Notes under the pieces: model-generated | Seen by the model: the letters and a program-made list of their open reading frames with translations, nothing else | Databases searched by the model: none | Told to the model about the DNA's origin: nothing | Origin: Chara braunii | Taxonomy: Eukaryota > Plantae > Charophyceae | Assembly: GCA_003427395.1 (NCBI GenBank) | Contig: BFEA01000018.1 | Coordinates: 2,876,315-2,940,314 of the forward strand | Direction of reading: 5' to 3' | DNA length: 64,000 bases | Made by a program: the position numbers and the translations under genes | Part shown: positions 1-64,000 of the stretch, piece by piece | How the letters are laid out: every line of letters begins with the position of its first letter | Position numbering within the stretch: position 1 is the stretch's first letter

Positions 1-338
1 TCAATTACGGTCTTTGTCGGTCCCCGGTCTTATAAATCTTTTATTTTGATTCGGAATAACAAAGAATCATGCAAATAATAATAACAAAATGCTGGTACGT
101 CATGCATACATCAATTTGTCAATTTACTACCTTTGAGAATTGTGACAGAATCATTAGAGAACATGATCACCAAACAAAACAATGTAGTCCATGCAAAACT
201 GACTGACTCGAGCAAAAACAAGGATAAATGAGGGAAGAATGAGAACTCATAACAATCTCAGAAGATACACATGTGGAGAGCATGATCAACACTAGTTAGG
301 AGTCCTCACTCATCCCTCTGAATCTCACACTCAATCTC

Positions 339-995
339 TTATTTTGTTGCATGTCTTTTGTGCTTCCGGCCAAGTCCCCGTACTCTCTGAGGTTGTGGCC
401 TCTGAACGTAGAACCACCTGAATCCTATGAGCTCTGAACACTTCCAAGCGAGCCCCATGATACGCAAGTCAACCATAGCACAAAACTCCTCCCACAAAGT
501 AGGAAGATATGGCTGAGAGAAAATCCCTCGTCTCAGATACCGGAACTCTAAGGGCTCGGTTACCGCATCGTAATCAATCACCGCATGAGAGATATACCTC
601 TTGGTTAGTTCTACCAAGTCTCCCCAACAAAAACCGTATGTGAGAGGGAAAGGTACTAGAGGCTTGGGATGGTCAGTGTAGAGCTTCGGTCCAAAGCTGC
701 AGATCAGCCTGGTACCATTCTCGTCGAACTTTTTTCCTCTCTCTTCAAGACACCTGGCTGCTGTGACGCAGACTGAATCGAAGTGTTCATGAGTCTTTTT
801 GCCTTTCTTTAGATAAGACCTCAAATCATAAATGGTACCTTCTACAAAACTGGTAAAAACAATAAAGATTGACAGATCTTCCTGCCTCAAACAGGTTGCA
901 CCGAGATACTGATACTGAATTGCTTACTTGAGTGCAATCTGATTGAGATTGGTCAATACTGTCTCACTGACCGAAAATGACTGAACCGTACTCAT
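339..995 (-). pseudogene. Orphan intronless ORF (~218 codons, one in-frame stop), unknown function
   Basis: The 183-aa ORF 339-890 extends in frame to an ATG at 995 (MSTVQSFSVSETVLTNLNQIALK*AIQYQYLGATC-LRQEDL...) with one TAA in 219 codons. No recognisable domain. Confidence 0.5.
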
Positions 996-1175
996 GTGTG
1001 TAGTAGCTGCTGTCTTTCTGACTTTCTCAGTTTCGTGGTTGTATTGTTTGTTGTTCGTGTTTTAATGAAGTACCGTGTGTCCAATTGCGACCTGTCTCTG
1101 ATTCCGGTTCGTCCTCTCTAATCTGTTTCTGTTTGATGCATGTTTGTCTCTCTTGGAAATGATGACTAGATTCTC

Positions 1176-1568
1176 TTACTGATCACCAGCTACAACCCTC
1201 CTTGCTTTCTCAACAGATCCTACTGATGAGAGGGTGCTATGTAGTCTTCCGTCAACTCTATGAATGTAGTAGGTGCATTCAATCATTGTCTGATCTTTCA
1301 CCAGCGTCAGTGTGTGTGCCATCATGAACCTTGTTTGACGACGAAGACCCCGTGTCACTCTTTCTTCCCAGCCCTCGGTCCTACCCCGGTGCAATGAGCA
1401 GGTAACTCTCACTGTATCCTCGCTTCCGATCTCCCTACAGAGGCCCATCACTTTAGGGATGAATGCACTGCATTCATGCACTGCTGGGCTTGCTAGAAAT
1501 GACTCGTATATTAATGATCTTTGATATGCAGAATGCTGGCTCCGCAGGTGGCAGATAAAGGTTAACAC
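1176..1568 (-). pseudogene. Orphan ORF remnant (130 open codons), unknown function
   Basis: Protein-like open frame, same strand as and directly upstream of the 339-995 ORF. An in-frame ATG exists at 1817, but 5 stops lie in the 83 intervening codons, so the extension is unsupported. Confidence 0.3.
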
Positions 1569-3494
1569 AAGGTGGTTACCAATTAACTGCTTTTCCTGAA
1601 GATGACTGATAATTCGGTGGTTTGCTTAGTCGAAGAAATTGATTGGATCACTAAACACTTTCACTGAGAGTCATGGAAGATGTTTCAAATGTTTGAGCTG
1701 CCGTCACGGTCGTAGAGGTAAAAAGCGTACTTCAATATCCCGACTTGGTAAACTTCATACCTTGGACTGTTCCTGCTCTTCATTACTTTATAAAGTCCTA
1801 TTATACTCTTCTCTCATGATATGAAAACTTTAGTCTTGGGTGGTCCTTTTACTCGCTGCTTCATAGTATAAGCTGCAATGTTTTGCCTCCGATAATAAGA
1901 CTCACCAACAGTCTGTTACTGAGGTGTTAGTGAGCGAGACCAAGTCAAGCCACATAACAGTCAACTCATACGTCGTGGGGATCATGACTAAAACCCAATT
2001 GTTATTGATCTCAGTTCTGAAGGTACCAAGAATGGTAACTTGTTCTCAAGCTTGGCACAAAGTAGACAGTCTTCGATCCTATATGGTACGGAGTTCAGGC
2101 AGAGTGTTACTTCCGTCCATATGAGAAATAGAAGTGCCACCAGTGACCGTTCTCATGCAGATTCAACCCTGAGTTTCATTGAATGAATCTGTCTCTCACG
2201 TGTTGAGGAACAACGCAGTATGGTCCAAAGACGGGCTGCTTTTGCCCAGTACAGAGGTCATAAGCTTTGGTACTCATTGGATCAAGATAGGTTTGTCTTC
2301 CAATCGCGTTGCTTTGAGGTCTGCGTTTAGTTTTGTCTGCTAAGACAGACACCGAGGAAATGATTCATGCTTCAGGTCATGGTCGAGCTGGGTTGGCTAA
2401 GCCTGAATGGGTAAAGTATTTGTAGTAGCTCAAAGCAAGATCCTTGTCTGTTTTACCGCTAGGTCCCGCCCCCTTGGATCCCATTCACACGAGCATTTCC
2501 TGACACAACCAGGTCAAAGGTAGGTAGAAGGATGCTTACAAAGGTGATTGATTATGTCTATTTGAGATGAAGGAATGGATTGTCTTCTTTCTACCTTTCA
2601 CCTGCCTGCTTGTCAAAAAAAACTTGTTGTTTTGGAAAAATGTTATTCAAAGTGTGTCGTAGAATGGAGTCTATTGAAATAAAGCAGATAAGGTCAAACA
2701 GATTTAGCTTTTTCCAAGGATTGACACATTCTATCCTGAACGACCTTATCTACCTGTACCTGTCTAAATGATTCTCATTTTCTTTATCTCTTCTGATTTC
2801 TTTTCGTCTAAGTTACCCCGGGACTTAGGAGAAATAAAAAAATATATGAAAGCTACTTGCGGTGGACGCATCCACTATCTCTAGGAAGCATCTGGGGCGG
2901 GGGTTCGTTGATTCAGGAGCCGACCCTGTTATCGACCCAGAGTGGACCGTTCTACGGGGGGGTACTTGCCGATTCGGTGGAGACGGCCCAACTTATGAGA
3001 TTCAAGTCTGGTGCTCGAACGAGGAGGAGGAGTACCCCAGACCATTTCCTAGAGGAAGAGGCATGCTTCACGTCAAGCAATGCCCCTGATCAAGAATCAT
3101 GCGCAAACGGTTTGTCATTCAAAAAGATTGGAATGGACGAAGACAGGTATGCGCGTCGAATCTTAGATCGACAATAGGATGAAGTGAATGACTTCGGCAA
3201 CGCATCTCATCAAGTCAAAACCGAGGTTGTCCAACTACCATGCTGACAACATCAATGTTATTTTCGATTTGCCAACTTTTCGTTGGCAGTTGTTTTGATT
3301 GTTTTGTTGTATTCGACCTGAGGCGGCTGGATAGTTTTTGATCTTGTGTTATTGGATGTATGAGATGATGATTTGTATTTTTTTTTTTTTAGTCATCTTT
3401 TCATACTGGGAATATTTATTTGTGTCGGCTACGGTCGATTCCTTTTGATATAATTATATGTATGGTTGTCGTAACTTTCGTTTGACTTTATGTT

Positions 3495-3990
3495 TAAGGG
3501 ACTAGGATGAATTGTATTTTCACGCTTGGTTGAGACCGTTCTAGCCGACCGACGTTTGCTCCGTACCTAGGAGATCAGCGCCCTAAGGGACGAACGACGT
3601 TCGGGTCCGCTCGACGTTAACCAAGCGTATCTATACTATAGCGAATGAGCAAACACGCTCGACTGATCTACCTTTGCGATTGCATCTAAAAGCTTTCGCA
3701 CGTGGGTCGGTAGCTCGGTAGGGATACACCCCTAAGGGTGGTGACAACCCCTTAGGGAAGGCAAGCTTATGTCCTGCGGGAACCTATCCTGTCATAGGAG
3801 ACCACGAGATGTATAGCTGGCGTACCTGGCTAGAGCGGCGAAGGAGCGATGCAACCGCGTTCGTCTCGGCGGCTCGCGGAATGTTATGCATCGTCCCCGA
3901 GTTGTCTCTTGAAGTAAGTTTTTATTTTTACTCCTGCGTGACATGGGCGGGAGGGTCCTCGTTTTCACGCGAGGGCCGATGCGCTCGACA
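3495..3990 (+). ncRNA. Candidate large structured RNA module, copy 1
   Basis: Colinear conserved blocks shared with 10064-10605 and, except the first, with 11279-11682: TAAGGGACTAGGA, AGCGAATGAG, TAGCTC..AGGGATAC, GTGACAAC, CCTATCCT, CGGGAGGGTCC, CCGATGMGCTCGACA. Helices are conserved by compensatory changes. Confidence 0.6.
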
Positions 3991-4620
3991 GTGAGTATGG
4001 CTAAAGCTATGTTTGACAGATAAACGGGTTTGACTCTCTTACTCCTGATAGCATCTGTTGATAGGCATGTCAGTTGAGAGGAAATGTAACGTAAGATCAT
4101 GTGGCCCAAGGCTCAGCGAAGTCCGACCGATGAACTTTATCAAGCGACTTCAGCGAGTGTTCTTAGTGATATGTGATTGGATCAACCAGATAAGAGTCCG
4201 TTTTTCCTTGATCCAACATTGTTGTTTTTGCACGCTTATCTTCTGTTCTGTCACTCTTTCGACAAGAGTCGTCAACACAACATTCTGATTGACGTCGACG
4301 AGGTTAATGATATGTGTTGGTTTTCCCTGTGCATATTCATCAGGCTTTAGCCTACTAATCAAAGAGTTGTATCAGATCGGCGTCTCATCTTGGAGAAAGA
4401 GATGACCCTGTGGTAAGAGAGAAGTACTCAGATTGTGTTTTTTAATCCACGGGTGCCTTGTTATGGGCGGGAAGAAGTCTTTCATAAGGAAAGTGGCGTA
4501 CCTTCTCGCCATACTTTTACTCGATGGGGACTAATCCCTGCGCTTGCTTTTACCAGACCCCCGTAAGAGGAGGACCTTGTTGGGAAGGATCACCGAGGGT
4601 AGCTGACCACGCTTAAACAC
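3928..4620 (-). pseudogene. Decayed orphan ORF ending antisense inside module copy 1
   Basis: 231-codon frame (VFKRGQLPSVILPNKVLLLRG...MARRYATFLMKDFFPP...SRLKPDEYAQGKPTHIINLVDVNQ...) with 4 internal stops and no frameshift. Includes track ORF 4150-4362. Confidence 0.35.
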
Positions 4621-5749
4621 AATGTCTTTTTCTTGGTTCCTCTATGGTAAACAAAGAAGAGGCTTGATGTTTAAGTTTCCCTACCACCTTTAACCTTAGT
4701 CTTGTTAACAATCTTGATGGGTCTCTGCCCTTCAGTGGTAACGAGGTTTGTGCTAGTCTGAAAGAGTGCGTGGTCTCCGCTATGCTTGATATATCGTGCA
4801 AGACTCAGAGCGGAAAATACACCGCTCGCTGACGCTTCAAGAGTGATGCTCGGGTGATTGGGTTATTTGACCATTACACATCTAGTTAACTATTCGGGTT
4901 CATTATGCAGAAAAGGGTATTGACATGAAAACTTCTGTGAACATCACGACGCCGTAAGTGTTTGGTGAATCGGAACCATGTGTTCTGTGCAGTATAGGAG
5001 TGTTATATATGTCGTTGTATGTCGTGCGGGACACGTAGTGGTACTCGGTGTTGCACACATACAATTTTAGTCCTTTTTCGAAATGAATGTGCTCACTCTT
5101 AGCAACACTTAGTACTGCATAAAGACAAAATTACGCTTAACATGATAAATGGGTGGAGCATCATGATCTCTAGCGGCAAACCTCGGGAGGTATTGTGATC
5201 AACTACACTTGGGAAGGCCCACCCTTCTGCTTACTTACCTTAAATGATAGAAATAAGACCTGACAGGTCATAGTGGATTTAAACTAGTGACCCTTAGTCT
5301 GTCAACGGACTGTCAAAAAAATGAAAAGTTCATTTTGACTGTCCATATCATGCTTATTGGAGCAGGCTAGTGCCCTGAGCCGAGTGAGGCTAACGGGTCG
5401 GCAGAAGTGAACCACACCCATGAGTTGAGACAATCGGGACTTTGAGCATGGATTTAAGTCAGAATATTTAAAATCCTGCAGAAGTTGGGTTCAAGTTACG
5501 CAAAGGAAACGCGTTCAAAAGAAAACAATGCAATCCCATACTCGAGTCGGACTTTTTCATTCACATGCATGATTTACACAACTTTTATCTACCTTTTCTT
5601 TTGAATATTCAAAACGAACAGGGTCAAGCAAAGTGCGGGTCCAAACAGGCGTGAAAGGAAGTCTGAGTCATTCAACTGACCTTGAGTGAAGTTTGATCCG
5701 ACCCACTTAAGAAAATCATATAGAATTACGCTCTCTTCACGATAAGGTT

Positions 5750-5803
5750 GTCACACCCAGTCGTCAGCAAAGTGATTGACACCACTCTCTTGTGACGGCC
5801 CCC
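5750..5803. mobile_element. Possible LTR terminus and primer-binding-site-like sequence
   Basis: TGTCACACCC (5750) and TGTGACGGCCCC (5791) resemble plant Ty3/gypsy LTR termini. The minus strand reads GGGGCCGTCACA-agagag-TGGTGTCA. No partner LTR or gag-pol was found. Confidence 0.25.
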
Positions 5804-6044
5804 TGCTAGAATACCCTCTCAGCACACAATCACCTTCCAATAATCTGGCGGCGTTTTCTCGTTACCGCCACTTGTTTCCAAAGCATGGCGTCTCCGCAGC
5901 GTCACCCTCACGCCACTTTAAAATGAAACACCGCTTTGACTCACCTCCTCTATCTCAACGTCCCAACTCCACTTAGTGCAAAACTATTGTCGTTATTATC
6001 GTGAAAATAGTATCGTCACTGCAAGAATCCGATACTGACGCCAC

Positions 6045-6190
6045 AAAAAAATCTAGCAGTGCTTCCGCACTACCGCCGTTAAAACCGGAGTCGCCGCTGT
6101 AGAATTTCGGCAACACTTTCGTACCACCGCCGTAAAATCTCACGTCGCCGCCACATAATTTTGGCAGCACTTCCGTACCGCTGCCGCACA
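6045..6190. repeat. Three ~57-bp degenerate repeats with core AATTTCGGCAGCACTTCC
   Basis: aatctagcagtgcttccgcactaccgccg / aatttcggcaacactttcgtaccaccgccg / aattttggcagcacttccgtaccgctgccg. The core is the reverse complement of the 8.3-8.9 kb repeat core. Confidence 0.7.
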
Positions 6191-6465
6191 TAAGTTCTGG
6201 AGGCAGGGAATTGAAAGGTAATCATTGTTTTTCTTCTATAAACCCAGTTATAACCATATGCGCACTTTTTGCTATGTTTGACTGAATATACTGCGTGCGT
6301 CCTTATTTTGACTTTCAAGACATAATTCAGACACAAGTAAAAGAATGATTGTGCAATTTCAGTTTCAGTTTTGTTGTATTGACTGAAAGCAGATTGTGGG
6401 ATTGCATCGGGGGAAAGGTGGAATAAAGGTTGTATTGCTTGTGTCTGACTGGGTCAACCAAAGGT

Positions 6466-7190
6466 TGGGAGAGTCTCCATAAGATTGGAGGGCCCAATGC
6501 TATGTTTATTTTCGATTGCCTGAAGGACCAGAAAGGTTCCCATAAGTTTGGGCGGGTTGGTTGCTCCGACTTGCGAGGGCTGCTTGTGATTATTTTTTCA
6601 GGGACCAAGCAGATTTCCATAAGATTGGATGGTTTGGTTGTCTGGTTTCTTTCGGTTTTCTTATGTTTTATTAGTCCTGAAGGAGATTTGGGCACGTTCC
6701 ATAAGATTGGATGACCCTAACTCTCTCTTGTTTTATTTTAAGGAGGGAAATTCAGGCAAAGGACTGGACAGATTCCCATAAGATTGGGTGGTCTGGTCTG
6801 GAACCACGCACATGAATGGAATAAAAAGGCTAAATTTGTTTATATCTTATATTACTTACTTATGAACAGGCTAATCAGACATTTTTCCATAAGATTTGAT
6901 GGTCTGACTATAGCTTATCACCAACTGAAGATAGTATGAATTAAGAATAAAATTGTGGTAAGAAGGGACAGGCTGAATTTTGATCTAAGATAACCGGTTC
7001 AGTCATATGTTGCCTTAAAAGACAAAGTGCAGATAGTTATATATAACTTGGATACTTAAATGGTTCAAGGCGACTGGGCTGGCTAGCCTAGTTATGGGCC
7101 CAAAGAAGAGAAGCATTGCAGTACCATGTGTTTGTGTATATTCTATGGCTGAGCTAGACAAATTCTCATAAGATTGGGTGGTCTAACTTT
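6466..7190. repeat. Array of 7 copies of a ~20-bp motif (YCCATAAGATTGGRTGGT) with divergent spacers
   Basis: CATAAG cores at 6478, 6541, 6618, 6700, 6777, 6888 and 7167; spacings 63, 77, 82, 77, 111 and 279 bp. Confidence 0.75.
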
Positions 7191-7414
7191 ATGCCTTATG
7201 TAAGTTGGGTATAAAGGGGATAAATCATTGAAAGAATATGAACTATTGTTTGATCAGGTTGACTTGGGGTTAGTGAGAGTACTTCCCTTTGTGGTTTGGC
7301 CTGCATGTGGCTGAGTGAGATCACTACTTAGTCTGAGTTTCAGTTGATAGGTAGTTGTTTTAGTTGCTCGCCACATACTAGAGCCGAGAGATGGTTAACG
7401 GATGCATATATTTT

Positions 7415-8045
7415 CAGGGGTCCTTTCCAGGCAGTTCAACCACTTTAGGTTACTACACGACTTTCAGATTGTGTGTGGATCTATAAATAGGGTTATCTGA
7501 AACCGCCTTCAGGCAGTTCATCCACTTCAGGCTGATACATCACTTTCAGATTGCCTACAGATCCATTGCAAATGGTGGGATGGGATACCTGAAACCCCTT
7601 TCAGAAACTTCAGCCACTTCAGCAGTTTCAGGTCCCCACCTGAAATTCCTAAAATAACCTGAAGTGGCTGAAGCTTCTGAAAGGGGTTTCAGGTACCCTC
7701 ATCCAATCATTTGGATGGGGGTATATGAAACCTCTTTCAGAAGCTTCAGCCACTTCAGTGGTTTCAGGTCCCCACCTGAAATTCCTAAAATGACCTTTAG
7801 TGGTTGAAGCTTCTGAAAGTGGTTTCAGGTACCCCCATCCAAATGGTTGGATGGGGGTACCTGAAGCCCCTTTCAGAAGCTTCAGCCACTTCAGCGGTTT
7901 CAGGTCCCTACCTGAAATTCCTGAAATGACGTGAAGTGGTCATTTGGATGGGGGTACCTAAACCCCATTCAGAAGCTTCAGCCACTTCAGCGGTTTCAGG
8001 TCCCCACCTGAAATTTCTGAAATGACCTGAAGTGGTTGAAAAACA

Positions 8046-8077
<32 letters not shown>

Positions 8078-8175
8078 NNNNNNNNNNNNNNNNNNNNNNN
8101 NNNNNNNNNAAATTACCTGAAGTGTCTTTAGGCCATTTCAGCGGTTTCAGAGCACTTCAGAATCTTTCATTCTGA
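7415..8175. repeat. Tandem satellite of ~136-bp units, each containing a ~100-bp palindrome
   Basis: ttcaggtccc(c/t)acctgaaatt at ~7627, 7763, 7899 and 7995. Each unit contains ctgaagtggctgaagcttctgaaaggggtttcaggtaccccc...gggggtacctgaa..ccctttcagaagcttcagccacttcag. Interrupted by poly-A and an N gap at 8049-8109. Confidence 0.9.
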
Positions 8176-8284
8176 AATTTCAAGTGGTCGTTAACCGCGA
8201 GTGCTAGAGCCATAAGAATTAGTTTCAATTCCTGCACTTTCTGAGCTGAAGTCATTTTACTTAGGCCAATTTCTGCATTTTCTG

Positions 8285-8875
8285 GGATCTTTTATTATAT
8301 TTGTTCTTGTATAAATCTTGGTAAGCCACTTTCTTTACGGGAAACGCTGCCGAAATTTCTACAAAACTAATGAGTTAGTCAAATTTTGTCTTTTCAAAGT
8401 TCAATTTGTCTGACTTTTATATATGACTTAGTGAAAAATTGAAGAGTCTCATTTTCTAAAGGGAGTGCTGCCTTAATTTTTGCTGATTCAGGGAGTTAGA
8501 CAAAATTGGACCTTGAGAAGTCAAAGTCACTTTAGATTATGAACTTATCTTTGTATAAATCTTGGAGTAACACTTTCCTAAAGAAAGTGCGGCCGAAATT
8601 TTTACAAATGTAAGGAGTTAGTTAAATTATGTCTTAGTTGAACTCAAATTTTGCTATGGGCTCATATCTGACTTAGTAAAAATCTGGAAAGTCTTCTTTT
8701 CTAAAAGGAGTGCAACCTAAATTTTTACTAATTCAGGGAGTTAGACAAAATTTGACTTTCCAGAACTAGAGATTGTTTTTGTTTTCATATTTGAGTTAGT
8801 ATAAATTTTGAAATGACACTTTTCCTACGGGAAGCGTTGTCGAAATTTTTTTAGTCTTAGAGAAGTTAGATAGTA
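8285..8875. repeat. Five ~122-bp repeats alternating A/B (~243-bp higher-order unit), core GCTGCCGAAATTT
   Basis: Cores at ~8348, 8469, 8590, 8713 and 8837. Units 1/3/5 share gtataaat(c/t)ttg; units 2/4 share tgacttagt...ttcagggagttagacaaaatt. Confidence 0.85.
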
Positions 8876-10063
8876 TTTTGACAGGTGGCGATTCTGGCAA
8901 TTCACCCTTCATAGGGGAGATACTATCAAAGGTCTACCTTTCTTTGGGCACTGGATTAGCGGTAGACTCAGATTTTGTCATGGGAAGATTTTGAGTGAGA
9001 GTGTGTCATGGGGATTTGTTCTCCATACACTGATGATTTAGCTTGGGCATTAACCTGACCTATCTTATGATACAGGCCTTCTTTGGACATTCGATCCAGG
9101 ATTTGGACTAGTTTCAGCTTTGATCCTACGAGGATCATCTTCTGTTATCACAGATAACAGGTCGGTTGGTTGATCATCAACTCGTTGGCTCACGACACAA
9201 CTTTGCTTACACATGTACCTCAACTTGATTGTCTTAGCCCTGAAATTTGATATGTTTTTTTTAGGGTTTTAACCGGAATTCTTTTAATGACCATTATAAA
9301 GAACTTATGAGATTTATGAAAAGTTTAACTATGACTGCGGCTTGAGTGTGTGAGGCATCGTGTGAGTTACAGGGAACAATAAAGTTGACCATAATGGTGT
9401 ATAGCAATGTGGCTATCGTTTGTGCCTATGTTCTATGCATGTTAGTATTTAGAGCTTGGTATACGAGTCTTATTTTGGAGGCAGTGGGAATGACAACCAT
9501 GTGACGCACGATCTGCATACCTGATGGGGTTTATGTTTCCCCTTGTTTTATTTGATCTCAAGTTCTAAGTTGATATATGAGTAATGGGTGTTTATTTATT
9601 TACTGATTGATTTTGCTTATTAAGTTTTTATAGTTGGACGTTGTAGTCCGTGGCAGTTTTCAAAGTCAAACCCCTTGATTTCTCTCCAGACCCTGGATGA
9701 TGGAGTTGGTCTCCAGGGCGATAAGAGATAATTGTCACCACAGGTATGAACCTGTGTACCACCCATTCTCTGCAGGGTGCAGAAGATGGTGTGGTTCTCA
9801 ATCGCACTGGGCGGTTGTCCAGCGTTGAGAGATCAATCCCTCAAGGCGCATGTCAGTCGACACTTGAGTGTCGAATGCGACTCTCGAGATTAACGAGGAC
9901 CGTATGGGTATGGGTACTACATAGTACGCCATCATTGTGACTGCTTGCGTATGCTTGCATTGCGAGTCGATATGAGATTACCCCTCCATCCACGTGGTTT
10001 TATACTAAGTCTCACGCACGTTGCCTATCCGATTTCCGCATCGGAGAGTTATGGGATGGCTAC

Positions 10064-10605
10064 TAAGGGACTAGGAGTGTTGTTGCGTTGTCTGTTCTGT
10101 GTCGTTCTGAATATGTATGTATATGTGTGTGTTTTTATTTTTATGTTCTTTAGAGTGGTGTACGCGTGGTGTGTGAGATGTGTCCTAGTCGACCGACGAC
10201 GAATCGCGCTTGGGACTTCGGCCCCCCAGTGCGTCGGTTCGCATGCGGGTTCGATCGAGGCGTAAGACCTCGCGTACCCGCTATGCTACAGCGAATGAGA
10301 AACGCCCTCGGCTGGTCCACCTCTGCGATTGCAGCTGATTAACTTTCGTACTGTGGACTGGTAGCTCCGCAGGGATACGTCCACCGAAGGGAGGTGACAA
10401 CTCCCGTAAGGTGTAGGTAAGTTGTGCCTCGCGTAGGCCCTATCCTATTGTAGGGGCTCGCGAGAGGTATGGCTGGCGCACTCGGTCGGAGCGGCTTGTG
10501 GAAGCTCCATGTATATATCGCGACGAGGAATAGACCAAGTCCTGAGTAATGCGGTCGGGAGGGTCCCACCCCGTTTTGTGTAGTGCCGGACCGATGAGCT
10601 CGACA
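10064..10605 (+). ncRNA. Candidate large structured RNA module, copy 2 (best preserved)
   Basis: Helices: GACTAGGA/TCCTAGTC; GACCGA(10191)/TCGGTC(10482); a hairpin with a cUUCGg loop (10201-10240); GCGGGT/ACCCGC with CGAGG/CCTCG; GCTGGTCCAC/GTGGACTGGT; CACC-GGGAG/CTCCC-GGTG; AGTTGTGCCTC/GAGGTATGGCT; terminal GTCGGG-GGTCC/GGACC-CTCGAC. Confidence 0.65.
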
Positions 10606-11278
10606 ACGTCGCCGACGGCAAAACCAAGGGGGATAGCCCCGTCGGGCCCTCAACCTCTCGGTCCCTTCACGCTACTCTAATATCCCGAGTCGTCGCCTCT
10701 CGATCTCGATCTCTGAATCTTTCTTATGAAAGTCCGACTCTGTAACCAATAGTGTTAGGCCCAAGGTTGAGTCTAGTTTTGACAGACACCTAAATGAGGG
10801 GATATTGCGAGACGCGTAGATCTACCGAAATGTTTTCAAAATCACATTGTTGTCGATGTCGTCCTCCGCACGTACGTACAAGTCACAGGCAAGCGCAGCA
10901 ATCAGGAGACAAAATATTTTTAATCCTAGTTTAATCAGAACTAAAAATTTCGCCTGCAACTATGCAGACCTTTCAATCATCAACAAAAGAAAGGATCACA
11001 CGCGCCTTAATTCTAAGCGCCCACATACTCTCTACTCTAGCCAACCACCCAGTCAATGTAATCCGCAGACACAACCTCGCCTCACACGCTATAGGTAAAC
11101 TTCAAACCAAACTTACTTTCTGTCGCTTGCAAAAAACAGGGCGGATACCCTTGTAAGGGTATTCGCACCGGCACGACATGCGACGTTTGCTTGTTCATGC
11201 ACCAAAACAAGTATGGGTTGAGCATAAAAAAAGATAGTTGCAAATTGCACATGAGCTTTAAGTTTTGTGAGAGAAGTA

Positions 11279-11682
11279 TCGCGTGGTTGGACTGGTTGTC
11301 CAAGTCGAGTGGTATAGGATTGCGCTTGGGAGATCGGCACCTCAAGCGGCGATTCTCGTACGGGTCCGATTTGAACGTTAACAACTCGTACCCTGTATGC
11401 TACAGCAAACGAGATACGCCCTTGGTTGATCCACCTTTGCAACCAGACGTAAAAATTTTCGTTCATGGACTAATAGCTCGATAGGGATACATCCATCTAA
11501 GGGATCGTGACAACTTTCATAGGTGGAGGCAAGTTGTACCTCGCGTGACCCTATCCTGCCGTAGGGGTTTGCGAGAGGTATCGACCTGAGTGGCACTGCT
11601 CCAAGACACCTTGCGTCCTAACTTCCAAAATCCTATGTGATGCGGTCGGGAGGGTCCCCAAGCAAGACCGATGCGCTCGACA
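11279..11682 (+). ncRNA. Candidate large structured RNA module, copy 3
   Basis: Same block order. The closing helix is replaced by GAGTGGT(11307)/ACTGCTC(11595). Other helices: GGATTGC-GCTTGGG/CTCAAGC-GCGATTC; TCCATCTA/TAGGTGGA; GTTG-TACCTC/GAGGTA-CGAC. Confidence 0.6.
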
Positions 11683-12160
11683 ACGCGCCCGACGCGCCCG
11701 CTGCCCGAGAAAAAGTCCTCACCCTCACCCACCCGCACCTGTGAGAACATCATTACCCCTCTGCAGCCAAGTCCTAAATTTTTATCGGTTGCACCTACCC
11801 GTACTGATGTGGCCCCACCCACGACTTTTCCACTGGTATCACCACCTCTCTACCTCCCGCCACCCACCAGTGTCACTGCGTCACTAGTCCAAGACACCTT
11901 GCGTCCCAACTGCCAAAATCCTACGCGACGAGGCAAGGAGGGTCCCTGTGCAGGACCAATGCGCTCGACAACACATCCGACGCGCCCGCTGCCCGAAAAA
12001 AAGTCCTCACCCGCACCCGTGAGAACATCATTACCCCTCTGCGGCCAAGTCCTAAATTTTTGTCGGTTGCACCTACCCATGTCGACGTGGCCCCACCGAT
12101 GACTTTTCCACTCGTGTCACCACCTCTCTACCTCGCGCCACCGACCCGTGTCACTGCGTC
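11600..12160. repeat. Tandem duplication, ~288-bp period, including the terminal hairpin of the module
   Basis: tccaagacaccttgcgtcc at 11600 and 11888; the copies stay colinear to gtgtcactgcgtca. Confidence 0.9.
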
Positions 12161-14112
12161 ATGGCGTCATACAACAGTAAGGATGGGTAAGTTGGGGGCG
12201 GGCTTCCAAATTCGCGAAGTTTGTTAACCAAGGTTGAATTCTCCACCGGTGTTGCCACAGATCTAGGATATGCATACTTTGGCTAGATCCGCTCCCTCGT
12301 TTTTTTTTTGAAAAATTGGGCGAGGGGTTGGAATGTTGGAGCGCTCTTTCCTATTTTTTTGGCCCCAACATAACGGGCGACCCAACACGACTGTATTCAG
12401 ACCCGCTTTTTGTTTTTGTCGACCTCGGGCCTATGCACTGCACAATGAACCTAAGGCCTTTTTTTTTGGGGGTGGGGGGGGGGGGGGGGAGTCTGAAAGG
12501 CGCCAAGGGCCCAAGGGAGGGGNGGGGGGAGTTGTTTTTTCGGGTGTTCCTGGGTCTATGGGTCGGGTGACCTAAGCCAATGCTTCACCCACCTGTCACC
12601 CACTTGGCGGGTGCCCTCGGGCAAATGTTGACCCCCCATGACCTAGAAATGCCCACTAGCTGCACACGCATGTCACCCACCCAAAACGGCATAGGTAGAT
12701 CCAAGCCCAACCCCATCACCTTGTGGGTCGTGTGGGGTAGGTGGGTGCCGTTGTGAGTACCCAAGCCCACCTCTGGTTGTTACTATCGGGATCTCGACGT
12801 CTCAAATCCGCCTGAATGGTAGTTAGTAAGCTCCAACATTTAATTGTCGCCCACTTCTTTTTCGAGCACGTGCTTTGAGCCCCAACATGTCATTGATCTC
12901 CCAGTAAGCTCTCACTGACTTCTCGTTGGCCCCCTTAGGTCTTTCTAATCTTAAGGCATTTTCCCCTGTTCGATGCCCAAATCCCCTTGCTCTCCCCAAA
13001 AGTGGCATTTGTGGCCCCTTCCAAAACAAATGTTCACACTTCTCCTCCTATCCTCCTCAGTATGTCATCATCACGTCACTTCACTCGTGCGGGTTGTGAA
13101 AAACCCGATTAGATTGCAACACGTGTCTCGAGAGTAAGGTCTTGTCTAAGGTCACGTCATTTTGATTTTCTCCCTGTCACCTCTCGTCGCTCAACGTGTC
13201 AGTTTGATCCTACTTGGTTCACCCTCGTAAAACGTCAGCCTCTTACCGTTTTGTCCAAATGGCTGCCCAACCCTATATCATTCAACGTAAAATGGGTATG
13301 TGGGTCAAGCCCCTCCGCCAGCGTCGTAGCAGAGAAACCTATGACTGTGCAAACCAAACACATTTTTGGTCCTGCACGGTTTCTATTTTTTCCCGCAACC
13401 TAACCCGATTGTCAAGACATGCCTCAACATTTTGCTTCAAACTTTAATACCTCATAGTATTATCGATAGGGCTTAATCGGGCTCGTACAAAACCGATTCC
13501 GACCAGGTGTCAGTTGCTTTAGGCTGACACGGTTGACCTTGTAGCCTATTTGAGTTACTACTAGACCCTCGCTTACAATCGAGGCACTTAAATTAATAAA
13601 ATTATGACTTTTAGGTTGCTAAGTATGCAACTGATGTTTGCTCGCTTCCTTTTTTCAACCACCTCTCAAGAGCATGGTTCAACCATTGTCCACCATTGCA
13701 TCTTTGCTGCCATCGTTCGCTGCTATCGTTCACTGCCATCGTTCTTAGGATCGGAAGTAACCCCGAATCGAAGTCCCAGAAGGGCGCATGAAATTATTAA
13801 CATAGTACACACAAATAATCTTATTCAAAAATGAGCAATAGGTACCCACACCCACACCCACACCCACCCGCACCCGCACCCACCCGACCCACAAGGGAGA
13901 GTTAGGGATAGGTTTGTCTAACCTAGCCTAGGTGGGTCATGGACGGATGTAGTAAAGCCAATCTGGGCGGGTGAGATGGTTCTGTAACTCTCAAGCCTGG
14001 GTCACCCAATGAGCAGGTTGTGGGCGACTTAGGTATTATCCTTGGGTAGGTATTGGGCAGGTTGGGCCTTGGGGTGGGTTACCCGAACCAGATCACCCAA
14101 AGCATTGATCCC

Positions 14113-14319
14113 CACCTCCCCGCCCCTCTCAAATTTTATTTTTTTTACGCCATCATAAAAGAATTAAGTGTTGTCAACCAACATTAAATCTCAGGCAGAC
14201 TTAGAAAAAAAAAAAAAAAAAAAAAAAAAACACTTCCCCGCCCCACTCGATAATTTTTTTTTACGCCATCATAAAACATTCGAAGTGTTGTCAACGAACA
14301 TCAAACCTCTGGCAGACTT
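14113..14319. repeat. Diverged tandem duplication of ~90 bp separated by a poly-A tract
   Basis: ttttttacgccatcataaaa..aagtgttgtcaac..ggcagactt occurs twice. Confidence 0.8.
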
Positions 14320-14719
14320 TCACAAAAAACAAAAATGAAACACATTGCTAATATGCCCAATGTCTGCCTCTGCCGAAATCTTGACTTAGCACTGCGAACT
14401 CAATAGCATGCGCAAGTTGCAATGGTGAAAACAAGACCGGTCGAGTCCGACAATTGACATATTCGTTTGCATTCAAAATTGGCACAACTTTCAAGCCGTT
14501 GAGCAAACCCAACAACAACATGTGCAAAACAACCAAGCACACCAGTCAGCGTTGGAGTTCATTAGGGGGATTACCATCACTGACTCCATGAAACCTCTAT
14601 TTCTCCTCCACAATTGTCAAGCTAAAAGAAGACCGTGTGACTCCAAACTCGACAAGTTAAAAAAGTTGTCGGAATTCGCATTGGCGGGTTGAAAGACTAT
14701 AGGAATTCAAATACATAAC

Positions 14720-14860
14720 TTTATGTATGTTTACATCCATCTCGAATAGCAAGTACAATTTCTTATATGCAACCAACATATTGACGAAGAAAAGGAATGC
14801 ATTAGATGGTTCGATGATGAATGACATTCATTAGATCTAACAATGACTGAGCCCAAACAC
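14720..14860 (+). pseudogene. Possible hAT transposase C-terminal dimerisation-domain remnant
   Basis: Translates to YNFLYATNILTKKRNALDGSMMNDI, resembling the hAT motif FS...I.T..RNRL. Nearby ACCC-rich subterminal-like tracts lie at 12540-12776 and 13840-14107. Confidence 0.3.
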
Positions 14861-16057
14861 CCCATTGAAGGCTTGCATAAAATTTGCTTAAATGGATTAC
14901 TAATATGTCCAATTGTGGACTTTTTTTCTTTTCTAGGTAGTGTAAGTTATATTAAAGGTTGACTATTAAAGAACAGTTCTCTAAATGATGAATTGTGATA
15001 TTTCTTCATGTTATGTTACAATAATATGATGCAAATATGAAATGGTAAGCATGTGTACAATACGATGTTTGAGCGGATGAAACAAAGTGAAGGTGGTTGC
15101 ATGCATGTTTGACTAGGTCATAGACGTGAGGCGAGTCAGGGTGAGATTACAAGTGTGAACGATGTGGATGAGGTTTTTTTTTTTCCAGGTGTTGACTGGG
15201 TTGGGCCAATTAGATAAAAGATAATGCGAGAAGGAAAATATTAAGGCAAGGGTGGGTCAGATGAAAAAAAAAAGAAATAGTGCGGGTCTGGTGTGCACCT
15301 TTATTTTCGATATGGTATTTATTTTAAAATAGTCATTGAGGTTTCAAAACTATTTTTCCAGTCGTTACCTTCGTGATACACTCCAGTCTAAACTTGCGTG
15401 TCGCATCCATGCCCAAAACCTGCAAACTAAAAGGGTTTATGTTCTTATGTATTACATAGTATATCGCTGTAACAGTCAACAATAAAATTATGCATGTTTA
15501 AACAATCACAAGTGGTTAACGGGGACCCTCACTTTCATCTCCTAAGTAACGGGTTGTAAACTGAAATTAGGGTTTGAGGGTTAAGTTTTATGTTGTCGTT
15601 GTTTTTTTTTTTTTTTTTTTTTTTTTTTTTCATGATTGTTGTATGTTAAATTTTGTATCATCTGGGGCATTGAAATTTCCTCTGCCGAGATTGCTGAAAT
15701 TCCTGAAGCTTTCTGAAATTGAAATGTTTGAGAAATTTCATGAAAGTGCACTTTTGCCTTGATGTTTTATAGGAGGTTTTTTTTTTTTTTTTTTTTTTTT
15801 TTTCAAGTAGTTGGTATGATTTCCACTTTATAAATTACTGACAAGTTTGGTTAAAATGACCCTTGGGTTGGATTGAGAATTTGTCTAAAAATTAAGGTCC
15901 TCGTTAACCACCTCTTTATACAATGTGGTAACAAATGGCACATGCCCCGTATATATTGATACACATAACTCACAATATATAAATGGTACGTAAAAAAAAG
16001 TAAAAAAAAAGAAAATAAGAAAATGACTTGGCTGAAACTTACGATAAAAAAAAACTT

Positions 16058-16970
16058 ACATAGTTCGGTAACCATTTTAGTCAATCGTCATTAAGTCACC
16101 TTGAAAGATTAGCGTCCTAAATTACAGTTTCTATATGGATCTGGTTTAGGCGTTTAGCCATGCGTACCCTTATGCTACCGCATGCAAATAACGCCCTTGA
16201 CTGGTCCACCTTTGCCACGATATGTAAAAATTTGCATCAAATCAATAAAGTTAGACGCTTCAGTCATGTGGGTCAGTCATACCCCTTATAACTTGTGTAG
16301 CACGGCAAACGTGTTCATGCCCCTCCACGTTTGGACGAACGTGTTGGCGCGTTTGTGCGAACAGCTCGCGAACATGTTCGGACGAACATAAGTTTTTTCA
16401 TAAACAATGTACATATATTTGATTTCAATTTTTTATTTTTCACTCATGATTGGCTAAGAATTCGAACATGCTACCAAACAACAGTTGCTTGTATTGTTGT
16501 TTTACATAATATATATATATATATATATTTTAAAATTATCATGACTCTTTTGTTTTTTTTTTAATATTTTTGTATTCGCATTCAAAGGGTTTTTGACACT
16601 TGTTTGCGTTCGGGCGAACATGTCCGCCTTCACCTCCGAACGCGAACACGGTGTTACGTAGCTTATAACCCTATATAAATTGATAGGGTTTTGTGAGGTC
16701 CAACTTACCTTTGTCAAAGGAGTTGTTACCGTCCCTAGGCCGGGCGGGTGCATTTTGGTCGAGCTATCTACATTGGAAAAAATATGTAGGTACCTAAACC
16801 AAAATGCACCCGCCTAGGGACGATAACAACTCCTTTGAAAAAGGTAAGTTGGACCTCACAAAACCCTATCCATTCATATAAGGTTATAAGAGGTATGACT
16901 GACCCACACGACCAAAGTGTCTAACTTCATTAATTTGATGAAAATTTTTATAAACTTTCGCATGACATGG
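16058..16970. repeat. AT-eroded module copy 4 rearranged into a fold-back palindrome
   Basis: 16058-16235 matches the 5' half of the module (gcgtacccttatgctac..acgcccttgactggtccacctttgc). 16224-16950 is an inverted repeat centred at ~16778, with arms of ~170 bp after removing the MITE. The arms carry agggacg(g/a)taacaactcct..ggtaagttggacctc..ccctatc..gaggtatgactg. Confidence 0.75.
16293..16661. mobile_element. hAT-type MITE (369 bp)
   Basis: 8-bp target-site duplication CTTATAAC (16285-16292 and 16662-16669), imperfect 11-bp TIR and subterminal GTTCG/CGAAC motifs. Removing it restores the palindrome arm. Confidence 0.8.
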
Positions 16971-19900
16971 TCAACAAAGACCTCGTATGAATCTCGTGTA
17001 GCAAAACCCTAATAGTTACACCTCTCTCTTCTCTATATCGAGATGAACTAACAATTTTATTGTTCTTCTTCTTCATTGCTCACTAACTCTTTTATTATAG
17101 TCTAACCATTTACTTCCACCTCTATCAATGATGAGTGTCAATCTAGCCCCTCCCCTAAAAATAACAATGTCTTACTTTACACCTCTCTATAAGTACATAG
17201 TAAAACATTAGTCAACAAAAAGACGAATAAAATGTTATGTTTAACCGCTAAGCCCGACGAAGGTAAACTGCATACACTAGTAATATTTTTTTAAAATATT
17301 TATTCTTAATCGGGTTCAACCCTCAATAAAAAATGTGTGTATATAAGCATTTCTTGAAACAAATATTTAAGTAAAAAAAATTGGATCTTAGGACAACAAA
17401 TAACTCCCTGCGGATAATAGTTGTACATAGGTCAATCAACCCTAACTTGTGATAATTTTGTGTTGACAACTCATCTCCTTCATCTTAGATGTAAATAAAA
17501 AATAAAAAAGGGATTTAAAATTTTAAGGGATACACCCTCAATCGGCGGTATACCCTATTGATAACCACATATAAGAAAAAAAACAGTAATACAACATCAT
17601 TGTGAATAAAATGTGATATAAATATGAAAAAAGGAATAAAACTGCTACTTGTTAATCCAGCTGATGAAAAATAAACATCCTACTTTGACACAAACTCATG
17701 AAAAATTTTGACGCTTCAGTTGAAAAAATGTTGGCAACATTAAGCGAAATATGTGTAATATCAATTTGAAGTTTTAAAACAAAGTAAAAATTTACGCGTG
17801 GAAAACAATACGCTTGAAGCAACCGATTAGCTGCAAGGGCAAAAATTCTTGGGTGAGTGGTAAGTTATTCCCAAAAAAATGGTTGACTTACTATTCTCAC
17901 GTATTAATTGGCATGACCAAATATTAAATATTTCTTAATAACAACATATGCGGTAATAAATAAATAGTTTGACCAATGTTGTCATACTTCTATTATCATT
18001 TTACCGATCATCCTATTTATTTGACTGAGGTATTCAATTTTTATGGTTGGCCCGTATGTCATACACGACATTAAACAAAATCATTCGACATGTGTGAGTC
18101 CATCCGATGCATGTTATAATTACACATCAGACTAACCTCTCGACCTTCATGGGTAAGGGGTTATTTGGTTTTTACCTATACCTTTTACATTGAGTATGTT
18201 ACGCCGCATACAATGTTGATGCTTATTGCACGTTTTATTGCTTCTTATCACCATCTGGTAATGTGTTTCATAAAATTAGGAAAAGAAAATCACTTTGTTA
18301 GAATTGATCTAACATAAGATAAGTCTGGTTCATGTTGCCTTGTTCTGCTCACTATCTATGTATAGTTTTTCTTTTCTTTTCTTTTGGTCATACAAAGTCT
18401 TATTACACGGTCTTGGGGACGCTGCAAGTACCACGATTCATATGACAAAGAGAGACGCATCGAATGTTTAGTAGGTAGTGGTTTCTCATTGGTTATAATT
18501 GTGAACAATAGTTGACAATGGAGTGACTCCTCTCATACCATATATAAGAATAAAAAACAGATAGGAAGAAAAAAAAAAAAAATACAGTCATTATCATTGT
18601 TGATGTACGTTGATATCGTTATCCTCCTTAACGATGACTACAACCTCATTTATCCTAACACCTTCACAACCAATATAATAAAAAATAATAATAATAAAAT
18701 ATATGAGATTGAATGGAAAGAAAAGTTATGCATTTCTTCTCTCATTTTTTTTTTATCTCTAATTTTTTGTTTCTCTTCTAACTATTATTTTTTCTCTCCT
18801 TTTTTTGTGAGCGCATATATATATATATATATGTATATGCATGATGACAACAATATCTCACTTTTTGGCACGATGATATATTTTTTACATCAGGTGTTTT
18901 AATGATTTTAGGATCATGTGGCATATGCAATACATATTCATCATATGAAAAACATTGTGTGAATATGTCATCACTATTCCTATTCGTTGCATATTGGGCC
19001 GACTAAACCCCCTATGACTTTGCCATCGACAAGAATAGAGTCTCGATATTGTATCTTAACAAGACACTTTTTTTATGTATGTTTGAATGCTAAGTTATCT
19101 TTTGAGTCTTGATTGGGTGTTGGATATTCCCTCCCCCCCTCTTTCACCTTCCTTCCTTCTGGTTTTCTCGATGTTCAATGAATATGTCTGTGCATAGATT
19201 AATATTTTTTCGTACTTTCTCACTTTCGGCAAGCGTCGTGCAAAGCGTAAATACTTTTTAAGCATGAATGCACCTTGAATCATTCGATCCAACCGATTTC
19301 GATCCAACCCCTCCCCTTTCCACTTATGGTGAATGAATGTGTAGGTTGTGTAGAATAAGAGTTTTCCGTCTCTTCAGCATGTGATGAAATTTCTATATAT
19401 TTGCTCATTCTTCATCGATGATTGTTGATTGTCATAATGGTTGACATTATGTGCATGATCTATAAATATATGTTTGTTTTGCAATTTTTTCTTCTCGCTT
19501 TCAATAAGTGTTGCATTAGACATGTATCTTTTGGAAGCGAAGAGAAAGGCAAACCTGATAGTATCGAAGTCTCTCTATCCTCCTACTATGGATGTATGAA
19601 TGAGTGTTTTTTTTTTTTTCATCTCGCATTTCGACCTTTATCGAACCTCAGACCCGTATTGACATGGTTTGTGTTTGTTTGCAATCCATCGGATAACATG
19701 ATACCCAAATGTTGTTAAATCTCCCATTACTTCTGAATTTTTTTCCTTTGAATGACTCCCGACCACGTTTTTGAAGAACTTTATTCCAAACTCACCCATT
19801 ACCTTCCTGGGTAATCCTCCCCTTTCAAAGGAACATTTGACATGAATGTCAGATCATATTGCCTGATTTCCTTCACGAGGCTTATATTTCGAGTTAATGG

Positions 19901-20699
19901 GATCAATTTAATTTGTTTTGTGAACGGTGGATACCCATACAATCAGTGATTGATGGTCGTGTGGACTCAACCTGTGGGATCCCCTGTGCCACGACTCCGT
20001 AAATATCCCCGCTTATGCCCGTTCTCGTACAACGAGAACAAGACACGTGTCTACAAGTGGGATGTGCGTGAAGCGTAGCTCAGATCGACCAACCATACTA
20101 GTTTCTTTTTGAAACGTACCACTCTGCGTTGTTAATTTGGGATTTGTAATTGTTGATACTGTCTTCCCTCCTTTTTTTGTTTTGCTTCCTTTTAATGAGT
20201 TAATTGTTATTTTGTGGCTCGGTGTCGCACCTCATTGGCCTCACACTTTGTATTTCGATTGTCAATGCACTGAATAACTAAAGGAGCAGGGGTTCAAATG
20301 TATGTCGTGTGGAGAAGAGGAAGTGGCAGTGAGAGCAGCAAGGTTGCGCCCCTCCGACTCCGACTTCGAGCTTTGTGAGACACGTTGTTGTACTCTTGTT
20401 TATAACTCGGATCCTGCGCACACACATTTTGGATTCAAAGGTACTTTTTGGAGAAAGGCATTGCGTTGCCCGTGACGAAGTTCAAAGGTACTTTTTGGAT
20501 TAAATAGTCGTTGCCACAGAGCGTGATTTTGTCTCTTCCCACCACCGTTTGTTGCTCCATAACTGAAACCACACGGAAGATTCTCGTTCCGACTTGGAAC
20601 TCCGCACTTAATTTTTCCAGATTTCAATCTCGACCTGGAACTCCACACTCTAAAAATGAGGAGGGAAAAAAAAATAGATTGTTGATTATGGTTGCTCTA

Positions 20700-22190
20700 G
20701 AGTGAAACGAGAATAGACAAAATTGACGAAGTTCACTTGGTCGGCCATCATAAGGTTTTGGTCGAAGGGTACACCATTGATACGATAAGTATCCTTAGAG
20801 GCAACAAAGCATCCTTCAAATGGAAAGACAAAACAACGATACATCGAGTCAGGGTATTGGACAACGACAGAGAAAAATGGGGCTTTCAACCCCACACAGT
20901 CATCCAAAAGTTAACCCTTAGATACACTAGAGTGGAGATGGAAGCCCTTACAAAGTTGGGACAACCTCCCCCCTCTATGGATATAGCGTCACATCCTGAC
21001 CGTGAAGTCCACATACAAAATGCTTAGCGTGAGGCCCATACGTCATTTGAGGGATATTTGAATGTCCGATGGGCCAAACACCTTAAAATAGATTGTCGCC
21101 TTTTTACGCCAATACGTTGGTTCTAGGAGCAGAAGACCAAACCCGTCAAGATAACCTCTTTATGGCAAATAGCACATTGTTGTTTGACAACCAATAATTC
21201 GCTGATAATTACAAAAATTTGGAATAGAGAGGGCAAGCGCTACCATGGGGTTAGCAGTGCGTGTGACTTTTTCCCCCGCACAAAAGGGTGGAGACGATCA
21301 AGCACATTCTCATGCAATGCCCTATCGCGTTGTTGATTTGGAGGTGGTGGGATCGGATCTGGAGGAGGAGGATGTTAGATATACCCTGGTCATGGTCATG
21401 GCAGGCAATATTAACAGGCCATTGGTCGTCTCTGCAGGAATACCCAGCCTTCGTGGACAATATGTATACCTTAGGAAGGAGGGCCCTACTGTGGACATTT
21501 TGGTGGCAAAGGTGCCTACTTGCGATCGAGAAGGTATGGGTGGACGCGGCGGAGATCAAGGAACAAATCCTACAGCAGGTACAACTAGAGCTAATGCGAA
21601 AATCTCCCTATCCGCAGTTGGACATCTTTGTTCAGATTGGAGATATCAGACGAGCAATCACCACATTCTGCACAGAGTGGTTGGGAGGGGAGAGGGGGGG
21701 ATGGATAGAAACAATAGATTGGAGTGGGGACAAATCGGAGAACCAACAGCGTATGGAAGGGATGATAGATTATCATCTGTTGTTCAAAGACGGGTACATG
21801 TTGATCCCTCTTTCCCCCTGCGCCCCCCCTCAAACTTTCCTGATCTCTCCCCAACCCATGCCCTTTTTTTAGCCGAGATTGCTTTACAAAGGTTGGCGCC
21901 ACTTCGACAGGTAAGCAACCCCCTTTAGTGCCCCCCAACAGGACTGGTTCCCTGTCCACACGACATGCGCTTGGCCCTCTTGGTGCCCCCCAAGGAATGT
22001 CGGCTTCTTTACCAATCTCAACAGGAGGAAAGGTGCTAGGAGAGCAGGTGGGATATGGCGCGCGAGACAAGGGTGAAGAGGCATTGGCCGAGGATATGAA
22101 GACTCAATTTTTTGGATGGTTCAGTTTTTTTTGCTGCTCAGTTAACCCCCCGTTCTCGCTGGGGCAGTCAATGTTGGCAGCCACGACAAT
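20700..22190 (+). mobile_element. 5'-truncated L1/Tx1-like LINE (ORF2 C-terminus and 3' UTR)
   Basis: ETIKHILMQCPIALLIWRWWDRIW (zf-RVT region) is colinear with the 43161-44993 ORF. The 3' UTR at 22133-22180 matches the reverse complement of 42540-42590. Confidence 0.85.
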
Positions 22191-22204
22191 ATTCTCATTC
22201 CTCA

Positions 22205-25200
22205 TTTTTTTTTTATTATTTTTTTTTTTCTTGGATGGCTCCTCTATTAGTAGGGAGCAACACTTGCTAGAAAGCGGGTCCAGCGTCCCTTCATACATTT
22301 TACAGAGTTTGAACCATGATAGTTGTTGTAAGGAGCCTCCTACTGAATTGTTCGTAGGTTAAACACCCCGTGTTGTTCTTATCAGTTTCATGTATAAGAG
22401 CACGCACTTGGTTAAGCTAGTGAGCGGTTTCTGTTAAGGACACTGAACTGATAAACCCTCAACCTTGTTCCCATAAGTCTCTGTACCCCCTCTATTCAGT
22501 ATCCCTCAATCCCTTGTCTCCTTTCTCTGGCCCTCTTCGCTCCTGTGCAACTTTAGTTGTTCCTACTGTCCCCTTTCTGTCTATCATCCCAACCCCCTCG
22601 ATTCCTTCATTTCCTACCGGCCCTTTGGCCCAGGCAGTCTTGTCATGTATCCCCGTTTGTTAATCTTTACTCAGTACATCCCAAATGGCTGAATGGGGTT
22701 TGACTCATAGTGGAGGAGGGGCAAACAGCAGGCCAGGGTAAAGGGAGGGACATAACGTCGATTTCAGGAGAGGAACTTGAAGGGGGGGGGCTGCTGGGAA
22801 TCGTAGATGGAGGCAGGGGGCAGGTGTTGGTTTGATCTATTGGAAGGGGGAGGGACCAGGATAAAGTTTGGTTCTTGGTAGGGGACCATGAAATGAGATT
22901 GAGGGAGTCGCTCCCACGTGGGTTCCTTCGCCACCCATCTGCGCCAAATGAGGTTGTCTTGGTCGTCCAGAGTAGCCAGCTTCCTGTTTTTGTCTAGCCA
23001 TATGGACTCAAAGATATCTTTACACTGTTGCCTCTCGTTCTGATCTTTTGCGTCAGTGAGGTCCTTTTTAAGTTGCTCCCAGGATACTTGAGTATGGTTC
23101 GTGATTGTTGCAATCGTCGACTCCCTTGCTTGTAGATAGCCAAAGAAACCTTTGTCCCTTTCGTGGGAGCAGTGTATTCTCCAGGCCAACAACAGTAGTA
23201 TGAGTCTCATGTAAGAGACGAGGTTAGTTGCGAAGGTATCCCATTGATGGGACTGAGGGCTATGTTCGCCTAACAGATGAGGGGAAAACTCCAAGGGAGA
23301 TGCTGACCAACCAGGTGATGCCATAGCGAGTCCCACCAACTCCAGAGTTGTACCACCATCGGACATGCCAGCAAACAGTGTTTGAGTGTTGCTCTCGCTG
23401 CTGGCAAGGATTTCCCACAATAAGAGCAAATCGGGGAGAGGATGCCGAGCTGCTCCAGGTCTGTGCGGGAGACAATCTAGCCCGGGGTGGGAAGGCATCT
23501 ATGGAGGATCTGCCACTGCAGGGCTCGGTGGGCCGTTGGCGTGATCTTGGAATAGCGAGACCATGATAGGTTGCCGAGGTCTTGTCGAGTGAGCGGGGAG
23601 TCCCTTTCCATCCACTTTTTACTACTTCTGTCGTCCGGGGGGTGACCCGTGTAGCTCTGTATCCTTCCTTGACTGTGTACTCTCATATGAGGGTTCGTTT
23701 TTCTGTGTTCCATTCCCATTCTGCAGGGTCGAATGGCAGCCTGTTGATGGGGGTGTTGGGCTCGTATGCCCATTTTTTGAGCTGTTTGTTTTCCAACACC
23801 CTCACGCTCATGAGATGATAAGGCGGTACCGTGACCTCACAGTCCCTTTCCTCTTGCTTGGTAAGTGCGGACCATTTTTCCCCTGGCAAGTCCATCTTGA
23901 ATGCCTCTAGCTTGGCCATGTTCGGACAAGTTTGTGAGACTTTATACACAGTCGTCGGCAGGGGAAGGGACCGAAATTGGACCATCTAATCCCCCACCCT
24001 GAGCGTCGGGCCTGTTTTCAAGGCTAGTGACCACCCTATGCCAGTGGGAATGACCTCGATTACTGGAGCCATTTTCTATTCCAAAATTTCTAATGTTTTT
24101 TAAGTGCTGTTTAAGTTTCTCTAGGGTTTTCCAACTGCCTGTTGTAGAGTCCCAAAGGTCCCCATCTGTGTAGCAACCCCTTCTCACCCAGGCCACCCAT
24201 GTGGAGTCTTGGTGCAGGTCGAATACATTTCCCGCTTCGTCCGGCACCTTCGGGTTTCCGAAGAGCGGTTGTCTCTGCACCTCGTGCCATCTCAGCGGGG
24301 CCGTGGTCTGCTTAGGGCCTTTGTTTCTCCAAAGTCGAAGCATGAAGTCCCAATGCGGGTCCACTTGTAGGTCCCTTTTTGCTTGGTTTGATGGCAAGTC
24401 GTCCTTGGTGAGGAGGGATAGGCCAGATGGGATTTGTAAGCCATTGTAGGGGGTGTTGAGGGATGGACGACCCCACGTCTGGGGCCAAGTTGATGAGTTG
24501 GATGTATGCCAGGGGGGACCGGGGGATGTCATTCCCCAACAATATTCTTATGATGAATTTAAACAGTACTGTATCAGTCTCGTCGGCTGGTCGATAATCC
24601 CTAGTCCACCCTTGGCTCTTCGTTGGGCCACATACTACCAGCAACTCTATACAAACATTGGCCTTCTCCCCCCTCATTTTTTTGAAGGTATGTAGCGACC
24701 GCTCGTTGCAGGTGGGATAGTTGCTTGGTTGTCAAGCGCCATAATGCTGTCTTGTACTAGATGGAGGCCAAGATAAAACTGTTTATGGTTAGGGCCCTTC
24801 CAATCAGTGCAGTGTGAATGCCTTTCCATTTGGAGATTTGTTTGAGGGTCAGTTCTACTAGCGAGTCCCGTTGTCCTGTGGCGGGCCCAATGTTGTAAGT
24901 CTCACCCCCAACACCCTGATGGCCTCCTTCTATGCCCACCACGTGACCGCTGGTTGCGACGGAGGGGGGTGGCCTTATGCATGGAGTGACCATCCCTCAG
25001 TTTTTGTCCCCAAGTTTACTTCCATATCCGCAACCATTAAGAAAAGATTGACCGCTTTTTCCACTGTACCTCTCTCATTCGTCTTCATGAGGACTGTGAG
25101 GTCATCCACAAACAGAGAGGTTACTGGGACAAGATGGGAGAGGATCTTTGGGATGCTTATTTTCTGAATGTGAGGGTGGACCCTTATCATTGCGGCTAGA

Positions 25201-27543
25201 GCTTCCATTACTATAACGAAGAGCTAGGGGGCGATCGGGTCCCCTTGTCTCACCGAGCGTTGGAGGGGGAAAGACGGTGAGAGATGTCCATTAAGCATAA
25301 TATTTGTGGAGGCAGTCCTATGCAAGATGTTGACCCACTAACCAAAAGACTCTCCTAAGTTCATCCGTTTTAGACATATGTCCAGGAAATCCCAGACAAC
25401 GTGGTCATAGGCCTTTTCAAAATCGATGAACAGGATCGCTGCGTCCACGTTTCTTTGTCGCATACCTGATGGTTTCGTTCACTAGCAGGATGATGTCCTG
25501 GATATTCCTGCTTGGCATGAAACCCGACTGGTCTGGGTGGATGAGATTGTGTATCAACGGAAGGAACATATTTGTCAGGGCCTTTGTCACCATTTTATAG
25601 AAAGGGGGAGAAGCATGATTGGACGATAGTTTCGTATGTCCGCCTTGTCCCCCTTTTTGTATAACAGCGTGGCCACTCCTTGCCCTATTAGTCCCCCAAA
25701 GGATCTTTGGTTGTGGACAGCTTGCACATATTGTAGAATGTCATCTTTAAGGATTTGCTAGAAGTGCATCCAAATTTTTGTGGGGAAGGAATCCAGGCCG
25801 GGCGTTTTGTCATCTTCCATACATTTAAGAGATGTTCACACCTCCTCTTCTGTTAGAGGGGTCTCCAACTAGGTCCTCTGTATGTCTGTAAGTCGTGTAG
25901 TGATAACTTGAGCCATGCATGTTCTAGCGTGTTATCATTCTCGGGGATCCCATTGGTTTGCTTGGGAGGTAAAGAGTTGTTTGTAGTAGTTCGAGGCATA
26001 ATCGATGAGCTGGCAAGCGTTCCTAGCCACAGGCTTTTCAGGGAGGAACGAGTGCCTCAATTCAACCACCGTGTTTTATCTCGACCTCGCTCTAGCCGTG
26101 ACAAAAAAGGTTCTGGCCATCGTCCCGTCCACCTGTTTTTTTTTTTTTTGGCCTGGATCTCCACGCATTCACCTGATGGTTCATGTGTTCCTGAAGCAGT
26201 TGCCTTGCAGCCTGCAGTCTATTGAAGATGCGCAGGTCAAGGGGGTTTTGGTTGAGTTGGTCGTCTCATTCGTCCAGGTCGAGCAGAGTCGTTCTAATAT
26301 CGTTTTTTTGGCTCTAGCGTGCTAAATTGCAAACTTTTTGGTCCTGTCTTGGAGTTTTGTCACCTCATTGTTGAACCAATCCACTATTTCCTCGTACGAG
26401 GGCTGTCTCTTATACACATCTAGATGTGTATAAGAGACAGGGTCAAGGGGGTTTTGGTTGAGTTGGTCGTCTCATTCGTCCAGGTCGAGCAGAGTCGTTC
26501 TAATATCGTTTTTTTGGCTCTAGCGTGCTAAATTGCAAACTTTTTGGTCCTGTCTTGGAGTTTTGTCACCTCATTGTTGAACCAATCCACTATTTCCTCG
26601 TACGAGGGTTTGACTGACTGACAATGATCCCATAATTGCTTGACCATAGTTTGAAATGTTGTTAAAGGCAACAAGGATGTGTTGAACTTGAAAAAAACGG
26701 GACCTCTTGCTATGTGGTCATGGAAGGAGAGGCCCACCACTATCATCCTATGGTCAAAGGATTTATTTGGGCCGAAGGAGAGGATCTTTGCTGCTGTGAG
26801 CAAGCCCATTAGGTCTGTCGAGATTAAGGAGAGGTCGATCCTTGAGTTCGATAGACCGGCTTCTCCTCTGGACCTCAGGCATGTGTACTTATTTTGGGAA
26901 GGGTAAAGAGAGCGAAATGTGTCTTCGAACTGATACTGAGCCATAAAATGAGAGAGGACCAGTGCATCCGGACCCGGAATCCCCATGGCAGTCACTGCTT
27001 CTTGAGAGGACAATTTTCTTTCCATAGCCGGGTCCAAGGTGTTGTTAAATTCCCCCATCATGATCACCGGGGCGTTTTGCATGATGATGTCTTGCTGGTG
27101 GAGGAGGAACTCGACTCTTTGCGGCAACTCACGTGGGGCGTAGATTGAGATTACTATTTAAAAAACCTCGTCCGTTGTTTTGGCCTTAAGATAGATCCAC
27201 CTACCCTGTTGTTTGTCTTATTCCACTTGTATTGGTTCAATCCTTGATGATGGAGGAAACCACATTGCCACCCTGGTTGAGGCAGAGGATCTCGACGACA
27301 CGTAGTGGGCTGTGTAGGCCATATCCATCTGCCCTTGGCTATGTGGTTCGAGGAGTCAATGAGGTGCGTTTCTTGAACACACACAGCGTCCAGCCATCGG
27401 CCGGTGTTGGGGTCGCGTATCATATTCCAAATTGCATCGTTTTTGGCCTGCGTGGACGATCCTAACCCATTGACATTTATTGAGCGGATATCAATGTCAG
27501 CCTGGCTCCATTTCTTTTCCCAGGTTGGGGGCCTGCGTAGTGG
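22205..27543 (-). mobile_element. Decayed L1/Tx1-like LINE ORF2 (APE endonuclease + RT + C-terminal region), second family
   Basis: Motifs SINVNGL, VCVQETHL, GEFNNTLD, SRIDL, FDHR, FKFNTSL, DFEKAYD, VRQGDP, SLFVDD and LQWQILHRCLPT. Poly(A) tail appears as the T-tract at 22205-22229. Many stops and frameshifts. Confidence 0.9.
26403..26440. other. Nextera mate-pair junction adapter (assembly artefact)
   Basis: Exact 38-bp CTGTCTCTTATACACATCT-AGATGTGTATAAGAGACAG, flanked by a false duplication (26236-26402 = 26441-26607). Confidence 0.98.
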
Positions 27544-27693
27544 NNNNNNNNNNNNNNNNNNNNNNNNNNNNNNNNNNNNNNNNNNNNNNNNNNNNNNNNN
27601 NNNNNNNNNNNNNNNNNNNNNNNNNNNNNNNNNNNNNNNNNNNNNNNNNNNNNNNNNNNTGGAAGGCAAAGTTGACACGCGTACGTGTGTGGC

Positions 27694-27731
27694 CTGTCTC
27701 TTATACACATCTAGATGTGTATAAGAGACAG
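27694..27731. other. Nextera mate-pair junction adapter (assembly artefact)
   Basis: Same 38-mer. The preceding 34 bp (27660-27693) are identical to 32583-32616, ~4.9 kb away. Confidence 0.98.
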
Positions 27732-28558
27732 CTGGGTAGGTGTGGGCTGCTGTCGGGCTTGATCCATTTTGTTACAGGCGCCTCAAAATTGGGAGGCTGG
27801 ACCAGTTTTCCAGCAGGTGTAGCTCCCTGCCAATAGAATGGAGCCTTTTTACACACACACACAAAGAAAGAAGGGTGGTGTAGGTTCCTGGACTGAGTAT
27901 AGGGCCTGGGCTGCCCTATGTTAGCTCTTCGCTTGGCAAGGGGCCATGAGACACTGCCTGTGGAAGCTCAGTAAAGGGGTCTGTGAGGTACAGATTCCCC
28001 GGGGCTCATCATGGTTAGCTCACGCGGTTGGTATACAAAATGATCATGCCTCGTGTCTGAAGTGCCTGTATGACACAGGCCTGGTCTTCAACCAGGAATG
28101 GACATGTTGCCTTCCAGAGCCCTGGTGCCCACAACCGCTTTCCGATAGTTCCCCTGGAATGCAGACTCGGAGGTGGGTGGTCCTTGATGTTGACGCAGGG
28201 TGGGAGGGGTTGCGTGAGGAAAAGAGAGGAAAATAAAAGAAAGAGAAAAGCAAAGGATGGGGGTAGAAAAAGGAAAAGGGAAAGGGGAAAAAGGGTACTT
28301 GTGGTCTATAACGGTGGGCTGTGACTTGTGGCAGAGCATACGAAAACTGGTGAAAAAGCAGATCAGGGCCACGTCACGGGTAACTTAGTGCAAGTAAAAT
28401 AGTCCTGTGGGACCTGGCCCTGCCTACCGGTAGCACGCATCCATTATTTCACTGGGATTCCTCCCATCCGCTTTGAGAAGTCTACGCCTAAGGGGGGGGG
28501 TGGGCATGGGTTGTGGGGACCTTTCTCCAGTTTAATCCTTCTTTTCTTCAATAAATAA

Positions 28559-29379
28559 CTAACATTTAAAATACGATTTCAAAACAAAGAATGATAAATC
28601 TTTTGAGCGGAGTGATTTCGGCTTTTGGGTGGGGTGATTTCGGCTTCTGGTTGGGTTGAGGCGGATGCGTACTGGGTGAGGTTCTGCCTTCTGGCGCGAC
28701 GGATAGAGATTGGCCCGCTGATTGATTGGTTGCCCGTTATATCGGACCCTGGATCTGGCTCCAGGGTCTTCATTGCCAGAAAGCTTTTCCTCATTACTCA
28801 TTATTTTCCGCCTTGCCTATTTGGGAAAGCCATAGAAAGCAGAAAAGCGAGGGAGCACCAACCGGCCTACCGTCTTCCCCCGAACACAACGCACCCCCAT
28901 TTTGCCTGTATCGGGCGGGAAACATACCTTGTATACGTTCATTTTCAGGGTGCGGTATGCTCGGGGGAAGACGGTAGCTCAGTTGGTACACCCCTGAACT
29001 GTTGACTGCGGACGTGAGTTCGAGCATCGCCGACGCACAAGAGTATTATACTACAATTTGGAAGGACCTGAGTTCGAACCTCGGCGGACGTACATATGAT
29101 GAGTAAATATACTACAATTCTGAATTACCTACGGCCGTTGAGGAAATGGGGTTGAAGGCAAGGTGTGGGCGCAGCTGGGGGTGGGAGAAAGGGGGGGGAA
29201 AGGGCGCTGACCCAAACCTGGGCAACGCTTTTGAGGCTCAGTGGAGCAGCGACCGGTAGCAGGCCTGCTTTGGGTTCCAGCCGAGTATCCCAGCGTTGGA
29301 ACTCATCCTCGGCCCGATCGGGTCCAGCGGACGGATCCACAGGGCTCTTCGCGGAAGAGATCCTGACCGACTTCAGCAT
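28559..29379 (-). CDS. Putative spliced gene divergent from psbO (exon 29379-29218, exon from 28816), unknown product
   Basis: ATG at 29379; phase-0 donor CAG|GTTTGG; pyrimidine-rich acceptor ctttcccaaatAG|GCA joins in frame to the 28559-28801 ORF. The 401-bp intron contains the SINE and MITE. The 3' extent is uncertain. Confidence 0.35.
28855..29125 (+). mobile_element. tRNA-derived SINE copy interrupted by a MITE
   Basis: A-box TAGCTCAGTTGG and B-boxes GAGTTCGAGC and GAGTTCGAACC. The head is shared with the copies at 35190-35367, 35625-35742 and 36304-36370. Confidence 0.7.
28870..28974. mobile_element. Tc1/mariner (pogo/Tc2-like) MITE
   Basis: TA|CCGTCTTCCCCCGA...TCGGGGGAAGACGG|TA. Inserted at the TA of the SINE sequence GCCTAGCTCAG, which confirms the TA duplication. 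Confidence 0.85.
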
Positions 29380-29545
29380 ACTGCTACCTCGGGGCGAGGC
29401 CCGGAGCGTCGTTAGGGATTAGATGGAGGACGGATGAGAGAGAGGGGAAAGGGGGTGGGGGAGAGAGAGAGAGAGGGAGAGAGAGAGAGAGAGGGGACCC
29501 TCGCGGGAGTAGGGGGGAGGGGAAGGAGGACGAGGAGGATAGACA

Positions 29546-29552
29546 GATAAGG
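29546..29552 (+). promoter_or_regulatory. I-box-like GATAAGG upstream of psbO
   Basis: About 215 bp upstream of the ATG among further GATA motifs and a GA tract. Short motif that could be chance. Confidence 0.25.
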
Positions 29553-29762
29553 TAGAAAGATAGAAGATTGCGCGGCCGTCCGCTGCTCGCGCAATTGTTT
29601 GACCCGTGGAGGAGCCCATCCATTCCGCCAGCAGGGCAGGGGGGGGGGGAGAGAAGGTACTGAAACTTCTTTCTTTCCTCTGCCGCCGCGAGCCAAAAGC
29701 GCGCAGCACAGTGGGAGAGGCACGAAGGCAGTCCTCCTCACAGAGAAGTCACAGACATAGCC

Positions 29763-30776
29763 ATGGCTGCGCTCACGGTTGCCAGCAGCGCCGCCATCAA
29801 GGCGTCGGCTTCGGGCCTCGCCCAGACCAAGCTTGAGAGTGCCACCCGCCTGCAGCTCAAGGGCAGCAGCGGCTCGTCTTCTGCTGCCAAGGCCTTCGGC
29901 CTTAGCAAATGCAACTCTCGCCTCTCCTGCTCCCTCGACGAGGAGGCCTCCTCCTTCGTTAGCAAGGTCGCCGATGCCGCCAAGGGTGCCGCCGTCGCCT
30001 TGGCCACGTCTGCATTGCTGGCGCAAGCTGCCGTTGCCGCTCCTCCTCGTCTGACCTTCGACGAAATCAACAGCAAGACTTACCTCGAGGTCAAGGGTAC
30101 CGGCACTGCCAACCAGTGCCCTGCTATTGGTGGAGGCTTGGACGGCTTCAGCTTCAAGCCTGGCAAATACCAGATGCAGAAGCTTTGCCTCGAGCCGACT
30201 GAGTTCCGCGTCAAGGCCGAGTCCCAGTTCAAGGGCGGCGACACTGAGTTCACCAAGACCAAGCTCATGACTAGACTGACTTACACTCTGGACGAGATTG
30301 AGGGCCCATTCGAGGTGAGCAGCGATGGATCCGTGAAGTTCGAGGAGAAGGACGGAATCGACTACGCGGCTGTGACGGTGCAGTTGCCGGGAGGGGAGAG
30401 AGTGCCCTTCCTGTTCTCGGTGAAGGAGCTGGTGGCGACTGGGAAGCCGTCGAGCTTCGGAGGAAAGTACCTGGTTCCGTCCTACAGAGGGTCGTCTTTC
30501 TTGGACCCGAAGGGCCGAGGTGGGTCCACTGGATACGACAACGCGGTGGCACTGCCAGCAGGAGGGTCAGGTGATAGAGATGACCTGGAGAAGGAGAACT
30601 TGAAGAGCACGTCGGCCGCCGAGGGCAACATAGTCTTCACCGTGGCTCAGTCCAATCCGGAATCGGGAGAGGTGGTGGGGACGTTTGAGAGCGTGCAGCC
30701 GTCCGATACCGACCTCGGTGCCAAGCAGGCCAAGGAGGTGAAGATCTCTGGCATCTGGTACGGTCAGTTGAAGTAG
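29763..30776 (+). CDS. psbO: Photosystem II oxygen-evolving enhancer protein 1 (33 kDa manganese-stabilising protein) precursor, 337 aa
   Basis: [100 protein letters not shown]. Bipartite chloroplast/thylakoid transit peptide ending AVA. GC3-rich, uninterrupted ORF. Confidence 0.99.
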
Positions 30777-30824
30777 TAAATCACGCGGTCAAGGAGCGGT
30801 GCGATTCTCTGCGCTCTTTGCTTT

Positions 30825-30948
30825 GTGTGTGTGTGTGTGTGTGTGTGGGTGTGTGTGGGTGTGTGGGTGGGTGTGTGCGTGTGTTTGTTGCGTAAGTCTC
30901 TCGGTGGGTCAGTGTGTTTGACACTCTGCCTGCCTCGTATAGAAAAAA

Positions 30949-31037
<89 letters not shown>

Positions 31038-31038
31038 N

Positions 31039-31112
<74 letters not shown>
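30825..31112. repeat. (GT)n and (GA)n microsatellites downstream of psbO
   Basis: Direct inspection. Confidence 0.95.
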
Positions 31113-31116
<4 letters not shown>

Positions 31117-32467
31117 AGGGAGGGAGATAGTACTGCACTTGAATGGAGCTGGACGTCGCTCTCCTGTCGTCTTCTGGCTAGCTCATGATTGATGTAATTA
31201 TATTTATCGGATGGGATGCACTGGCTTGGCGCGCTTCGCTGGCTTTTGTTTTTGTTCCAAATTGATAAATGGTTGTGCATAATCAGAGCCAGAGTGTGAT
31301 GACCCTACTCTTTCATGTGTTTCGTGTGCCTCTCTCCTCCCCACTAGCTCTTCCCATCTTGTCCTCGCCATCCCTTTCTTTTTCCCTCTCTCTTCTCCTC
31401 CATTGCCACTCTCCTTCTCCCTCTCGTTTCTAGCTGACGTGTGCATGCATGCATGCATGCATGTAATTTCTCTCGCATGCACGCCTTGTCGGCCAACGTG
31501 TGGCAGTGTGTCGTCGGACGAGTGGGATTTCGACGCTCCCTCCTCCCTTCTCCCTTCTCCCTTCTCCAAACCCTCCCCCCCTCATCTCTCTCATCTCCTC
31601 AGTGATCCCAACTATCCTCTCCTCCTCGACCTCCACCCCCACGTTGTAATTCTCCCAATTGCATGCGGCAGCTTGATTAAAGCTCCGTGAGGCGGAACTG
31701 CAGAGCGTCGGCTGGCTGTAGCCGACCTCATGATGGCCGTTCCGGTCGGCCGGTCGGGCGGCCGGTCCGTCGGCTACCGGTAGCGAGCTCTCGTCGTGAT
31801 CACGATCCGGCGAGTATGGTTCCTACGGCATGACCTGCGCTCCCAAACTCCTCCGTTTGGTCGCCCGCAGTGAACGACTTGTCCGTTATTTGCCACTGGG
31901 GCAACGGGCGAGGTCGTCGGCTGAACCGACCGGTAGCAGAGAACAACTTGCTGACTACTCTACCGTAGGTTGATTGATGGCCTGCTTTCTCTCAGGGCGG
32001 TGATACCAGATCAGTCGCACGTTTTCAATTAAGAACAGCTGGCAGTCCCACGTTCGTTCCAGGACTACAGTCCGTCCGCTTGGTCCATAAAGTTAGTCTA
32101 CGGCCGAGGCTGCGCCCTCATTTGCCCCGCTCCTTCCCCCCCCCTTCCCCCCTCTTCTTCCTGTCTGTCGAACCCGCGGGACTTGAACAGTCGTCACTTA
32201 TTGCAGGAGACCGGTCTTTGAATAGGCTGTGTTACACGCGCCGGACCTCCGCGGAGTCGCGGACTTGTCTTCCTTCTACAGGCGATGTACATATGGTATG
32301 TCCATCCGACAAGCAGGTGAGGACAGACCGGGACCAAACAGCAAAATGTTTTTTTCACGGAAGGGAACGGTGTGAGGGAGAACCTCCTAGAGCAATATTG
32401 GAACGAGTGTTTCCTATTAGCCGCCTGCCTGCGCAACCCCCCCACATACCCCTCCCTTACCCTCCTC

Positions 32468-32522
<55 letters not shown>

Positions 32523-32635
32523 AAAATAAAACCCAAAACTTGTAGCGGCCTGCGCCTTGCGGATTTGGTTTGTATCCGTGCATGGAAGGCAAAGTTGACA
32601 CGCGTACGTGTGTGGCATGGATTACAAAGCAGCTA

Positions 32636-32718
32636 CATGTGTGACATGTGTGACATCTGTGACATGTGTGACATGTGTGACATGTGTGACATGTGTGACA
32701 TGTGTGACATGTGTGACA
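32636..32718. repeat. 9-bp tandem repeat (CATGTGTGA) x ~9
   Basis: Direct inspection. Confidence 0.95.
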
Positions 32719-33561
32719 TTAGTGATAATACTGTTGACAGTGGTGCATGTGTGCTGGCACGGGTGACAGCGTGACGTCGGTGACGTGGAGAAGCTGTCGA
32801 GCGGAATTCAAGCGACCCGGTGTAAAAACTGACGAAGCAACCATATCAATTTCTTCCAGGGGAAAAAAAAGAGAAAATAAAGAGAAAAAGGAAAATGGGA
32901 AAATAGTAAAATACAACAACAACTAAAAGGAAAGAGAAGTGTTTGGTGGGGGGGGGGGCGGGGAGTGTAAAAAAGAAACTAAAGAATAAAAGAAAGAAAG
33001 GAAAAGAAAACAAGAAAAAGGAAACAAAAGAAAAACAACAACAACAACAACAACAACAAAATAAAAATAACTTTATGGTGACGAGTTTTTCTCAACGACA
33101 AGAAAAAGCTCAACGCACCAATCCTTCTTCCGTGCGTCACGTCCCCACTCCACCCTTCTTGGCGCTCCCGCCTTCTATCCTCCGTCCTTGCGCGTCCGTT
33201 CCTACCGTTGCAATCGCCCCTCCCTTTCGGCTCTCCCTCCCTCCCTTCCTCCCTCCTTCCCTCCCTTCTTCTCTCCCCTCGTGCTGCTTTGGACGTAGTC
33301 GCACTGCACTGGGATTTTACCTGGCAGGCGGATTATCCCGAAAAACGTGTTTGGCCCCTGATTATACGATAATACATACCCAATTTTTTTTATTTTTTTA
33401 TTTTTTTTTTTTCAGACCCAAGTTCCAATCCAGATACAAACCGATGACCAGAAAAATTCTGAGTTACCTGCTGGGCCCGGTCAGTTCAATGATGATATTT
33501 CAACTCCGTGCCCCTTTTCAAATACTAAAAAAAAACCTCCGTTGTCCAAACTGTTCGAGTT

Positions 33562-33708
33562 GTCCTTCGGGACGTCCGTTAAAATTGAAACGACACTCTC
33601 AAAAAAAATTAAAAATTGAAACGACACAGAGAAGATTAGCATATGGCCCCTGCGCAAGGACGACACGCTTAAATCGCAACCCAAAAAAAAAAAAAAAAAA
33701 AAAAAAAA
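33562..33708 (+). pseudogene. U6: U6 snRNA processed pseudogene
   Basis: GTCCTTCGGGAC.TCCG.TAAAATTG.AACGA.ACAGAGAAGATTAGCA(ta)TGGCCCCTGCGCAAGGA.GACACGC.TAAATCG matches plant U6. The 3' U-tract is replaced by poly(A), there is an internal insertion, and no USE/TATA lies upstream. Confidence 0.9.
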
Positions 33709-33709
33709 N

Positions 33710-34832
33710 TTTTTTTTTTTTTTTTTTTTTTTGCGTTGGTCTTTTTAGGCCATTGCTTGGGTGGACTGGACTGGTCGGCTCGCTGGGTTGATCGTTTTTT
33801 ATTCGCTCGCTCGGTCTTTCCTATGTATGTTCAATGTGAAGCGAAAGCCGTAGGACGGCTATAGTGGGGAAAAACAAACAAACAAACAAACAAACAAACA
33901 AACAAACAAACAAACATGTGTATTTCAATTGTGTTGTGGCGTTTTGTTTGTCCTACCTTATTCTATCTTATCGTATCCAACTACGATTTCGTCAAAACGA
34001 ACATTTTATATGTTTTGAAAGAAACGAAACCTACGTATTTAACCCAAAGAATACCACTGTTTATCTCTTGAGGGTCCGTTTGGACTGAACTCAGTTTGAA
34101 CTTCAGGTACTACGTCCAAGGGGGACCCTAAGGAACTAAAACGGTGACATTTTCAGGCCCAAATGAGTGGGTTTCAATTTCGTTCATAAAATATAAAATG
34201 TCCGTTTTAACGAAATCGCTGTTATCCCATCCTCTCCTATTCCATCCTATGATCATGTCTTCTCCTATCCGCATCACTCCCTGCTCGTTGCTGGGTGGCA
34301 GCTATAGCTACATGCTGGTCCTGATGGCTCTCACTACGGGCCGTAATTATGTTAAGTGTGGTTGAACTGTGCAGGCCATGATCCTGTCAGACGTGTTAAA
34401 GACCTGATTAAGGGGTGAAGCTTTCTGGACTGGAATGAAGTGTTAAAGATGTCTTAGTAAACCACTACCTAGGACGTTTCCCAGCCAGTTTTTCAGAGAC
34501 ATGCCGCATCAGGGTGGGAAGTACTGGGGCGCCATTTGGCTGGACATCCATCCATGCAAAAAAAACGGGCCTTGCATGCACCCCTTTTTGTCAGGATGGA
34601 TTTCCTTTCCGCCTGATGGCCATCCAGGCAAGGAGGGGCTCACACACGACCCATTTTGTCTAGATGGATATCCTCCCCGTTTTGTCTGGATGGATGTACT
34701 TTCCGCCTGATTGGCTAGCATGCAAGCCGCGTCTCTGAGAGAAAAAAAAAATATGGCTGGGAAACGTACTGGAGGATTAAGGGGCGAAGCTTTCTGGAGT
34801 GACGAGTAACTTGGCAACCACATTTCTTCCCT

Positions 34833-34865
<33 letters not shown>

Positions 34866-35192
34866 GTCAAACCCCTTTTGCAAGCCCGTTATGATCCCAG
34901 TGGTGGAAAGAGAACCGCCAGAATTGAGGTCTGGACTATCGGGCTGCGCCATCTATTGGTGGGACACTGGGGAGCGGCACCTGCTGGAAACCGGGTCCAG
35001 CGTCCTTCTCTGAAGAATAACTTTAGAAAACATTTCCTTGACGTGAGAAATATTTCCTTGTCCCAGATGGGAAACTCACACGGTGACGAAAAGATGAAGA
35101 AAGGTTTAATCTTCCAGAACTGACCAGCTTCGTTTTTCTTTGTTTGTTTCCCTCCCCCCCCCCCTCCCCCCCCCTCTTTTGAGAAAGGGGAA
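33710..35192. repeat. ~1.48-kb apparently identical duplication of 40960-42442
   Basis: Offset is exactly 7250 and the ORF track is identical. Outer boundaries coincide with single Ns (33709, 42443). Confidence 0.95.
33979..34223. mobile_element. MITE with long TIRs and 4-bp flanking repeat ATCC (duplicate at 41229-41473)
   Basis: cgatttcgtcaaaacgaacattttata / tataaaatgtccgttttaacgaaatcg; ATCC on both flanks. Confidence 0.75.
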
Positions 35193-35367
35193 CGGCCAAG
35201 GCTTGAGATATCATCATTATTATTGAACTAACCGGCCCCAGGTAATTCCGAACTATATTCAAGTTGTTCTGATCGTCATCTTATTGTACCTGGCTTCGAC
35301 GTTGGGTCTGATTCATATTTCAACAGTTCGTCCGTGTACCAACTGAGCTAGGCTCGTTGGTCAGCTT
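35190..35367 (-). mobile_element. tRNA-derived SINE
   Basis: Minus strand reads gctgaccaacgagccTAGCTCAGTTGGtacacggacgaactgttga...agttcaataataatgatgatatctcaa. The 3' part matches 33410-33515 (+). Confidence 0.7.
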
Positions 35368-35438
35368 ATTGTTCTGGTCATCTTATTGTGACCAGTCACA
35401 ATAAGATGACCAGAACAATATATTTCAGAAATATATTG

Positions 35439-35528
<90 letters not shown>

Positions 35529-35624
35529 TTTTTTAAAAAAAAAAAAAGGAAAAAAAAAAAAAAAAAAAAAAAAGGCAAAAAAAAAAAAGAAAAAAGAAAA
35601 AAGAAAAAAAAAAAGAAATATATT

Positions 35625-35742
35625 GTTCTGGTCATCTTATTTTTGTGACTGGATCCGAACTTCAAGTTGAGTCTGCATTTCAACAGTTCGTTGGTGTACC
35701 AACTGTCAACTGAGCTAGGCCAAGCCAGGCTCGTTGGTCAGC
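35625..35742 (-). mobile_element. tRNA-derived SINE head
   Basis: Same head with B-box AAGTTCGGATCC, followed by a T-rich tract on the minus strand. Confidence 0.65.
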
Positions 35743-36303
35743 TTTGTTGTTCCATCTTGGTAATCCGAAGAACAACCCTTAGAGGCATTGCCAACGCGAA
35801 TGACGAACCAACAACAACTTGGTCAGCTTTGAGCTTTGCTGTTCGATCTTTGTACTAATCAGAAGAACAAGTTGGTCAGCTTTGAGCTTTGTTGTTCGAT
35901 CTTTGTACTAATCAGAAGAACAAGTTGAACCCTTAAAGGCAACTCGGATGACGAACCGGCATCATGGAACAACTTCCCAGCGCAGCGTTGGACCTGTCGC
36001 GGAACCACCAACTTCCCAGCATTGGACACGTCGTGGAACAACTTTTTCGCAGCATTGCTAGACTCGTGGGCCTCTGGCCTCATTCAGTCAGGGAATTCGA
36101 GCCTGAGGCCAGAGTCCAACGGGTCCTGTGATGGGATATCCGGAATTCTGGAAAACTTTAAAGGTGATATTTTTGCTGTGAAACTAGCGGGAACCCCTGC
36201 AAAGCTGCTTCAAAAGAAGTAACTTTGCAACGGAACGTCCAGCCAACGATATTTCTTGCTGGCGAACTTGGAAAAAGCACTGTTTCGGTGTTTCTGCAAT
36301 TTA

Positions 36304-36370
36304 CCCTAGCTCAGTTGGTACACGCATGAGCTGCCAAAAAACCGACCTAGAGTTGGAATACAGATGATGG
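36304..36370 (+). mobile_element. tRNA-derived SINE head remnant
   Basis: ccTAGCTCAGTTGGtacacgcatgagctg...GAGTTGGAATAC. Confidence 0.55.
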
Positions 36371-37341
36371 ATCTATAGATGAGCGGAAGCCTACATTCAA
36401 GAGGAATACAAGCAACAACAGTGTACTAAGCAAACAGACGGCCGGTCACGGGGCTTCACCTTGGGTCTCCCTTCCCTCCTTTTCAAGGATACGGGGAGAC
36501 AAAGAAAAGGGCATATTCACACTGGAACTTCCCTGTGGATATGTTTAACCGCAATGGCCGCCACAATCTGTGCGAGCGGCACATTCTGTCCAAAGCGCCA
36601 AGTGCGAATATGATGCCCTAGGGGAGGAGACAACAAGTTAATCAGCACTTTTTTTGTTCAGTCACTTCAAGTCGGGTGTCATGTCTCTACACCCATTGCA
36701 GGCATCGAACTGTCAGAGGTCACAAGAGGCTCTCACAAGCGATGCCACGCTGAATGTGAGGTAGGTCCAGAAAGGGAGTCGCCGCCGACTCGCCGGAGGT
36801 GGATTTGGAGTAGTAGACTGTTGTTCTCTTTCTCTTTTTGAGAAAACTATGGCTCCGTCAGGGTTACGGTCAGGGTTAGGGTATATCGACATGCGTGTGG
36901 AACATGGTTTCTGCAGTCCATTCAGCTCTGAAGTTTGAAATGCAGAATGCAGTTGAAGTTACGGTTGGCAGTTCAGTTCAGTTATGGGTTGGAAGTTTGG
37001 GTTGGCAGTTCAGTCGCGGTTGTGAGTTTCAGTGAGCAGTCTGGTTGCAGCCCGATTTCGACATTGTATGAAACTCGAAATCGGGCTGTGATTGGACTGC
37101 TAATTGAAAAAAATGCCAAGGGTGACCGAAGTGCCAACCCAAACTTCCAAGTGACTCAACTGCATGACATTGTCAAACTTGGGGCTGTGACTGAAGTGAC
37201 AAACCTGTGTTTGGAATGCGTTATACAAACTTTTTTTGCCACTGCTGCGTACTGGCCCCCTTGTTTTTTCTTTTCTTTTTTTGTCACAAGTTCAACCTGC
37301 ACCACAGGACTTATCCGGCTGAATGAGGAGTGCAGGGCCTA

Positions 37342-37676
37342 CCGTCTTCACTCGAATAGAGCGCCTGGTCATTATGGCTGTATTTTGGAGAACTTTCCGT
37401 CCGGAATGCAGCGCTATAGCTGTATTTGGGGGAACTTATAGTCCAGATGCAGTGATAGTGACGGGGCATTCCATTCGGGTGAATGAGGAGGGCCGCCTGT
37501 TCATTATAGCTGTATTTGGGGGAACTTTCAGTCCAGATGCAGCGATAGTGACAAGGCATTCTATTTCGGGGAACTTTCAGTCCAGATGCAGCAACAGTGA
37601 CAAGGCATTCTATTTGGGGGAACTATCAGTCCAGATGCAGCGATAGTGACGGGGCATTCTATTTGGGTGAAGACGG
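37342..37676. mobile_element. Tc1/mariner (pogo/Tc2-like) MITE with internal ~48-bp tandem repeats
   Basis: TA|CCGTCTTCACTCGAATAGA...TCTATTTGGGTGAAGACGG|TA; internal ggaactttcagtccagatgcagcgatagtgac repeats. Confidence 0.85.
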
Positions 37677-40600
37677 TAGTCACACAAGGACTTTTGTGAG
37701 TGACATCTGGACGTAATTGCGGTCAAATGCATCCAATTAGGTCCCCAAAAGAATGAGGCAGGGATTGTGAAGAGTGGATGCAACTGCGGTGAAATGGATA
37801 GAATCAGGTCCCAAAAGAATGAGGCAGGGAGTGTGAAAAGTGGACGTGATTGCGGTCAAATGCATCCAATCAGGTCCCAGAAGGACGAGGCAGGGATTGT
37901 GAAGCGTAGGTGGAATTGGGTGGAGCTGGTGGCTTTCAAGTTGACTTCTCTTTTTCTTTGTCAGTTTTAGTATTTTAGACATCTATATCACAGGTCTCCA
38001 TCTCAAGGCCCAGGTAGTTGAGTCCTTTTCTTGAGTTTTCTTAACAATAAGCAACACATGACTTATCCTGAATGAGGGTGTATACCTAAGCTTAGGAATT
38101 TTTCGTCTGGGCGGGATTGCGTTAAATCCATCCAATAATAGCCGTAGTTGTAGCCAGATTCATTCAGGGAAGTTTACTAGTTTGAGTATGGTCTGAATGT
38201 GTTCACCTTCAGTCAAGACAGTTGTTTGAACTTATGCTTAGGGCTGTCTGTACTCACACTGGGGCTTTGCCAGGATTTACGGTACTGCACTCCGCACTAG
38301 GTGGAAACAGTTTTACGGCATTTGGTGAAGTCGATGGCAAAGTTTCTTTGTGAGTAACATGGCCTACCATCGTTACCTACCGTGAGGCAAGCAGCCAAGC
38401 ACAGATCTGAGTATGCTTCTCTAGTAGGTGGAGCAACTGGTAGCGCTGCAGGGAGGGGGGGGGAGGGGGAGGGGGCGGGAGGGGGAGGGGGGTGCTGAAG
38501 GGGTGGGGTCACGCTGAGGCTTCTGTTTTGCGCAAAAGAACGAAGACAAGGTGAAGGGCAAGGACAGAACTGGCCCCTTTCAGTTTGCAGAATGCCCTTA
38601 CGAGCCCGGTCTGGTCAGAATGCACCTGGTTTATTTTCTTGGCTGTCTGTGCCATGATGGATCAGGTATAGGTACATTCTGACTTGACCAGGTTGAGGTC
38701 AAAGCACTTTCTTAGTGGATAATGGGAGTTTGTTCTTTTGCCTCTTTTTTTTTTGCTGTCCGCTGGCCCCCTTGGCCCATCCTGTCCATCAAACAGGAAA
38801 CACCAGGTTTCGACATAGATGTTTGAAAAAAAAGCGAAAAAAAAAAGACTAACTTATCTAGTGTGGTTTGGGCATTTGTTGCCTTTCAAATTGCCAAGCA
38901 TTGCCAATCCTTAGCCGGTGGATGGCTGGTGGGGGACTTCAAGTTGGTCTCAGCATTCATGATTTTGCTATCCTATTCTCGAATCACTTACTTTACAAAA
39001 CCTAGTATTTAACTTTACTAAACTATTAAGTAGTTGGGGAACAAAACAACAGCAGCTCCAATGCTCATGGTTCGTTCACAGGGAGCAACAGGATTTAGTA
39101 GTACCACAGAACGCAGGGAATGGAAAGGAAATTTATGGCATGATGAACTTATAAATAATGGAGACGTGTGAGGAATACTCGGTCTCGCTTCGGAACTTCT
39201 TTTTTTTCCAACAAATTTCAACACACACAGGTCTCAAAGATTCTAGGAGTGTAGGGTTACCCATTTCACCATCCCACAGACCGAACTCGATGACTCCATT
39301 CGCGAAATCGTGGAACTGGAAGGCTCACCTTCAAGTTTCCCTATCCACTGTGCATGCCAGCCAGTGTGCATTCCATGGGGGCCTCTTTTTCCCTACGCGT
39401 CGTGCTGCATGGCCCTAAAAACGTTGACCAGCTGCTCACGCAATGTTTTGCCAGGCTCCGCCAACCTTTTCACTCCAGCAGGCTTGAATAGGCGAATTTG
39501 TGGCACGACCACCGGTATGTGGCCCCGGCCAAGTTGAGAATCACAGTTGATTGATCTGAAAAGTTCAAGTTAGGTAGGACTCGGATGAACAGTGCTACCA
39601 TTCCGAAATGGCTGGCAGCACCAGTTGAAAGACAGCACAAACGCCACGCTGGCATTTTGGCAAAGTTTGGCGCCCAGGGGGGTTCGAGGCTTGTGAATTT
39701 TGCCTCGGATGTACTGGTGGTTTAACCGGCACAGCGGAGGTTGGTGGCTTAAACCACCAGTACTTCCTAGAGTCGTGCCCGTTAAAGCGCAACGATTTTA
39801 GGAAACGTACGGACTACTACAGGAGCGCCCAAATTCATCCGATTAGAAACGTTTCTACTCCATTTTTTCCCACGGCCGATAGCTGGGCACAAGTACTGGG
39901 GGGTTAAACTGGAATCATCTCGGTTTCTTCTTCTCCACTTGTTGTTGTGAAGGTTTTCTCAACGACAAAAGAGCCAACATCACCATCATGCCAAACAGAT
40001 CCAACCAACAATGCGATGCTCAGACCGTAAGATACATGCGGAAGACACACGGCTGAAAAGATCTGTTGAGGATTTCGGTGTTATAGAGCACAAAGAGTTC
40101 GGAGTGGCAATGTCATCCATCCCACCCCATTCTTGGTTTCTTCTGAGCCAGTTGTTGAATCGATGAGCTTCTTGATCGGCCAGTATGCGCTACCCAGAGA
40201 TTAACACCTAATAGGAAACTACAACAATGAGCTGTTACAGTATTAGCCATGCTTCCAAGGGTCCCCGCTGTATAGACATAGGAGTAGTGGTACGTAGGGA
40301 GTGCGAGGTGAATTAGAGAAAAGGGGGGGGGGGGGGGGGGGGGGGGGGGTGAAAAAAAAGTTTACAGAATTGTTTGTCAAACCCCAACAGTCATGCTTGT
40401 CTTAGTTCGCAGCCAGTAAGGCTTCCCAGTGCCCATGCATGAATATGTGTCAGAGATTTCCAGCTGTGTACTCACACTTGAGTTATCTTGGATCTGTTTG
40501 TGACCGCAATCATGGCCAGATTCAGTCCAATATTCTTTGAATTTCCTTTGCCCCAAGCACAGAATGTTCTGGGTAGGGTACTCTCCAACTTGTGGGTGAT

Positions 40601-40959
40601 CCACAAGCAGCCTACAGAGCCCTTTTCTTTTTCTAAACCACAACTACCTCCGAGCCTCTATTTGCTGAGGCGGAGTAGAACTGTTTGCCATGCGCGCCAA
40701 GCTCTGCGGAAGCACCAGTGTGACTTCTTTTCTTTTGTTTTGATTGGCGTCACCAGACATTTTGGTCCAGACGCAACCAGCCTCCAAAGAATGCAGTATA
40801 GGTGTGATGTTTCGACATAAAATCAAGCCCTCATAAATGTGTAAAACTAGGTGCTCAAATTTTACAACAATAAGGACGATTGGTTCCATTTCTAACTGAA
40901 TATCCACCAAGTTCTCCTTTGCCAATGCTCGCAAGAGTGGTGATGGTACAACCAGCCTC

Positions 40960-42082
40960 TTTTTTTTTTTTTTTTTTTTTTTGCGTTGGTCTTTTTAGGC
41001 CATTGCTTGGGTGGACTGGACTGGTCGGCTCGCTGGGTTGATCGTTTTTTATTCGCTCGCTCGGTCTTTCCTATGTATGTTCAATGTGAAGCGAAAGCCG
41101 TAGGACGGCTATAGTGGGGAAAAACAAACAAACAAACAAACAAACAAACAAACAAACAAACAAACATGTGTATTTCAATTGTGTTGTGGCGTTTTGTTTG
41201 TCCTACCTTATTCTATCTTATCGTATCCAACTACGATTTCGTCAAAACGAACATTTTATATGTTTTGAAAGAAACGAAACCTACGTATTTAACCCAAAGA
41301 ATACCACTGTTTATCTCTTGAGGGTCCGTTTGGACTGAACTCAGTTTGAACTTCAGGTACTACGTCCAAGGGGGACCCTAAGGAACTAAAACGGTGACAT
41401 TTTCAGGCCCAAATGAGTGGGTTTCAATTTCGTTCATAAAATATAAAATGTCCGTTTTAACGAAATCGCTGTTATCCCATCCTCTCCTATTCCATCCTAT
41501 GATCATGTCTTCTCCTATCCGCATCACTCCCTGCTCGTTGCTGGGTGGCAGCTATAGCTACATGCTGGTCCTGATGGCTCTCACTACGGGCCGTAATTAT
41601 GTTAAGTGTGGTTGAACTGTGCAGGCCATGATCCTGTCAGACGTGTTAAAGACCTGATTAAGGGGTGAAGCTTTCTGGACTGGAATGAAGTGTTAAAGAT
41701 GTCTTAGTAAACCACTACCTAGGACGTTTCCCAGCCAGTTTTTCAGAGACATGCCGCATCAGGGTGGGAAGTACTGGGGCGCCATTTGGCTGGACATCCA
41801 TCCATGCAAAAAAAACGGGCCTTGCATGCACCCCTTTTTGTCAGGATGGATTTCCTTTCCGCCTGATGGCCATCCAGGCAAGGAGGGGCTCACACACGAC
41901 CCATTTTGTCTAGATGGATATCCTCCCCGTTTTGTCTGGATGGATGTACTTTCCGCCTGATTGGCTAGCATGCAAGCCGCGTCTCTGAGAGAAAAAAAAA
42001 ATATGGCTGGGAAACGTACTGGAGGATTAAGGGGCGAAGCTTTCTGGAGTGACGAGTAACTTGGCAACCACATTTCTTCCCT

Positions 42083-42115
<33 letters not shown>

Positions 42116-42442
42116 GTCAAACCCCTTTTGCAAGCCCGTTATGATCCCAGTGGTGGAAAGAGAACCGCCAGAATTGAGGTCTGGACTATCGGGCTGCGCC
42201 ATCTATTGGTGGGACACTGGGGAGCGGCACCTGCTGGAAACCGGGTCCAGCGTCCTTCTCTGAAGAATAACTTTAGAAAACATTTCCTTGACGTGAGAAA
42301 TATTTCCTTGTCCCAGATGGGAAACTCACACGGTGACGAAAAGATGAAGAAAGGTTTAATCTTCCAGAACTGACCAGCTTCGTTTTTCTTTGTTTGTTTC
42401 CCTCCCCCCCCCCCTCCCCCCCCCTCTTTTGAGAAAGGGGAA
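40960..42442. repeat. Second copy of the 1.48-kb duplication
   Basis: See 33710-35192. Confidence 0.95.
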
Positions 42443-43160
42443 NGGTGGGGAGCGTCACCTGCTGGAAAACGGGTCCAGCGTCCCTTGTGATTGTGATACA
42501 ATTAGGATACTCAGAATATCTCAGAAAGTCCGCAAGCAGAACCTGCCAGCATTGATTGCCCTGGAGAACAGGGGATTGACTGAGCAGGGGGGGAGTCTCT
42601 TCACCCTAATTTTGGCGCCAGATTTCCACTGTCTCTGCTGACTCCCTCCACTGTCTTGGTTGCTAGCGATGCCACAGAGCTGGAAACCGGGTCCAGCCTC
42701 CCGTACCAAANCATTGTCGTCCTGCCTCTTCCTGCCGCACCGCCGGGGGCCGAGGGGAGAACCANCAGGGGGCACCAGTGGGTACTCCCGCCGTACCCCA
42801 GCTCCTATACATCCTTGCAAAAATGAACAACATTGGGAGTGACGCCATTATGCCGGCAGCTGGGTCCAGCGTCCCATATCCAATCTACTCCTCCTTCCCG
42901 ACCCTGCAGATAAAAACTGGCTCCGGGACCGGGAAGGAAGGGTCACTGGGGGGCACCAGTGTTTCCTTCCCTTCTCTTGCCAATCCTTCCATGAGGACCC
43001 ATCCCTTTCTACCCCCGTTCTGCCCACAATGTGGCCCGTACCTTTATTACCAAAAGGAAGCGAAAAAAATCAGAAAGGGATCAGGACGGAGTCCGAAAGG
43101 AATCAGGAGGAATCCGAAAAGAAAAACAGCGACCGAAAACTTGGGAATATTGTACAGGGT

Positions 43161-46100
43161 TTACAGACATACATCAAGGGACCAGGGGTGGGGAGGGAAG
43201 GGATTGGGGAACTTGTTAGCAGATCTCAAGGGGATTCTCGAATCAACCGTTAGCCAGTCCTTGAATCTCAAGTGGTAGTCCCTAGGGATCTCCACACCTT
43301 GGCTGTCCTCTTTTCCTTTGTCTCCCCTCCAGTCCCCTGTCCAACAAACTTCTGCAATCCAGCCCTCCCTTTCCCCACCTAGCCATTCCTTAGAAAAACG
43401 TAGTAAGCGTTCTCGGATATCCTTGGGTGAGTGGAAGTTGTCAAGTAGTTGCTTGGTTGAATTCCATTTATGCAAAAGCTCCAGTTGGAAATGCGTTTTG
43501 AATTGTTCCATCCTTTCTTCCCCCTCAACTCGTACTTGTTCCAATGCCAGAGCGCAACGTTGCCACCATAGAACCCACAGGATCGTTCTTCTGGACAGGT
43601 GGAACATATTTGACACAAAGGTATTATCCTGGCAGGGTGGGTAGTATCCCAACAGGATAGCCCGCCAATCCCATGGCCATGGGTGTCCAAGAACTATTTG
43701 CTGCCATATTCTGTCCCACCACCTCCATGTCAGAGTGGCCATCGGGCATTGCAAGAATATATGTTCTATTGTTTCTGCTNTCTTTATGGACGGATATNNC
43801 AACAAACATCGAGAACACCAGGGGAGCGCACGGCCTTGATGTTCCAGGTGTGAATGGTCAATCAGCCAGTCATTCGTGGGTAGGCACCGATGGAAAATCT
43901 GCCATTGTAAGGATGTAATCTTTGCCGGTCTGCATTTGGTGTCATTAAANCATCGTATNGGTGTGAGAAGCTGCCTTTCNACATTAAGGTGTTTNTGCCA
44001 TCTGTCGATCACNGTGTCCTTANGAGNGNGTTTAATTCTGAGCATTTTGTATGCCATCTTCACAGAGAGCCCTGACAGTGTTTTGGGTTTTGACTGACGA
44101 AAACGCTGCCGTGGATCAGGAGTCCAAATCCATTCCCGCGGGTCTATTGAGAGGTTTTCTATGAGGATCTCTGGGAGGAAAACCCGCCGACTATCTCCCT
44201 CCTCGATGACTCTGGTTCTGTGTAGTTCTTCCCTTGAGGTCCATTGGAGGGGGTCGTGGCTTCCTTCCAATTTTCCGTTNNTTTTAATGTNATACCATTC
44301 GATCAGTCCCTCTTCCCCTCTGATTAGATGGACCAGGCCTACTTTTTGGTCCCCTCCTTCTTTGGACACCCAATCCCCCTCCTTTAGGACCGGGCCTTTG
44401 TGAAGTAAGGGCCACCACCCTATCGGGAGGGCCTCCTTTATTTCCTCCAATGTTGATTCCACATTGTGGCAGTATCTCAACTTTTCGCGCATGTCTTCAG
44501 AGCTCTTCCAATCCCTCCTCTCTTTGTCCCAGAGGTCGCCCACTCGGGTTACTCCATTTTTCACCCATCCTCTCCATGGAGCATCCGAGCTGCAGAAGAT
44601 CTGGCTTCGCTCATTAGTAATCCATCGGTTTCCAAAAAGAGGTTGCCTTGCCACCTCCTCCCGCCTATCAGGATGCGGGTGGGTTGGGGGGGGGAGCTTC
44701 CTCCAAGTTTTGAGGAGGCGGGGCCAAAAATCATCTTTCCGTTCCTTCCCTCCCCTGGGGCATCGTGGTATTTTCCAGTAGCAGTCATCCAACCATAGTA
44801 GGGGGTGGACCGACTTGGGGGCCTCGGGGGCCAAACGGGCCAGTTGCGCTAGTGCCAGCGGCCTCCATATTAGGGGGTCTTCAAATATCAAGCTTATCAC
44901 CCATTTTATGTTTAAGGCATAGGATTGGGTGAGAGGATCGAGTATGTCAAGACCCCCTTTGTTCTTGGGTTGGATGACGGAGTCCCAAGCCACCCGACCA
45001 TAACATGGGGGTTTTCACTATCCGCTCTCCATAGATACGCTGCCACCTTCCTTTTCAGTATCTTCAAAGCCCCTGGGCTGAGGGGCCAGAGTATTGATTT
45101 GTACCAAAGGGTGGCCAGGATTACATTGTTGATCACCATGGCCCGACCAAAGAGTGATGTGTGCTGGTGGTTCCATTGGGAAAGTTTTGTGCCCTCCGGG
45201 GCTGATATTCATTCGTCGTTATCCGGGGCTTGACCAGCAGTTGACATTTTTACCCCCAACATCCGTATCGGAGTCTCTGGTCCTATCCATGTGATGTTGT
45301 GACCGTCCGGGGGGCGGCCTTCTTGGTGGTGGAACCACCATCCGATTGTCTTGTGGCCCCAATTAACGGACATATCCGAGAGAGTGCAAAAGCGGTGCAT
45401 CATCCTATATATCTCCTCCATATTTGCGGTGTGGCGTCAGCCATGATTGTAAGATCGTCCGCAAATAGTGAGCAGACCGGAATAGCCTCTTCTGGAATAC
45501 CAGCTATCTGGATTCGCTTTAAATCCTTGCTTCGTCGGAGGTTGGCTACTAATGCTTCCATAATAATGATGAATAAGAAGGGGGCGATGGGGTCCCCTTG
45601 TCTCACTGAGCGTTGCAGTCTGATCGTTGGGGCTATGGACCCATTTATTTGAACGCTTGTGGTTGCATTGCGGTGTAGAATTTGCACCCACCTCCGAAAT
45701 TGGTTACCAAAATTCATCTGTTTCAGGCACCGATCCAAGAATGTTCAATCCACACGGTCGTAGGCTTTTTCGAAGTCTATAAAGATGAGGGCGGCATGAC
45801 TCCTAGATTGGTGCACCAGACTGATTATATCGTTTATCAGGAGGATGTTTTCTTGAATGTTTCGGTTTCGCATAAAACCGGTCTGAGAAGGATGGATGAT
45901 ATCTTCCATTACTTCGATCATTCGGTTGGCAAGTGCTTTTGACAACATTTTATAAACTATCGTCAGGAGGGTGATAGGTCGGTAGTTTCAGATGTTCATC
46001 CTATCCCCTTTTTTATGTAATAACGATAGCACCCCACGTCCGACCAATTCCCCTAGCTCTCCAGAATTTCATGCCTCCTTGTAGAATTTCATCAAGTCGT

Positions 46101-47688
46101 CACTTAGGAGAGGCCACATGACTTCCCAAAATTCTTTAGGGAAGCCGTCTACGCCCGGGGTTTTCTCCTCGTCCATTTGCAAAAGGGTTGTCCAGATTTC
46201 TTCCTTTGTGATCTGTTGGTCCAGATGCTCTCGTTGGGTGGAGGACAATCGACCCTCCATAGGTCGAAGGAAGTCGTCTAAATCTCTGAGACGATCTCCG
46301 TTATGCTGTTGATGGGTTATATGGGACGAGAAAAGATCCTTGTAAAAAGACCTGATAATTTTCACGCAGTGCGCTGTTGTAGTAGCTAGTTCACCAGATA
46401 TTGGATCAGCAAAGGCCTCGATGGTGGTACGGTGTGCTCTAAGTGAAGCTATACTAAAAAATTGAGAATCCATAGTACCTTCGGTCGTCTATTTCGCAAG
46501 TTTGCCTCGAATTCTAATTCCTTGCCATCTGTGTTGTGCTAGTTGAAGGAGTTCGTTCTGTAAACTTTGAATCTCTGCAATATGATGGTTAGAATTGTCC
46601 TGGTTACTCAGGTTGTGCAATTTCCTATGGACTTCCATCTCGTGTGAGTGCCGACTTTTAGCAAGTAGCTTCGAATATTCTTTGCATTTTCGGACTAGGA
46701 AGAAGAGTCCGTTAGTGAACCATTGGATTTCGGAATCGCAAAATCGTTTCTGATCCCTCCAGAAATTCCATGCATCCTGAATATATGTATGGAAGGATTT
46801 GTCCTTTAATAAGGATGTGTTAAGTTTGTAATAGCCCGGTCCTTGGTCCGGTCTCTTGCGAAAGGAGAAGAGGGTTCCACATTGTCTATGGTCTAGCCCC
46901 GGGTGTGGGCTCCGTGGGAAAATGGTGGTTAACTGCAGGGCATTCTAAACCTCTTGCGAGAGTAGGATCAGGTCTATCCTGAATTTCGAGTGTCGGGTGT
47001 GGTCACTAGTACGGTAACATGTATATGCCTTTTCTGTTGGGTGCAAATGTCTATAGGCGTCTACCAGGTTCAATGCGCCACAAAAATCAGCCATGATTTG
47101 TTCGTCTTCTTCCACATAGGTTGGGCAGTGGTCCCGTGTGCCCCATCTGTCCATCCATCTGTCCGGCGCAGCATTGAAGTCCTCGGCAATGATCAGCGGA
47201 ACTCCTTGCAGGCCCTAGGTCTGTAGGTGGGCGAAAAACTGAATCCTTTCTGGTACTGTGTTAGGGGCATATACGCAAAATATACTAATTAATTCAATCT
47301 CCAGCATCCCCAAAATTGATACCCACCTTCCTTGTTCCTCGTCTATTACCCAATGGACCACCTCAATCCAGGATTCTGGCGGGATCCATATGGCCACCCC
47401 TGCTGAACCCGGTGATTTCGCGTGGGCCCTATATGCCTGGTATGGCCACACGGCCTTATGTCCCCTATGATATTCCGGTTTGTCCATTAAATGAGTTTCT
47501 TGAATGCAGATGACATCTGGCTATGTTCTGCCCCCTACTCCCCTCAGCTGGTCCCAAATTGCTTGCTTTTTCGAGGGATTAAAGGAGGCTAAACCATTTA
47601 CGTTGAGGGTCCTTAAGTCTAGGTCTGCCTTACGAAGGTAGTGTTTCCAATGCGGGTTTTTACAGAACAGAATATCAATTTTGTTCAT
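43161..47688 (-). pseudogene. LINE ORF2 (APE endonuclease, reverse transcriptase, zf-RVT), disrupted
   Basis: ATG at 47688; RTLNVNGL, ICIQETHL, VYAPN, RIDL, KTPGVDGF, IDFEKAYD, VRQGDP, SLFADD, KGGLDI, CSRC...ETIEHIFLQC. Confidence 0.92.
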
Positions 47689-47719
47689 TAATCCTTACCT
47701 CTTTCGCCTCCCCCCCGAC

Positions 47720-50700
47720 CTAGATTCTGACCCATGGTTTGGCGGACCAGTCCACTGTGCATAACGAGTTATTTCTAAGGACTCTCGCTAAGCACGTACG
47801 CAGGTCTTCTTCAGACCAAAAGGAGTTGGCCACCACTTGTCGGAGAGGGAGTTCCATTAGGGCTCCATGGTTGAACCACTTCAAGTTGGAGTCCTTTCCC
47901 TTCTCGAAGACTATGTACAGGTCGGTGGAGGCCACTCTCATTAGTCCTTCGAATTGTGGAAGCCAAGCTAGGATGCCTGTTGGGTAGTGCTTGCGAAGAA
48001 AGGGGTCTGTTTTTTTCTTAAAGTCCTTTTCTCTCAGGTGAGGGAGGGACCAAATGTTGTAGTAACCCCACCCAGGCAGTGTGAACCCTTCCTGCACAGG
48101 GGAGAGGCCGATCTCCATCCTGTCGTCTGCATATCTCAGGGGTATAATTGCCACCCCCTCTTTCTGAAGCAGAGTTTTTTCATATTGGCCGTCTATCACC
48201 AACTGCCGCAATTTTTGGTGACGAGCCTGATTTGAGAGGCAGTCGGCTGCTTTAGGAGAGGGTTGGGTTTAATCTGGGGGCTAGAACTGTCGGGCGGCGA
48301 GGTGACGAATCCGCTGGAAAATTTCAGGCCAAGAAATATGCGGTGGGGGCCCTGCTTCGAGGGCGTTACGCAAGGTCGGACTCTTGTCCAGCATGGTGAA
48401 CAGTTGGGCATAAGAGCAATCCCAGAAATCCTGTGTACCACCCGGGTGCTGAACGTGGAAGCCGTCTATCAGCCAGTCAGCTATAATTCTGAGTTTTTGC
48501 TCTATGTCCATATCTGCAGGTGGCGCAGTTGTGTCTTCAGGCTGATCAATGTCCATGGCTGCCACGTCTGGGGGAGGGGGGAGAGGAACTGCGGGCTCCT
48601 CTATGTCCATGGGCCGCGGGCCGAAGACTCCTTCGAGGTAGTCGTTTGTGGCGGGCTTTGGACGGGTTTCCTCTTTTCCCAGGGGCTTTGGCTGATGTTC
48701 TTCGCTCGCCCCGTCCTCCGTCTCCGTAACCCTTCGTACGGCATCCTCCTCCTTCCTTCCTTTTTGTGGCTCTGTCCCCCTCTGATTACCTTCCTTGGTT
48801 TGATCATATGAGGGTAGGATTTGAGATGGAGTCTGGGACCCGAGGTGGTTTTTTTCCGGCGGTTGGAAATGGGCCGCCGAGATTTTAAAATGCCTTTGGA
48901 GGGCCTCTCCCCACTGTATGTGACTCGGGAGGCCCCTTTCCAAGATGCTTCTTATCATTGCACTCTTTTCCAGGGCTTTCTCCAGCTGCGCGTGGGCCTG
49001 CGGCCAGAATTCCTCAGGGGCCCCTATGTAGCAGGACTGCAACCCAAACATGATCCAATCTGTAATGAACAGAAGTGAGGGGTTGGGGTTTTGGGTTAGT
49101 GCAAGGTCTATCGGGTTTTCCCTCCCTCCAATATCTTGCTCTAACAATTTACCGTAAGGGTCCCCTGAACCATTGCCTGAGTGTTGGCCAATGGAGGGGT
49201 GAATGTCTGAGCCCTTCTGGTGCTGGGTGTTCTGAAGTTCGGGCTGGCTGCCCTTGGTTGCGTCGTCTTCCTTCTCCAACTGTTCTGACTCATCGGTCAA
49301 CGCTGCGAATCTATTGCATCCCCCAGCCACTTCCTGCCATATCTCTTTGGTTCGGGGCGTCGTCCCCTTCCGTTGCCCCTTTTGAAGGAGGGCTTTGGAT
49401 ACTGGTTGGCCTCCTTGTTCCGTGAGGTAATCCTTCGGGGCCGGACCAAATGTCCTCTTCTCCGTGCTCTTTCGGCTTTCCGTTTCCGGCAGAGCGGGGG
49501 TAGCTTCCTTAGGGTGTAGATGGGACTTCACTGTTTTGGGGGGGACCCAGGAAGAAGGCGGTTTGGTCCCCTGGTTGGGGTCTCCCACCCCTTCCCATAC
49601 CCAACCAACAATACCCCCGCCCTCCTCGACCTTGTCTGCGTAGACCCACCCCTCGTGTCCCGGGTTCACCGTGCGCCAATGGGTACTCCTGAACGGGTCT
49701 TAGGTCAGGCGTCCTGTGGCTCTGACTTGGTTGATAGGGTGGTGGGAGCAGGCCGGGTCAGTATACAGATGACCGTAGGCTTGGCATTTAAAACACCAAG
49801 GCTGCAACTTGTGGACTGTGTGAATCATGAAGTCTCTCTCCCCCACCCGGAAAGGGATTATATCGTCTAACGAAAATGGTTGTCCTTCCGGGAGATCAAT
49901 TGCCAACATTAAGTAGTCATCACGTCTCGCCACATGAGGAGGAAGAGGATCAATGAAATCAATAATATCGAATCTCTCCCCAAAGTCTTGAACAAAGTCA
50001 GCCTGGATTTCAATGGGGATGTGGCGGAATTCCACCCAAAAATGATCTGCCATCATTCTTTCTCTTCTTTCTTCCGGTCTTTGGCGTTTCGGGGGTGTCC
50101 ATGGGTAGATGCGGACTTCAGATCGCTCACAACGAATCGATCTCCATTTGTCCATGGCTTGTTTGTCGCCCTCATATCTGCAAATGACCGTGACAGTGGA
50201 GGCGGAGATAGGCTGGAGCAGGAAGAGGTTTTGTGCCTCTTCTGTGCTTCCCCTAAGGGTGGCCAGCCTTTTCCGTATCCATCCCACTTTGTCATTTGTC
50301 GATTTGAAGGCGGCATCGTCGTGAAAGACCCAGTTGCTGGCGTGCCTCATGTATAGATCATCTCTGACTCTAACCTTTTCCGTCGGAAGGGTCTTAATTA
50401 CTGCCGATTTTCCTTTGAGATTGATGACCTTAGGTTCTGATGGAGTTAGAAGTCTAGTCAGGAAGAAAGCCCCTGCGGAAGATAGATTCTCCAGGGGGAT
50501 TTTCCATTCCCGTTTCTCTCCCTCCTCGGCCTTCCTTTGTACCGTGATTGACTACCCGGTGTGAGGTTTATTTAGGCGTGCGGCCTAGGAGAGGGAGGGG
50601 GAGGCATGCTCAGGAGGGGTAGGACACGAATGGGCAACATCAGTCCTTTCTGACTGCTGGCTGGTGGAGGTAGCCTGGCCACTATCGCTCCTTGACATCT

Positions 50701-50845
50701 CTTTCGCCAGGCTTGTCTCCGCGTGGGATTTCATTGTTTCCCGGTACAACAGCGTTGAGTCCAGCTTCTTGTGCGCTCTCTGTCGTCTGTGTTTTGTTAG
50801 AGTATCCTTGGTGGTTGTCAAGTTGTTCCTTGTCGTGACCTTCAT
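47720..50845 (-). pseudogene. LINE ORF1, 1042 codons with 4 in-frame stops
   Basis: Track ORFs 50585-50845, 49700-50350, 48281-49669 and 47720-48211 share one frame. FWVEFRHIP (DUF4283-like) and the knuckle CFKCQAYGHLYTDPAC are present. Confidence 0.8.
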
Positions 50846-50879
50846 GTTGTTTCTTGCGGCGGACGTGCCTCCCGTATCA

Positions 50880-51195
50880 GTCCCGTGTTAGTCTGTTTTA
50901 GCAGTAGCTGTCAATCCCCCCCTCGAGCACTGCTATTGCGAAACTGTCTTTATCCGTATCCTCTCTGCAGGCAACTTATGTCCTGAGGAGAGGGAGGAGG
51001 AGAAGAGAAGACGAGTTGAGGGCTCAAGATATGTCTAGCTGTCCTGTGTTAGTCTGTTTTAGCAGCAACTGTCAATCCCCCCCTCGAGCACTGCTATTAC
51101 GAAGCTGTCTTTATCTGTATCCTCTCTGCAGGCAACTTATGTCCTGAGGAGAGGGAGGAGGAGAAGAGAAGACGAGTTGAGGACTTAAGATATGT
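50880..51195. repeat. Two 161-bp tandem monomers in the LINE 5' UTR
   Basis: gtgttagtctgttttagcag at 50885 and 51046. Confidence 0.9.
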
Positions 51196-53732
51196 TGGGG
51201 AGCCAGAGGGGTCCATATAGAGAAAGAGGGAGGGAAAGGAAGGGAAAGGAAAAGTGGATCGGGAAGGTGTGGAGGGAGGGTTGGGGGAACAGATGGGCGA
51301 GCAGGGAGCCCAGAACTGCCTAAGACTGGTTGGGATTTGAAGTGAAGGGCAGACGGATCTGAGTCAAGGGGGGGGGGGTCAGGGGAAGAGGGAAAAAGGA
51401 TGGGCGAAGGAAGGAGTGGGGAGGAGATCGAAAATTTCCCCTACTCCCTTATCAAGAATCTGTACTACCTCCTAAGACGATGCTCTTTCCCTGTACAGAT
51501 GTGGAAATCCCTCGCACAAAATCGTTCTCAACCCTTGTTGCTTCCTTGCTTTCCCTTTACAAAGGGTCACGGTGTTCACAGGTATCCACCTTCCCCTTCC
51601 ACAATTCCTTCCCCTCCTTCCCTTTCCTGATTCCCTCCTTCCCCTTTCGCCTAGTCCCTTTCTACTCCCACCGCCATTCTATGTTGTTGGTTCCCCGTTG
51701 TTGCGGGCAAACCTGCTTACACTCCGTTTACCTGCCTGCTCTCTCTCCGGCGCGTTACTCCTTCAACGCACCTGACCCAGACCATCAGCCAGGTTCATTC
51801 AATCACCATACCATATAGCAAGCCCCGGTAGCTTTATGATGAGGATCAACACTACGCGCACACGCATCGATGATGCAGTGTCCAGCACAGCGAGCCAGCT
51901 CATTGGAGAACGGCCGCCGACCTCATCACCCTGCCACGGTCGTGTGAAGTCCTTCCCACGAGTTCGGCATGGACGTGGGATAAGGGGGAGAGGATGGGAG
52001 AGGGGCGCAATCCAGAAGAGCCAGGGGGGTAACAATTTGAAGGGAAGGAGAAAGGGGGAGAGGAGAGGGAAAGGGGAGGACAGGGGAGGGAAGAGGGGAA
52101 GATCGTCACCGGGAAGGAGAAACCAGGGGGGGAAGGTAGAACACAGTGATAGAGGAAGGGAACGAGGGGAATAGCGTGAGAAGGTAAGGGGGGGAAGGTA
52201 GGACACCGTGATAGAGGAAAGAAACGAGGGGGATGGAGAGGAGTCGGAGTGAGAAGGTGGCGGGGAAGTAGACAAGCCGTGGAGATGGAGAGAAGCCGGG
52301 GAGGTAACAGGGCGAAGTCGAAGTGAGAAGGTGGCAATTCTGAGAGGGGTGGAGAGGCGAGGGGGAGGGTAGAAAATCGTGACAGAAAAGCGAAAGAAAA
52401 AAGGGGGGGTGTTGGAGAGAAGTCGGAGTTCGAAGGTGGCCGTTTAAGGGGAAAAAGAGAGAGGATGGTAGCGATATAGGAGGAGAGGAGGAAACACCTA
52501 ACCGGTTTGCGCTGCTGGTTTATAGCATGCCTTGCCCTGTTTCAGTCGTCTTGTGGTGAAGCGCTTGCTCATGTGTGCCTGGCTCGCTTCCCCCACCGCG
52601 CCAGTTTAGTGGCGCGGGGCCCCAAGGAGAAGCAAGCTATGGCCAGTCTCCCTCCTTGCGCAATCTCGCCAGGCTCTGTTGGTCCTGCTTCCTTGTTCAG
52701 TAGTTGTTCCGCTGCCCTGCTCCTGTGCTCTCCCTCTTCTCCCCGAGGCAAGCCGTTCCACCCCGATGACTGTTTCACACAACCTCCAGCGTACGCCTGT
52801 TGTGTTGTTGATCGCGCGCTCTTGATCTTATGTTCGTCTCACTCTTCCCCCTTTGTCTTTCGTTCCTTCGTCCTTCTGATCGCCCGCTCCCACTCTTCGC
52901 CCCCTTGACTTGCAGGTCCTTGTATTCGTCTCACTCTTCCCCGTATGTCTTTCGTCCCGTCGAGCCCCGGATCGCCCACTCCAGATCTTGTGTTCGTCTC
53001 CTTCTTCGCCCCCTTGGCTCGCAGATCACCCGCTCCTAGCCTTGTATTCGTCTTACTCCTTGCTAGTTTGCAGATCGCGCGCCACTACTGTATTCATCCC
53101 AGATCGCCCACTCCCGACCTTGTATGCATCTCATTCACTCACACTTCGGCTCCGAAGGCTAACTCCACTCGGTTCCAATGACAAACGAGTACATTCGATC
53201 CCCTCTGAGCCCAATTCAGCCTACATACTAAGGCTCTGGCTATGGAACCCTTACGTGGCACCCGCGGGGAGACAGTGAAGTGTTCCCAGCGTGTGAGGAC
53301 GCCATCCACATCAGCCCGTGACGTGGCATGCCCTAGTGCCCCTACTTGCCGCGCGTGTGCGAAGCGCACAACCTCCTCGAGAGGCGAGCCACCACAACCA
53401 ATACGGGTACTCCTTGCTAGTTTGCAGATCACGCGCCACTACTGTATCACATCCTCACATTAGTGGTCAACCTCATTTAGATGGCTCCTGTCAATTGGAG
53501 CTTCACTTATTGGCAATCAGGCCCAGCTTCCCTGAATGACATGAATGTACAGTTTGTATTGGTCCAATCCTGTGTTGCCTCCTATACTGTTTTGAGCGAG
53601 CTTGCGAATTCAGACACAAAGGAAAAATTTTGCGCGCAACCACTCCATCCGTTTAACAAGGTTCCTACATTGTCCTCTGGGGTGATATGTATCTTCAAAT
53701 GTTTACTCTTGGAAACAACCCGGAGAGTCATA

Positions 53733-53819
53733 TTGTCTTCCCCTAAATACAATGCGCCCTTCTCATGACAATATCAAAGTGGAAAGATCACGAGGGTGTA
53801 TTGTGTTTGAGGAAGACGG
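53733..53819. mobile_element. Tc1/mariner-like MITE, same family as 28870
   Basis: TA|ttgtcttcccctaaatacaatgcgccc...gggtgtattgtgtttgaggaagacgg|TA. Confidence 0.7.
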
Positions 53820-54501
53820 TAGTGTGAGCATGCTCTAGTACACGATGACAATGAAGTAATTTCTTAGACCATGAATGATGCCTTCATTCATTGCTTGCCT
53901 CCTCTTATATTTCAAGGTGTGAGTTGGCTCGAAGGTGAGAGACCTTACCCTGTTTTCCACTGCCGGTTGGAATATGTCAACTGTGTCGAATCATGTCGAG
54001 TGTCTGGTTGGGGTTGAAAGGCTTGCGTCAAATTGTATATTAAATTGTTCATGGGACAAATGCGAGGAGGTATTGCTGCCCACCAATACAGTATAGCCTC
54101 AGCACCACTGAAGGCAGGAGACTTGAATCCCTCACAAGGAGGCTTCCTCGGGCCTGGACCCTGCCAAACCCACACGGACCATAGGACGACCAAATGAGCT
54201 GGAGACGCTTAATTTAAAAATTTTATTGGGGTTCTTTGTCCGTTCTATGAAGTTCAAATTTGTTAAACAACCATTACCTTTGAGCCTTAATTGTACAGGC
54301 GGAAAAGAACAGTGCGCCGAGCTTTGCCGAAACACAAGTGCAATTTTTTTTTCCCTTTTAGGTTCGCGTCACCAACTATTTTGGTCAAGTAGCACCGTCC
54401 ACCCGAAAATCGTGGAATGATTCACTTTGGTGTTTCTAGTTTGCCTGTGGAAAGTAATGGTTGTTGAAATATAAAAAAAATATCACTTTTAACGAAATTG
54501 T

Positions 54502-54606
<105 letters not shown>

Positions 54607-54756
54607 ACACACACAGAAACACGCACACCAAACGCATGCACACACCAATAGAGATGCACATATGAAATAATAAAGTGAAAGAAAAGCTAAGCAAACAAAG
54701 GAGCACTTCATAACATCAGGGTCGCCATGATATTTTTCTAATATTATTCTCCATCA

Positions 54757-55053
54757 AACTGACATTTCGTTAAAACTGACATTTTTTTTCTAAATTCACG
54801 AAATTGAGCATACAAAAAAACAACATTTTTTAGTGTTTTTTTGTCCCCTTGACGTCGGATGATCAGATCATCGGGTGTCGTGGCAACTCCCGATGATCTG
54901 ATCATTGGATGTATGTTAACGGTACTTTACGTTGAAGTACATCAGATGGACAAAGTGAGATAACCATTTTCTCACCCAATGAACAATGAAATTTTGACTA
55001 AGTCCACTTTCGTGAATTTAAAACAAAATTTCAGTTTTAACGAAATGTCAGTT
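54757..55053. mobile_element. MITE related to 33979-34223, with a central palindrome
   Basis: Perfect 23-bp TIR aactgacatttcgttaaaactga; flanks ATCA/ATCG; central gatgatcagatcatcggg/cccgatgatctgatcatt. Confidence 0.8.
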
Positions 55054-56942
55054 ATCGTTAGTTTATGTATGTGGGTCAAAGCGAGATAATGAGAGAAAAT
55101 CAGGGGAGGAAGGGAGAAGCTATGTCACGAACTCAACTGTAGAGATTATAAATTTCATAAATTGATCATAAATGATATCGTGAAAATTTTACATGAACCT
55201 AAATATATAAAATTAGAAAACCTTCGTTTTTTATTCTGAACCAAATTGAGAGAAAAATAACAATATTCATGATGGGCAACCAACCAGAAAAAAAAGTACG
55301 TAAACGAATTAAAATCTTATTGACATACTCGCTTAAAATGAAAAAGCAAAACCCATGGAATCATGTTTTATGCTATGAACTCATCTTATACAATTTTAAT
55401 ACCAACATCGCACCACTCTCTAGCACAAACGCACATGCTCGCACATACGAGAGAGATTGACAACATCAGTCTCCTAACCATTTTGCGATTCTATGCATAA
55501 ATTATATTTTAAAGTTACTTATGTGTAAGAATTGTCAAGATATATGCTATAAAGCATACAATATAACATATATTAATATTTTTCACTAATTTTTTAAGTA
55601 TATTTGAATTCTCATTTTTTCATACGTCTTTATATTCATGGGATTAAAAGTCATCAACTTTCAAACTAGCGTTACCAATATTCAGGTAAAACCGAAAAAC
55701 TTATGCCTTATATTCAAAACTTCAACATTTTGTTACGAACCTTTCCTCGATTTATACATGTAAAGTTATAAACCTTATTCAAGGGTTATACTAATATTTT
55801 TTGTAATATTTTAATTTTTACTTATGTTATTGTGATTTTATTTCTTTCCTCTGAAAGTTTTTTTTTTATTCAAAATTACAATTTGTATTTGTATGTGAAA
55901 AGTATATTTTTTATTTTCAATTTTTTTTTATTTTTTTTTTTTAATCATTTTGTGATTTATACATGCAAACCTTATTCAAGGGTTATACTAATCTTTTTGT
56001 AATATTTCAATTTTTACATATGTTGTTGTGAGTTTATTTTTTCCCTATGCAAGTTATTTTTAAATTCAAAATTGAAATATAGATTTGTGTGTAAGAAATA
56101 TTTTTTCTTTGTATGTGTAATGAAAGTTGTTTGGGTGGCAAATCTCGTACCGTAGAAATGGAAAAGAAGGAGGTAGAACGAAAATTGTATGGGTAGTAAA
56201 TCCCATACCTTGGAGAGGGAGAAAAATGAGGAATGAGGTGGAGATGGATGAAGGACACAACATCACCACTACCTGACTCACACATTGCACCGTACTCCAA
56301 ACACGTACAATGTAAAATGAAGATGATATAAAATGCAGTTGTTATATACCCCTAGAGGATTGACTGGGCTGGACTCACGACCTCTGAGATCAAGCCAACG
56401 GCCGGGTCCCAAAGGTTGAACATACACAAAGTCAAAATAGTCAAAACATTCAAAACAACCTTGACCCTTAATCATACATAGACGTGCGCATCCATGTACG
56501 GGGTTGACACGTGCATGTACATGTATTAGGGGGGAAAATAAAAATATATATTTTTTCTCTTTATTTTTTGTTCTCACATACAAGTATACAAACATCATAA
56601 TTGTGCGTTGACAAACGCTCTTGCACGCAAGTATTTACGAGCAAGTACATGTGCACGCATATGAGTACATGTGAGAGATAAATAATTAATGCATTCTCTT
56701 TGTCCATTCATATGTGTTTTGTAGGCGTAAGTTGAAGCACACTCGCACGAGTGAGCACGAACATGCACGTATAAGTGTAGATGTATACACACATGTATAT
56801 ATATGTGAATGAGGAACAAATAATATTTTCTCGTTTTTTTTTTCAACCACAGGTATATGCATTTTTATGCTAACTCTTGTGCATGGACGTTTATAAGCAT
56901 GTTTATGAGTAAATACAACTAAGTTGGTCGGTTCAAAAAAAA

Positions 56943-56982
<40 letters not shown>

Positions 56983-59093
56983 TTGACACAATGTTATGAC
57001 CCTGACTCTTTGTCAACCTAAGTATTTTAGGCTGTGCGAAAAAACTTCAAAAATTGGCTTAGACCTGCGTTACCAATCAGGCAACGTGGTTTGCCTCAGA
57101 TTAACCCATATAGCCCAACCACGCCTGGTCCGATCAAAGTCCCGATCAACGTCTCAAGCGATCCCATTGCCAAAAAAATATATGAAAAAAAATTATGTTA
57201 TGTAAAATTGCAAACACCGCATCTTTTCGTTTTTCTTGAGGGTGACTACAACATTTGCTATGGAATCTGAAGAAAAAACAAATTAAAAATAAAATACTAA
57301 ATTATATCATACCCCTTAATGGCTCCTTAAGCCCTTTCAAGCCTCGCCGAACCCTTTTTACTCCCCATACACACCCTTCGGTGAAATATCACCAAATTCA
57401 AAGATGAGGTTGGATTTTGACACATCCCTGTGAGTGCAAAATCGGACCGCAACCAACAAATGAAAAAAAAAATTGACCTATTTTTGATATCGTCATGCAA
57501 GTTCGTCCGGTTTACCAGGATGGGTGACTTGGGCCGATCGACTTTAGTAATATAAGCTTAGACTTAATTGTATAAACATAAATCTAAAAGGTTTTAATAT
57601 TTTATATTGGTCTTAGTCTCATTGAAATGTTTGGTCAGGTAACAAAATTCTTTTAAATATAATTAACATATCAGTTAATATTATAAAATTTAATAATTTG
57701 ATTGTAATAGATGGGTTGAGATTTATTTGGATTTCCAAATACGAAATAAAATCTTTAAAAAATGTATGATGCGTATGTAAAATATAAAAAAACGTGTATT
57801 TTTTTCATACAAATCTTGAAGGGGGTTAAAAAGGTTTATACAGAGTGAAAACAAGGTGTAAACGAGTTTAAATGCGAGTTACTTAATAAATTCGATCTAA
57901 ATAATTTTTTATTTTTTTGCTATAATATATTTATGAAGTTAAAGGTCACCTTCAACATGAAGTTATTATATTATCATTGTCAGGATAACCGACATTTTAC
58001 TGGTCCTAACGTCCGAACATTCTTTGCCTCCTCCACGAACGTTTTGATTAATGCCCTAAGTTTTTTTATTTTATTTTTTCGACAAATGGTTTGCAAAGGA
58101 GGCGTTTTACATATATACATATTTAAAAATGAAAAAATTACGACACACCCCTCCCCCTCTTGTGCACACGTACAATCAATCCAGTAATCAATCAATAAAT
58201 ATGGAGGGGAGGTTCATTTTTTTTTAAAGTTACCTATCTTCTACTTTTTTCTTTTTGTTTGCTTAAACCACTAGTACCTCCTCCAGTATTGAAAAATTGG
58301 GGAAAAACGGTCCCCAAATAAATCGGAGGTCCAAGGAGGACCGACATAAAAAAAAAAAAAAAAAAGATTGGGTTGTCATGAAAAAAAAAACAAGAGCAGA
58401 CATTCGGACCCTACGGGCCCACGTCGAGGGGAAAAAAATTAAACAAACGTAACTTCGTTGAATGTAGCAACATTGGGAATACCCCTATGGAGGTGGAATT
58501 GAAACTAGTGCTTTGAAGAATGTATCTGACCAGTATGTGTGGAACGTGATTGCGTTTAATTTTGTTTTTTCTTTTGCTTTATTCATTGTTTTTTGTTTTC
58601 CGCCAGGAGACAGGGAAGATTTCATGCACTACCTTACTCGCCTCATACTCAAAGAGGTATTGTAGGGTCCTCGCGAGACAACTAACTGCCTCGCTCACCT
58701 TATACTCACACCAGTACTGTAGTGTCTCGTATCCGACCGTGATCGCAATATAAGGGATATACAATTTTTTTGGTTCTTACGCCTTGACGGAGGGCACAAT
58801 CTCACTACCACCTCGCATAATGTATCTGATGGCTATCACGATGTCAATATTTTTTTTTTTTTTTTTTTTAATGTAACTGTCATGAGGATAAAAAAAAAAA
58901 TACAATGGGACCCAGGTTCAACAAAACTCGTTGTGCAGGGAAATTCAAGGTCAGCAAAAACAATCTCGGAGGTACCAGTGGCTTAACATAATACAAGGAA
59001 AATTTAGAGGTAGGCTAGGCTACCAGAGTGGTCTGGGACCATTTGCTCGGTCGGGCAAAAACAAATTAAAAAAATATATATAATATATAATAA

Positions 59094-59124
<31 letters not shown>

Positions 59125-60167
59125 CACGGTTATTGGGCAACTACGTTTGATGATATATATATTTATATTTTCCAACTTTATCTTTATTTAAAGTTTAGTA
59201 ATGAATTTCGATGTGACACTGAGGCAAAAGTTGTTCAATTTATTTTAATGCATAACATTATTTTTTTTTTTCATATTTTTTGGAGTTTTTTTTTTTTTTT
59301 TTTTTTAGCGGTCTTCTTTGACCCGTGCACGGTCGGGATGCCCGGGCAAACAAGGTGACCAGGGCGGCCCGACTGGTAGCCAAGGAGGTAGGTGCTTTAT
59401 GGTATGTTTTATCTACATAAAGAAAAGTCTTAGGACCCGAAATAGGGTTTTGGCAGACCTTGAACCGTTGGTAGGACGAGCCTATCCCGAAAGTCTGGTC
59501 CGGTAACCCTGGTCATGGTCACTATACACAACATAGTATTTATTTTTTTATGTGTTTTTAAAAGATACGTACCTTTTTTTCACTGAGTAATATATGTTTT
59601 CGTGTGCGATACTTTGAGATTTCACTTGGCTTTGGAAATTGAAATGAGAAATTTGGGTTAATATCTAGCAGTGTTTTGAAGGTTTAATATACAAATAATT
59701 ATGTCATTTGTTTACCTATAAAGCAATATAACTTTAAATATAATTATCTATCATAACCATAATCATTTGAAAAATATATTATGATTTGTTACTGTGGAAA
59801 AAAAATTAAAAAAAATATTTTCTTAATTTTTAATTTAGTTTTTTTAAATATTATAAAAGAAATAATTCATGCATTGAATATCATGAAAATAATAATAATG
59901 TTATCCCCTTTAAAAACTATTATTCTTATGTAGTATTACAAACAATGTATCATTTTAAAATTTGGTGTGGATTTATGGTCTATAGGGCTTTTTCGTGCAT
60001 TGTGATAAATTTATTATTGACTTAGAGTTTAAATCTTATTCAATATATATGGTATAATATTGGTTATTACTAGCAATTTGCCTTACCACTTGCAAAATTG
60101 TGCTTCAGTGAAGATGTGGCGCCCAACATTTTTATTGTTTGAATATAAAAACTCGTAACTTTCTTTT

Positions 60168-60557
60168 GGTGAAAATTTTCGAAATGCCCCTCCGACTTTC
60201 ATTTACTTGCGGTCTGCCCCTTTGGCGACCAAATTACAGTGTCGCGCCCCTTTGACAATGATTGAAGTTTTGGAAACCCCCCTGGCGTTGTTTGGGCCTG
60301 AAATGTGTTTAATATGCTCCTGCTGGTACTGGTTCCAAATTTTAAGTATAACCCCTGATAGCTTCTCTCCCAGGACGAGGGAAACGGCTGCGAGTGCCAC
60401 CAATGGCCACAGGGGCATGATGGAAAGTTGCACCTTTCACTGACAGGGGCCTACAAGAAACTTCAGAGGCCCCAAGGGCACGACAAGACAAGTCGGCCGT
60501 TGGAGGGGCATATTTCAAATAAATGGAAGTTGGAGGGGCATTTCAAAAAAAAATCCC
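60168..60557. mobile_element. Mutator-like (MULE) MITE
   Basis: TIRs gaaatgcccctccgactttcattta / taaatggaagttggaggggcatttc, GG...CC ends, and a 9-bp flank ctttctttt / ttttctttt. Confidence 0.8.
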
Positions 60558-60923
60558 TTTTCTTTTCCTCCTTATGAGACCTCGCTCAACTTACCCGAAT
60601 ATTTTTTCCTAGCATGTTCCCTAGTTTTTCTGTCTGAAGGAACTAGTCATTCTGTGAGCCCTGCAGCCCTACCCTGGCAGCCGCAACTAAAACACACGGG
60701 TACTCTGCTACTCGGAGCAATTTTCCTTCGCAGAGAGATGCGCCAAGCCCCTACCCCAAAGAACGCCAGTCTCCCCCCTCACACGTGCCCCACAAGGGAG
60801 TGCTCCCCCTGTCGATCCCCTAATATATATTTGTGCTCCCCCTGTCGATCCCCTAATATATATTTCGTGAGCAGTATGGAGGTAAGTACATTGAGTCCCA
60901 TTCTAACACCAACTGACTGTGGT

Positions 60924-60990
60924 CAGTGCAGCCGGGATCGAGCCCGTGACCTCCCTGTTCCGATGCCAAAGGTCTAGCCACCCGCCCTAC
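60924..60990 (-). mobile_element. Degenerate tRNA-like/SINE head
   Basis: Minus strand reads ggtagggcgggtggctaga...gaggtcacgggctcgatcccgg, with A/B-box-like motifs. Confidence 0.35.
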
Positions 60991-61489
60991 CACGCCTGCC
61001 CCATGAAGCGACGGACGACGGCTTGGCTTGGGTCCGGCAGTGGCGCCATTCCATTCCATGGACCAGTCCATGGACCAGGTCCAACTCGATGGCCACACCG
61101 ACGACACCGCCATCCGACCCGTTTGCGTTTCCGACCCTCCGTAGGCCCACCGGCGTGAGAGCCAGCGGCTCCCGCGGCGCTTGTCGCCTCCGCCCGTCCG
61201 GTGGCCCCCCTGCAGGACGGTAGGTACGCCTCGGACGGAATTGCTTTGGCATTGGCATCGGCATCTTATGACAGTGGCACTGCAGCTCCTATCAACTGCC
61301 ACGGTTATCAATCAACAATGCCTCAACGATAACCTTGCCAATCGTGTTATTCAAGCTGACGTGTCACTCTCCGCTTCCAGCTGTCCTGTGCACATCGTCG
61401 AACGCAAACATTGTCTTCTACCAGATCGCACCTCGACTGACGTACGCACTCGCGTGCACTGTGGTCTATCTTACGTAAGCACACACACA

Positions 61490-61505
61490 AACACACACAC
61501 ACACA

Positions 61506-61578
<73 letters not shown>

Positions 61579-62318
61579 NNNNNNNNNNNNNNNNNNNNNN
61601 NNNNNNNNNNNNNNNNNNNNNNNNNNNNNNNNNNNNNNNNNNNNNNNNNNNNNNNNNNNNNNNNNNNNNNNNNNNNNNNNNNNNNNNNNNNNNNNNNNNN
61701 NNNNNNNNNNNNNNNNNNNNNNNNNNNNNNNNNNNNNNNNNNNNNNNNNNNNNNNNNNNNNNNNNNNNNNNNNNNNNNNNNNNNNNNNNNNNNNNNNNNN
61801 NNNNNNNNNNNNNNNNNNNNNNNNNNNNNNNNNNNNNNNNNNNNNNNNNNNNNNNNNNNNNNNNNNNNNNNNNNNNNNNNNNNNNNNNNNNNNNNNNNNN
61901 NNNNNNNNNNNNNNNNNNNNNNNNNNNNNNNNNNNNNNNNNNNNNNNNNNNNNNNNNNNNNNNNNNNNNNNNNNNNNNNNNNNNNNNNNNNNNNNNNNNN
62001 NNNNNNNNNNNNNNNNNNNNNNNNNNNNNNNNNNNNNNNNNNNNNNNNNNNNNNNNNNNNNNNNNNNNNNNNNNNNNNNNNNNNNNNNNNNNNNNNNNNN
62101 NNNNNNNNNNNNNNNNNNNNNNNNNNNNNNNNNNNNNNNNNNNNNNNNNNNNNNNNNNNNNNNNNNNNNNNNNNNNNNNNNNNNNNNNNNNNNNNNNNNN
62201 NNNNNNNNNNNNNNNNNNNNNNNNNNNNNNNNNNNNNNNNNNNNNNNNNNNNNNNNNNNNNNNNNNNNNNNNNNNNNNNNNNNNNNNNNNNNNNNNNNNN
62301 NNNNNNNNNNNNNNNNNN
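61490..62318. other. (CA)n(GA)n microsatellite running into a 740-N assembly gap
   Basis: Direct inspection. Confidence 0.95.
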
Positions 62319-63580
62319 TTCTCCGTACTCTTGTTACCCGCCTCTCTCCCTTTTCTCTTTCCCTCCTTACTCCCTTTCCCTCTATCCCGTCTTCTCCGTC
62401 CCCCCTTTTCTCTCTCCCTAACTCCCTTTCTCCCGCTCTCTCCCTCTCTCTACCTCTCTATCCCTCTCTCTCCCTCTCCCTCTCCGTCTCTCCCTCTCCC
62501 CCTCCCTCTCTCTCCCTCTTTCTCCCTCTTTCTCCCTCTCTTTCTCCCTCTCTCTCTCCCTCTCCCTCTCTCTCCCTCTCTTTCTTTCCACCTTTCTCTC
62601 CTCGCGCAAAGGTACACTGTCTGTTAAAACAATTCACTACGTCGATCTGTCTTTCTTGTTTCATTTATTATTTTCCTCTTCCTTTCTCCTTTCCCTGCTC
62701 TCTCTCTCTCTCTCTCTCTTTCGCTCCCTTTCTCCTTTTCTTCTACTCCGTCTTCGGATCTTTGTTTCAAAAGTGGGAGGACACTTGGGAGATGAACATC
62801 CAGCGGCGAGAAGTGTGACCAAGGACGTGACGGAGAATGAGTATACTACAGGCAAGAGGATAGATAGGTGGGCAAGGACTGGAAGTGTACGGTATAAATA
62901 CCTAGATGATGGCTGGAAAGATTACCTGAGCAGAGAGGCAGAAGGGTGATCGCGACTTCGTGTTGTCGCATGCCATGGGCAGGACGTGTATTCTGTGAGA
63001 GTAAAGCCTCGCACGTATTGTCCAATTCGCAAGTGTTATCTCTTTCTCTCTCTCTTTCTCTTCCCCTCCCTTTCTCCTTTTCTTCTACTCCGTCTTCGGC
63101 CCTTTGTTGCTCTCTCTCTCTCTCTCTCACGTTCTCTCGTGAGGAGAGGCAGTGTCTGTCTCTCCTGTGGACTAACTCACGCTCCTCACGTGTCTATCAT
63201 TCCGTTCGAGTTAGGGTTCTCTGTTCCCCTCACGTGTCTATCATTCCGTTCCGAGTTAGGGTTCTCTGTGTGATGCGCCTCTCGCCTACGAACATGTGCC
63301 TGTTACTCCAGGTGACAATGATGGTGGGGATGACGACGGTGATATGATGATAATGATGGTGTTGATGATGTTGATGGTGATGATGAATGGCGGTGAGGAT
63401 GGATGATGGATGATGATGATGCTGATTATGGCGATGATGAGGATTGCTGTGATGTGACTGTCTTCTCCTGGGGCCGCTGCGTTGTGTTCGCTATTAGCGT
63501 GCGCGATGTTCTGTCGTTGTTCGCCGCTGCCGCTGTCATAGATCTCTTCGACTTTGCCGGCTTGTGCTGCTCGAGGCGAC

Positions 63581-63685
63581 CTTCGTCCCCCAAACACAAC
63601 GCCCCGGCATTAGGACTGTCCTTAGGGCTGAAACAGCATTTGGACAGGTTCATGGTGGTGGGGCGTTATGTTCGGGGGAACAAAG
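63581..63685. mobile_element. Degenerate MITE related to the 28870 family
   Basis: cttcgtcccccaaacacaacgcccc / ggggcgttatgttcgggggaacaaag. Confidence 0.55.
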
Positions 63686-63759
63686 CAGCAAGTGAGTGGG
63701 CTCGTGTCCAGTTTCAGATGCAAGAACATTCGTGTGGGTCCACGTGTGTGTGTGCGTGT

Positions 63760-63849
<90 letters not shown>

Positions 63850-64000
63850 CAGGGTGTTCCCCTCCTTAGGGCAGGGTGTTCCATCACCCCTTGGCAGTTT
63901 CAGATGCGAGAACGTGTCTATTTGCGTGATTGTGCGCACGTTGATTTGAATGCCACCTGGAATGGAATGGAACGAACATTCGTGTGGGTCCACGTGTGTG

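Follow-up and report, generated by a model that had tools for sequence, protein, structure and literature searches.

A folded RNA module of about 400 bases in Chara braunii, a candidate cis-acting element of an LTR retrotransposon lineage

RNA structure is conserved in non-autonomous LARDs (PMC7215508), and the core domain of Sukkula-type LARDs combines a long LTR, a PBS, a structured non-coding internal domain and a purine tract (PMC7215508), a layout that the Chara braunii element described here appears to share through its LTR-like, PBS-like and PPT-like parts. The likeness is one of architecture and has its limits: no matched LTR pair was found in the Chara element, it comes from a streptophyte alga rather than from grasses, and its module also lies within unrelated flanks. 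Structured export elements are known within LTR elements, namely the musD MTE and the IAP RTE (PMC12786077, PMC5767303). Like these and the HIV RRE, the module is a multi-arm RNA of several hundred nucleotides that lies in an LTR element and may make long-range contacts; unlike them it has no sequence or Rfam match, and an export role in Chara is one that we infer. A 2025 review points out that no direct study has been made of how the RNA of plant LTR retrotransposons is exported (PMC12786077). The Psi/DIS regions of retroviruses and Ty1 are comparable in being required in cis by non-autonomous RNAs and in their alternative pairings, whereas the Chara module lies 1.2 kb from a PBS-like site and has no conserved palindromic loop.

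The OTA superclade of Ty3/gypsy elements (Athila/Tat/Ogre) is characterised by large LTRs with tandem arrays, large non-coding regions, orphan extra ORFs and a PBS of non-Met tRNA type (PMC6317226). Two features of the Chara sequence recall this superclade, a long LTR-like segment with tandem arrays and the orphan ORFs on the minus strand close to copy 1, but no RT/RH/INT or aRH by which to classify the element lies near any module copy, and the OTA-type traits (large LTR with tandem arrays, orphan ORFs, PBS-like site) belong to different, nested pieces. Literature searches found neither a description of a structured RNA of this kind in OTA elements nor a structurally defined packaging element for plant LTR retrotransposons. 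An RNA of ~400 nt whose structure is conserved over diverged families and thousands of copies provides a concrete candidate that can be mutated. It would constitute a new Rfam family, with a known range of one algal genome and a function that we infer, and the natural variation among its copies suffices for a full covariation model.

Copies, arms and search for relatives

Three copies and two relics of the module were found in the window, i.e. the whole 64,000-nucleotide stretch analysed (Table 1), in agreement with the several diverged copies reported in an earlier note on this DNA. Copies 1, 2 and 3 are pairwise 69–74% identical across ~250–270 nt (blastn, E 1e-15 to 1e-38). The flanks were also said to be unrelated, and a flank comparison of copies 1 and 2 revealed no shared sequence outside the module. 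Covariance model (CM) matches in the fold-back relic lie at 16786–16903 (+) and 16657–16771 (−), both of them partly contained in the CM training set.

Table 1. Coordinates of the module copies and associated features in the window
Feature	Position	Strand	Remarks
Orphan antisense ORFs	339..1625	-	183 aa and 130–149 aa; upstream of copy 1; eORF-like
Module copy 1	3500..3990	+	5' hairpin P0, arms A–E, long variable region, hairpins X and Y
LTR-like segment TGTCACACCC...TTTTGACA	5749..8883	+	3.1 kb; internal tandem arrays; holds N gap; assigned from terminal motifs only
PBS-like TGGCGATTCTGG	8886..8897	+	2 nt past LTR end; non-Met tRNA type
Second structured conserved block, same element	9650..9950	+	upstream of copy 2; z -7.1, -3.4 and -3.4
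Module copy 2	10069..10605	+	belongs to high-copy family; most conserved part is core 10190–10490
Arm C domain of copy 2	10274..10378	+	closure probably GTAYCC(C) (10274–10279) with GGGATAC (10372–10378)
Arm D of copy 2	10381..10414	+	G-GTRA-C loop, AAC bulge
Arm E of copy 2	10420..10474	+	best-supported arm; P 0.92–0.97 in copy 2
Purine tract 11131–11145, then TGTAAGGG at 11152	11131..11190	+	PPT-like, with truncated LTR start
Module copy 3	11289..11682	+	divergent, low-copy relative
Relic, duplicated 3' hairpins of copy 3	11882..11988	+	tandem unit of ~280–290 nt from copy 3 tail
Fold-back relic	16058..17000	.	arm C pieces at both ends; arms D–E on both strands

The arm helices quoted in the earlier note are present in the copies, but two of the pairings that it proposed were not supported. 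The closing helix with its five-way junction has a pair probability of about 0 in full-length folds, and its register differs in copy 1. A 6-bp pseudoknot between GGGATA and TATCCT was rejected, as TAT is already paired in the apical hairpin of arm E (P 0.76–0.92) and the loop CCT is lost in what the note numbered copy 4. GGGATAC more likely pairs with the upstream GTAYCC(C), although the probability of this pairing in full-length folds is 0.84 for copy 1 and close to 0 for the other two copies. The read consensus at 10300 is GGGTATCCC (agreement 0.65). Arm A carries GATC in copies 1 and 3 and CTTC in copy 2, so that no palindromic dimerisation loop is conserved across the copies. The AG/GATGMG internal loop was considered as a K-turn and rejected because the register fails and M varies.

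A search of Rfam 15 gave no relevant match at gathering level nor at E up to 10, which agrees with the earlier view of the module as a candidate undescribed RNA. RNase P, 5S and telomerase RNA were rejected (no model match, no template). Exact-pattern scans of IMG/VR, JGI metagenomes and GTDB genomes, repeated so as to accept R at 10371, where the family majority is G and not A, did not reveal the module; two viral matches to the loosest pattern were judged to be due to chance. Nothing was found in plasmids and phages by blastn. Neither blastn nor nhmmer nor a CM search detected the module in nine other Chara loci, a sample of 247 kb of non-N sequence weighted towards annotated L1 and gypsy genes; the RT motifs that were read in these loci look chromovirus-like.

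The repeat family and the element around copy 2

Reads were placed on positions 9200–12200 of the window (3 kb; 37,020 contigs), i.e. the region of copies 2 and 3. The summed DNA depth reached 633k at 10311–10411, compared with 2k–12k in neighbouring internal sequence and 5–9 for unique contigs. The repeat that contains copy 2 thus has a copy number on the order of thousands, and the module is its most conserved core. Its flanks are themselves high-copy and continuous in the reads, with 75k–230k over the second structured block and a peak of 172k over the PPT-like region. The family is transcribed, and RNA reads also peak on the module core (about 257 vs 10–45 nearby).

Copy 2 lies within a 2.27-kb stretch that contains no ATG ORF above 104 aa and has no coding capacity. 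The stretch is bordered by a putative PBS after an LTR-like end and a PPT-like tract before a putative LTR start. The LTR-like segment ends TGTCA...TGACA, followed by GG and TGGCGA; it was read as an LTR from these terminal motifs, and no partner LTR was found for it. The N gap at 8078–8109 lies inside this segment and touches no module copy, and continuity across it is plausible because identical repeat motifs occur on either side. The PBS-like pattern, which we take to be tRNA-Arg-like, has one match in the window, where 0.31 is expected by chance. The LTR starts disagree (TGTCACACCC at 5749 vs TGTAAGGG at 11152, beginning TGTAAG), the 3' LTR being truncated, and two matching LTRs with a target-site duplication were not found around copy 2. 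A minus-strand orientation of the LTR was rejected because no purine tract occurs at 8885.

With its non-coding, conserved, structured and high-copy internal domain, the copy 2 element resembles a LARD, and these sequence features suggest a LARD-like derivative of Athila/Tat type. Neither gag-pol beside any module copy nor a recognisable LTR or PBS at copies 1 and 3 was found. For the orphan ORFs no Pfam domain, homologue (among proteins of 0.55–1.75 times the query length), Atlas match or mutual similarity was detected. The earlier note had allowed that the module might simply be the LTR/leader junction of a retrotransposon. This objection applies in part: the module does lie within an LTR-type repeat family, but as an internal element and not at that junction. 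The framing as a free-standing ribozyme, IRES or RNP scaffold found no support; the module forms the conserved core of an abundant repeat family of LTR type.

Possible roles of the module

On balance we favour a cis-acting structured RNA of an Athila/Tat/Ogre-like LTR lineage that serves packaging/dimerisation or export. The host would be a non-chromovirus Ty3/gypsy LTR lineage of Chara braunii carrying the module internally, and even derivatives of LARD type that code for nothing, among them the copy 2 element, would retain it. Within the full-length element RNA it would most likely fold as successive domains, namely A, B, C (closed by the GTAYCCC/GGGATAC pairing), D (with its GNRA loop), E and X/Y. 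It may act as the handle for packaging and dimerisation of the RNA by Gag provided in trans, or alternatively in the export of unspliced element RNA out of the nucleus. The lineage and the place of the module within an autonomous element are unproven because no gag-pol adjoins any copy. Counting against this cis-acting role, first mates map ~3:1 to the + strand in run X22, which would mean mostly antisense RNA if the library is of dUTP type (strandedness uncalibrated).

A new catalytic RNA or an RNP scaffold (for instance one bound by a Rev-like protein that the element's antisense orphan ORFs encode), exchanged modularly among Chara giant-LTR elements, is unlikely; if true, it would represent a new class of large structured RNA in the green lineage.

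Translation control is improbable as well. Some LTR-element leaders contain IRESs, and in autonomous relatives an IRES or similar device could drive gag or an extra ORF that follows a very long 5' leader, in which case the local copies would be passengers; the size, GNRA loops and multi-arm fold of the module and the position of copy 2, 1.2 kb downstream of the PBS-like site, would suit this. However, no credible + strand ORF follows copy 1, 2 or 3, and yet no part of this ORF-less, high-copy family is as well conserved as the core. Packaging or export is favoured because an ORF-less element keeps just what its RNA needs in cis.

A ribozyme that processes the element RNA, whether new or degenerate and whether of self-cleaving, lariat-capping or group II-derived type, is quite improbable. 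In its favour, the invariant motifs TTTCG, TAGCTC, ACAAC and GATGMG are unpaired, and competing helices in the predicted folds suggest a switch. The GNRA-capped arm GGTGACA and the 3' CTCGAC, which we take to recall the ends of group II domains I and VI, are accompanied by a GGCAAG junction also reminiscent of these introns. In contrast to a group II intron, the module has no GUGYG start, and neither the Intron_gpII and D1–D4 models nor inspection revealed a domain V with its AGC catalytic triad or a conserved domain VI branch A. Group II, group I, hammerhead, HDV and twister models gave no match at E up to 10 (short stretches), and the hammerhead was also rejected because the CUGANGA-GAAA order is absent on both strands. 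No RNA joints occur among those listed, and no read start or end pile-ups mark cleavage, both being weak tests as the reads are poly(A) and derive from diverged copies.

It is similarly doubtful that the module is an independent non-coding RNA or SINE-like unit which has its own promoter and was captured by various repeats: the unrelated flanks, the abundance of the core far above its surroundings, a weak A-box-like TAGCTCGGTAGG and the acceptor-like (TTTAAG/G) and donor-like (CA/GTGAGT) sites edging copy 1 speak for it, whereas the copies end without poly(A) tail, target-site duplication, downstream B box or oligo-T terminator, and high copy number extends without a break into the sequence on either side of copy 2.

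Covariation and strand of the fold

When the helices were aligned by hand, canonical pairs occupied 227 of 239 helix cells (95%), and 8 compensatory columns were counted against a null mean of 1.7 (P ~0.0007, an optimistic value since the helices were picked by eye). On a MAFFT alignment the tool count gave 86.7% paired, with 0 of 500 shuffles as good; the covariation score was equalled by 8/500 shuffles and the compensatory-pair count by 44/500, which is not significant. With this reservation the helices change in sequence while pairing is kept, as the earlier note had claimed. Read on the + strand, the hand-aligned helices hold 31 G-U against 7 A-C, and therefore a + strand RNA is favoured, again in line with that note. 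Together with the lack of an Rfam match, these results support the module as a structurally conserved + strand RNA that was previously undescribed.

There is only a small chance that the pairing instead reflects a structure at the ssDNA or cDNA level, or a decaying relic in which transitions driven by methylation, together with the picking of helices by eye, give the look of covariation. Transitions do dominate the substitutions among copies (70 vs 28), three sequences give little power, the compensatory-pair count is not significant, and the folding z of the copies is just −1.3 to −3.8. Against this, the G-U excess is accompanied by several A-U/U-A and C-G/A-U swaps within helices, and the GNRA loop is maintained through a GTGA/GTAA exchange. 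In the reads, variation at family level falls in a loop at 10265–10266, and the family majority base at 10414 is G, which restores the C-G pair of arm D.

Pairing and fold of the module

The three copies of the module, a folded RNA of ~400 nt, were recovered by blastn with pairwise identities of 69–74% across ~250–270 aligned nt. Their existence agrees with the earlier note, as does the lack of any relation between the flanking sequences of copies 1 and 2. Its observation that pairing is kept while helix sequence changes was likewise borne out: 15 helices aligned by hand hold canonical pairs in 227 of 239 cells, and both sides have changed in 8 columns against 1.7 expected if substitutions were independent with transition bias matched, figures that are optimistic since the helices were chosen by eye. 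The reported excess of G-U over A-C cells on the + strand also holds (31 vs 7, same eye-chosen helices). In the unedited MAFFT alignment 86.7% of cells are paired, which none of 500 shuffles reached (slid registers, 29–48%); the covariation score was matched by 8 of 500 shuffles and the compensatory-pair count by 44 of 500. Folding z-scores of the copies range from −1.3 to −3.8 on the + strand. We conclude that the module is a real structured RNA family, apparently undescribed.

No Rfam family matched, and short stretches scanned with E values as high as 10 gave nothing either, in keeping with the first reading, which had recognised no known class. Neither patterns nor blast found anything in viral, metagenomic, prokaryotic, phage or plasmid collections (exact patterns miss distant relatives), and literature searches turned up no description of an RNA of this kind in Chara. 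A group II intron, whose domains I and VI the module presumably resembles, was rejected because domain V is absent; the earlier note had not recognised one either.

Partition functions showed stable arms D and E in each of the three copies; for arms A and C2 this holds in one or two copies. The proposed closing helix has a pair probability of ~0 in full-length folds and would require a different register in copy 1, which leaves the five-way junction unproven. We rejected the GGGATA/TATCCT pseudoknot: it clashes with the apical hairpin of arm E, a competitor whose pairs alternate between A-U and G-U, and the relic copy 4 disrupts its loop. GTAYCC(C), immediately 5' of arm C, is predicted to be a better partner for GGGATAC than TATCCT, with a pairing probability of 0.84 in copy 1 and ~0 in the other two copies, the base of arm B being its competitor there. 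The read consensus at this site, GGGTATCCC (agreement 0.65), is a perfect 7-bp match to GGGATAC. At the 3' end, hairpin X (GYRA-started loop) and GTCGGG/CTCGAC are rival pairings.

Both partial copies claimed earlier exist, as a piece of a tandem duplication of the copy 3 tail (11882–11988) and as a fold-back relic with arms D–E on both strands (16058–17000). The latter is a MITE-like element made of inverted module pieces. An N gap at 8078–8109, with repeat motifs shared by its two sides, lies outside every copy.

The element around copy 2 and its family

The 2.27 kb around copy 2 contain no ATG ORF above 104 aa. Judged by its sequence layout (see table), this region is a putative non-autonomous LARD-like LTR element; no pol by which to classify its lineage was found near any copy. 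The PBS pattern alone is expected 0.31 times per window by chance, and the LTR starts at 5749 and 11152 differ, the 3' one being truncated. Large array-bearing LTRs, a non-Met PBS and orphan extra ORFs are hallmarks of the Athila/Tat/Ogre group (PMC6317226), and similar features occur here, though spread over different, nested pieces: a large LTR-like segment with arrays, a non-Met PBS-like site and orphan ORFs.

Features of the window
Feature	Position	Strand	Remarks
LTR-like segment	5749–8883		3.1 kb, upstream of copy 2; starts TGTCACACCC, ends TTTTGACA; tandem arrays inside
PBS-like site	8886–8897		2 nt past segment end; TGGCGATTCTGG; non-Met type
Purine tract	11131–11145		downstream of copy 2
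Putative LTR start	11152		TGTAAGGG; high-copy in its own right
Module copy 1	3500–3990	+	
Module copy 2	10069–10605	+	
Module copy 3	11289–11682	+	
PsbO gene	29763–30776		intronless; its protein clusters with one of Chara braunii, and it maps to scaffold BFEA01000018.1 with no differences
U6 snRNA match	33584–33672		model positions 1–83, then poly A
Direct repeat	33710–35195 / 40960–42445		1486 bp, 99.9% identical, 7250 bp apart; adjoins U6 match
Two decayed L1-type LINEs	22000–28000, 43000–50600	minus	endonuclease, RT, C-terminal zinc-binding region

On 9200–12200, 37,020 contigs of a DNA run were placed. Their summed depth, which is not a copy number since short contigs overlap, was 633k at 10311–10411, 75k–230k at 9604–10108 and 172k at 11119–11219, against 2k–12k between these peaks and 5–9 for unique contigs. 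Allowing for an overcount of up to ~30-fold, and with no module copy in nine other Chara loci (247 kb), thousands of copies is a fair estimate of family size. The core of copy 2 (10190–10490) is conserved across the family far above its flanks; the majority base at 10414 restores a pair in arm D, and those at 10265–10266 differ within the arm B loop. Copy 3 is a low-copy outlier.

A second conserved, structured, high-copy block (9650–9950; folding z −7 in a 150-nt window) lies 120 nt upstream of copy 2, is absent from copies 1 and 3 and has no Rfam match. It begins directly after an acceptor-like TTTTTATAG at ~9633. At 11141–11165 the purine tract and putative LTR start fold as a hairpin, GCGGATACCCT/AGGGTATTCGC with loop TGTA, which is conserved at high copy and could alternatively be a minus-strand self-priming site. 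Within the LTR-like segment, a 136-bp tandem array of near-perfect hairpins (7569–8036) gave only sub-threshold miRNA-model matches, and short CCATAAGATTGG repeats form an array at ~6480–7200.

Transcripts and candidate role

Family reads numbered 53 of 8.9 million and 2,782 of 16.7 million in two oligo-dT runs. Only 10 are at least 99% alike, so the reads come from other family members. Both directions occur; first mates of run X22 at the core lie ~3:1 on the + strand (strandedness uncalibrated), and may represent mostly antisense RNA. The ~28-fold gap in family read share between X21 and X22, runs of the same study, suggests condition-dependent transcription.

The module is best filed as a cis-acting RNA of LTR retroelements, its membership in any family being unproven. 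An ORF-less element copied via RNA would retain only the cis needs of that RNA, i.e. sites for priming and the signals by which it is exported, dimerised and packaged, for which an autonomous partner element would supply the proteins. Conserved RNA structure in LARDs (PMC7215508) offers a precedent to which the module is likened; as a candidate export element inside an LTR-type repeat it may also be compared with the musD MTE and IAP RTE (PMC12786077, PMC5767303). From sequence and analogy, a packaging/dimerisation or export signal, taken jointly, is a somewhat favoured candidate role, and we lean slightly towards packaging, since no non-autonomous element can do without it. Conservation in an ORF-less element fits this role and fits an IRES poorly, which we consider unlikely. 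A ribozyme is slightly less probable still: oligo-dT reads on 9200–12200 show no start or end pile-ups and no RNA joints among those listed, which argues weakly against splicing or cleavage. A stand-alone RNA, and a DNA-level or decayed structure, are each as doubtful as the ribozyme.

Surroundings of copy 1 and the repeat pair

Copy 1 is surrounded by minus-strand orphan ORFs, for which no homologues were found. Directly 3' of it, at 4050–4510 on the minus strand, lies the remnant of a further orphan ORF, interrupted by an internal stop and oriented like the orphan ORFs at 339–890 and 1176–1625. The 1486-bp repeats are possibly an LTR pair or an assembly duplication, with a U6 retrocopy. The borders of copy 1 have an exon-like arrangement, a T-rich acceptor-like AG|G (3480–3499) and a donor-like CA|GTGAGT (3990–3996).
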